Below, piece by piece: positions 1-64,000 of a stretch of DNA of 64,000 nucleotides. Within the stretch, counting starts at the first letter, position 1. Each line of letters starts with the position of its first letter. Made by a program: the position numbers and the translations under genes. Where the stretch lies: the NCBI GenBank assembly GCA_965153285.1, contig OZ229114.1; one strand, written 5' to 3'. This DNA comes from Podarcis tiliguerta (Eukaryota). Below the pieces are notes generated by a model. It was not told the origin of the DNA. It did not search any database and saw only the letters and a list, made by a program, of their open reading frames with translations.

Positions 1-1106
1 TAAAGCTTTACAAATCTTTTAGAGATGCTTTTCTCATGTGGTGTTGCCCTCCTTTATATAGGTCAGCAATCAAGATATTTTAAAAATCCTTCTGTTCAAA
101 CTGTCAGGGTGTCTGTTTTCAGATAATGTGACAGCTATCACAAAGAGTGACCTGCTGTTATAAATCCAGCCTCCGATGGCTTTAGAAATATGTCAGATTA
201 TGGACTGAGGAGATGAAGAATAATAATGGCAAAACTCCTGTATTTTGTGGAGTTTTTTCTTTGGGGTTTAGTAGAAAATTATCTGTTACAAATATAGATG
301 TAATATATAAATGTCGAAGCTACTTCAACAACCTTTTATGTGAATGTCATTGGTAAAGGGAGGGGGTTGTTCAAGTGATAAATAATCTATTTTACATTCT
401 GTATGGATAATGGTTTGTGTCTGTGCAGAGGCATACATATAATTAGAGAGCATACATGTTCTGCTATTTTCAAATCACTTAACATCAGTGGATTCTTAAG
501 TGCATTTACTTGATTGTGTGTAGATACGTCTTCATTTTTGTATTATGTGCAGTATAGTGCTAAACAAATAAATAAATTGTGGTTCACAAGTAGTTTAAGG
601 GTCAGAACCTGGCTCTCTGTTTTTCATCTCCGAGCTACATTATAAAATAGTTCATCTAAGCAAGTAGCTTTGTCAGGGAGGACCTTTTATTCAGTTATAG
701 GATTAAAGGAAAAGGTAACTGAGGTTGACTGCATATTCGACCTTGGCTTCTCTCTTCCCTAAAGCAAACATACAGTTGCTACCCATTGATCCTTTTATTG
801 ACATTTGTGCTTTAGCATTTGAAAGCTTTCATTTTCAAACCAAGGAGGAAAAGAACCACAACTCTACAGTGTAGCACACATATTCCCGAGCTTTCAAAAT
901 ACAGTATTAAAAAAATAAGATTCTGGCCTCAAAACTATATTAATGTTGTTTTTTAGTGGCCTCTCTTGTATCAACAATGGAAGAATTTGACTTACTCTTT
1001 TTTGGTATGAGGTCAAAATACTCTGCATGAGTTGGCACAACATCACAAAGTCTAGAAATTAACCACATAGTTGATAATAAAAAGCAAGTACAAGTTTGCA
1101 TATTAT

Positions 1107-1418
1107 GGCTTAGATCCTAAAGCAAATTTGTTTAAGAAAGTTCACAGAAGAAAAGTTTTCTATCCCTTGCAGCCATCTGCATGCTACTCCCACAAGCCTC
1201 TTCAGACAGTTGTGCAACCCTTATGATCAATGTGAGTGGAGTTCGGGGCAGTTTGGAATGATTCCCACATCTCCCAGTGCCCATGCTGGATTTCACAATG
1301 ATCAGAAGAGCCTTCTCACCCTCCGAAGAGGCTTTGCAACAGGGAGCAGGAAGAGTCTGCAGAAGAGACTTTTCCTTCCATGAACTTTCTTAAGCTAACT
1401 TAATTTGGAATGCAAGCC
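1107..1418. mobile_element. Palindromic MITE-like element (possibly PIF/Harbinger-type)
   Basis: Inverted arms: ggctt...TTAAGAAAGTTCA...gaaaagt vs acttttc...TGAACTTTCTTAA...aagcc; inner AAGCCTCTTC/GAAGAGGCTT pair. Confidence 0.6.
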
Positions 1419-1525
1419 CGGTTTAACTGTTTTACAAATGATTGATTGGTTTATACTGCCACTTATGCCTATTTTGTGTAGTTTCTGTTTCACAGCTTTA
1501 ATCTCTGCTTTTTAAAACTTTGCAG

Positions 1526-1632
1526 GGAAGCATGGGCAGCATAACATGCATCGCGTGGAAAGGAGATATCTTGGTCCTGGGAGATGTTGATGGAAATTTG
1601 AACTTTTGGGACTTAAAAGCCAGAGTATCCAG
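1526..1632 (+). CDS. WDR11: WDR11 coding exon (GSMGSITCIAWKGDILVLGDVDGNLNFWDLKARVS)
   Basis: ttgcag|GGA acceptor, AG|gtagtg donor, 107 nt; WD40 blade ending FWD. Confidence 0.96.
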
Positions 1633-4600
1633 GTAGTGATCTGTTAAACAACAACTACAAAACAAACCCCTCCAATGAAGCCTAATTCGCACATGACTCA
1701 AGTGATTGCCCCCCAAAAAGTCAGAGATTGAGGTGTGGAAAGTCATTTTCTGTGAATCAATAATCCCGTCGTGAGAAACTGCCCAGGAAAGCTCCTCTAC
1801 ACATATCCCTCCAGAATCTTCCTGACATTTCTAGAAAATGCCCAAACCACAAGGGTTATGTTTAACAAAAATGGCTAACCATGCACACACGTAGGAGTTC
1901 AGTGCTGTATTTACTTTTGCTGGCAACTACTATACCAAGTAATAGAGAAAGTGGATCTAATTCATAGCATGTGTTTGAAATAATTCTAAATTTTGCCACA
2001 AAACCAGGTCAGACCCAAGTTGTCTATGAGCACACTAGCCACACAGCTTTCTTTTTACAAAATACGGGTCCAGAAGGATTGCCACACAAATACTGGGATT
2101 GTGTACGTAATAAGCTGACATGTTGCTGTTGCTATAGTGATGCTTCCTGAGGCGGTTTTGGGGTGGCACAACCAGTGTGGCAGCACAGGGTGCTGTGCTG
2201 CAGGGACCCCCACAATACTGCAGAACGGAACGAGAGAGGTTGGGGGGGTGCGTCAAATTTTAGCATCACACACGGTGCTGCTGAAATTTAAGAGCCCAAA
2301 GCCCACCACTGATGCTTCACTCGTTTGCTATGTATTTAATCAAAATAAGAGTAACTGTAGAGGAGCGAAGTGGTGGTTTAGATGACAAGTTCTCCTTATG
2401 ATTCCATTTAGATGGAATACTTCCATTTAGATGGTCTCTGAAGTTTAGTTCTTCAGTCTGTCCTTAAGGTAAACTCAAGGGGGAAATGTACTATTTGTGT
2501 CCTACCTTTTCCTTTCCAGAGGCATCCCCACACACCGCGGCTGGGTGAGGAAGATACGCTTCGCCCCTGGAAAAGGAAACCAAAAGCTAATAGCAATGTA
2601 CAATGATGGAGCTGAAGTTTGGGACACAAAGGAGGTCAGTACCAATTTTGCTTTACTTGTCTGAATTGGTTCTAAACTGCAAGCTTAAAATGATGCTTAC
2701 TGGTGTCACAAAGGAGATTTAACTTTTCTTGGCTCTTTCAAACTGCTACCAGCTGCTTAGTTGGTTTTGCCTAGATTTTTCAGCCATTAAAGTGTTGCTA
2801 AACTAATTGTGTGAAATCCAACATCAGTCATACTCTAAGCAGAGCCACTGAAATCAATGGACTTGGGTAATTGTTTTATTGTGTTTATTATTTATCACAG
2901 ATGCATTTGCTGCCCTGGGCTCCTTTGTGAAAAAGTGTGGGATATATATTTACTTGAATAAATCAGCCCATCAATTTCAGTGTATTTAATTTGTCTGTTT
3001 TTCAGACCAAAGGTTCTTGGAAGTTAAATACATTCCACGTAGAAATACAACCAAGCATGACAACGACCATTATTGAATGATGGCTTGTCCTTGTTTTTTC
3101 AATACTAGAGTTTTGCTTAACAGCCATTGTGCCCTGATCAGACACATCACTACCATCTTGACTAGATTTAATTGAATAGAGAAGCTTCAAATTCAACCAC
3201 AAGGGTGGAAGGGAGAACCAAGTATTACTAATTACAGTTGAATGTATGTGTGGTGTTAAATTTAATTTTTTTAGATGTTTATAAAACAAAAGGAACCCAG
3301 TAATATTTGCAATAAGGACTGACAGTAGTAAAGTTGAAAATATTTAAAGCATTTATGAAATATTCACATTTTGTAGACTGTCACAGTAATGCTGCCACAT
3401 ATTAGCTGGTAGGCTTTTACATTTTAATTTTTGTTTTATATAATTGACTCTAAAGGACAGCCTTTCTCCCTTGCCAGATTATATTACTGAGAATCGTGGA
3501 AACAAAACATAATTTCACTGTGTCTGTACATGGAAAGGGAGACCACTTCGTCTTCTAAAGCTAAAATATGTTGCATTTTTTTCAGGTACAGATGGTGAAC
3601 AGCTTAAGAACTGGAAGAAATGTCAATTTTAGAGTACTTGATGTTGACTGGTGTACCTCTGACAAAGTGATCTTGGCATCAGATGATGGCTGCATCAGAG
3701 TGCTAGAGATGACAATGAAATCAGCATGTTTTAGAATGGATGAGCAAGAATTAACAGGTATGGACAAAGGCCAAGCAAATGCAGCTCAATGCTTTATTAG
3801 ATTGCATTCATTTGGCACATGAAGTGATTGACAGAGGAGTGTTCCCTGTTCAAATAGCCAGAGGATGAGATAGATGCATATATTTTTTTACCAGGATTAT
3901 GGAGTCAGAAGAACTGAAATGTTCTTGACTTCAGGCAGGAAGCTACCACTAGCAGTTTTCCTGCCAGTGGTAGCGGCAAAGGCTCCAAAACTGAGTGTTC
4001 ACAATAATATTAATGTTACAATATATCTGCCTTAAATGATTACTGTACTTCATAACAGCACTTCAGAATAAAATGAAGAATGTTTCTTTATTGACTATGT
4101 ATTCTACCTTTTAAAATTATTATTAAAAAATTATTGGCCTATTCTGAGGTCCTTTCTCTGGTTTACTATCGAAAAGGACAGAATCCCGTCAGCGTGTGCT
4201 TTGAAATCTATCTGATTTACTTGTTTAGACATTGCACTGTACAAGAGTTTAATCATTGTACTTTGGCAATTACCGTATTTTTCGTCCTATAGGGCGCACC
4301 AGCCCATAGGACGCACCCCGTTTTTTTTGGGGGGGGGGAATGAATAAAAAAAAATTATTTCCCCCCCCCCCAGCTGCGGCTGCCGCCCCAAGCCTTGCGC
4401 ACACCTGCCCAAAGCACGGGGAGCCCTCCAGAGGGCTCTCCGTGCTTCGGGCTGCAGGCTGCCGCTCCAAGCCTCGCACGCCCAGCGGGACCTCCCGTCG
4501 GGCGCGCAAGGCTTGCGGACACCTGCCCAATGCACGGGGAGCCCTCCAGTTGGCTCCCCGTGCTTCGGGCTGCAGGCTGCCGCCCCAAGCCTCACGCCCT

Positions 4601-7600
4601 TCATTTTTGGAGGGGAAAAAGTGCGTCCTACGGGGCGAAAAATACGGTACTCAATATTTTTGTTTTTAGTATCGTGACAGGGCACTTTCCTAAAGATACT
4701 TATACACAAATGTGTATGCAAGTTCTATGTTTAAAATAAATTGACATCTTCTATTCAGCAGATTCAAGAGGTATTTCAGTCCATATTTTTTGAAAAATTA
4801 TACTTCTTGAGTATGTGTTGGAGTACATCATTAATTCTGTTTGCAGTGTAAAATAATGATGCTTCCTGCTCCCTGCTATTTTATTAGACTGCCGGTGTGA
4901 TTTTTAATAATAATAATATCTATTACTATTCACGGTCTTGCATTTTGAGTCAGATTCAGATTTTCTGTTGTATATTTACTATCAGATATTCCCTGGAAAC
5001 ACAGACAATTCTGTGACATAGCTTGTGCTGTTTCTGCAGAATGCATCTTTTTCCCTCTGTGCTCCTGCCTTTTCATGAGCCACTTTATAATTCCTCTAGT
5101 GCTGTCTAACTATAAGTATCCACTTGGTTTTTTTTTATCATCACTGCTCAGATCTTTATTTAAATTGTGGTTAATGCCCTAGAACCAGAGCAGCAGAACT
5201 ATATGATTCCAAGGAAAAATTATACTTTGGAGCTCTTATGTACTACTGAGAAATAATCTGCCTAAAATCTGTGCTGGACTTTGTTAAGCCATGCCCCTAA
5301 ACTATGCATTTACTTCTTTAACAAAAATTTGATGGAGGAGATCCAAACCAGTTACCTTTTCAGATCAGTTTTTGAAACCCAGACTGCAGTATGCCTGCAA
5401 GCCAAATATTTCCAGTGAAGCTAAGCACTGACAACCACGAACAAAAGAGAAAACCAGTCTCCTAACCCTTGGTCATGATTCCCAGGGTATGCACTCAAAA
5501 TCACACCCGTCCATATTACGGTCTGTGCAATGGCAACAATTCTGGGGGCTGCAGTTCTTTCTGGAACACTAATGAAAACAAGCCTTCTCATACTCCATTG
5601 CAGATGCACTGTAAGCAAGCACAGATCCCAAGTTCTTTAATATCAGATTGACTAACAACAGATTTTCTTTCTTTTTTCTCCCTTTTTTTGGTTCTAGAAC
5701 CTGTGTGGTGCCCATATCTACTTGTTCCAAGAGCTTCCTTAGCATTGAAAGCATTTTTGCTACACCAACCGTGGAACAATAAATACTCTCTTGATATTTC
5801 ACATATGTAAGTCTAATATATATTATTATATTGAAACACCTGCTTTTTATAAAATGGCAACGTGCCCACTAACTGTTTAGGGGTATGCGGGTGGGTAATA
5901 AAACCCAACTATTTTCCATTTAAGTACTTGAATTTTACCCATCTAGAAGTGATAGTTAATCATCATTTTAGTGTATCCATCCATGGGCAAAGTATATTCT
6001 CTCCTGTTCATGCAGTCCTGACTTGAAATGTAGAAAAGTGCCCAGAGTGACTCTGGGACATCTTGTCAGCATCTAAACACTGATCCAGACCTGAGAGAAA
6101 CCCACTTATTTCAACTTCGATTGCTCTTGATTATTTTTGATTTGATTATTTAATTTCTATACCGCTTAATATATTTAAATATATCTAAGTAGTATACAAA
6201 ACACTGAAGAAACAACAGACAACTTAAACATAATATTACAAAAATCCATGGTTCCATATAAACATGTTACATTAATACAAAGTAGTATATATAAATCAAT
6301 ATCAATTCATTTTCCTTCTGACACACCCTCCCTCTGCATTCTCACCCAGCATCCAAACAAACTTGGTGCATACAGAAAAGTTTCACAACGAGAGGAGTTC
6401 CTAGAAACAGCAGACAGCACTCTAGTTTCTCACTCTAGACTTGCTCCCCCCCCCCCCCCTTTGGCTCTTCTGAACTTTGAGCACAGCCATGCTCTTCATC
6501 AGATTGGGATGTTTCATCTGAGACTCTAGATATTTGTCTATTAAATCAAATGTTTGCTTTGCAGAAATTATCCAGAGAATGAAAACGTTAAAAATCTGCT
6601 ACAGGAACAGTTGCACTCACTGTCAAAGTAAGCATATTTCAGTTTGTGTTATGCTACTAAAATGCATTAACACTGTTTTCTTTTGAGTTCTCCTCTGTTT
6701 CTCCCCAATATGCATCTTGAGAGATATTAATGTGGCAGTAATCTTTAAGTTCATATTTCTTATCAGATCTAGTCACACTGTTAACTTCAAACCTTTATAG
6801 ACTGAAATCCTATACATGCTAGCCTCAGAATAACTACCATTCAATTTAATGGAGTTTCTTCTGAGTAGTGTATAAGACTGCATGGCAGACAAGGAAGCTT
6901 TTAGAACAGTTTTATATTTTTACTTTTTGTGTTAGTACCGCTACTGGCAGTCATATTGATCTGGAAGCCAAATTAATGTTACGGATTAACAAAATAGTTT
7001 AGTGTGATGCAGAATCCGTGCTGGCACATACTACATGAACTTAAATACAGTTTTAATCCATGACTCAGCTTTATCACGTCCAAAATTTGCCATACGTTTC
7101 AAGCTTACTTTTCCTTTAAAAATCCACAGCATCCCCTTAATAATAAATGTTTCCGCAAAATACTGGAGGGGCTATGGGAACATATTTTCATATATGCCAA
7201 GAATATAGTATCATTAATGGGTTCTGGAGGCAAACCATTGATGAAATTATGCCCTAGAATTTTGTACTTGTAGCTAAATCAGCAATGTAATGTCTTTTTA
7301 GACAGCCATCCTTTTGTCTCGCTAGCAGCAATACTAGAAATAGCATACCAGCAGGAGAATCTCATTGGGATTCTAGTGCAGTAAAACACTGATATTGACA
7401 AGCATACAAAACAGCTCCATGCTTCTAATTGAATGGCTATGAATCACCTATTAAAGAGTACAAATTATCTGATTTGTAAATGAGTCATTGGTTGAATGGT
7501 TTTGTAAAAGATGGATGTCATTTTGTATAAATAACTTAAATCCTGTAATAGTGATATACTGACTCTATATGAACACAGGAAGCTGCCTTATACAGAGTCA

Positions 7601-10600
7601 GGCTATCTGTTCCCCTAGTTCCATATTGTCTACACTGACTGGCAGTAGCTCTCCAGGATTTCAAACAGGAGTTTTTTCCAATCCTACCTAGAGATGCCAG
7701 GGATTGAACCTGGGACTTTTTGCATACAAAGCTCCCTGTCAAGTTTCAGTGGTTATAATTTGTATGTTAACCTTTTTATAAAAATGTGTGGAAAATGGTT
7801 TCCTTTTAAGTAAAAACAACCACCACCTGCAGTATCTAGGTTGATGCACATACTGTGTCTGAATGTGTTTCATAGCAAGATACAAAACTATAAACTATAA
7901 ATTATCTTTTCTTAGTGACATCAGGAAACTTTTGCTTGATCCAGAGTTCACCCTCTTGCAGCGATGTCTATTGGTTTCAAGGTAACAGAGAACTTAAGTC
8001 AAACGTGTAATCCCTGTTTTGCAGTAATTTATCTGTAGTCCTTAGCCTGGTGATCGGTATTTTTGTTTAAAACCAATAGGGCTATTAGAGCATGCTTTCT
8101 GTAACAGAATCAGCATCCCTGTATAAATGATAGGTGCAAAGGGGTATGTTACTAATCAAAGAAATCATTTGAAATTCTGTATTTGATGGTGTTATCTATA
8201 AAGTTGTGTACAGTAAAAGCCTTTCAGTCTTTAACTACCTGTCAAATCACATTTAATCCTTTTTGTGCGACTGCATATATTTACTTGTGCAAGATACATT
8301 GTCTGGAAAGCATACATCAATGTTTGGGACTTGCCATGTCAGAATGCTGGTATGAGATTGTGTGGCTGAATGTTCTTGCCTGTAGAAAACCAGCATGTTA
8401 ATTTAATTTTCTGTACATGTGGGGAAATAGTAGAAAGGACCATCTGCAGTAGCCAAAGGAGGCTTGCCCATTCAAGCTAATAGGGCCCACCTTCCTATAT
8501 ACAACCAGTCCAGGGAGAATCACTGCATGGTGTTGTCCTTCTGGAACTCAGCAGGGAGGAAGTTGGAGGCAAGTAGAATTAGTTGGCTCCACCTGTCATT
8601 GGTTCTGGCTCTACTTACTGATGGACTCACTGTCTTCTGCCCTACTAGCTCCAGCGGTCACCAGCCACCAGTGGTAGCATCATAATCCCAAGTGGGCTAT
8701 ATTGCTGCTCTTTGTCATTACATAGCAATAAGCATAAGAAGGGCACTGCTAGATCAGACCAAAGTTATATCCAGTCCATCATCCTGTTCTCACAGTGGCC
8801 AATTAGATGCCTATGGGAAGTCCACAAGCAGGACATGAGTGCAAAAGTACCCTCCCCACTTCAGATCCCTAGCAGTTGGTATTTGGAGGCATAATCCCTT
8901 CGATACTGGCTACAGCTATCCTGATTAGAAGACACTGATAGTCATATTTTCCCTGAATTTGCCTAATCTCCTTTTAAAGCTGTCCAAGTTAGTGGTCATT
9001 GCTTCTATGATATGCAGTAAATTTTACAGCTTGGATATGCACTGTGTGATGAAGTGCAACTTTTTGTTTGTCCTGAATCTTCCAACATTCAGTTTCATTG
9101 TATGAGCCTTGGATAGGAAGGAAAACCTCTGTCTGCTTCTCTATACCATGATTTATTTTGTACATCCTTTACCTGTTATTTATCATTCTCAACTAAAAAT
9201 TGCCACCGTTGTAACCTTTCCTCATGGGGAAGATTGTACAGTGCAGAACCATGTGGTGTAGCGGTTAAAGTATTGGGCTAGTATCTGGGAGACCAGGTTT
9301 CAAATCCCCATTCAAGCCATGAAGCTCACCTTGGAGCAGTCATCACTCTCAGCCTAACCTACCTCCCAAGGCTGTGAGGATAAAATGGGGAGAAGTATGT
9401 ACTCCGCCTTGAGTTACCTGGAGGAAAATGGGTTATATATGTGATAAATAAATTGCCTATTTTCTGCATTACTTCTTTGTGTTGCTGATGGTGACTATAA
9501 TGGCAGCTGTTTTATTTTGCCAGGCTGTATGGAGATGAATCTGAACTGCATTTCTGGACTGCTGCTGCCCATTATTTGCATACTTTTTCCCGAGGGAAAC
9601 CATTAACTGTAAAAGCTGAAGACACACTGATTCCTCAAGGAAAATGGATCAGTCCACTAGATATATGTTATGATATACTGTGTGAAAATTCCTATTTCCA
9701 GGTATTGCAAGATTTTAAAACTAAGTCAGATCTTTTTGACATAAAGGCTTTTCTCCTTTTCAGAGCTTTTATATTTAAGAGCATGTCTAATTGTTTTTGG
9801 TATTCGTGCACAAAAATATTTAATTATGTGGTTTTTTTAAAAGCAATTATACTGCTTGGTTATAATAAAATCTCTAAGTGGTTTACAAGGAATGTAAATA
9901 GATGTACAGCACGGTTCAATGTTTGTTGAATTTAGAGAACATTGGTCACTGATCACAGTAGAAATAGTATTTATTTTTTATTTTGCATTTATAGCTACAT
10001 TGCCCCATAGCCTGTGGCCTGATTTATACCAATTCTGCTCTAAAGACTAGGTGAATTACTATCAAGAGGTTCACTGGTCTTGATTGTGAATTTGAGGGGC
10101 TTTCAGAAACAGTGGAGTTAACTCAAATATTCCTGTCTCCTATTGTACAAATGGGCTAAAGTTTCAATAACTTAACTTCAATGTCAGGCAAACCCACAGC
10201 CTATTGTCAATCATAGACCCAAAGTGATGCAACCTAAATACCTGGATTCATTAGTGGTGTAGTCTCATATGTCTTGTTTTCTGAAAAATCATTCTCAGTT
10301 TCTTAATCACTTCATTATTTGCAGAAATTCCAGCTTGAAAGGGTCAATCTCCAAGAAGTTAAGAGATCAAATTACGACCACACCAAAAAATGCACTGACC
10401 AGCTGCTGCTTTTGGGCCAGGTTTGTGGCACCTAGTTAACCTAGTTTATTAGCAGGCTAGGAATAAATGAGTGAAACATTGACATTAGGCATTGCTACAA
10501 TGTAGTTTTTGTTTTCTTTAAAAAAAAAGTTCTCAAACTTGTGTGGTGGGTTAGGTATTTCTGAATGTAAAAGAACCATTGAAAGCTGCATAATGTTTTG

Positions 10601-13600
10601 TTTTTCCTCTTTCCTAGACTGACAGAGCTGTGCAGTTGCTTCTGGAGACAAGTGCCGAGAATCCCTATTACTACTGTGATTCCTTAAAGGCATGTCTGGT
10701 CACAACAGTCACTTCCTCAGGTCCTTCCCAAAGTACTATTAAATTGGTAGCGACCAACATGATTGCAAATGGAAAGCTGGCAGGTGAACTGTTCGTTCTG
10801 TTTCTTGAGCCCAAAATAATTACTGAACTGACTTAGGGGTCAGGGGCGGAGAGGAGAGGGAGGGCAAGTTCCTTTGTGCAGCCAAAAGCAGCACTTAGTT
10901 GGATACCACTCCCAGTTTTGAGTGCCGCTAGACACTTGCAAAATTGCCTGCACCATATTTAGCTAGGATAAAGTTCAGCTGATTTTATGCTGTGCAGGGA
11001 CTGCATTAAAAGCATTAAAGGAAGGGGGATAATAGAGTTAGGAAATCAGCCCTGAGTGCTTACTGGAAGGACAGATCCTGAAGCTGAGGCTCCAATACTT
11101 TGGCCACCTCATGAAAAGAGAAGACTCCCTGGAAAAAATCCTGACGTTCAGAAAGATTGAGGGCACAAGGATAAGGGGACGACAGGGGATGAGATGGTTG
11201 GACAGTGGTCTTGAAGCTACCAGCATGAGTTTGACCAAACTGCAGGAGGCAGTGGAAGACAGGAGTGCCTGGCGTGTTCTGGTCCATGGGGTCACAAAGA
11301 GTCGGGCACGACTAAACAACAACAATAGAGATAGGTGCAAACACGGCACTGCAACTAAATGGTTTCTTTGAGCTCTTAGAAAGTTTATTTGGGCTTTTTG
11401 AAGTGTCTTTCTACAGGATAGAAGTAAATGTTTGTAAGTAATGGAATTTGGGTCAGAGGATAATTGGGCTGCTTGTACTCTCCAGGTAGAAATACTCACA
11501 ATCTCTTTGAAATTCTCCATGTTTTTAAATTGTGTTTTGTTAAGCTCAGACAACTTCTTTTTCAGAGGGGGTCCAGTTACTGTGCTTAATAGATAAAGCT
11601 GCTGATGCCTGTCGTTACCTGCAGACCTACGGTGAATGGAATCGAGCAGCATGGCTTGCAAAAGTAGGCCGTTTTTCCTCAGTCTATCCTGTATGAGTTG
11701 CTCCTTGCTAATAAATGTTAAAGCTGGCACACTCTTAGTTCACTCACAGGAGGGTGAGGGATTTTCAGCTTCAGTGTTTTTAACTCTTGGAGGAGGTAAA
11801 TTTCACGCATGCACATTTTGATGACAGCCTGTTCAGGAAACATCACACTTAAGATTGTTCAGGTTTAACGATACACATCAAAGAGAGTATTGCAGACTTC
11901 TGAATAGAAGCAACCAACATTGGGATGGCAGGGAGAGGCTGTTAGCCAATTCCAAGGGAGAAGAGTTGTTTAACCAGAACCATTGCCTTTGGAATTGAGC
12001 TGTCTATGACAGCTGACGAGTTGTTTTCCCTCATAATACTGCCAGGTAAGTCTTGCCCATGTTTCCTGATTGGAAACTCATAGATCTCCAGAATTTATTT
12101 TTATTTTTATTAAAATGCAGTTCAGGCCCAGCTTTTACTTCCAGGTTCTTACTTTTGCCTCCCCAGCTGGTCTTCCTTCACAGTCTCCTTCTGACCTTAT
12201 GTTACTCTTTGCCTCCAGTTCCTATGGTCTCTCAAGCTCCCTTGTGTTCTTTATTGTGGTCAGACATTTCCCTGACCTTGCCTCTTGTGATGATGTTATT
12301 GTTGCTTTCTGCTAGTCCACTTCCTGTGCTTAACTGGAACCCTCTTGCTTTTGGGGAAATACGTTTCCACTCAAGGCTCTTGGCAGGACCTGACCTTGGA
12401 ATTTGTGGTGGGAACACTGGTGCTTTCTGCAGGATGTTCACCAAAACAGTTGTGTGAATACAAATCTATAAGAATTCTCCCCACCCCCAAATGTTGTTTA
12501 CCAAAAACCTTTTTAAAAGCTTCCACCCAAAGGAGAGGCAATATAACTGGTATGCAGTATTATGTATATTTTTGTACCTTATTGTGCTGTTTCTTGACTT
12601 CTAAGATTGCTTCAAATATTTCTAATCTGTTGCAGGTTCGTCTGAATCCAGAGGAGTGTGCTGATGTGTTCAAGCGTTGGGTCGATCACCTTTGTTCTCC
12701 ACAAATCAATCAGAAATCCAAGGCCATCCTTGTCCTCCTTTCCCTGGGTTGCTTCGTGAGAGTTGCAGAGATGTTGCACAGGTCAAATGAGGCATTTTTC
12801 TTTGCTTTGTTTATTTGAAAATTTACTAGGCATTCCTCAATAGATGTATATACTCAGCAGCATACGTAAAAATACTGTTGTTAGAATTTTTGAGGTCAAC
12901 AACAGGACCATATATACAAACAGAGGAAAACCAAAAGTAGAAAAGACACACATTCAATTGAGAATTAAAACAGCAATTATACCTAAAAGTCATATCTGAA
13001 TAAGTTCAAATGCATGTGTTTTCTCTGAGAGAGAGCATCTTAATTTTTCAGTAAGTACCGTATTTTTCGCTCTATAGGACGCATCCGACCATAGGACGCA
13101 CCTTGTTTTAGAGGGGGAGAACAAGGAAAAAAAATCTCCCCCTCTCTGCGCAGCGCACCTTCAGCGAAGCGGCAGGAGAAACGGAGCCCCTTCCATTTCT
13201 CCTCCCGCTTCGCTGAAGGGGTGCTGCGCAGCTCTCCCTCTCCCACATTGCCTTCGCCTGCAGTGAAGGCAGCCCAAAGCCTCCAGAGCGCAGCGGGAGT
13301 TCCTGCTGCGCTCCGGAGGCTTCGGGTTCCTTTCGCTGAAGCCAGGAGAGCAGGACTCTCCTGGCTTCAGTGAAAGGAGCAGCCTTCCCGCTGCTCCCCG
13401 AGCTTGTGGGGCTGGCAGTGGGGGAAGCCCGGGTTCTCCCCCCCCCCCCCCCGAGCCCCAGGGACCACACATTCGCTCCATAAGACACACAGACATTTCC
13501 CCTTAGATTTTAAGAGGGAAAAAGTGCGTCTTATGGAGCAAAAAATACGGTAATCTGATTGGGCTCCAATCCTGTACCCAGTTACCTGGGTGTGAGCTTC

Positions 13601-15112
13601 ATTAAACTTCAGGAGACATTTATTGTATTGTGCTGCTGTTTGTGTTTTAGTCCATTACAGCAAACACATTAAGTGTCCTTTTGTAGCCAGATACATTGTG
13701 GTATAAGCATTTATGGATTAGCTCACTTGAACTGCCATTTTCAGTTGGTAGGTAATACAGTGGTGCCTCAGGTTAAGTACTTAATTCCTTCCGGAGGTCC
13801 GTTCTTAACCTGAAACTGTTCTTAACCTGAAGCACCACTTTAGCTAATGGGGCCTCCTGCTGCCGCCACGCCGCTGGAGCATGATTTGTGTTCTCATCCT
13901 GAAGCAAAGTTCTTAACCCAAGGTACTATTTCTGGGTTAGCGGAGTCTGTAACCTGAAGCGTATGTAACCCAAGGTACCACTGTATAGAAGTGTGTGAGC
14001 ACAGTTGCACACAAACATAACATGTAAGAGAACAATATAAACGCTGGGCAGAGGTCTATGGAATACAAGCATTTTCATGGACTAGAGTCCACTCCATCAA
14101 ATGCTATGGGGAATCTTCATCTGGCAGATAGACACATGCACGCAAGAGACATAATTTCACGCAGTGGGCCTCAAAAGCTACAAAATGAGTAAACTACTAT
14201 TTGTATCTCCTTGTTAATGTGTTTGAACTGTTACATTTCTTTAGTCAGTAGAGGCTAGAAAATAGTACTTTTACTTTTAGTGGCGCAAATGCACGTGCTA
14301 TATAAATTCTGGCTCAGAATTGGGGAGCTGAGCCTGTGACCCTTTCCAGGTTTTGCCTTAGAGGCATTCCTGAGTACAGTCGCAAGCCTCTCAACATACT
14401 CTCATAGTGACAGAGAATGTTGTAAGCTGCCTTGCCCTTAAGAATAAAAATCATCTATTCTCTTTTAACAGCATGCGGTATTTTGACAGGGCAGCCTTGT
14501 TTGTTGAAGCTTGTCTCAACTATGGTACAATTGAAGTCAACGAAGATGCAAATATCCTTTTTATCCAGCGACTGAATACAAGAAGTCTCTTAAATAGGAT
14601 TGCTTTGGGGGTTCTGTACTGTGTAATGTGTGTTTCAACTGAATTACTCATTTTGAGAGAAGAAAAAAATATTCATTGTTGAGGGAAGGGATAACATTTT
14701 CCCCAAAATGATATGGAAGATCCAGGTGATTATAAGCAGAGAGTTAAGTGAAAAATAGCACAAGTAGTATTGGGCATTTTCATGTTCAAGAGCCAAGTAT
14801 TCCTCTCAGATAGTGCTAGCTTATTTAATTTAATTTAAATTAATTTGAATCGCTTTCTAGAGTCATTATGATTCTGTTTTGTGGGGGATGGGACAGAAGA
14901 GGTCTGGTAGCTGGTTGTCTGTTTACTCACTTCACTCTGTGCATTCCTTAACCCACACTTTACAAAAACTCATCCATGCGATATTTGCAGACTATGCCAG
15001 AAGCCTGAAGACTCTGGGGTTTAAACAGGCTGCTACTTTATTTGCCTCAAAAGCAGGACCAGCTGGTAAAGATCTATTGAATGAACTTGAACAGCTGAAA
15101 GAAGAAGAATGA
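1526..15112 (+). CDS. WDR11: WD repeat-containing protein 11, C-terminal 514 aa; spliced, 13 exons in window (probably equivalent to human exons 17-29), 5' part outside window
   Basis: Join 1526-1632,2520-2634,3586-3757,5698-5806,6565-6627,7916-7981,9524-9701,10325-10420,10618-10783,11566-11663,12636-12781,14472-14551,14964-15112 gives 1545 nt, one open frame from GSMGSITCIAWKGD to KDLLNELEQLKEEE*. It is colinear with the human WDR11 C-terminus as I recall it. Eleven GT-AG introns plus one AT-AC intron. Confidence 0.97.
2147..2311. mobile_element. Non-autonomous DNA transposon (hAT-like), same family as 26684-26855
   Basis: Shares ggtgctgctgaaattt...cactg 3' end with 26684-26855 and ~33410-33470; flanked by direct repeat ATGCTTC (2140-2146/2312-2318). 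Confidence 0.6.
2520..2634 (+). CDS. WDR11: WDR11 coding exon (GIPTHRGWVRKIRFAPGKGNQKLIAMYNDGAEVWDTKE)
   Basis: Polypyrimidine tract + cag acceptor, GAG|gtcagt donor, 115 nt, phases match neighbours. Confidence 0.96.
3586..3757 (+). CDS. WDR11: WDR11 coding exon (VQMVNSLRTGRNVNFRVLDVDWCTSDKVILASDDGCIRVLEMTMKSACFRMDEQELT)
   Basis: ttttcag acceptor, G|gtatgg donor, 172 nt; lies within ORF 3568..3822. Confidence 0.97.
4273..4647. mobile_element. Tc1/mariner-superfamily (pogo/Tc2-like) MITE with GC-rich internal duplication
   Basis: TIRs CCGTATTTTTCG / CGAAAAATACGG, TA on both flanks (4271-72, 4648-49); internal ~90-nt unit repeated (about 4394-4482 and 4512-4599). Confidence 0.85.
5698..5806 (+). 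CDS. WDR11: WDR11 coding exon (EPVWCPYLLVPRASLALKAFLLHQPWNNKYSLDISH)
   Basis: Long pyrimidine tract + tag acceptor with an upstream actaac branch-like motif, AT|gtaagt donor, 109 nt. Confidence 0.96.
6565..6627 (+). CDS. WDR11: WDR11 coding exon (NYPENENVKNLLQEQLHSLS)
   Basis: ttgcag acceptor, AA|gtaagc donor, 63 nt, phase 2-2. Confidence 0.95.
7571..7732 (-). mobile_element. tRNA-derived squamate SINE (Squam3-like), 5'-truncated
   Basis: Reverse complement has a B-box (GGTTCAATCC) and ends ...TAAGGCAGCTTCCTGTGTTC; similar copies at 30375-30612 and 43490-43640. Confidence 0.75.
7916..7981 (+). CDS. WDR11: WDR11 coding exon (DIRKLLLDPEFTLLQRCLLVS)
   Basis: tcttttcttag acceptor, AG|gtaaca donor, 66 nt. 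Confidence 0.95.
8729..9230 (-). mobile_element. CR1-type LINE 3' fragment, degraded
   Basis: cataagaag...gatcagacc...catcctgttctcacagtggcc...gggaagtccacaagcagg pattern recurs at 16103-16347; resembles squamate CR1 3' ends. Confidence 0.65.
9247..9452 (+). mobile_element. Old tRNA-derived SINE (MIR/Squam2-like)
   Basis: A-box tggtgtagcggtt, B-box ggtttcaaatccc, ctctcagcctaacctacctc core, AT-rich tail. Confidence 0.65.
9524..9701 (+). CDS. WDR11: WDR11 coding exon (LYGDESELHFWTAAAHYLH...PLDICYDILCENSYFQ)
   Basis: ttttgccag acceptor, CAG|gtattg donor, 178 nt. Confidence 0.96.
10325..10420 (+). CDS. WDR11: WDR11 coding exon (KFQLERVNLQEVKRSNYDHTKKCTDQLLLLGQ)
   Basis: tttgcag acceptor, CAG|gtttgt donor, 96 nt. 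Confidence 0.96.
10618..10783 (+). CDS. WDR11: WDR11 coding exon (TDRAVQLLLETSAENPYYYCDSLKACLVTTVTSSGPSQSTIKLVATNMIANGKLA)
   Basis: tttcctag acceptor, G|gtgaac donor, 166 nt. Confidence 0.97.
11038..11323 (+). mobile_element. BovB (RTE clade) LINE 3' fragment
   Basis: Encodes RT C-terminal remnant YFGHLMKREDSLEK...RGRQGMRWLD...WRVLVHGVTKSR; (AAC)n tail; TSD AATAGAG at 11031-11037 and 11324-11330. Confidence 0.9.
11566..11663 (+). CDS. WDR11: WDR11 coding exon (EGVQLLCLIDKAADACRYLQTYGEWNRAAWLAK)
   Basis: ctttttcag acceptor, AAA|gtaggc donor, 98 nt. Confidence 0.96.
12636..12781 (+). CDS. WDR11: WDR11 coding exon (VRLNPEECADVFKRWVDHLCSPQINQKSKAILVLLSLGCFVRVAEMLH)
   Basis: ttgcag acceptor, AG|gtcaaa donor, 146 nt. 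Confidence 0.96.
13058..13550. mobile_element. Tc1/mariner-superfamily MITE (same TIRs as 4273-4647, different interior)
   Basis: TA-CCGTATTTTTCG...CAAAAAATACGG-TA; subterminal taggacgca motifs. Confidence 0.85.
13758..13983. mobile_element. Tigger/pogo-like MITE (CAGTGGTACCTC family)
   Basis: TA-CAGTGGTGCCTC...GGTACCACTG-TA; near-identical copies at 26450, 50516 and a variant at 59076. Confidence 0.85.
14472..14551 (+). CDS. WDR11: WDR11 penultimate coding exon (MRYFDRAALFVEACLNYGTIEVNEDA)
   Basis: ttttaacag acceptor; ends at U12-type donor A|ATATCCTTT, 80 nt. Confidence 0.95.
14552..14963 (+). other. WDR11: U12-type (minor spliceosome) AT-AC intron, last intron of WDR11, 412 nt
   Basis: 5'SS ATATCCTTT (14552-14560), branch consensus TTCCTTAAC (14944-14952), 3'SS TAC ending 14963; splicing restores the frame EDAKKLIHAIFADY. 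Confidence 0.95.
14964..15112 (+). CDS. WDR11: WDR11 terminal coding exon (KLIHAIFADYARSLKTLGFKQAATLFASKAGPAGKDLLNELEQLKEEE*)
   Basis: Follows AC acceptor; TGA stop at 15110-15112. Confidence 0.96.
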
Positions 15113-16094
15113 CAGCTCTTAAGCGAACCACTAAAAACTGAGATTTCCCATCAGATGTAATCATCAGTGAAGTAACTCTTTTAAAAGACAATGAAGGGGG
15201 CTTCTTTATGATGAAAAATACAGTTTGGTCACAGTAGAAATTGGAAATGCTGAATGTCATGTGTGGGCAGAATTTTCTCCTAATTTGTAGAGATAATGAG
15301 TTAAGGAAAATGTCTGAATTTCTCTTAAACCAAAATTTAAGTGCCCATAAGAGCTTTTAGCTACTTAAGGTAAAGAAATGATTCATCTTCTGGTGTTTTT
15401 GAATGAAAAGTACAGAGCCAGGAGAAGTTCCAACATTTTGCAACCCCCAAGCACCCATGTCACATGATCTGACATTTCCAGCAGAGTCTCTTACAATGAT
15501 GCAGATGATATTGGGATTCAGTCCTGCATTCTAGCATTCTCTGTGGCTTTGTGAAAAGGAACATACATTTCAGTTTGTACACTGCTTCACTCGTTCTGCT
15601 AAATATATCACTGCTCCATGCAACATCTAAGCAGCTTGCTCACTTGATACTGGAGATGACCTGGTATTTCATCTCAAAGTGAGCTTCTTCAAAAAGGGGG
15701 AGACTCTTTCACCCAAAAGCATGGGAGCTATGTAATTCCCAGAGCTTGTCTGACCAGTCTTCCTTACCAGTTGAGGAAAAGCTTGGACAGGGTTCCCTTT
15801 TAAAGCATGATCTCTGTGCATGTCTTCCTTCACCCCCTCCCCAAGCCCATGTGACTAGTAAGCTCTGCTGTGGACTTGTTTGCAGCCACTTGGATGAGAA
15901 AATGTGTAATGGGATCCTGCCTGAGCTTTAGCACCTTGTTGGGATGCTTCCCAAGCATTGTCAGGCGAGCTCTGGAATTTCCCAAGTTCTTGCTGTGAAG
16001 GAGTTTGGAGGCCTTCAGAGCCAGCATTTGATATGCTTCCTGCTTGTGTCAAGGAGTCAGGCAAGAGACATAGATGAAATTTCAAGTGGACTTG

Positions 16095-16100
16095 AATAAA
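16095..16100 (+). promoter_or_regulatory. Candidate WDR11 polyadenylation signal (AATAAA); alternative at 16790-16795
   Basis: First AATAAA hexamer I found downstream of the stop codon; usage cannot be determined from sequence. Confidence 0.3.
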
Positions 16101-16102
16101 AA

Positions 16103-16347
16103 ACATATGAACTCTGCTGGATCAGACCAAAGGCCTACCATCTAGCCCAGCATCCTGTTTTCCATAGTGGTTAACCAGATGGCTATGGGAAGCCCACAAG
16201 CAGGGCATGAGTGCAAAAGTCCATTTAATGCTGGACGTTTATGCAGAAGTCCCCATGCTGCCTCCGATTCTGGAGGTTGTATATGGTTATCATGACTACT
16301 CATCATGATAGCTTTAACCTCCTTTTGTCCAATCCCCCTTTAAAGCT
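16103..16347 (-). mobile_element. CR1-type LINE 3' fragment
   Basis: Similar to 8729-9000 (ggatcagaccaaagg...catcctgtttt...gggaagcccacaagcagg). Confidence 0.6.
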
Positions 16348-19300
16348 GCTCATTTCCCAAACAAAACTAAAAATGAGAGTATGCTCTCATGTACATTTTG
16401 CTGAGCTCTCTCGGCTATTTTAAATGCACCTATAACCCTAACCGATTTTAAATGAAACCAAGGTTAAACTTCTGCCAGTTGCGTAATATTGTTTTCTGTT
16501 TGGAACTGGGACAGGGGTCCTTTTTCAGAGCCACATTTCCCTGTGGGGGCAGCCTTGTGGGGCCTGCATGCCAGTGGTTGGTGGGGCCCAAGGCCATAGT
16601 AGGTGGAGCAACGGATAAAACTCGCACCTTCTGTAGTGCAGTCTACATTGCAGCCGTGTGAAAGCCCCACTCCAGCTCTTCTGTCTTTGATCCTACATTT
16701 AGGCAAGCAAGAAACATTATCAAAGTTCAAGGGCTCTTTTTTCGTAGCTTTTTGTGTTTTTTTACAGTCAAACTGTATAAATTTTATGAAATAAATTCCC
16801 ACTAGACAAAACCACTCAAGGTAGCAGGCCAGTGGGGGCCTTGGCCTAAGGAAAGCTCTGAGGGCTAGAGAGGTTTAGAGGGACACATTCGACCTATAGC
16901 TTGAAGGTTCTCTCTCCCTGGTTTAGGAAGACAAGCACAGTTCTATTATTCTAATTCTTTATTTCTCCTTTTGTATTTTGGGCATTATGTGTGTGTTTAA
17001 TTGCACGCTCAAATACATTCTGATCACGGCCTGGTCTCTTTGTGTCGAGGCTGCCATCCCATTCTGTATACATTAAAGCTTTATTAATGAAAAATAATGT
17101 ATCTTTTAAATATTTTATGCAGCGTTTCTCCTCCAGAAAATCAGCATGGGTTTTCATCATCACTGTGGCATAATATGTATGGCTTCCTGAATCACTTTGG
17201 TTCCACGGAGGTATCTATGGGTTCTGTTTTTTTAAGTATGCATCTTCAACGGAAGGGAGCGCACAAAACTTTCCTCCTTTTTGGCTGATGATCTAATCTA
17301 ATGGGTATACTGTGCAAAAAATGTATAGCTGCAGTACAGTACCAAATTCCACAATGCACTCACTCATTCTTAGAGCAGAAAAAGATGTTATCGCTTTGGG
17401 ACAGCTTCTCCCTACATCATTCTTGATCATAGGAGATAGTAGTAAATCATTCAGTGAGAGCAAATGTATATTTCACAAGCAAGCACCCTAAGGGTGGGGA
17501 TGGAGAGTCAGAAATGAGCAAACACATGAAGACTTCATAAAACTTAGGAGGAACATTTCCTACCTACATGGGCTTCATAATAATAAAATATTAATGCAGA
17601 GTACAAGAAAACAGGGGAAACATACACATTTGGTATTTGGTCATTTAAACTTGCCCATATTGTTTTGTTCATTGTGTTTATTATAAGAGTGTATTATCAG
17701 GACCTATTTGCATTCCATGATTTTATAATTTCACTTATGATTTGCACTTAGAAATGGGTTCTAGGTCCTCAAACACAACTTTGTTTGCCAGTTTAAATAA
17801 ATCAGCAACACACAGCAACCACACAGACGGCTGCATTGCCTTTAACAGCTAATGTCACTTTGGCACAGCGAAGGGCGAAATGAAATATCTTATCAAAGGA
17901 AGAACAACAAAATAACCCCTTTTCAAGTTCTTGTGAGAGAAATGCTCATGTTGGTTGGATTTCCAACTTCTCTGGGAACTGGATAATTGGTTTCTGGCAA
18001 TATGTAATGTGCACTGAACTGTGGATTCATTTAACTGTGTTTTGAATGTCTCCTTTGGCTCCTTTTCATACAGATTGCTTCATAGGATCAGTGCAGTAGA
18101 GGATCTTTTGATGCCTCCTCTTTCATCTGGTTGTGATTTCAAAATCGTTAGAATTTTAGATTGAGAATAGTCTTACTCAGATTCTCAGACTTCTTGAAAC
18201 ACAGGGAGTCTTTGCAGTGGTTGAAAGGCTATTGTGGTTAACAAGACTATTTGAGTGGCCTGCCTTCTGTGCTAGTGCTAAACAGTAGTGGTAGCCACTT
18301 GAAGACATCCTAAAACAGTACCATAACTAAGTAGAGATCTGTTCAAAACCCATTTATGATGTCTGGGAGCATTTCTATCTGCAGAATGGTCATAAGCTGG
18401 AGAAATGTATGAAGGTGCTTGCTTACAAATGTTTTCAACCTGCAAGACCTTTCCCGTTCATTTATCTGGCAGGAATTGTAAAAGTCTGGGTGGAGGGATA
18501 TCACAAATTTCAATTGAAGCATCAGATCTGTGGGCATATCTTTCTACATGCATGAAAATGCTGCTTCCATTGAAATTAACAGGGCAGCTCACAGGAGAAA
18601 TACCTCTATCAGAAAAACACAGATCTAGGATGTGATGACTGTATGATCGTATCTTTATTTCTTTGGTTCACAGTGGCATTTCCCCCCACATCTATTTTTT
18701 GTATAGCAGGCCAAGTTATCTCTTAGAAATACTGGCTGGGGCAAAACATCATTATATGTGATTTGCGCTCATGAAAGCTGGTCAATTCAAAACAGTGCTT
18801 GTTGAGTGAATAATGTTCAGAAAACTGATTACCCTGGTTTTGATAATTTGCTCATTTGTTAGTGGTTTGTCAGTATTCAAAATTTTTGTAGTCTAGTTTT
18901 TCCATATATCTTCTAGTCTCTTAAATTTCCTTTCCCTTTCTTTTCTCCTCCTTATGAAAGACATGTCTCTGTTTTTAGGAAGCCTGTAAGAAACCCTTTT
19001 TAATTCAATTGACACACAATTACTTAAAGTTGCTCAGTAGTCTCCAAATTTGTGGACGTATTATTTTAATCTAAACCAAGAGAACATTGCCAGCGGCAAA
19101 CCTATTCACAGTGGAATTTGTTATGTGGCATTTATAATAAGCAAAATTGATGCCATTGCTTATATACATGGAAAACTGTAAATTATAATGTCTTGAAGTG
19201 TTCTCAATACATTTTCCTCAACACATTTCACTTGTCATAATATGCATTCCTTTTAGACAATACAGGAAGTGTGCAACTCCTACCAACTCACTTTTGAAAC

Positions 19301-19762
19301 ACCTTGCGGGTCTTTGTGTGGGGTTTTTTAAGTGTGCTACTGTCACATCACTGCATTCAGTGTCCCCTTGCAAGCTGTAGACAATGACTTGAAGTAGGAG
19401 ACAGGAAGGAAGTGCTAAACATGATACTGCATTGAAAGTCAACACAGCAATGTCCTGGTCCATTGGTAAAAAGAAAATATGTAATAACTTGGCCTTGGGG
19501 AAATTCACAACAGAACTGGCTTGAGGCTTTAACTTTTAGGCTAAGCCACATAACATACTGTCAGCCATGCTCTTGGTAGACTCCATCATTAAGACATGTA
19601 TAGCGGCAGCAGTCTTTTTGTAAAAACAAGGCTGTGCATTTGTCACTCTAGAATTTCACATAGTGATAGTTAACATTTTTTAAATCAGTACCATCATGTT
19701 TGGAAATTGTTGACGTTGAGAGGAGCCTTCTTACACTGGGTTTATGTGCTTCACAGCATGAT

Positions 19763-19845
19763 CTGGTGCATGTTTACTCAGATGTAAGCCCCACTGTGTT
19801 CAGCTGGGTCTACTCCCAACTAAATATGCACAGCATTACAGCCTT
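19763..19845. mobile_element. ~90-bp palindromic MITE; related copies about 6801-6883, 13561-13635, 63260-63350
   Basis: Shared tactcaga.gtaagcccca...tactccca core with dyad symmetry. Confidence 0.55.
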
Positions 19846-21155
19846 AAAGTTTGTATATTTTGCACAATATGAAGTGCCCCGTCGATTCCTTGTACAAAGA
19901 TGGGGGGGAAATCATTGTAAAATGCTTTTTGTTGTTGTTAAGTCATGGAAAAGTTACTAAAATTTAGTTTCAAAAACAGTTAAGTGTGTTGTGATGTAAT
20001 CATAGAAATTGTAGATGTACCCTGATATTGTACAGAGGTACTTAGTGAATGTGTCATTCACGTAACTGTGGCATAAGCTTTTGTGTGTTATATCTGTTTT
20101 CGTCTATCTGTAAGCCATTGGCTGAGTTGCTGTGGTATCACAGATGCAAGAAACTGTCAACACAGTGTTGACAAGCAATGTTCTTCCTCAAAGAAAGAGA
20201 TCAGTTTGGGAGAAAGCATGCAGAGGCTAGGGACAGGAGCAAGTAGGGAAGCTTTAGAACTGGAAAGTGTACAAACTACTTAAAACAAAAGAATCAATTG
20301 GAAATTTTCTCCGTTCTACAATGGCTACATTGAACTCTCCTGCTGCCCCTAGTGGTGTGTAAAAGGTATAGCAGGTGTGGAAAATCATTATTAACAATTC
20401 AGTTGCCTGGCCACTGGTAATCTATTCACCCACATGGAGCACATGAAAATGAGCTTTCGTGTACTAAATGCTTTTACACTTTCCTTTATGCCCAAACATA
20501 TGCTGCCAGCATGTAATAGCTCCCTTTTCTTCAAAATAAGTGGATAAAATTCATAACTGCAAGAGAGAGGGTTGTGTTGCTATGAAGTGTAAATAGAGAT
20601 TCCTCTGAAGGCAGGCTGGTGACAGGTTAAGTCATTCTTTTCTATTTCAGTTCGGCTTCACCTTTGACAATGATCTATTGGTTCTGACAAGCTGCCATAA
20701 GATTACTCTTCCTCACTGCAGATCTTGGTGGGAGCAAGGTATGGGAGGAAATATGTATCCAGATGAGGCTCAAATGTGATCAGAAATATGAATGCTGCTT
20801 ACAGTGGAGAGTACTGACCTTTCTCAGTTCTTACATACTGCAGAGCTGTCTTGAGTAACCCATGATGTGTTGTGCTACAGTTAGACTGAATGAAATGGAA
20901 CGGCTAGATACTAAATTGAAAAAATTAATACTTGCAAGGCTCAACTGACAGCAATAAAGAACCAGGCCTTTAGCATCAGCAGCAGTCCTATGGAATGCTC
21001 TACCAAGAGATTCAGCAGTTGCCTTCTATTTCAACTGTAAACACATGCTGAAAATGTCTGTGCCAGGCGTATGCAGGCAATAGTTAATGGTCTCTAATTT
21101 TAATTTTTTACTTTAAAAAATACTTAGAGACTATAAATTTTGATTTTTATGATAT

Positions 21156-21329
21156 TTGTTGTTGTTGTTGTTTAGTCGTGTCCGACTCTTCGTGACCCCA
21201 TGGACCAGAGCACGCCAGGCACTCCTGTCTTCCACTGCCTCCCGCAGTTTGGTCAAACTCATGTTGGTAGCTTTGAGAACACTGTTCAACCATCTTGTCC
21301 TCTGTCGTCCCCTTCTCCTTGTGCCCTCC
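21156..21329 (-). mobile_element. BovB (RTE clade) LINE 3' fragment
   Basis: Reverse strand encodes EGTRRRGRQRTRWL...LREAVEDRSAWRALVHGVTKSRTRL with an (AAC)n tail; homologous to 11160-11323. Confidence 0.9.
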
Positions 21330-23341
21330 ATATAGCAACATATTAATATTTCTCTTAATGTAGAAATGTTGGGAACAGCAAAATGTATAGCATGTTACTG
21401 AACTTAATGGGACCTGGTGACAGCACTCACTTAAACCTTACAAATGAAACTCTGGTTCCCATTGTATTGAGATAATGAGAGCTGTAGGAATACTTGCATT
21501 CGGTACCCTTAGTAGCAATGATAAATGTCAGCTTTCATTTTAGAGGCCTCAGAGTGCATGGTGGAGAAGTGTAAGTCGTCCCCCCAAAATTGGATTAATA
21601 TGTAGCTGAAAGAAAAAGTTCCTAAAAGATGGGGGGGCATTACACTCTTTCACTGTGGCAGAGGTGAGTCTCAGGAGACCTTTTCTGACAGAGCTGTTAG
21701 ACAGTGGAACAGACTTCCTCAGGAGGTGGAGAACTTAACTTATTAAAATAACAACCAGTTTTAAGTTGTTGTCTGGAACAAAAAAAGCAAGAGTGACTCA
21801 ACTTTGGTTGATGAAATCTGAGCACTAGTGATGCGGAAAGAGCTGTTCTGGAAGAGCCGCCCCTCATGTTTCCTCTGAATTATTTCCTGCTACCAGCTTG
21901 TCTTCCATTCAGACCTCTCATTATCTCATTATAGTCAAATTAATTGCAATGGGTGTTCTTAAACGTTGTTGTTCCTACTTTGCAAAACCACAAGCATCCT
22001 TCTTAAGGAACAATCTAAGCCGTTCATGACAACATCCAGCAGGCATTTCATCAGCAGGGCTCATTTTATCCTTTGTTTTATTCTTTTCTTTTTTCTTTTT
22101 TACAGAGCCTTCCAGACTCGGAGGAAGTAATTTGCCAGATTATTGTTCTTTTGCTCTTGTTTTCATGGCTTTGCCCCCCGCCCACCTTTCCTCTCAGGTA
22201 CTTCTTATCCCAAACATGAGACACGGGCACTAAACAAACTTGCTCTTGTTTGACTCACTTAGACTGGGTTCCCTGACCTGGAACTTGGCCAAGGCAGACT
22301 ACATAATGTAAAGATATGAACCCGCAAGGCATAAAACCCAGGAAGTGAGCTACAAAGGCTTCCAAAAATATGGTGGGTATACTTTACTAATTTGACCTGC
22401 CTCCCATTCTTCTCTCACACATCTTATGCTGTACAGCAGTCAATGCCCAAAGCCCCAGGCCAATTTATGCTGCGATCCACACCCAGAGCTGCTGCTCAAG
22501 GCAAGAACGTGTAAACTAACAGAGCTGTGTCCCCATTCAAACAAATGGGAAAGCTTTTCTCATGAGGTAGCTTAAGCATGTGCATCATCAGGGACCCTGT
22601 GCCCATCAGGAATCCTTTGACTATGTGATTTCTGGTTTAGAGCTATCCTTTTTATTTTCGTTCGTTTCCTTCTAAGACCAAGTTGAGCCCCACAAAATGC
22701 CCATTTTCAATTGCTTTTCTCCTGCACTTGGCAGAACCGTTCAAATGCACACCTCTTCTCCTCCTCTCCACCCTCAGTACGGCAGCAATTGAGATGCTGC
22801 CTTTTCCAGTTAAGGAATCAATCCATAAATTATTCCTGTGTCCAGATAGCTTGACACACGTGTCACTCACTTCACTGGAATGCATTGTTCTGAGGCTGGA
22901 ATTGTACGCTTGATATGCTTGCTTCAGTTCCATAGAAGACTTTTGCTAAACAATAACTCTCCATGTGCAAGATTTAGAAATACCATGAAACCACATTTTT
23001 TCCTGCATAGCTAATAGTCTGAATTCTTATTTGTACATCACAGCCCTGAAAGGGCTGCACAAGTAGAAAGGGTGGTGACTTGTGCTGGCTTCCCCTTGTT
23101 TAGGGGTAACTTAGTCAGCACCAAGTATCCCCCAAGCTGTGTACCTGATCCTTCAGAGGGAGTGTAAATCCCATGAAGAGCAGGCAACCTCCAATCCATC
23201 TGGTCTAGGGAACCACCCACTAACAATGCTTAAGTCTTATCTAGATTGAGCTTCATTATATTGAATGTCATCCAGTCCATTACTGAGGCAAAACAATGAT
23301 CCAGCTCTTTCACTTCCTGGGATAGAAGTTAAAACTTTTCT

Positions 23342-23683
23342 CTCTAAATGGCCTTGGTCCAGTATACAGTACCCGAAGGAGCATCTCCACCCCCACCGTT
23401 CAGCCCGGACACTGAGGTCCAGCTCCGAGGATCTGCTGGCAGTCCCCTCACTGCAAGAAGTAAGGTAACAGGGAACCAGGCAGAGGGCCTTCTCGGTAGT
23501 GGCACCCCCCCCCCGAACGCCCTCCCACCAGATGTCAAGGAAATAAACAACTATCTGACTTTTAGAAGATACCTGAAGGCAGCTCTGTTTAGGGAAGTTT
23601 ATATTCTGTTGGGAGCTGCCCAGAGTGGCTGGGGAAACCCAGCCAGATGGGTGGGGTATAAATAATAAATTATTATTATTATT
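23342..23683 (+). mobile_element. L2-clade LINE 3' fragment
   Basis: Frameshifted remnant RTLRSS...RAFSVVAP...NALPPDVKE...FRRYLKAALF typical of the L2 RT C-terminus; tail cagccagatgggtggggtataaataataaa(tta)n. Confidence 0.8.
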
Positions 23684-25793
23684 ATATTATTCTATTACCT
23701 TTGATGATTGCTTCCCTATTCGGTTGTGCTTTTATTTTGCAGGTATGAATTGACCATTTTAAGACAAAAATGAAGAAAACAATGTAGCAATCTTGTCCCA
23801 ATATTTACTTACATGTGTGACCTGTCTTGTGCCCTACTTTGTAGCAGAAGGAATGTTATCCGTAAATAAAAGAAGTGTGTTACGTTATATTTTAGATTAC
23901 ATAATTATAGTATCATTAGGAAAGATGGTACTGTTCCATTACCGTCTGACACCTAGCACAATGTAGTCCGATCTTTGACTGACTCTTCTTTGGAATAAAT
24001 GTGCATATGATATTTACTGTTCAAAATAGTTGCTTTCAGTGAAATGCACTAACCTGTAAATGATAACCATAGCTCCTTTAGTAAAGACAGTCACAGACAT
24101 TCTTACATATTTAATCCAGCAGAGTGCAGCAGAGATCAGGGAATCATAATATGGAATACTTCATTATATCAGGGAATAGTGATTGTTGTGGGGAACAGAA
24201 ACAAGCTCAGTAGTTATTTTCATCTAAAAGTGTGCTTAATGATATGGCAGCCCCAATATTACAATTTAGCAGAATAGCTGCAGTGTTGTGGCTTTTTGTG
24301 GAAAAAATACTATTTAAAATTAGAATAATATGCATAGGGCAATTTGCATTTGGAAAAATTTAGTTTGCATCAGAAAAATTGCTGGTGCCCTAGAATAATT
24401 AATTAACTTGTTTGTTTTTCTTTGTATTTAGTAAACAAAGCTAAAATGTTTGAAACTGTCAATTTTGCCTAATATTGTGTTTGCAGTTGGAAACCATTCA
24501 TTGATATTAAAGAACTTATGAAATCAGGAGGGAAATATTTTGAAAAATATAGCAGTAGAAAATGTTCTGCCCCCTATCACTTGATAAAATATTTTCTTGA
24601 AAATTCTGCTTTTGTGTTTAACTGTCTTGAAAGGTAAAAATCCTATTGCTCTGCCAAGAGAAACCGGAGACTACTTTTTCTTAAAACTGTGGAAATAATT
24701 CAGAATGAAATGATTAAAGTAGTTTAATGTGAACTGATGGATTATTGGAGAACATTTGGTTTTCCATGAGACCTCAGTAACATCCTGTCAAAATTCTGAG
24801 GACAGAGATGTTAAAAGCATAGATGATGAAGGCATTTGGTTCAAAAGTAGTGAACAAACAGAGGTTTCTTGATTCCAAATTGAAAAGCAAACTACTTTAA
24901 AAAAATCATCTGACCTAGGCTTGAAGAACCTATCTAGAACTTGAAATGTGTGTTACTTAGATCAGTTTACATATCTTACTGACAGAAGAAAGGAGGGCAT
25001 GAAAAATTTATGACAGGAAAGACTTGGCGTGTCAGAGTTTTGAAAGACACAGATCAACAAACTTGCTCGTACATGTTTGTGTGTTCTTTCCCCCTCTCAA
25101 CTTCTGGTGAATTGTTGCTCCAGAGACTGATTTTACAGATTTAAACCTTTTCAATAAGCTATGACAAGGTAAGAGCCTAAGTGACCTCAGGTGAAAGAGA
25201 CCGGTTACTGCTGGGAGATATATTTGTTCAATAAATCATCATTTCAACAGCCAGGTTGCTTTAACTTTGCCAGCCCTTACATCACCTGTTAAGAATGCTG
25301 CCTTGGCTGCGGAAATTCATTTTTAGGAGAAATTCAAAATGCTGGGGCTGTCCTTTTCTTCCTGTCCATTTCAGCATACAGTGTATTATTTAAGGCCTGG
25401 AGTAAGATTGTTCTGAAGCCATAACAGGATGCAGAGAAGCTCATTTAGGAGTGCTACTAGGCAGCAGCACCTTAAAGCATTCCACCGTAAAGTCATTAGG
25501 GGACCACATTTCTCTTACAGTTTGCATTATGCTTCTCTCTGTGTGTCATTTGAGCTCTCTGTGTTTCTCTTAAACGAGAACCAACTGGGAGAAAGCCACA
25601 TCATCGGGATGAAGAAGAAGAAAAAATCTCCAATATTGCTTTGGAAATTTCACAATCAAAAGCACATTTTCGAAGCCCAGCCACTGACAGTGTGAACTAA
25701 AATAGGAAACATATGACATAGGGAACATGACAGCCGAAAAGAGAAAGTTGAACATTGTGACTATTTCATTATTTGTCTTCAAACAGTCTAGAG

Positions 25794-25961
25794 CAGCCTC
25801 CTTCAATAGAAGGCCCTTCAGATGATGCAGATTACAAGGCCCACCAACCCCAGCCAGCATGGCCACGGACAACCTGAGTTCAAATCCTCACTCAGCCTGT
25901 GTAGTCAGCTGATGGGAACTAAAGTGCAAAACAGCTGAGAGCACCAGGTTGGGGAAGGCAG
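25794..25961. mobile_element. Small hAT-like MITE (cagcct...ccaggttggggaagg family); relatives about 27746-27841, 30627-30760, 39771-39872
   Basis: Recurring gatggg...gtagtccaacaacatctggag...aggtt motif with inverted ends. Confidence 0.55.
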
Positions 25962-25964
25962 CTG

Positions 25965-25967
<3 letters not shown>

Positions 25968-26023
<56 letters not shown>
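25968..26023. repeat. (TC)n(AC)n compound microsatellite
   Basis: Seen directly in the sequence. Confidence 0.95.
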
Positions 26024-26449
26024 TTCAGAAAACTGTCCTAGCACTGCTAATAACTTTTTTTAAAAGATTATTTTGCCAATACATAAATCTAGTCACTAAC
26101 TAAAGACTGTGCCACCAGCTTTTTGCCAATGCATGCTTGTACACGAGGAGCCACGTCTTGAGTGAGAGCTGAGCTAATGCATTCACTTTCTACTGCAGCA
26201 GGAGGAGGACTGGGAAATCTTCCTTCCAATGGTTGACATGTGTCCTCTTTTCCCAGGACGCATCCTCTTTTTCATGGGTAGGTAAAGTGAGAGTAGTCAT
26301 ATCGATCCATAGTTAAAAATAGAAGTCAGCAAACGTGTCCTCTTTTTTGCTCTTCAAAATACGGCGACCCTATTAGGTGAATAGAACTGGCTTTAAACAG
26401 GGGAGATGAAAGCTCAGATCTGCACTCGCCTGATGTCAGCTACAGAGTA

Positions 26450-26663
26450 CAGTGGTACCTCGGGTTAAGAACTTAATTCGTTCTGGAGGTCCGTTCTTAA
26501 CCTGAAACTGTTCTTAACCCAAGGTACCATTTTAGGTAATGGGGCCTCCCACTGCTGCCGCACAATTTCTCTTCTCATCCTGAAGCAAAGTTCTTACCTG
26601 AGGTACTATTTCTGGGTTAGCGGAGTCTGTAACCTGAAGCGTCTGTAACTCGAGGTACCACTG
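26450..26663. mobile_element. Tigger/pogo-like MITE (CAGTGGTACCTC family)
   Basis: TA-CAGTGGTACCTCG...CGAGGTACCACTG-TA. Confidence 0.88.
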
Positions 26664-26683
26664 TACTGGCATTAACCAAACGA

Positions 26684-26855
26684 CAGAGGCAGAATTAGGG
26701 GCATGTGACCAGTTCGATCACACTTGGTGCAGAGCCTCAGGGGTGCTGCAGCGGTCCACAACTATTTTGTAGAATGGAGTACGATAGGAGGGGGTGCCGA
26801 TTTTTGACGTCACACGGGGTGCTGCTGAAATTTGAGACCCTAAGGTCTGGCACTG
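26684..26855. mobile_element. Non-autonomous DNA transposon, same family as 2147-2311
   Basis: Imperfect TIRs cagaggcagaattaggg / ccctaaggtctggcactg. Confidence 0.6.
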
Positions 26856-29800
26856 CAGACTAGATCAGGAATGGGAAACCTCAATCCCTTCATGCTTCTC
26901 TATGTGGTCCTTGGAGTCCTCCCCAGGCTATACCCCACACTGGTCCCGCTTTGCACCCTCATATTTTTGCCTGGCTGGAATCAGTCCTTTGAGTATAGAC
27001 AGTAGACTACATTGGGTTTGATTGATAAATGGCTTGAGCTGTTATAAAACAGCTTCCTGGGTTCTTTATACTCTAAAGGCATCAGATTCATTTGCGTTTA
27101 CACTCCATCAGAGTGTAGCTGTACAGAGCAACAAGATAAAAAGTAAAAACGCATAAGGATCATAGACAATGTAAAATGGCAACTCATTCTACTTTCTGGT
27201 GCAAAAGAAGAGAGAGGAGGAGGGTGCCCCTAAGTTAGTGGTGGGACCACACATTGAAGGGATCACTTTGAGAGTTAATATGAGCACATGGATAAATGGT
27301 TTTGTTAGCTGAGAAAGACAGTACGCGTGGAAGTGGTATCAAAATACAAGGCTGTGCTAATATTTATACAGCTGTAATATAAACAACCCCCTGTTCCAGG
27401 TCAAGTAACTTTTTGGGTCATGTCCTTATCTTTTAAATATCTGTTTGGGCATTAAATAATCTCCCCTAAAAATCTTAAAATGACACAAGATGGCAGTGTT
27501 TCAGAGCATTGCTTGAGTAGTATGCTATATAGCTATAGGGTTTTTTTAGATGTCCATCTCAGAAAATCCTCTCTGTCCATGTGACCTGGGATACAGCTTA
27601 GCTTGATCATGGAGGTTTGTATAAACAGAACATTTCACCAGTGTATGCCACATAATTGAGACTGATGGGCACCGGCAGGGTGCGATTGTGACAGGCTGTA
27701 GCCCATTCTGGTCAAATGGCCCCAGGTTGTTTAGATGCCCTACAGCAGCTTTCCCCAGATCTGTGCTCCTCCAAATGTTGGACTGAGGATATCAGTTGTA
27801 GTCCAACAACAATATGGAGTGCACTAGGTTGGGGTAGACTGACCTAGAGACATAAATATGCAAACATGCTAGTATTTATGTTCCTGCATTTGTAAACTGA
27901 ATCCCAAGGAATGAAAATCTCTTCAGGAAATTAGTAGTTCCACCAAGGGACTAGGGAACAGTTGATCCGAGAAAGATGTGCTTAATTGCCTCACTGTCTC
28001 TGCATGCTATAGGCCACCCTTGTGATGTCCATGCATATAATATGACTGAAAGTCATTAAGTGCGTGATTTTTCCATCCATCATTAACTTGTAACTGAACA
28101 GCATTGAATGTTTTTTTTTTTAAGAAAACCTAAAACCTTTTATTCCCCTCTCATATGTATTGCCATCAGTTCATTTTATTTGCTACTTTCTTTACAGCAC
28201 TTTGCAGCATATGTTACCCAAAGGCATCAGAGCAAGCTATAAGAGTTAATGTAGATCATAAAGCATGAAATATACTATCTAAACTTGCCCAATGATTTAT
28301 TCTTGGCCACTAAATGCCATCTAAAAGAAAATTATTGTATGCAATTTCTGCTTGGGCCACAAGTTTGTACTTTTTTCAGTCTTCAGGGAAAGGCTATTCT
28401 TCACTTGTGGAACAGCTATTAAGAAACCTCGCTATAAACCTTTCTTCTATATACAGATATTTTCATGTGTGGGGAAGGGAAGCTATGTTCTCCCCCCCCC
28501 CTTTTTTTTTTTTTTACCTCTGAGGCTTCCCTGATAGTGTAGTGTCCATGCAAATAAATTTGCTGGGAAATATAAAGTCTCACCCCAACACATACACCCA
28601 GTCTGTTTGCAATCCCATTTCAAAATGTGGCTCTGTAAATATCATGAGCATCTATGTATTAGCATTTATAATATAGCACTAGATCAGAAACACAATTCCC
28701 CTCCCCTCTCTCACACTCAATACCAGTACAGTTTTTGTCTATGTTTAATATTTTCCCTCACTTATATAGATATATATATTTAAAAGGTTAGTACAAGACT
28801 CCTGCTATTATTTTATGGGTACTGTATTTCACATCTTTCAAAAACATTTTCATTGCTCATCTGCTAAATTCGCCACTTTGGTATACATTTAACATAACTT
28901 CAAAGTAGAAAAATCGTTTGTCCTAGTCATTGAATGAGGATGGGAAAATCACACTATTTGTAGTAGAATGAGAAGCAGTACAAATAAGGGGGTACACCAG
29001 CTGAAGTTGTGTTCATTATCAAATCATGTTTAATAGTATGTTCATTAATGAATAATGTTTATCAGTGCATTGCATGGGGAAAGCTATAGTTACTACCCCC
29101 ACAAAAACATATTGGCCACAGATGGCAGCCATATTCTTCCCTCACCTTCACTGTCCCACTGCTTTAACTTCCAAGGCATTTCAAGGAAATCCAAGATGGT
29201 GGTTGGAAGCTACTTAGCTGCAGAACACTGGAAATTTGTTTTAAAGGAATCAGACGCTGGAAGAGGTGCCTATAGAAGGAAGTCTATAGAACAGCACTTT
29301 GCTGTGAATCCCCTTAACTCTTGATCATGCCCTGTCACCATACTTACATTCTAGGATCTGGCTATGGCATTTGCCTTACTGTTGAATCAGCTGTTCAAAC
29401 ATATCCTGTCCATTCACAGTTTGTCAACTTGGCTTTGTATCTTTCAGGAGAAAGTGTTTCAAATCATTTTGTATTAATTGGGCATTCCCCAACTCCCCAA
29501 AGGTACTTTCCCCTTTTTTTCTTTTATTGTTATTGAACAAAATCTAGGAATGCTTTCAAACTGTAGCTGTTTTCTATTTTAAAACATTTTTAGCCATTCC
29601 CCCACGTAATACAAAATAGAAGAGGTATTTATGAATGATGGCTGCAGCATGAACCAAAAAACTATTCTCTATTAAGACTTGTTATCGCCAGTCCTGGTCA
29701 AATGCCAAACTAAGCATTGCGGCCAGTGACAGTTTTAAGATCTTATATACCTTGGGGGTGGGGGGAGAGCTAAAGAAAGAGTTGACTTATGCTATTAGAA

Positions 29801-30374
29801 ATTGTAGAGTCCCGGGAGCATACAGACTTCCTTTCTCGGCCTGGTGTCCTCAGACTCTGTAGCCTCTACATGACATCATTCCAGTATACAATCCGACTTT
29901 GTCCTTCCAGAACTCCCAACCCACCTGGCGTGGTGTAATATTTGTTGTTGCTCATTTTATGAACTACTACAGCTAGGACCCAACGAATCCTTAATTATAG
30001 TGCAAACTGCTTCTCTGCTACAATGCTTCCTGCCTTTCTCCCCTGGGAATTTGTAGTATTTTCATTGAGGCCAAAACTTGAGTGCAACAGATTTCTTTCC
30101 CTGTAGAGATCGCAAAGCTGTTTATGATGATAATAAGAAAATAATTCTAATATCTCTTGCTGAGGCACGGGAAGGGAATGCGGTTATGTATGTGTTAATT
30201 CTTTTAATACATGCAGTCAGCTGACAACTCAAGTGCCCCTAGTTACGTACAAGCTGCCTTTTCTCTAATGCACCCCCACGTGTCTTGGGTCTATGCATAA
30301 GTGACATAACCACACATGAATGGCTGCAGTTTAGTAGTGGAGCATTGCATAAAAAAGGTTCAAGTTTCAACAGT

Positions 30375-30612
30375 AGGAACATAGGAAGCTGCCTTATACA
30401 GGGTCAAATTATTGATCCATCTAGATCTAGAGTGGCTGGGGAAACACAGCCAGATGGGCAGGGTACAAATAATAAATTATCATAAACATCATCACGTACA
30501 GGTAGCAGCTCTCCAGGGTTTCAGGCAGGGGACCCTCCAAGCCCTACCTGGAAATGCTCTACCTGGGACTTTCTGTATCCGGAACTGATGCTGTACCACT
30601 GAACTATGGCCC
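30375..30612 (-). mobile_element. Squam3-like SINE interrupted by an L2 3' tail (30429-30483, + strand)
   Basis: Both halves match the 7571/43490 family; the insert matches the 23620-23680 tail. Confidence 0.7.
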
Positions 30613-31008
30613 TCTATTAGCATCTCCATGGAGGGATTGGATAATCTCCTGTGACCCTCCAGAGGTTCTTGGACTCCAACTTTCATCAGCCATGGCCAGT
30701 TGGCAGGGATGATGGGTGCTGTAGTCCAACAACATCTGGAGCAACATAGGTTTTTCTATCTTTGAATTAAATGATTATTGTAACACTTCAGTAGTGACTA
30801 TTTAAAATCAGATGCTTATAGGCTTCCCTTAGGCAGCTAGTTGGCCGCTTTAAGAACAGGTTGCTGAACTAGATGAGCCAGCGGGGCTCTTCATACATTC
30901 TTTTCACCCTACCCCAATTATGTGTGCACACAATAATGTGTAATTGATAGGGGTAGATTCATTTTATGGCTTGCTAATAATTTTGTTATTATGGCATGAT
31001 GCTATATG

Positions 31009-31693
31009 TGTCCCGACCACAGCTGTCAACATTTCCCTTTTTTTTAAAGGGAAGTTCCCTTATTCCAAATAGGATTCCTCACAAGAAAAGGGAAAAGTTG
31101 ACAGCTATGGTCCCGACCCCTTGGCCTACCTAGCAGCAAGTTAGTATGTGAAGTCCCCAGCCCAGGATTCATCCAAAGTCCAAACTGAAGCACAGCCCTA
31201 AAGCATCCAAGATGAGGTCCATAAATATGGGCAGTTGAGTAGACCCAGCACCTCAGCTCTGCTGCCCTTTTGTACTCTGCATGTTGACTGCAGCATATGG
31301 GCTTGATGAGGCATATGACCCTCACCTGTTCCAAGCCCACTCCAGCTAAGGAGTCACACCCCAGGGCTAGCGAGATCCACCTGGCCAGCCAGGGAACTGG
31401 GCTGTGGGCCCTTGCCTGCCTCAGCCTCCTGGAGCACCCCGACTGGACTGCTGCTCACAATGCCTCAGAGCCTGCTGTGTTCGTGGACAGGGGCCCCTCT
31501 GGCTCTGGTGGTGGGTCCTGCTGCTTTCTGTGTACCGACCCTCATCTCCATGTCATCTTCCATCACTCTGTGAGTACTTCCTATACCAACCTCTCCTTCT
31601 CCACCCCCAGCTTGCCCTGGTGTGTCCCTGTCCTAGCTACACCCCTCACCAGGATCTTCTTCCTTCTCCCTGTAGCCCTGCCAGTTCATGACA
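31009..31693. mobile_element. Solo LTR (Gypsy- or ERV-like) with a nested hAT MITE
   Basis: TGTCCCGA...TCATGACA termini; perfect 5-bp TSD ATATG at 31004-31008 and 31694-31698. Confidence 0.7.
31018..31109. mobile_element. 92-bp hAT MITE
   Basis: TIRs CACAGCTGTCAAC/GTTGACAGCTATG; perfect 8-bp TSD GTCCCGAC at 31010-31017 and 31110-31117. Confidence 0.9.
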
Positions 31694-33142
31694 ATATGTG
31701 AAATAGATCCCTGAACTGCATTATTATTACTACTATTATTACTATTACTATTATTATTAATGTATTTCTTATATTTTGAATTGTTATTACAGCTATGTGA
31801 TTTTTGGCATACATTTTGCCATTAGTATGTAGTGTAAACCACCCTGAGTACAATATTCTCAAAAGACAGGACACAAGTTTAAAAGAAATAAAATGAGGAT
31901 TGTTTGACTTTGAAGTGCCACAAGGCTCATTATAATTTAGAAAAAAAGCTTTGTCAGTTTATAGGCTGCTGCAGGTTTTTGTTTCTGATAGAGAGAAATG
32001 GACTAGAACTCAACATTCCTGGGGCGTTTGCTAAGAGAATGAAACAACAAACACTTTTTAATCTCAAGGGGGTGAAACCACCAAAATAACAAAAACAATT
32101 ACTGAACCCCACACATTTGATACTTGTTCTCTTCTTTCCATGCTATTTGACTCTCCTAACTTATTATGATCAGGTACAACTTTTTCAGACTACTGCTTAA
32201 TTCCTTATGATGTCCATTTTGATTTCTGTTAGATCTATAACATAGTTCAGCTGACACTTCTGACTGGAACAACTCTCAGAAATCAACATTATTGTGGCTT
32301 GCACAGCTACCAGACACCATTTGATACCAAATATATATGCTAACAAAAGAACCATCCAGGCATGGATAAATGCTTTTCCATGTTGCTCCTCATAGTGCTA
32401 TCATAGTAACTTGGTTGGAGATGTCTGATGTCCGACTCTGCTCTGTTTTGTGCCTTTCTTCGTAGGTGCAAATCTGCCAGGGAAGCAAGATTTATGGTGT
32501 TCTTTGCTGTTGATTCGTGTTCTTTTAAGACAAGTAGCACAAAAAAGTGAAGACAGAAATGACTGGCAGAAAATAATAGACAAATGCAATTTACTTGCAT
32601 AATAAAAACAAACTTAGAGCATGTGTATCCAAGTTATGACATTGTGTTTGGTTCACTTGAGAGGCGAACCTCTTTTCTGATACTTGGCAAAGTACATGAA
32701 GAGACATTTTGTTTTGCCCTGATGCTACTCACTTGAAATCTAGAATCTGAATCCAAAGCAAGTGGAAATGTGAAACAAATGCATTTTTATTTTTATGCAG
32801 ACGTGGAATTTGCCATCATTGCCCGCTAGTAAATCTGTCTCCCTCTCTCTCGTTCTTTCTCTCCTTAGCTACTGTAATTTTTGTGTTATGCGCTCATTGC
32901 TATCCTTTCTCCATGACAGTCTTCCAAATTAAACTTTAGGATTCCAGGAAAAAATTCTAACAAATGTTTAAATCACTCAGAAGCTTGGGCTAATGTGAGG
33001 AAAACAGAAGCATCCTTTGCAAGACTTACACCGTAGCACTGGACCATTTTAATTTCCAGCGGCCCATGTTACTTCTCAGGGATTTCATATGGCAAAAGGA
33101 TGTAAAGGAAGGTGAAGCTTCCTTTAGGCTGCAGTGAAGTGG

Positions 33143-33143
<1 letters not shown>

Positions 33144-33186
<43 letters not shown>

Positions 33187-33190
33187 TAAT
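33144..33190. repeat. (AAT)n microsatellite
   Basis: Seen directly in the sequence. Confidence 0.95.
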
Positions 33191-35067
33191 GAAGATACAG
33201 GTGGGCATTTGAGTTAAACCAAAAGAGCACACGGAAACTTGTACTTGGAAGAACATTTTGACGTATTTTTCCTGCTGGGATCTGACAATCAAAACTGAAT
33301 TTTTTATCTTGTCATTTGCCTTCTACCACCATCTCTAGCCAAACCATCATTTGCCTTTTGCTGAATGGAAGTTGCAGCGACCTTGCTGCAGACTATTGAC
33401 TGAGAAGCGGGGTGGCAGTGGCACTGAATTTTGGCATTACACAGGGTGCCACTGAAATTTGAAAGCACTGGTAACAGAACAGTTCTCCCCCAAAGTATTG
33501 CATTGGGTTCAGCAGGAGTGGGGAAGATGATGGCATGTGTATTTATTGATTTGAAACAGCTTGGTGCCGTTCATTAAAGGTACCAAGTTGGTTCACAATG
33601 TATGTAAAATTACTGAAATAATCAGTAAAATCTACACTTTAAAATGGAACACAGTAAAATGCATCAGCATATATCTCAAGTTACCACAAATGCTTGGTAT
33701 TAATAGCCAGCAAATGCCTGAATGAATAGATGAGCCTTGTATGCTTCATATTGGGCTATAAGTATCTGAGAAACACATAATCAGATGTTGGTTACATTCT
33801 GCAAGACGGTTAATTATTTGAAAAGCAACTCTAATCTCACACGGGCCATTCACATTTAATAAATAAATAAATAAATAAATAAATCATTCACATATTGCAA
33901 AATCAGTTCCCATTATCAAGCCAAAGTACATTTATGTAGGAACAGGGATCTGACAGCGGAGCTACCTAGAAAAGCCAACTTTCTAGCTCATTGTGTAGTT
34001 GGGACTTTTCATATTATTGCATTTGCATTGCGATTTGTATGCTGGTACCCTGGGAAGTGGATCTATTATTTTTCAAAGTGATGTTCACCTAAGTTTCTAT
34101 CTCCCTAAGTGCAAGATTCTTCAAACGGGTTGGTGGTCTGTTCAAAAGTATCAAATCCCAGCAAGGGCCGCACTTGTTATCATACATATAAATGAAATAG
34201 CAAGCAACTAAGTGGGAACTGCAGTTCTAGGAGTTTTAAAATATCAAGTTTTGTTTGCTTGATGTTGACCTCGGTGCTTGCTGTAATTTGGAAATATAAG
34301 ACCCTGCTGAGTTTGTTAGTTCTATGGAAGCCAGCCAGAGTACTGGAGCTTCTAGGAATGCCTGCTGGAAGAAACAGTGTAAGTCAAGGTTAGATCACTG
34401 TAATGCAACTTCCTATATTGCCTTCCTCCAATATGCTATTATCAAAAGTTTCAGCAGGGTACATGACATTGCCTGGGTTGCAGAAATGCATGCCTAGAAT
34501 CACTTCTTTGAATGCCACAGCATACACATCCTGTCTAAGCAAATTTCACATGTCAAAGTCTTATCCCTAAAAGTCTAAGAGATTTGGGTGTTTTCAAATG
34601 AGTGATTGAGTCCCATGCATGTCCCTTGGATTTTATTCCTTTGAGGAACCTAAACAATTATTTCTGTTGGGTCTTTGCATTCTTCCATTTCTTTGCACCT
34701 GAACAGGTTTGGATCAATTCTTGTACTTGAGGTTGAAATCAGATTGATATGAATCACAGGCAGGTACATTTTGGAAATAGTGAGACTTAGTGCTCAAACT
34801 TCCTGACCTCATAGGAAGACTGCTCTTTTATTTATAAAGCAGAACCAAAACTCACATTTTACCCAAACTGTAGCGAAACGTGCTTTCTAGGAAAATTCTA
34901 CAGATTATGCTTCTACATAAAGCTTGTTAGGTTCAGTTTGTATGGAGAAGGCTCTTGTTCCTTACAAGTTCTTTGATTGCACTGTGGTCTGAAATTAAGG
35001 TCTTTGACTGATTGAAGTGATCATTGCAATATGGACTGGTTGCATGTCAAGGTCCCCAGGGCCACCA

Positions 35068-35464
35068 CAACCTTACAAGTTGTGATGATTTGCTATGCAG
35101 TAGGCAAAAACCAAATGGCCCCAGCCAATCAGCCAGATGGACAAAATTCCTACTGGGCCCCTGCCCCAAGAACAGACAACCCCATGACAGGCATAGCAAG
35201 GTCAAAGTGAACAACCCTAAATATGGGGGGGGGGGGGAGAGACAGGCAATCCGATGCACGGGCAAAGAGAGGAAGCCCTAGCCTCGTGCAAGGAGTTTTA
35301 GCATTTCTGGCTGTCAATCAACAAATGGCAACATTAACTTCTTCCCAACGACAAGGGAAGCCCAATCGCATCAGTAGCCAACGATCATTTAGCCCGCCAC
35401 ACAACTTTGGAGTGTCCTGTCGGCCCCCACTGCAACACGTGCTCTCCATGAAGGAGAACACGCT
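35068..35464 (-). mobile_element. Partial copy of the 60065-60841 repeat family (possibly DIRS/Ngaro-type terminal repeat)
   Basis: 35068-35153 differs from 60455-60539 at about 4 positions; both share the terminal gcaacacgtgctctc...ggagaacacgct hairpin. Confidence 0.6.
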
Positions 35465-36763
35465 TTATTCCTAAAGGCTTTGAACGATGTTGTGTGCCTT
35501 GCCTTTGTACAGTGAGTTCTTAAATTCCTAGGCTCTGATCCAAAGATCTTTGAGCACAGCAGAGGGCGAGAATCTGTGAGTTCTCACCTGCCAGACATAT
35601 GCTGATAGCGATGGTTGGTGCTGTCAGACCTGATAACTCTGTCTATCATTTCAATCAGTGTCACACATGTAGTCCCATCGTGGCAAATGAACTGTGCATG
35701 TGTTTCATCCTTTTGTACATATGGAACCTAATTATGAAGGGATCGATGTATGGAAGATTTATTCCATGTGCCGACTGGTCCTTACTCATTCAGAACAATG
35801 GTGGTTGCCTGCTCTGAATTTGTTTGTAAAACTTTTCTGGAGGTTTCTAAAGGCACTCCATTTCCTGTCTCCAGTGGTGACAGAAATATGTTTGCCACTA
35901 TTCGATCCTGTATTGTTCTGAAGCCAAGAACAATTCAGAGCTATTTATTTTAATATTGATGGACAGCAAGGATTCTATTTGGTAAATCATTATCCTAACA
36001 GTGAGTTGTTTCTAATATTATCTTGCTGCTTTTTGTATGTGTATATTGGACTCGTATGAACATATTTTATGTCAAATACATCACAGATTCAGGGATGATC
36101 TTAACAGATGAACATTTATTTTGGGTTGCAGTTAATAATTTTTCACTTTGAAGAATTGTTGAAGCATTTCAAAGAAGTGAAAAAAAATATGCCAAGGGTG
36201 AACTACTTATTTTGAATCATTATGATCCATTTCAGGAATGTGACCTGGTTTATAGATTTTATAAATAGATTTTCTTTCCCAAGAATGCATTCAGTTTGAA
36301 TCCCATTACAACCATTTATGATAAAACTCAGATCTCCTTTCCCCCATTCTCCTCCCCAAATACATACAGAAACGCAGAAGCAATCATGGAGGTCACAATT
36401 TATAATTATGAAATTAAGAAGACTCACAGCGTGGTTTGCTTATTAATTAGCTATGAAATAGTCTCTTTTTTACCTTTGGGGAAGCTGTGTGAATTTTTTT
36501 TCTTAGTAAGTAAAAAAAAAAGGAGGTGTAATTATTATTTGTTGAACCTTAACTTCTCTAGTCAAATAAACACATTTTCCATTTTAAAAATCCCTGAAAT
36601 TCCCTGCAGCAGGGGATCAAATAACTTGGAACTGCTAATGTGTTCTAGATCCTAATAGAAGATCAAATGGGCAACTGGTCTCGAACCACTGATCAATACA
36701 TAATGTTCATAGCTTTTCAGATATGTTATTTTGACAATATAATGAACAGTATTTGCCAATGAA

Positions 36764-37114
36764 GGGACACGGGTGGCGCTGTGGGTTAAACCACAGAGCC
36801 TAGGACTTGCTGATCAGAACGTCGGTGGTTCGAATCCCCGCAACAGGGTGAGCTCCCGTTGCTCGGTCCCAGCTCCTGCCAACCTAGTAGTTCTAAAGCA
36901 CATCAAAGTGCAAGTAGATAAATATGTACCGCTCAAGCGGGAAGGTAAACAGCATTTCCGTGCGCTGCTCTGGTTTGCCAGAAGCAGCTTAGTCATGCTG
37001 GCCACATGACTTGGAAGCTGTACGCCGGCTCCCTCAGCCAGTAAAGCGAGATGAGCGCCACAACCCCAGAGTCGGCCACGACTGGACCTAATGGTCAGGG
37101 GTCCCTTTACCTTT
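36764..37114 (+). mobile_element. Sauria SINE (Squam1-type), full length
   Basis: GGGACACGGGTGGCGCTGTGG head, B-box GGTTCGAATCC, ACCTTT-type tail; homologous to the 48461 and 48831 copies. Confidence 0.9.
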
Positions 37115-37119
37115 TTATT

Positions 37120-37273
37120 TAATAATAATAATAATAATAATTTCTTATTTATACCCCGCCCATCTGGCTGAGTTTCCCCAGCCACTCTGGGCGGCTTCCA
37201 ATCAATTGGTAAAAACAATACAGCATTAAATATTAAAAAACTTGCCTAAACAGGGCTGCCTTCAGATGTCTTT
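37120..37273 (-). mobile_element. L2 3' fragment with (AAT)n tail
   Basis: Reverse-complement homologue of about 23560-23683. Confidence 0.75.
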
Positions 37274-40200
37274 ACAGAAAAAATGTTTACAGAAGAAATA
37301 AGAACAGCCTCAAAACAACGGAGAACTCAAGAACATATCATGAATGTAATTGGGCAGTGGTGTCACCCTCCTCCTGTAGAATAAATGGCAGGAAACACTG
37401 CCACCGGTAATATTCAGGAGTTATAGAGAAAACCGGTGATGTGGTATTGCAGGACAAAAGGAATTAAGGCAATCTTTAGGTTGTCCTCGCAGAAACGTAT
37501 GTAAAATCTGGGAAACAATGGTTCTGGCTCAATGAAGCACTAATAAGAACTTGCTTAGAGTGCAATAATGTTGAGAAATAAAAAAAGATTGTTAAGGCAT
37601 TAGAAGTCAAGTAGGGCTGTACGAAACACAGTTCAAATAGGGAAAGCAGGTACTGCGTTTTCAAATAGTTCAAAAACTTACAGAATGGAAAATGGTTGTA
37701 CCATGAGTCCATTGAGGGTGGGATGGAATTGTAGGTGGGCATCTAGGTGCAAAGTAGAGGATTGGATTGGTAGAATGTGTGTTAGATGTTTAAAGAACTG
37801 TGCAATAACTTTTCAACAGCAGCATCATTTCCCTTATACACAGACCACATTATGATTATCAAATTGTGCTCAAGTATCACACAATTGTAAAAACACTCAC
37901 CTGATTCACAAATGCTGGTGTATTCTCTTCATTTTATATGGATCCTCACAGTTCTTATATCACCCCAGACCTTGAGTATTGTTTCACAACATCTCAGAGT
38001 TATATTAGTTAAAGAAGTACTTAATGTTTTAATCTTAGGTAATGTCAAAATGCCACAGGAAAGGGAGGGGTCAATATCTCTCTCTTTCTAAACACTGAAT
38101 TCTTATCACTCAGCCTTTGAGCTGGCTTTTTTCACTTGGTGGCTACAATGTTCAATAGAAGAGACTTCTTAGAGAAAGTCAGACATAATCTTTTGTCCTT
38201 TCTGTACAATTCATGCTGACATAATTGGCTAAATAGCATTATTTTTCAATGGGGAAATTTGTGATTCTTTTATACCGGCTGAATTAAAGCAGGCCAGCAA
38301 CAATATGATGTGGTGGCTAAAATGTCCTGTAAAATGCTATTGGCAGGAAGAGGATCCATGAAATCTATAGGACATCTTCCCGATTGATAATCACTTGAAA
38401 AATGAAGAAAGAAAAAAGGAACTGAAAACTGTTGATAAAAAATATTTTAAAAGGCTGCTTTTTATTTAACTTTGCTCATACAAACACTGGCACATCTCTA
38501 GTTTACTGAGTCCCATGATATATGGCTGTACCAAATTGAGTTTGCAAAAAAGCCCATACGTTTCCCCAAGATGATGAAGATGTAGAGGGAAGTTTTTTTT
38601 TTATGTTTGATGTTTTATTATGTTTTTGTATATGCTGTATATTCATTTTTATCTGCTCTTCACCATAAGATTTCACCATAAGATATAGTAATAATGGCAC
38701 TGAGATATTATTTCCCGCCCCAATCTCCAACTAACTTTAAACATTTATTTCATGCAACACACACATATACTGGAAATATATGATAGCTTCCCAAAGCCAT
38801 CATGCAAATTTCCAGCTAGTTTTCTTTGAAAAGAATCTTCCAGGGATACATTATAAAAGTGAGAGAGACAGAGAGAGCGCAATTGCTTCATTTCTTGACA
38901 GAAGAGTCTTTAAAAGTACAGCCCATGCCAAGGTAACAGTTCACAGCCCCATTAAACTTCTCCAGCGAATGCCAACAGCTTCTCGTTGTGTTATCATGAC
39001 TAGACCTGACCACTTATATCTTTGGCCTCAGCTCCATTTGTTTTCATGTTTCCTATTCTGTTCTTCATAAGGTGGGGAAGACAGAACTGTTTGGCACGAC
39101 ATTCTTTCCCCCTTATTCCCTCAGCCTGCTTATCTTAACAGAGTCCAGGCTGGGTGATTTCATAGAAGCCATCTTACTTAGTCTTATCTGTGTTATGCTT
39201 CTATATTTAACCAGGGAGGGTTTTGCGTTGCCAAAGTAATATAAAGCATAATGCTACTAGGTGGCTGGCTTGTAAAGAGAGGCCATATATCACTTTTATG
39301 TGGCTGTTCAAAGAAGGAGGCATTTAATAAAGCCGAAAGACCAAGCCAAGGGCCTCAGTTAATATAGAACCAACAGTTTAATTATTAACGTCTCCAAGTA
39401 CTAAATCAGCTTGTGGGAGGACAATGCCAAAATATTACGAAAGTCAGACTAGATAACTCATTGCCTTGAGGCAAAAGGTGTAGAGCAGCACAATGCAGGG
39501 AGAGAGTGTTTTGTTTTGAATCTATATCTAGAGATTGGCCTTGGTTAAAATATGGGCTAGATTACATTTAATGGAGCCCTTGGCCTTTGGATCATGGGTA
39601 CTGGAATTTCATCTTCATTCAGAGTCATGGTCTGGATCTCAAGAATTTCTGACTAGCCCCATTCCCATATAAAAAGCATTCCTGTTTCCAGTGGCCTGAG
39701 CAGTTTCAACCTGCAGTAGTGTAGTGGCTAAGTGCATGCATGCATAATGTTGTTGGCCAGCACTTTGCACCGGTGATGGGGAACTTGTGGCCTTTCAGAT
39801 CTACAAATATCATCCCATGCAGGCTCACAGGCTCCCTTCCAACAACATCGAATAGGCCACAGGTTGCCCATCATATTATTTGATGTGGATAACAGTAGCC
39901 ATATTGGATAAGTGGTGAGTCATCTTCTACTCTTTAATAGCAATCCCTCAACTAATGATAATTTTATCCTGCTAAAGTTGGCCTACTTACACTGCATTCA
40001 CATCATAAAATGTTGGTTTAGTCATTTGTTGATTAATGTATGTGTACCCTCAGATTCTTCCATTTCTTCACTGATTTTTTTACAGAGCATCCTGGGGATT
40101 CTTAATTATACATCCATTTCATTTTTGAGATACTCATTTCCTGTCTAATTTCACATGATTTTGCTCTGGCTATTCCTTTTCACTCTCTAATTCCATAGTA

Positions 40201-40577
40201 TCATTAGTAAATATCAAATATTGGTCATCAGCAAAAGCTAAGGGGATTTGCTGTCAAAACTAGTCCCATATGCCATTGTTTGTGTGTATGCATGTGCTTC
40301 CACTGAACATCTCAACAATTCCAGAAATTCAGTAAATAGCTTTGGAAAAGTTCTCATTCTTTTGTAAACATGCATGCATCATGTATGGCATAATATTCAT
40401 AGTAAGGGTTGGGCTGATTCAGACAAGTCAGCATCTTCCAAGTCAATTCCAAAATTATTCTGTGCATTAATTACAGTGGCTTCCCAGATTCCATTTTCCC
40501 TTCTAAATTCTTCATAAATTTCCTGCACTTTCCCAAGTGTTTCTCTACAGAGTACGTCACAATTTCCCCACCCTTTT

Positions 40578-41015
40578 TGTCGTAAGTTTCAGCATTCTAA
40601 ACAGCTCTGTTGTTTAGAGCAGGGAGTATCAGATTGCCCCACACCCAGGAAGGAAGACATGAAAAGCCAGAGCTTTATTAAATTACCAAACTCAAGGAAC
40701 TGCAACAAACAGGATTGGTAAAATCAATCTGGGCAGGTATCATAAGAAGTTCAGACAAAAGGGAGTATATTTCCCAGTTTCCCCTGAGGGTGAACTCACC
40801 CTGGCTTTAATCGACTGATTGGAATAGTAACTGATACATGCTTTTTTTCATCTGGGCACCTGGAGGTGTGCCAAGGGAGCTGTCGTTAGCTGCATGCCTC
40901 CACCGCTGTCCAGTGTCTGGAATCACAAGGGATGCTTCTCTCTCCAACCCCCAAGCTGATGAGAATGATGAGAGGTGGATTAGGAAGTACCCCTCCATAT
41001 AAATAATATCATACA
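40578..41015 (-). mobile_element. Possible degraded solo LTR
   Basis: TGTCGTA...ATCATACA ends; minus-strand AATAAA at 40674-40679; putative TSD only 3/4 (tttt/ttgt). Confidence 0.3.
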
Positions 41016-43489
41016 TTGTGTGCTGTCACACACAAAAACGATACAAAGGATTTGAGGATTGCCCATACCCAAGCTGGAAAAACAAATGCAGTCATTTGAC
41101 TGAGGTCTCAGGTTTGGGCCATCCATAGGCCGCCTGAATTTTTTTCGAGCCTGGTCTGAAAATGTATTCAGAAGATAGGCCTTCCTTGTTAGTTAGCTAA
41201 CTAATCCTTGCTTTCAGCTTCAGATGTTCTTAATGCTTTGCACTGTTTTCTTTGCTCAGTCAATAATACAGACCTTCTGTTCTGAGCATGCATCAATCAT
41301 AGTGCAAATCCCAGACAAAAATAAACAATGTGTGTGTCTTCAAGGTGTAGCTGGAGTTGGGTGGCCATTTGTAGAATCTGAAGCTGCATCTTTCAAGGCT
41401 TGTTCCTTACAGTAGGCCTTCATTGCTGTGTCAATCAGCATGCCTTTTGTGGACAGCTTTAGTCTATTTTCATTGCACTGACTGAAAAGAACTTTTGTGT
41501 AAGACTTGTCATCCCCCAGTAAACCAGGTTCTGAATGACTTGTCCAGCAACAAGAACAAATAGAACCAATGTATGCTGAAGTTATTATCTGCCTTCATAA
41601 AAAGTCTTTTGTTGTGATCTTAAAGCAACAACTGATTTAACCAATTATTGATTATTGTTTCAGTAACAACAACAACACAAGGCCATGAGTGCAAATCACA
41701 ATGCACTGTGTCTCACAGAGTTTCCATTTACCCTATATTTTAAAGTTATTCTTATTAATAGGTGCCTGCTACCAGGAATGGATGAGAAATTGGTTTGGCT
41801 TGTATTTTAATCCAAACCTTCCAGATCCACATGTTCTGAAGCAATACACAAAGTGAAACAAACTCCCCCCTGAAATCTGTACTTCTCTGAATTTTGCAAT
41901 ACTGTTCTCCCATCAAAGAATACAAAAATGTCTATGTGCCTGAAAATAAAGTATAAAAATGCATTCCGTTCAGGAACATTGCTTGCAAAAATGCTTATAT
42001 TAGGCAAAATATCATACAAAATAAGTCAGTCGGTAGTATAATGAGTCAGTATATCCATTATAAATTCGTATTATTTTCTCTTCTGACCACAAACTTTACT
42101 AGTTTATGTTTTATTCTGATTTTCCTATAGTTCTTTTTTAAAGCAATGATTATATATATGGTTCATATATATGAACCAAAATGATCCCTCAGAGCAACTT
42201 GCAATATACTGTATATGGTAAGTCACTCTGAGGGATAATTCTGCCATATGGCTGGACATGAAAATGAGACATAAATTAATTAATTGCATTACCTTGCAAA
42301 CTTCTTTGACCCATTTTTGGCATGCAAACGAAGGTGGTGGGCGCTGACCACACACCCATGTGGAAAAACAGGTGCCCCCAGAAAGTGTTTAATTGCCACC
42401 GTTAAGCTGTCTTGCAAATCTGCAGCAGTCCTTCAAACTTTAGGGGGAAAACCAATCCAACTTTAACCTGGTCTCTTTTTTTCCTTCTCCTTCTGCAAAT
42501 ACGTCTGAACAATGACTTGAGTGTTCTCTCTGAAATCTCTTAAAAGGTGAGCGAATGGACCACTATAAAGTCCAGAGCTTTTGGTTATGAAGGGCACCTT
42601 TCATTTGCCTGAACGGGTAGCCACACAGCACCGCATAACATTTGGTATAGACTTGTGTCATCACACACCAGAAATGAGGTAAGATGTTTATGGATGGAAA
42701 TGTAAGGAGTGTGGTCCTGTACCCCTGAAATTATGCACAAAACACTGTTTCTTCACCTGCCTGTCAAAAGCTAAATTAAGGAGGACATACGGCAAATTTC
42801 TTCAGAGGAAAACCTCCAAATCATTTATTTGAGAGCTAATTATGCGGAATGTGTTGACCTCCAATATGTGGTCCAATTAAAAAAGGGGCGAGGGGCAGCT
42901 GTGGAAACTGTGACATTTATTCATAGTTCACTAGTTTCTCAGGTAGTGGTGAATGCATTTATCAAAGAAATATTAGGACATCTATATAGTTAGGATACCA
43001 TGTGCATTGAAGATTCATTTAAGTAGCCGAAATCAATTACAACATACAATATAAAGCTTTCCAGCCTGTTAAGATCAGTTCTATAATTCAAAGTGGTATA
43101 ATACAGCACAGATCACAGATGATGATGATACTGTTGCAGCAAACATTATAATATTGTGTGTGGGTATAACATATGCATTGCTTTTTATTGTTAAATACTG
43201 CATACAATTTTTCTTTATGCCTTAAAAGGCATAAGATTTTGCCAACATCCCATGATTTCCTGATGAAGATTTTCTGGTTTCTGTTTGCATTTCTAATTGC
43301 AGCCGAGATGGATCTGAATGCCTTTTATATAATTGTTTAAAATATATTAAAATAAACTCACTCATAATTTTCAGATTATAAAGAATGAAACAAACAAATG
43401 CTTCTTCAGTGATCCTGAATATGGTCGCCACTGTTATTATTGTTGTTGCTGCTTTCTGGCTGGATGTTCTTCTGCTATGCAAAAACACA

Positions 43490-43640
43490 GGGAGGTCTGT
43501 AGCTCAGTGGTAGAGCATCTGCCTTGCATGTTGGATGCAAATGTCTCCTATCTGAAACCCTGGAGAGCCATCAGTGTAAATAATATTGAGCTGGAAGGAC
43601 TAGTGCTCTGGCTCAGTGTAAAGAAGCTTCCTGTGTTCTT
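43490..43640 (+). mobile_element. Squam3-like SINE with internal deletion
   Basis: tagctcagtggtagagca A-box head; tail aagcttcctgtgttc. Confidence 0.7.
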
Positions 43641-43799
43641 ATCATGTCATGACATGGATAATCTCTCTTTCATTGTGTAAAAAGGCCCAGTCCATTACTG
43701 TGGCTTCGAACCATTATGAATGTGCCCTCATAGTGGAACTTTGATATTCAGTCCTGTGAGCTGGGATGTTATGTCACCAGGGATGCTTCTGAAAATCTT

Positions 43800-44085
43800 A
43801 CCTGAATGGCCTCACAGAATTGGCATTCCAGATTACCTTGCCAAGTCTCCAAAATGGAACTGATGCATTTGGTAAGACTGGGTCTAACAGGCCAGAGAAC
43901 ACCCCAAAATGGTAACCTGGAGGGATCGCCCGATTTGATTTGCCTAACCTAGGATCAACCCTAAAGGTGTTATCAGCCAGCAACCAGGTTGGCTCATTCA
44001 GGATACATATCCAATGCCTATGCCAAATTGATTACAGATTGATTATATCTGTAATCAATAAAGCTGTGGCCATTTTGATTCCAAG
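43800..44085 (+). mobile_element. Diverged relative of the 60.1-60.8 kb repeat (3' part)
   Basis: CCAATGCCTA followed by AATAAAGCTGTGGCC, matching CCAATGCCTA...AATAAAGTTGTGGCC on the minus strand at 60118-60169. Confidence 0.45.
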
Positions 44086-47000
44086 CCATTTTGCTGCTTC
44101 TACACCCCCCCAGTGCCCCCCAGCCTGCTGAGCATGGGCCCGCAAAGATGTGCGTTGCTTATGTTGAAAACAATTCATTTTCATAGCCTCTTGGGGCCTT
44201 GAAATCCCTCCAGATAGAAGTTATCTACACTTTTTTGAGAACATAAACAATATGTTTAAGAAAGTTTCCTTCATCTGTCTTTTATCTTCTGTACTATGAA
44301 GGCTATAATGAGATGCAGAATGGCGTCCTTCCATTTTATAAGCCTAATTAGGTCAAGCAAGCTGGTTCTTGTTTAATGTTCTGGTTGCACACAGAGAGAG
44401 TGAGTGAGCGAGAGAGAGAAACAAACAGAAAGGCAGGTGGTAGAGCAGGCAATGCCAAATGCTACAGGATTGACTTCTCAAAGGCGATGCATTTCTCTTA
44501 AAGCAGAACAGAATAAAATTGATATTTCTTGCCTCTCTTCTTTACAGTCTGCTCTATTGAAGAGAAGCCTCACTGTTCAGTTGCTGGCAATGCACCTGCC
44601 TCTATAACTATAATTCGATGCATACTTAACATCAGTATGGTTAGGCAGTTGAGAAAAAGGTAAATAATTCAAACTCTTGTTTCTAGCACTAGACCAGGTG
44701 GATTGGTATAAAAGCAGCCACAGGAACGTGGAGGAAATCAAAATGCACTTGGTTCAGACACATCTCCCAAACTGCATGAGCTCACAACTGTGGTTCTTTA
44801 AAATCCAAAGCTTGTATGATTGAGCTATGCATAAAAATGAGAACATTTCACTATGTTAGACTCAGACCTCTGGCTAATCTACGCCAATACAGCAATACTT
44901 CTCAAGCACTATATAAGTTATAACAAACAACCATTATTTCTCATCTGTCTTTTAAAATAAGAGTTTTATAGTTTTAGTATATCATGTCCATGTTCTCGTT
45001 TGTTTTTCAAAAACCAAAACGCATGCTAGTGGAGAACAAAACACTCTTGCACAATCAAATCTAACCAACATGTTAGCACCCTATAAATGCATATTGTTGG
45101 CTCACATAAGCACCAGTAATTGGGGTAGTGTAAATGACTAGGTCATAGCCATAGTCTTTATGCTTGTATCAACCTGACCAGAGGTAATGGTTATTTTAAC
45201 TCATTATGAAAGAAAGTACCTGGTGTGCTGTTATGGCATAAAGGGGAGTCAGATGCAGAAAAACTGGGATTACTAAGCAAGACGGGGGAGAAATTAAACA
45301 AAATGGAAGCAGCTCAAATTGGAGAGCCATGTTGTTAGAACAGATGTAGAAAGGCATTCCTTCTGAAGTAGAAAACTGGATGACTCAGGAGGTTTCAGAA
45401 TCCTGAATCTTCGAAAATTCGCTTTGGAAGTATAGTGGTCAAAAATGGTTTGAAAACTTAACGTGTGCCATTTTGATTGTGTAAGTTGAGTGGGAGAGGT
45501 TGTTTGACAGTGTACATGCAATGGTGTACATACTTTGGGTACATACAATGAATTTCATGAAGGAACATGGCAATCCACACACAGCTTTCGTGCCATTTCC
45601 TACATCAATGTGAGTTCCATGAAGGAAAATATAAAATAGCTCTTAAGAGCCCTAGCTCATAATACTGGAATCTGAGGTCATCCAATAAAGCTAGGCAATA
45701 CAATACTTCTACTGTACATACATAGCTAAACTATGGAATTCGCTAGCGTAAATTGTAGTGATGGGTTGGTACCCAACTAAACGGATCTTCTATTGCAAAG
45801 ACTTTTAGCTGCTCAGTGAGAGACTATGTCTGGCTCAAGTCACTCATTGAGTTTAGTGGGATTTGAACTCTGGTCTCCCAGGTCCTAGTCCAGCATTCAA
45901 ACCACTACACCACACTGGCTCTCAGAGGTGGTATGACTTGGAATACTAGTTGCTGGGGTTCACAAACAGGAGGTTGCTATTGAACTCATGTCCTACCTGT
46001 AGGCTTCCCATGGGGAGCCAGAGTGCCACAGAATGCTGGATTAGATAAACCTCCGGTTTAATCCAGCAGAGTTCTCAAATTACTACAATTCCATATGTCT
46101 CCGAGTTCATATATGGCAGTCAGTGCAAATCCTTTATGTGTCTACTGAGACATAAGTGCTATTGAACTGTGGCCGATTTGTGTTTTGCAACATGATAGTG
46201 TCCTCACAGGTCTTGCAGAGGGCAATGTTGGCCACATCATGCATCTGGAAATGGAAACACTCATTAGGGTCCAGACATGCATATTTCACCTTCAAAAAAG
46301 GGGCATTTGTATGATTTTATTTTCAAACCACAAAATACACACCTGAGGTTGTTTGGTCCTTGGCAGCGGACACGACACATTTTCTCACTGTGTGCATAGG
46401 TTACACCTGCACACTTGGTAGTTGTGATATTGACACAGATCCTCAAGTTATATTTAAATGAAACCTTTATAGAAGCGTTTGTCTCTGCACTCTTCATTCT
46501 GGGCAATTTATGTTTCTTGTCATTAAATCCCAATATGCATTGAGACATTGTGCTTGGACCTCTACTTTCTTCTCCTACATCTGTCTTAAGACTGGATGAG
46601 TTAACTCTCCGTTGGTCAGAGCTAATTAATAAGACAAGCCTCCCACAAGTTGCCACAAAAAGAAAGTTTTCTTTATTTGCACCATTTCTGGTGGAGGCTT
46701 TTCCTCTTAACTCCAAAAAAACCCTGCTGCACCTAAGGGCCTCTCATAATCTTTCTCTTCCCTTCACATCACTTTTCACAGGCTCCTTGTAAAGGAAAGT
46801 GGGTGTGAAACATTGGCATAAGGTAGGAGCTGTTCAGACCAGTTAAACATTACAACAATACATGTTGATTAGGCGATATTTTGGCCTCCTCCTTTGCCAC
46901 ATTTTACTTGATGACATCACCCTGTCTCATAACTCCTCCAGCCATGGCCAGTGGAACAGCAGTAAACACCGAATGGCTGTTGTAGAAAATGTCGAAACCA

Positions 47001-48460
47001 CAGTTCCAGGGGGGGAAATAAAAAGGAGAAGGTACAGCCAGTTCTCCATGGGCGTCTTAACATTCAGGCTCACGTGGAAAAATCCCAAAGAAGTTGGAGC
47101 AAGCTGCTTCGCAACAATGGTTTAGGATCCCATAGTACTTCCATAGTTTGAAGACACTGAAGCTTCCTTTTACCAAACACATGTACGTCTGTGATATCAG
47201 CCCCTTATAAAAATACCAGACTAGTTAATTAATCCTTATAAAAGCAGAACAGCTACAACACATGAAAGCCATGATTGGAATAAATACCAATGTGAAGTGT
47301 AGAGTTTTGGACCACTATCATGCCTTTTATGATATAAAGAGTCCTTAGTGGGACTTTTCCTGTAAATTGCAGGTTCTGGAGTAAGCATGGGTTTGGCAAA
47401 GGCCAAAACAAGATGCTTACTGCTGGCATAGCCACTCTTTTCTGTACTGAAGAACATTATCCTTAACATTACCAAATAGGTGTTTCACTCTAAGCTAGCA
47501 CATGATTGTTTCTAATGAGACGAGAAGGGGTGAATGTTGGCCATGATTTCAGCAGTGGATGCATTACTGGGAAGGGAAAAGCTAACTAACACGCAAGCAA
47601 GCCCACTGTACATCCAGGCTGCACAGCAACATGGAGGCAAGGAAGCCTGCTTGGGACTAGGCTATCAAAGCATTGTATAAACTAATATTGGCAACAATAA
47701 TTCTAGTTTCTACACTACAGTGCTAGACTACTGAGGTTCATCAGATTTAGATGAGCAGAAGCTACTTACCAATTCTTATCTCTCAGCAATTGCTTCTATT
47801 TATTATTTATATGAAGCAAGTGAAGTTCTATGTGCATTCTGGGAAAATTTTATATGTCTGTGCTATCAATGAGCATATGTGCATTGGCAGGCACACAGAA
47901 GAAAAGCAATAAATGGGATCAAATCTTCACTCGCAACAGGATTCTTTTTGTGTGGTACTTTGCCAGTGTACAGGAGGACATCAAATGAGCTTTTTCAATA
48001 TTTAGAGAATTGCCTCCCCAGGGAAATTCATCTGATGCCTGCACTGTTGTTGTTTTAAGCACCAGATTAAGACATCTTTATACTCTTGATATTTTTTAAT
48101 GAACCCTCTTTATTTAACTGTATAAACCAACCTTTACAAATAGATCTCAGGGCTGAATACGAATGAGTTCAAAATTACAAACGCATTCTAAATACAAAAC
48201 AACAATGCAATAAAATGAAGAGGAACAAAACCCCTTAACCAGTTGAAAATAGTACAATCTGGGGCAAGCCAGCCAGATGGGCAGGGTATAAATAATAAAA
48301 TAATTATTATAATCTAAAACACCCAGGTTTTGACTGGGTGCTGAAAAAATAGTGTCTGCCCCAAATATTGCTTTTTTTTGGGGGGGGGAGGGGATTCCTT
48401 GATTAGGGTGCCATCACCAAAAGAGACCATGTCTTTTGTGCATACATAAGGCTCCTATTT

Positions 48461-48818
48461 GGGACGCGGGTGGCGCTGTGGGTAAAAGCCTCAGCGCCTA
48501 GGGCTTGCCGATCGAAAGGTCAGCGGTTCGAATCCCCACGGCAGGGTGCGCTCCCGTTGTTCGGTCCCAGCGCCTGCCAACCTAGCAGTTCGAAAGCACC
48601 CTCGGGTGCAAGTAGATAAATAGGGACCGCTTACTAGCGGGAAGGTAAACGGCGTTTCTGTGTGCGGCTCTGGCTCGCCAGAGCAGTGATGTCACGCTGG
48701 CCATGTGACCCGGAAGTGTCTCCGGACAGCGCTGGCCCCCAGCCTCTTGAGTGAGATGGGCGCACAACCCTAGAGTCTGTCAAGACTGGCCCGTATGGGC
48801 AGGGGTACCTTTACCTTT
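48461..48818 (+). mobile_element. Sauria SINE, full length, CpG-rich (younger) copy
   Basis: GGGACGCGGGTGGCGCTGTGG head, GGTTCGAATCC B-box, TACCTTTACCTTT tail; flanked by AAGGCTC(C/T)TATT. Confidence 0.92.
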
Positions 48819-48830
48819 AAGGCTCTTATT

Positions 48831-49210
48831 AGGATGTGGGTAGCGCTGTGATCTAAACCACTGAGCCTCTTGGGCTTGCCGATCAGAAGGTTGGCAGTTT
48901 GAATCCCCGTGACGGGGTGAGCTCCCGTTGCTCGGTGCTAGCTCCTGCCAACCTAGCATTTCAAAAGCATGCCAAAAAGTGCTAGTAGATAAATGGGTAC
49001 CGCTCCAGCAGGAAGGTAAACGGTGTTTCCATGCACTGCTCTGGTTTCGGTGTTCCATTGCACCAGAAGCGGCTTAGTCATGCTGGCCACATGACCTGAA
49101 AAAACTGTCTGCAGACAAATGCCAGCTCCCTTGGCCTGTAAAGCAAGATGAGCGCCACAACCCCAGAGTCATCTGCGACTGGACTTAACTGTCAGGGGTC
49201 CTTTACCTTT
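48831..49210 (+). mobile_element. Sauria SINE, full length, different subfamily, more CpG-decayed
   Basis: Homologous to 36764-37114; CCTTTACCTTT tail followed by AAGGCTCCTAT. Confidence 0.9.
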
Positions 49211-50515
49211 AAGGCTCCTATACATGGAGTACAACAAAGAGTCTCCTTAAATCTTATGCGAAAAGAAGTAATTTTTTAAACATTGTAATGAGTCACCCCT
49301 TCTAATGTGTGTGTTAGGAGACCACCTGCTGCTTGTTGAAACAGCACATGCTCCAGTTCTGGAATTATTTCAGAAATTCTCCTGATTTACATAGGAATTC
49401 AGGAGGCATAGAAAGCAGGGTAAGGCAAGCTAGAGAAATGATAAAGAAAAGGAACAGCGGAAATCCTCTCAGCCCCTTGTAATGACACTAGACTTCTTCT
49501 CTTATGTGGGAGAATGTTAAAAACAATGCAGATATATTTACCACCTAACGACTGCAATTTATGGCTGAAGAGGAATACGTTCTCTTTGTTATTCAGTCAT
49601 CAGATTTACGAAGTGCGTTTGCTCTGAGTAACCACAGCTATCCCAGTGGAAGCATCGAGTTGAATAGCAATTAAAGCATCCCGTTGCCAGGTGTCAGGCT
49701 GGGTCTTGCAAACGTTTATGTCACAATATGCTAACAGGATTAAAGTCGACGGTACGGAAGCAACTGGAGGTTTGCCTTGTGCTGCGCTTACCGTCTCGTG
49801 TTATCTTTGGTGTCTCATGCCTAAAAACCTAATACACAGCTACACACAGTGGCGAAACGTAATACCTTAAATCTCTGCCTTGTTCATCTGTTTGGCAACA
49901 GAGCCCGGAGTTATTGTTTCCAGAAATGGCAGAAGCAAAATGCGACATGCTCCCGGTGCCAAAGTAAACGGATGAGTATTGGCTGGCGATTAACATCCCC
50001 TCCCTGCTATGCCAATTGTTAACACATACCAATTAATTCTTTCTAACAAGCCATTTCTTTCCACGGAACCATCACTCACTAAACTTGGACAGCCCTCTCT
50101 GTGGATTTAAGTTACAGCAAAACTGCTCCCCCCATGCACTCTTTTGAATTCATATCAACATCACACCGCTCCCCATTGCATGCCACCAGAGCTGAACATC
50201 TCATGAGACACAGCAGAATCCAAACCTGCTTTGAAGTCTTCTCTTCTTTCTGTGAAGCCCTTTGCTCCCACTTGGGGTGTATACAGGCACTCTGTACATG
50301 TTCAAACCCTCTCTCTTCTCTTTATTATTGTTTCCTTCGTCCCAGGTCTGAGGGCAGAACCCTGGATTAAACTGAGCCTTGCAAGGTGATAACAATCGGG
50401 GGGGGGGGGGGTTAACAACCAAAAAACCCTCCAGTCCCCTCACAGAAATTAACAGAATTAAAGGTTTCTGTGTTACAGTGGCTTTTTACGCAGTTGATCC
50501 TGAATCTTCCTGATA

Positions 50516-50730
50516 CAGTGGTACCTTGGGTTAAGAACTTAATTCATTCTGGAGGTAACCTGAAACTGTTCTTAACCTGAGGTACCACTTTAGCTAATGG
50601 GGCCTCCTGCCGCTGCCATGCCACCGTGCCATTTCTGTTCTCATCCTGAAGCAAAGTTCTTAACCCGAGGTACTATTTCTGGGTTAGCGGAGTCTGTAAC
50701 CTGAAGCGTCTGTAACCCAAGGTACCACTG
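50516..50730. mobile_element. Tigger/pogo-like MITE (CAGTGGTACCTC family)
   Basis: TA-CAGTGGTACCTTGGGTTA...TAACCCAAGGTACCACTG-TA. Confidence 0.88.
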
Positions 50731-53420
50731 TACTTCCACGAAACACCACAATCTATAGCTAACCTGAAGGACTGCCATTTCCACATTGGTAAAGCAGAAG
50801 AAAATGTTAATTAATTGCCTTGATAGCCCAAGAAGCCCAGAGTGATGTACATAGTTCTCCCTCTCCCCACAACAGCCCTGTGAGGCAGGTTGGGCTCCGA
50901 GGCACTGATTGGCCGCCCAGTGAGCTTCGTGGCCAAATGGGTATTTGGACCTTGGTCTTCCAATTCCTAGTCTGACAATCTAATCACTATGTCATACTGG
51001 CTCTCTTAAGATGAAGGTGACTGATCAGCTCTAGAAGTAAATGGGATGTTCTGCTGCTGTACAAACCCACTGATACATCACTGTCATGGGAAACCACCCC
51101 TGCAAAAAAAGAGAGGTGCTACTGTGTATTCACATCTGCCTTCATCTATACACAGGTGGGCTTAAATGTGAGTTTAATCAGTTTTAACTTCTCTTTTTTT
51201 CCCACGTGGAAACTAGTTTGTAGACTCATAGAATTGTAGGGCTGGAAGGGACCCCACGAGTCATCTACTCTAGCTCCTGCGATGCAGGAATCACAGCTAA
51301 GTGGGGGGAAAGCCCTTTAAAACCTTGGGGAAGGGGAGGTGATGGGTCTGAAGCAGGGTTGAGATATGTACAGTGCTTTTTTCAAAAATAGGACACACAG
51401 TGCATGGAATGCACGCTAAACTGCAGCGTGTGAAACACATCCTAAATACAAACCCTATTAAATAAACACAAGTATAATACACAGCAAAAAGCACAGCAAT
51501 TAGTGCTGGGTGCTGAGCTGAGATTGTTGCAGGAATGCCTGGGAAAGATCAGTTGTTATTTTAAAGTTATTATATTTATGCAGCACAGTGAATACACACA
51601 GCCTGAGCAGAAATAACAGCTCGCTGCCCCAAGAGCTTAGAATCAAAGGTTTGTCAGTGCAAAGCAGCTCTAGCCAGAGTGGACTTTACACTGAACGGAT
51701 GCTGACAGTTCAATTTTGTGAGATCCGAAGCCCACCGTAGCTTTATAATCTTGCCAATAAAGCAGCGGTTGTTATTTGGAGGAACTAAATGGCCCATAGC
51801 TGCCTTTAATATGTTTCTTTTCTTTTCATTTTTCTCTAGGAGAGAATCCAGAAATGTGAGGGCTTAAGTTCTGAACCAAACACATTACTTTTGGAAATGT
51901 ATCACGATAACCTAGCCCTAGGGATTAAGGTTTGTTACTGAGGAATAGTCAGTAGGAAGTAAGAGGTTTCTCCTCATATGCCATTCCAAGACCCCTTGGC
52001 CCTCTTGGGGGGGGGGAGAGAAAATTCTATTTCCCTAATGCCTTCAGACCTCTGGAAAATCTATCAATGCCAGTTAGACACAGGTTTCCACACCCCCACT
52101 CTAGCAGTGGAACAGAGGCCTCCACACTACTTCAGAATGGGCATTTTAAAAAATAATGATTTTCATGCATAACCAATGTAGACTACATTTGAGGCACTGA
52201 CTCAAGAGGCGAAAGCTGCTGTATCCCATTACTCATATCCAGAGCCACCAGGACTTCATATGTACGAAGAATTATAGACTTGCAGATTCATCTTGACTTT
52301 TCCTGAAGAGAAAATATAATAAACTAGTACGGTGGGTGAGGCAGGTTAATCGCACACACACACAAGATCTCAGAAGAATGACGAAGCTGTGCGTCTTGTT
52401 CCAGTTTTGATGGATTTCTTCCAGTGATTAATTCAACTTGAGGAAACAACATTTTTGGAGTCTGTGGGCTATGCTGGGAATCTGACTCTCTGCAGTAACT
52501 CTTGTAAACTTGTTTGTAAAGACTGCATGGAATTTCTTTGGTTTAAAACAAGGAACATGGCCATTTTATTCTTCTTTCTCAAACAATCAAGAGCTTCTAG
52601 TTTGGAGCAGTAGGTTTGGGGTGAAGCTGTTCGTTTTTTCAGTTGTGTAGTTTGGGTTAATGAACAACTGCAGCTTCAACTTACTTCAGCATATGGGTAG
52701 GTGGTAATTTATACTGAAGTAATCCTTCCATTGGGGCAATAACAGATTAATATTTGAAGACTCCAAATCTTCACGTTCTGAAAGCTTAGCTTGCAGTCTT
52801 AAAACTACTCCAAGTGGTAGCAAGTGATTGAGAGGAAAGAATCCGTGTTAAGTTTTTCAAATGTATATCCAAATGTTTTTTCTCCTATAATTTTTTTCCA
52901 AAACAAAATGTTGTGCAAGCAGAACCAAAACAGTAGTTAAGGAGGAACTTCTTGGAAAGGAGTAACTGTACTTTATATATTTTAAACTGTCAACATATAC
53001 TCCTAATTAATCTTCTTTACACTTAGTGTAATCCGTTCCTTCAACCTGTTCTCATGGGATTTGTCTTCTGGCCTATGAAAATCTTTTTATTTTCTCCCCT
53101 GAAATTTTCCAGCTTGACAAAGTCCTTTCCTGATGGATGGACAGAGCAAATAATATAATTTTCCAGGAAATGATGCTGCTGTTGATACATCCGAAAATGG
53201 CGCTGGTTTTTGTTGTTGTTGTTGTTGTTGTACCACATTGCTGACCGAGCAGTTTGTTTTCTTCCTGGGCTGGGGCTGGCAAGACAGCGCTTCTGTCTAG
53301 AGCAGTTATTAAAAAAGAAAACCTAGTCTATTTGTGCTGGCTTCTTTAATCTTCCTGTAGTCATGAAACTCTCAACATATATTACTGCCTGTAGTTCAGT
53401 TCAGTGTTATGATATATACA

Positions 53421-53567
53421 TAGTGCTTTTCTTCTAAAAAAAATGTTTAGGGGTACTCTTTTTCCTACTCATATTGAAATACTGCCCCTCAATGAGGCCA
53501 AACTTAGATTCACAAAATGTTTAGGGGTATGTGTACCCCTGCGTACCCCCCCCAGAAAAAAACACTG
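53421..53567. mobile_element. hAT-like MITE
   Basis: TIRs tagtgcttttcttct / agaaaaaaacactg; internal repeat aaaatgtttaggggta twice; imperfect 8-bp TSD tatataca/taaacaca. Confidence 0.65.
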
Positions 53568-53697
53568 TAAACACATATATATTTTCTTTTTAAAATCCCT
53601 TTTGCTAAAGCTGGACAAATGGAATACCTGAGCACTGGGATGCATTTATGCAACCAAAGTCTGTATTTCCTCATAGACAATCTTCCACTGAGCCAGT

Positions 53698-53985
53698 GAG
53701 ACCCAGTGTGGTGTAGTGGTTAAGAGTGGTAGACTCGTAATCTGGGGAACCGGGTTCGCGTCTCCGGTCCTCCACATGCAGCTGCTGGGTGACCTTGGGC
53801 CAGTCACACTTCTTTGAAGTCTCTCAGCCCCACTCACCTCACAGAGTGTTTGTTGTTGGGGAGGAGGGGAAAGGAGATTGTTAGCCGCTTTGAGACTCCT
53901 TCAGGAAGTGATAAAGTGGCATATCAAATCCAAACTCCTCCTCCTCCTCCTCTTCTTCTTCTTCTTCTTCTTCTTCTTCTTCTTC
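53698..53985 (+). mobile_element. tRNA-derived SINE (Squam2-like) with (CTC)n(CTT)n tail
   Basis: A-box tggtgtagtggtt, B-box-like gggttcgcgtc, gtgaccttgggccagtcac core, microsatellite tail. Confidence 0.75.
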
Positions 53986-56900
53986 CATGGTTAGCTTGCC
54001 AGTAGTATGTGAGGTCGGAGCACAGAGCAACATGGGGGCAGTAATGGATGTGAGCCTTGTCCTTTTACAGTGGGCTTCATTGCAGTCACATAAAGGTCTG
54101 ATTTTTCTGCACAAAGGTAATCTAGGAGCGTGTGTAACAAGGCCAGTGAGGGCCATGGCCTGGTCAGAATCTCAAGGGTCTGGTAGAGAGGCCTGGAGTG
54201 CCACACTAGCATTCCTTGCTCCTAGTTCTTTAGCTACTTATAATACCAAGGCCAACTCTTGCTCCTGGGTGGATAGTGCACTTCGCCTCACTCACCAAAC
54301 CTGGTACCCCTTCTCTTGCCCTAGAAAACTAGATTGGCTGTGAGTTCTGGAAGACCTGCTCCCTGCCTTGGAGGTCTTTTCCCACCTGGCCTGAGAGGGC
54401 AGGGCCCTGATTGACTCCAACTACAAAAGCTGACGCTGCTGAACAGATACTTGGGCTGGGGTGTTTTTAAGGAGGTTGGGAGGGGGGCGTTGTTGTTGTT
54501 GATGTCATTTATTTGTATCTTTATTTCTAGATCTTATAATGACTTGTGTGGAAACTGTTCAATTATGGTTGTGTACTTTTTGATGTGTTTTATTGTTTAT
54601 TACTGCTTTTGTTATGTTTGTAATTATGTAGTCTTTTCATGTTGTAAGCTCCCTTGAGCATGGTTTTAAACTATGGAAAGGCAGCATGCAAATTAAACGA
54701 GGATAGGAAGACACCTCCCTGAGATACCTTGCAATTTTAGAAATCTGGCACATACTGAAGGATGCACGCCAGCAGTGGGAAGAAATCAACCTCAGATTTT
54801 GTTTTTTGTTGGGTAAGATTAGGCTGAACTTTATTAAATATAGTTTTACATCATGTACTTTAAAATATTCCCTCAAGCACACACTCCTGTTTTTTCTAGT
54901 AAAATATATCCGGTAAAAGTATTTATTCCTCATGAATGGTTCCTATTTAGTTCAAGTTCCTTCCTTCCTCTTGAGGTTATTAAACTGGTTGGTTTATTAG
55001 TTCATTATTAGATGTCACTATTCTTTAATTATAATGTGGTTTATGTCTCTGAAGTCTCCTCCCCCTGGAAAAATGGCGAGTCTATTAGACGAGCCCAATA
55101 GATCATTCTGACAGGGTTAGAGACTGAGCCCCTCAAAAGGGCATACAGTTAGCAAGCAGTGGCTGTTGATATGCCCTAACTCACAGCTGCTATTTTCCAG
55201 CTGCTGTGCTATACATAAAAAAATATATTTAAAACTGCAATGTTGTTTGTTCAAAAACACAACTCGCTGTGTATTTTCCTTCATCCGACAAATGTGTTAA
55301 ATATCATACAGGTTAAGCATTCCATTTAAGAGACATATGGCAAATAAAGGCACCTTACCAAGTCTCACAGAATATAAACACCTTCTGGAGATAATGAATA
55401 AATATTCATTGCACGCAAGAAGAACATATTAACCTTTCGTGCTTCGGATATTTGCTTTGCTCATGCAAAGTCAACTCTTCTTTTCGAGACAGTCTTTAAC
55501 TTGATCGTTTCTCAGAACCACTGAAGGAACACAGAGGACTTGAAGTGCTCAAATATCACATGGAAGAGGGGGAAAAACAAGTTTCTGCACTATCTTATTG
55601 TAATTGCCAATTTAGTTTTAATGAAATGTCAAATGCATATTATCTGCTGCCACTGCCAGCTGTTTCAGATTTTTAGAAAACGAAAATGGTGGTCTGGAGG
55701 AATTTGCCAAAGATTTCATAGCTGGCTTATTTCCGTTGGATCCATCTGCTAGATAGTCCTTTCAAAGGGAAATCTCCATTATCCATTGTCTGCTTGAAAT
55801 ATGCTATTGCTGGATGTTATGGGGTGAGAGACATGTGAACTTATTAACATTATGAACATGATACTTATAGGCTGTAGCTTACTGTGCTTTATATTGGATT
55901 AGGTAAGCCATACTCTTGCTGCTGTATCAGCCCTGACCCCGTATGGAAAATCTACGTGGCCTTTTAGATGAAAATTATATTTATATACCTTCCTCTAGCA
56001 AGCACATCAGGCAACAAAGGCAGAGCTTGACACAACATTTCCAAACCTTTGAACCAGAGTATTTTCCTGGTTCTTGGCTATGGTTGGTTGCTGGACTCAC
56101 TTCACTTGTCATTAGCTGAGGCCAAGCTCCTTACTCTAGATCTCCTTGTATCCAGTCCCAACACGGTATCTGTGACCCCTCATGCAGTGCTCTAGGTTCC
56201 GGATTGCATCTCACTCAGCAGAGCTGGTACGTAGATCGATTTGCCTCAGGAATACAGTTTGGACCATTAGCTTTTGTTCTTTTACAGATCTATGGTGATG
56301 TGGCCGGGAAGGCCACAAACAGGACGAGAAGCACTCCATTGCCTCTTGAGACAGATGGATGCCAACAACTGGGGCTGGTGGGAATTGAACAGCATCTGGA
56401 GATCTTTCCCCTTCCCATTTCAGAGTACCACAGTCATGTACATATGCTAAGAGTTTATCCTGGTGTCCTGCTCATCCATTCCTAGTTCCCTTGCCTCCTT
56501 TTTTCGCCATCCAGTTTTTATACAGATTTGTGAAGGCCCCACTGTTAAGCACATGTGTTCTCTAAACTGCACTACATTTCAGCAATCATAGTAATGGAAA
56601 CTTCCCTCCTTTTTGTCCCAGCAATGCCTCTTCCATTTTGCTGAACAGGTCAAATAAACATGTGTCTCTTGAAATCAGGGTTTCATAAACACATCCGGCG
56701 CTGCCTGACTGGAGACACCTTTCCTCTTGTTCTGAGGTATTTATACAATTTACAGCAAGCTGTCTTGGAAGGTTGACTGACGCTCTCCAGCATAGCCAGG
56801 AGCATCTGCAAACTCTGCATATTAAATTAAGAAATTCTCTCTCCCCCCCCCCCCACCACATCCTCACAAGTTCCTACAGGAGAACAATTTCACCCTTCAG

Positions 56901-59031
56901 CATTTTGCCTTTGGCGCAGTACAAGGTTAAACTTTCTTTTCATTAATCCTGACTTGGTGCCACTTGAAACAATAACAACAACAAAACAGTTAAAGGAACA
57001 TTCTGTGTCCTGTTACTTATCTATTTTTCTTAATGTGCCATTAGCATGATTCACTCTGATAATTTAGTTTAAGACTCAAATGTCTATACAAATATTATAG
57101 ATTTGCACTGCTGTTTTTTATAGACAGCCATGCCACATCTGTACTGCCTCTTGAGTAAATATCAGGTTAAATCCCTATGGTTGATTACCAGACATAAGCA
57201 TGCCAGCTGATATTATTTTATTGCCTAGAAGATTAGGACACTTATATTTTTAAGTGTTTCAATTTTAAAAAAACACACCCACCCATCCACCCAAAGACCT
57301 ATTTTCGTGCCTTGAATGTGGTGTTGTAAAGGAATTATGCATCATATGAGGCACTTTATTATTACGTCATGTATTCCTAGGCTAATCATTAAAGGCAACT
57401 TAGATGCCTCTAAGGCCTGCAGCCTAGGCGGCTGCCTAGTTGGCCTCATGATGGCACTGGCTCTTGGCTGAGGGGAGAATTGAACCCTGAACCCAGGTCT
57501 AGTCCAACACTAACCACTGCACTACACTGGTTCCATATTTCTTTCCTGAGGGCTCCAAACTGTACAGGTGTAGACAATAAAGAAGCGGAAGATACTTAGA
57601 GATTAAAAAAAACGTTTTTTTGACAAGGGTCCCACTGTACAGAAGAAATGTTCTATGACATGTAAAGAAGAAATTGCAGGATTACGAGAAACCACAACTA
57701 ACACAGGTGTCTTTTACAGTGAGTAAAGAGTTTGTTGGAAGCCCATAGTGTATATGTGTAGTGTACCAGCCTCATAGTTAGTGAGTGGGATGCACTGGGA
57801 ATCATTCAAAAGTTTGGAAATTAGCAATTAGTCATTTCATGACAGAGGAGACAGGAAACCTAGACAAAGTAGTTATTAAAAGGGATCCATTTTTATGTTC
57901 AGGCAGGTTCCTACAGGAATCAGGTTGAAGCAAAATTCCAACTTATGAAAGCACCACTTTCAGCTGTGTAGGATATAGTTGGTTTTTGTTTTGAGAAGCT
58001 AATTAGGTTTTTTATTATTATTATAAGTCTATTTATATCCCATCTTTGCACCTATAGGCACATTCATTGTGCTCCAAATTAGTATTAGTTGCTGGGAATT
58101 AAATCTTGATAGACAGCTATAGGCAGAGCTGGATGTCCGTGCCAAAAACACTCGAGTGTGATAACGAGAAGCAAATTCTGCTGCAATGGCATTATGTAAA
58201 TACTGGGGGAAATGAATACGCATTAATGTATTATAAGTGCAATATTTGCTTTTTGGGGTTTTGGTAAAGTTTTAATTGATTTTTATTGAAAATTTATTCA
58301 AGAAAGGGGGGGGGGAATCCTCAAAAGGGAAAAAAGCACAAAAGGAAAAAGGAAAAAGAAATGCTTCAGCTCAAATTAATGATACAATAAGCAATGCATG
58401 GAGACGTATGCTGGTAGAACAGTGGGGGCAATCATTACCTACTATGTACCCAAACATGGGCACCTGAAAACTACTTGAGTTTGAGATTGCAGGTCCCCAT
58501 TTGGAGTCTTGAGTAGATGCTTGATTTTTCTTTCAAGAAGTAAAACAAATACATCTTTTGTTTCACTTTTAAAATGGATATAGACTTAAATTCTTATAGT
58601 TTTTAAGAGGGTTAGATAAAGGAGGGTATTTAAGAGGATATTTATGGAGCATATGGCTATCAATGACTACCAGCCATGATGGCTGCGTTCTACCTCAGGA
58701 GCAGGAAACTGGATGCAGCCAACATGCCAGATCCTTACCCCTCCATGGGGCAACTTTGATGGGTGGGTGGAGCTGCCTACCTGTTGATCACCTCATGCCA
58801 TTATGATATCAGGTGACAACTCCAAAAGGGCTTGTTTTCAGCGCTGGTCAACTAATGACCCCTTTAAAGGAGTGCCATCAGCACCAATCAGCTGATTGAT
58901 GCTGACTCCGCATGATGGCACAACTCTAATTCTCAAAAAGTGTGGCAAAGCTAGTTGTGGTTGTGTGGATTTTTGTGGCTGTCATTTTGATTCCCCACCC
59001 TGATATGTTGATATTCTTGAAATATGCTGAG

Positions 59032-59075
<44 letters not shown>

Positions 59076-59079
<4 letters not shown>

Positions 59080-59289
59080 GGTACCTCGGGTTACAAACGC
59101 TTCGGGTTACAAACTCCACTAACCCGGAAGTAGTTACCTTGGGTTGTGAACTTTGCTCCAGGATGAGAATGGAAATTGTGCGGTGGTGGCGGGAAGCCCT
59201 GTTAGCGAAAGTGCACCTCAGGTTAAGAATGGTTTCAGGTTAAGAACGGACCTACGGAACGAATTAAGTTCGTAACCCGAGGTACCACT
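59076..59289. mobile_element. Tigger/pogo-like MITE variant (inverted relative to the other copies) flanked by (AC)n and (TG)n
   Basis: TIRs CAGTGGTACCTCGGGTTAC / GTAACCCGAGGTACCACT; (AC)n 59037-59076, (TG)n 59291-59316. Confidence 0.85.
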
Positions 59290-60064
59290 TTGTGTGTGTG
59301 TGTGTGTGTGTGTGTGTCGAGAGAGAGAGAGAGAGTTAGTACTGAGGCAAATGAGTAACTGGAGATGTTTTGTTGACAGATTTGCACTGGTACATATTCT
59401 GGAGCAATAAACATTTTCCATTTTTGAGGTGTTTGTAGTTCTGTGTAACCTGACTTCTACACCACAGGGCGGCTTTTTGTATTTTAAAGGATAATCATTT
59501 ATTAGAAACTCTGACTTGCTCATAAACTATTCAAAGAAGGGACTCTGGGGCTTTGCTCATTAAAAAACGTGCTGACACTGTTGGTCACTTTGTTCTGGGA
59601 AGTTTTATGCTGCAGTCAGAGTAAGCATTCCATGCGTGGTTTGCAAAGAAAAATGGCCAATTGATGAAGTCAGGTGCCAGTCAGAGGCTGAGGTGAAGAG
59701 AGTGAGACCTCAGCATGGGAGAAAGACCTATTTTACCCATTAAAATGACTTAGTACGTTGTCAACAGTGGAAGTGATGCTATTTCAGTTGGGTCCCCAGA
59801 GCCATCATCTGGCTGCGGCACTCTGAGAATGCAGGACGACAGGGCAGTTACAAACGCACCTTACTTTCCTTAGGAGGCAACAGTGGTATTAAAGCACAGT
59901 TTAAACATTTACATCTTTAAAATGCAAAAGCACAAAATCAGTTTTCTCTTTGTTTCCCCATCCCCCATGTCCATGAATTTGCTCTATTTGTCCCCATCCC
60001 TCAATATATTTGTCAGCCTAATATCTTCTCTGTTGCGTGTTGAGTCCCACAATGCCACCCCCCA

Positions 60065-60841
60065 AAAAATTCACACTTCACACATCAATTTTTTGTTTAG
60101 GTTTTTGGCATAATTTTGGCCACAACTTTATTCAAATACAAAAAATGTGAGTGGTTGCTTAGGCATTGGTTATGACTATCTGTCCTTGCCCTCAGGGACA
60201 GAGCTGGTCTTCCGGACTCCAACGGAAGCCAGCGTGGGAAACAATTATTGGGTGAGAAAATGAAGCTGGGCATCAGTCCCTCACTTCTCACCCTCATGTT
60301 CCTGTGGGGCTTGCACGGCCCAAGTCCGATGCCAGGGACAAGGACGAAAATAATGGCAAGCCCCTGGATTCCTTTAACGGAATTCCCTTTCCACATCATT
60401 TGGAGGGGTAGGCACTTACCCCTCCAAGCACCAATTTAACCAATGCCTAACCGCCAACCTTACAAGTTGTGACGATTTGCTACGCAGTAGGCAAAAACCA
60501 AATGGCACCAGCCAATCAGCCAGATGGCAAAATTCCTACCATGCCCCCGCACCAAGGCGGGCGACACCTAGACAGGCATAGCAAGGTCAAGCTATCATAA
60601 ACCACCCTATTAAAGGGAGGGAGGGCGGGTGATCCGCTGCAAAACGGCCAAGAGGCCGTGCCAACGTCTGTCCCCTGTATTTATAGACTCTGACCCCTCC
60701 TCCAAATTGGCAACAATCAATACTCCCCAGCAACCCAATTTAACCATTTACCGGCTGGGTTCCTTTCAAAACTGCCAAGTCATGGCAAGGTGGCCTGTTC
60801 CCCCAACCGCAACACGTGCTCTCTTTTAGGGAGAACACGCT
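60065..60841 (-). mobile_element. LTR-like repeat (possibly DIRS/Ngaro-type) with CCAAT, TATA, structured body and poly(A) signal
   Basis: Minus strand: CCAAT (60706-60710), TATAAATA (60678-60685), AATAAA (60127-60132), GT-rich downstream tract; partial second copy at 35068-35464. The family assignment is a guess from remembered motifs. Confidence 0.55.
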
Positions 60842-62562
60842 ATGTGCTAGTTTTCCACGTGAAGGTTCTTCTTCCTCTCCTCCTCCAACCCATTGCAGTC
60901 TGCAGTGCTATTGCCTGAACTCTTGTTATTTGTAAGATCTATGCCTCAGTGGGGATTAATCTCAGGGTAGCCATGTGTCCACCACACTTCAACAATTATC
61001 ATATTATGTAACACCTTGTTTTTAACAATGTTGATTCCTTTTTAAATTCAGAATACCTGCGTTATTCATGTTAAATAGTTTGATATAATACATTGTATGG
61101 TATTTCCCCCCCTCACATTCTAAGGTTCTCCTAACACCTTAATCCGTTGCTTTAATAAGGGAGACATTAAAACAAGGTGCAAACATTGAAATTTGAAATC
61201 CACTACACTCAGGGAATAGACGCAGGGAATAGCGGCTTTCACAGTGGCTCCTGCGGCAGAAATGGGACAAAGCACCGGGGGCGGAACAAAATCAGGAGCA
61301 CACAAGGGATCACTTTTTTTAACACTGTAGGTTCCAGGGTTTGGATCCTGAGTTGAGGGAGCTTTTGCTTCTCTCCTTCCGTCCCTCCTCCGCTTGCCTG
61401 CCTTCTTCCCATCCTCTCCCTGCCTATGGTCAGCGCCAGACTCTGCTCTGTGGGGCTTTCGGTGTCGCTCCTCCTCCTCTGAGGAGACCCAAGGAGACTC
61501 CTGAGGGCGGCGGACCCGCTGCTGGGCGCCCCTGCTGGGCGGGCGCCATGACGCATGGCGCCACTCAGCCAAATGGAAAAGACAGCCCTGTATGGAATTG
61601 CTACCACAGGATATATCAAAGGCCACAAGCTTGGTTGGACAAATTAATGGAGAGTAACTCTTGTCAGTGGCTACTAGCCATGATGGCTATAATAGCACAG
61701 TACAGGTATGCTCTGAATACCAGCTACTGAGGATTACAGAGGTTATCCTTCATCTAACCACCAAGACAGAGTTCACAATAAAGCAAAACTTGATGGGGTT
61801 TCTGTAGAGAGCAATTCTCGAGCCTATTGCAAATCCAACTGATACTGAAATGGTAACACGGAAACAATTCCTGAACCAAAACACAGTTACATAAAAAAAA
61901 GCAAGTGCCTATGATTGCATTTGTTCTTTGTGCTCTGATGACAGTTGTAAAAGTTGCACATGCAACTGCTAGCCATCTGCAAAACCCACCAGAGATTGCA
62001 GACTGGCCTCTGCAGTAATGTTTTCAGTATTATAAAAGATAATAAAGCTATAAAGAGGCAGAGGCAGCTGCTCGGATTCTCTGCTCTCCAGGTGTTGTTT
62101 ATAGGCAGGCAAACAGGCACCTTTCAGAATACTATGCTTTAAGGTCACTCTGACTGCAGGCAGTTGTCAGAGATTAAAGGTGAGCTGAGTGCAGATGAAC
62201 GTGAACAACATATTTGCCATATGTGCCTGGGGAACTTTGGCATGTTTTTTGTTCTTAGCATTCCTGTGCAAAGCCACAGCTTTCCATATTGGATGGTAAA
62301 GAATGCAGTATATCATTTGCAGTGCAATTCTATACATGCCCACTCAGAAGTAAACTTTGGTTTGTTCAATTGGACTTTCTCATAACAACAATGTAAGGAG
62401 AGCCGTGCTGGATGTGACCAAATGACCATCGAATCTTGCATCCCGCCCCCATCCTTTTCTCAGGGCTTACAATGGCTTATGATCTGCCACTCTCAGCTCA
62501 GCTAGCTGAAACCCAGCTGAGCAAGGATGGTGGACTTGTGGTAGAAGATCTCTGGCTGGGCT

Positions 62563-62726
62563 GGGGCTGGGGACCTACCGTGCCATACTAGCCCAGCTGA
62601 AGCAGAGAAGTAACCATCTGAACTGGAGACCTACTGGATCCCCGGTTCCCCACTGGATCTCTGGTTCAAATGGTTAGTTCCCACCTCAGCTGGGCGGCTA
62701 GTATGTCAGTGTAAGTCCCCAACCCC
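62563..62726. repeat. Long imperfect inverted repeat (probable palindromic MITE relic)
   Basis: Paired blocks GGGGCTGGGGAC/GTCCCCAACCCC, CATACTAGC/GCTAGTATG, CCCAGCTGA/TCAGCTGGG, TAACCAT/ATGGTTA. Confidence 0.7.
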
Positions 62727-63515
62727 GGCGGATCTGAGCAAAGGATTGCTTCCTTTTGTACATAATGGAAGCTGTTGGCACAACCTTTTATTTATTTGAT
62801 GGCCACCAATTTGGGAAGCATTAAAAGTAGATTAGTCAAATCATTGGATGAAAAGGCTTTGCTTGAAAACTACATGGCAATTTCTTGTACATTGTACATG
62901 GCAGTGTACAATTCCCCCCCCCCCCAAATTGAATAAAAACAAACAGTGTCAAAGTTCTTTGAGACTCTGCAAAGACAATGTCCCAGGTGTAAAAGTCAAT
63001 GAAATACAAACAATTCACCATGGTATTATATTCTTTGGCTGTCCTTGAAGTCTTTTTTCTTTTCCTACAATTTCTACCCCCAACCATGTTCTCTTTTTCT
63101 TCCCTCGCAGTTATGTTTTGTGTTTTCTAAATTACAGGTTTCTAAGGGAGGATGATGTCATCTGTCATGCAGCGCTTAATAAATATGAGCAACAGGGAAT
63201 ATATTTTAGTTAATAAGTAGTTAAAGAACCCCATCGAAACATGCTGGGCTGTTTATACTTGCAATGCAGTCCCATGCGTGGTTACTCAGAAGTAAGCCCC
63301 ACGTTCGTTAATGGGGCTTACTCCCAGGTAAATGTTCACTGTTGTGCAGCTTAGTTATAGTCATAGCCTAGTCACTGGCCAAAAGGCCCATGCTGCCTTG
63401 CTTCCTATTATCATCTCAAAATGAGCACACTGTAATTTTATTTCCCACTGTTTCTCTTCTTAGAAAACAGGGAGCCACTGTGTGCACATGGCTCTAGATC
63501 ATGATCAGCATACAC

Positions 63516-63746
63516 CAGGGGTCAGCAACCTTTTCCATCCCTCAGACCATGTGGTGGGCCGGACTATATTTTGGAAAAAAAATTGAACAAATTCCTGTGC
63601 CCCATAAATAACCCAGAGATGCATTTTAAATAAAAGCACACATTCTACTCATGTAAAAACATGCTGTTTCCCGGACCATCTGTGGGCTGGATTGAGAAGG
63701 CAGTTGGGCTGCATTCGGCCCCCGGGCCTTAGGTTGCCTACCCCTG
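63516..63746. mobile_element. hAT-Charlie-type MITE
   Basis: TIRs CAGGGGTCAGCAACCT/AGGTTGCCTACCCCTG; perfect 8-bp TSD GCATACAC at 63508-63515 and 63747-63754. Confidence 0.9.
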
Positions 63747-64000
63747 GCATACACTAAAGAGAGAGAGATCCTATTGGCATAACACACATCATAAATATAC
63801 TTTCTCCAGAATTCCCCCCTGCCTGAATGCTAGGACCTTTGCATTTGGCTAGGCAAGCAGGTGAAAATGCCTATGGCCTTTGCAATTTGATAGCATGTAG
63901 TAGACCATCAATAGCATTGCAGTTTGCACAACAGCTCACAAAGCACCTTTGGGTGGCAATCGGCTAACAAGTTTAATTTAATCTAATAATAGTCATAATA

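Follow-up and report, generated by a model that had tools for sequence, protein, structure and literature searches.

Segment 60033-60841 on the minus strand of the window (the whole 64-kb stretch of DNA that was analyzed) is one copy of a very abundant interspersed repeat of the lizard, and the repeat family keeps its hairpins, with stems that are constant or changed in pairs while the loops drift. The explanation we consider probable is that this 809-nt block is an inert copy of an abundant, non-coding, retroelement-type repeat, which spread via a minus-sense RNA built as a chain of hairpins. The hairpin at 60486-60540, whose outline resembles an ENE, would be the invariant core of that chain.

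The repeat copy and its surroundings

The window was free of N and of soft-masking. Contigs and reads from four public runs were mapped to 59600-61400, and the full copy of this high-copy, non-coding repeat was recognized by contig depth. The best DNA run (X1, organism A) contributed 5,406 mapped contigs. Summed contig depth ranged from 2e4 to 2.4e6 within 60033-60841, whereas it was only ~77-125 in either flank, and the copies of the repeat number in the thousands. A sequence-only reading of this DNA had taken the stretch for a mobile-element copy, and this was borne out by the sharp edges of the block and by its depth relative to the flanks. In one contig from the best DNA run, 60032 was joined straight to 60842, so that the 809 nt were skipped with 0 shared letters at the joint; the depth of this contig was 41.7, which is approximately half of the flank depth. 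It may represent an insertion-free allele, in which case the copy would be polymorphic and the family recently active.

No target-site duplication was found between the flanks of 60033-60841, as judged from a single locus and a single joint contig. Read on the minus strand, the block begins with AGCG and ends with GCAA. Its ends bear a short inverted repeat consisting of a 7-nt motif (GCGTGTT at the block start, with its complement at the block end) and then four further nucleotides past a small loop; the two ends, if joined, would pair as a 7+4-bp hairpin. A long terminal or internal inverted duplication was also sought in the block and was rejected, the only candidates being a 14-bp repeat with a weak extension and some local palindromes. 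A second, partial copy of the same family lies at 35068-35464 (minus strand) and matches 60455-60841 only, with identities of 88% over a 135-nt core and 81% at its far end, and poor similarity between them.

Several other features were observed in the surrounding DNA. Depth was 4,000-5,000 at 61308-61400, indicating a further repeat ~470 nt past the block on the plus strand, and the open reading frames (ORFs) at 61120-61730 had no Pfam match on either strand. An inverted repeat at 59049-59317, with 50-nt arms that are 96% complementary and outer ends of (CA)n/(TG)n, has related copies at 26451-26665 and 13759-13985 and looks like a MITE-like family adjoining the block. Both strands of the palindromic segment 62569-62720 matched the MIR2863 precursor model (E 4e-4 and 0.014), in each case far under the gathering score; the segment probably forms a long hairpin that belongs to another repeat. 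Finally, the ORF at 9576-9926 (plus strand) matched the DOCK TPR region weakly (E 9e-4, under the Pfam cut-off); this ORF may belong to a DOCK-family gene as an exon, in which case 60033-60841 would be intronic or gene-adjacent.

Module abundance, promoter-like motifs, and transcription

The sequence-only reading had described a self-contained Pol II unit, and every motif that it named was found where it had been placed on the minus strand, namely CCAAT (60710-60706), the TATA box TATAAATA (60685-60678), CCTCTT (60655-60650), AATAAA (60132-60127), an A-rich tract (60111-60088), and a GT/T-rich tract (60088-60065). The layout of these motifs is no rarer than chance: when defined as CCAAT at most 120 nt upstream of TATAAA, with AATAAA 200-1500 nt downstream, it occurred eight times in the 64-kb window.

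Conservation along the block is a mosaic, and depth differs between modules by up to 100-fold. Read as a relative picture, since summed depths are not equal to copy numbers, depth was highest (~31,000 single-copy depths) at 60454-60514, which covers the 3' half of the ENE-shaped hairpin and the part that follows it, was also high at 60088-60209, which includes AATAAA, and at 60332-60392, and was lowest (~270-290 single-copy depths) at 60637-60758, which includes the TATA box and CCAAT. The modules carrying the hairpin and AATAAA (the latter in the highly abundant module 60088-60148) reached ~15,000-31,000 single-copy depths on this relative scale, and the abundance of the family dropped ~25-fold below 60088. 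The same mosaic depth profile recurred in a small run (X15) under another organism label (rho 0.83).

Neither the TATA box nor CCAAT is present in the copy at 35068-35464. Among the best 40 of 244 variant rows, 60684 T>A was found in 77% of the family depth and changes TATAAATA to TTTAAATA. AATAAA is kept in the variant copies visible as loose ends at 60129 and 60141, and it is compatible with N-K in an ORF of another copy (P0001, see below). Because the promoter-like part has the lowest abundance of all modules and is missing from the second copy, a Pol II unit is not what the family multiplied, and that part of the earlier proposal was not upheld. The TATA box and CCAAT of 60033-60841 are not a family-wide promoter; the promoter-like part behaves as the fast-changing U3 side of an LTR, or as a different module. 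Under the retroelement-type explanation, the two motifs would lie in a fast-changing, U3-like part.

These differences in module abundance could also be explained if the block were a composite of two or more repeats, side by side or nested, with 60033-60454 and 60455-60841 independent of each other. The TATA box and AATAAA would then come from different elements, and no single transcript would be intended. In agreement with this, the second window copy stops exactly at 60455, many reads and contigs turn to unlike sequence at 60455 and at 60437-60439, and in several copies internal deletions run as far as joints at 60456 or 60464-60465. However, contigs of summed depth ~8.7e5 cross 60454, indicating that the junction is common in the family; moreover, the whole 809 nt was skipped as a unit in one contig, and long-range pairing joins the left and right parts. 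We regard independent repeats as unlikely, with the qualification that many copies end or change at 60455 and that the block may be composite.

RNA data were taken from two raw-read runs under a related organism label (B), and 6-12% of each run was read. The block received 147 and 127 RNA reads in the two runs, and its flanks received none in either run. Almost none of the block reads were 99% alike, and 73-80% of them continued into unlike sequence. The reads lay on both strands, with an orientation bias that flipped along the block, and no pile-ups of read starts or ends were detected on the block in the two RNA runs. In the single-cell run, RNA depth tracked DNA abundance (rho 0.85). The transcript from 60654 to ~60105 that had been predicted was thus not supported by these two runs of the related organism label, in which block reads came from both strands and had no defined ends. 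The reads look like passive transcription of scattered copies; other tissues may differ. In the stranded run (X23), ~20 reads shared fixed differences (60218, 60245, 60271, 60303, and others) and a single orientation, indicating strand-specific transcription, across 60149-60331, of one diverged copy elsewhere, possibly within a host gene.

A database search with the ORF at 60097-60399 (minus strand, 100 aa) yielded a single relative, P0001, which comes from a 621-nt ENA contig, has 131 aa, and is 51% identical. Both are conserved at their ends and diverged in the middle, and the frame is open in two diverged copies; P0001 is probably a frame that happens to be open in another copy. Pfam gave no match for the block ORF, P0001, or the neighboring ORFs. 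An exact-pattern search of metagenome contigs with two core patterns gave no match, and a 20-mer search of viral contigs gave one chance match (L001), with no similarity beyond it.

Hairpins of the block and their strand sense

The conservation of hairpins was examined in a base-by-base alignment of the two window copies and, for the family as a whole, in one variant table (the best 40 of 244 rows). The hairpin at 60541-60567 (minus strand), directly 5' of the ENE-shaped hairpin, carries compensatory changes in both data sets. Among the best 40 of 244 variant rows, 60542 A>C is paired with 60566 U>G, both being the family majority, and 60548 G>A is paired with 60559 C>U, a CpG pair that was given lower weight. 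In the copy at 35068-35464, the same hairpin contains two two-sided and four to five one-sided changes that keep the pairs. A helix closing the junction around the ENE-shaped hairpin had been proposed and was recovered by folding as a 9-bp helix (60584-60576 with 60485-60477, minus strand) that closes a two-hairpin junction; it shows one G-U to A-U change between the copies, with the pair kept. In the terminal hairpin (60814-60840, minus strand; 10-bp stem and 7-nt loop), the stems are identical in both window copies and the loop differs at four of seven places.

Structure was then predicted from a single copy, so that covariation could not shape the prediction. When the structure was derived from the 60033-60841 copy alone, eight of nine changed pairs were kept in the second copy on the minus strand, compared with three of eight on the plus strand; when it was derived from the 35068-35464 copy alone, the corresponding values were 7/10 and 1/5. 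On the minus strand, the one-sided changes turn G-C or A-U pairs into G-U pairs; read on the plus strand, the same changes would produce A-C mismatches. The fold energy of the core was -51.1 kcal/mol on the minus strand versus -38.2 kcal/mol on the plus strand. Since one-sided changes compatible with G-U pairing occur on the minus strand only, they point to an RNA-level constraint on the core stems in the minus-strand sense, which is the orientation that the sequence-only reading had chosen. The well-supported variants are mostly subfamily differences that passed through active copies, which argues that active lineages needed the stems. If the family spreads, or once spread, through RNA of minus-strand sense, and if this RNA was a chain of hairpins, active lineages would have had to keep the stems, so that stems would stay constant or change in pairs and loops would drift.

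The 550-nt stretch as a whole folded better than shuffled sequences (z -6.1 on the minus strand and -6.8 on the plus strand), and this excess was limited to the 292 nt between the arms of a perfect 14-bp inverted repeat (60450-60437 with 60172-60159, minus strand). The resulting multi-hairpin domain (60159-60450) contains six hairpins closed by the 14-bp stem, including a perfect 11-bp stem with a 6-nt loop at 60400-60427; the inverted repeat, the approximately six enclosed hairpins, and the 11-bp stem were all present as had been claimed. As an 11+6+11-nt palindrome with arms on either side of a short spacer, 60400-60427 is arranged like a tyrosine-recombinase core site, purely as a resemblance. 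The z score of the 292-nt domain was -8.0 on the minus strand and -9.1 on the plus strand, and upon refolding it was -7.2 as RNA and -7.6 as DNA. G-U pairs accounted for 4/96 and 6/94 pairs on the two strands, the rest being Watson-Crick. The predicted folds are therefore equally good on both strands, and no strand is distinguishable there. All 12 well-supported variants in 60159-60450 (best 40 of 244 variant rows) fell at unpaired positions of the minimum-energy fold, in which 66% of positions are paired. Some of these loop variants are adjacent and linked, which reduces them to approximately nine independent events, a number that is still far from chance.

The folding of the 292-nt domain on both strands counts against our explanation and may leave room for a DNA-level role in this part of the block. 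In a purely DNA-level account, the palindromes would be putative protein-binding sites on double-stranded or hairpin DNA, and the RNA shape would be a by-product. Candidate sites would be recombinase or transposase sites (the 60400-60427 palindrome and the joined ends) and a core CCAAT/Y-box with CCAT/E-box-like arms. The near-equal G-U counts on the two strands, the invariant CCAAT-box sequence in the apical loop of the ENE-shaped hairpin, and the insertion without a target-site duplication, with ends able to form a hairpin when joined, are all consistent with such an account. We nevertheless consider it quite improbable, because the one-sided changes in the core keep pairs on the minus strand only, which is not required of a DNA palindrome, and because the minus-strand core fold is the stronger one.

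The ENE-shaped hairpin

The ENE-like outline proposed for 60540-60486 is present on the minus strand, where a 6-bp lower stem is followed by AAUUUUG facing UUUUUG, an interrupted upper stem, and a 12-nt apical loop. Such an outline is no rarer than chance in the window. A descriptor that required a lower stem of 5 bp, four or more U on each loop strand, and an upper stem of 3 bp or longer gave 19 matches in the window, two of them in this repeat family, versus 12.6 +/- 3.5 in 40 dinucleotide-preserving shuffles. Folded alone and compared with shuffles, the hairpin had a z score of -0.59, the 204 nt holding it had a z score of approximately -1, and the isolated minimum-energy fold of 60486-60540 partly closed the U-rich internal loop. 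The stems and U tracts are identical in both window copies, and the best 40 of 244 variant rows contain no well-supported variant in 60486-60540 except a 1-nt insertion at 60527; because the hairpin is invariant, covariation neither supports nor refutes its structure. The hairpin lies in the most abundant module of the family. Its apical loop carries a CCAAT/Y-box-type sequence and is conserved, whereas other loops of the family drift, which hints at a constraint on the sequence and not on the shape alone.

ENEs are known from transposon RNAs, mostly in plants and fungi (PMC7583470, PMC12501189), and the criteria applied here were drawn from these two sources. The ENE of KSHV PAN forms five U-A.U triples, and G-C pairs adjoining its U-rich domain are needed for A-minor contacts (PMC7583470); in Evade, the G-C pairs beside the U tracts are essential (PMC12501189). 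The hairpin at 60486-60540 shares with the ENEs of KSHV PAN, TWIFB1, and Arabidopsis Evade/Copia93 a pair of U tracts facing each other across the internal loop of a stem-loop, and, as in those of transposon-type RNAs, it lies upstream of a poly(A) signal. It differs from them in that the U tracts are shorter (4 and 5 long), with ~2-4 U per strand mostly open in the predicted ensemble. It also has no G-C pairs immediately bordering its U tracts: toward the lower stem, AA on the 5' strand and G on the 3' strand stand between the tracts and the G-C pair, and toward the upper stem the first pair is G-U. Rfam 15, whichever ENE models it includes, returned no ENE, PAN, or MALAT1-type match at E <= 10, either for 5 kb or for the 809 nt alone; the results at this threshold were chance matches only, far under the gathering scores, and the comparison that the sequence-only reading had proposed with such models was thus negative. 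The end of the hairpin is 353 nt from AATAAA, of which the 14-bp stem could loop out 264 nt.

Taken together, these data make a working ENE very unlikely, that is, a hairpin whose U tracts would stabilize a ~550-nt Pol II transcript of the element by clamping its poly(A) tail, or else the genomic A-rich tract, within a U-A.U triple helix. Apart from the outline itself and its identity in the two copies, this idea draws on the position of the hairpin in the module that is highest in abundance and lowest in variation within the family, the minus-sense, RNA-level constraint on the neighboring helices, the conserved AATAAA downstream with a 14-bp stem that shortens the path to it, and the precedent of transposon ENEs. 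On the other side stand the chance frequency of the shape (~12 per 64 kb in shuffles), the Rfam result, the bases parting the U tracts from the lower stem, the small number of U compared with the five triples of KSHV PAN, the 353-nt distance, the apparent constraint on the apical loop at the sequence level, and RNA reads that are sparse, two-stranded, and without defined ends, tracking DNA abundance rather than pointing to an abundant RNA. A modified form, in which a reptile retroelement family numbering thousands to tens of thousands of copies would carry a short, non-canonical ENE and the 292-nt domain would fold away to bring the poly(A) tail to the hairpin, appears just as doubtful. Under the retroelement-type explanation, the ENE-shaped hairpin may instead be a recognition or structural element of the element RNA, with the replication proteins of the parent element or 3'-end handling as candidate roles.

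Element class and meaning for the family

With regard to class, we infer that the block is an LTR-like unit or a unit of a tyrosine-recombinase retroelement. Its resemblance to a solo LTR lies in its length of ~0.8 kb, a TATA box and an AATAAA that share the minus-strand orientation, a variable promoter side with a conserved downstream part, and the short inverted repeats at its ends. A promoter-like part and a poly(A) signal do lie in the same orientation inside the repeat, as in a solo LTR, in a layout that is frequent by chance. In contrast to a solo LTR, the block has no TG...CA ends and no 4-6-bp target-site duplication, its R-like part would be ~550 nt, and the window contains neither an internal region nor a second LTR. 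DIRS/Ngaro elements resemble the block in the insertion without a target-site duplication (seen at one locus), in ends that would pair when joined, and in the RNA-level constraint; the first two features fit a tyrosine-recombinase retroelement unit. Unlike in such elements, no recombinase- or reverse transcriptase-bearing parent was seen in the window, where no transposon-type Pfam match was found among the long ORFs, and the class would be deduced from one locus.

Other classes were rejected. Against a SINE, there was no tRNA, 7SL, or 5S match (Rfam, E <= 10) and no Pol III-type head; against a Helitron, the block lacks TC...CTRR ends and did not insert between A and T; and against a hAT or Tc1-type DNA transposon, there is no 8-bp or TA duplication. 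In the long R regions of HTLV-1 and BLV, RNA folding brings AAUAAA near the cleavage site. The block likewise has a long structured insert (292 nt, closed by the 14-bp stem) between upstream elements and the poly(A) signal, although its AATAAA lies after the structured insert and not before it.

For this locus, 60033-60841 is best taken as an ordinary silent transposon copy, and the motifs in it that resemble a promoter and a clamp should not be taken for a functional non-coding gene. The signal lies at the level of the family, a very abundant lizard repeat with clear signs of selection on RNA hairpins in the form of loop-only variation, compensatory pairs, and strand-specific G-U changes. The most conserved piece of this repeat is the invariant, ENE-shaped core, which has the outline of a poly(A) clamp. 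The conservation of hairpins across the family is genuine, and the ENE-shaped core is a reasonable target for bench work. If clamping proved true, it would be a rare case of an RNA-stabilizing device in a vertebrate mobile element and would broaden the occurrence of transposon ENEs, beyond plants and fungi, to an amniote; if the hairpin does not clamp, it would still be a good candidate recognition site for the copying of the element RNA.
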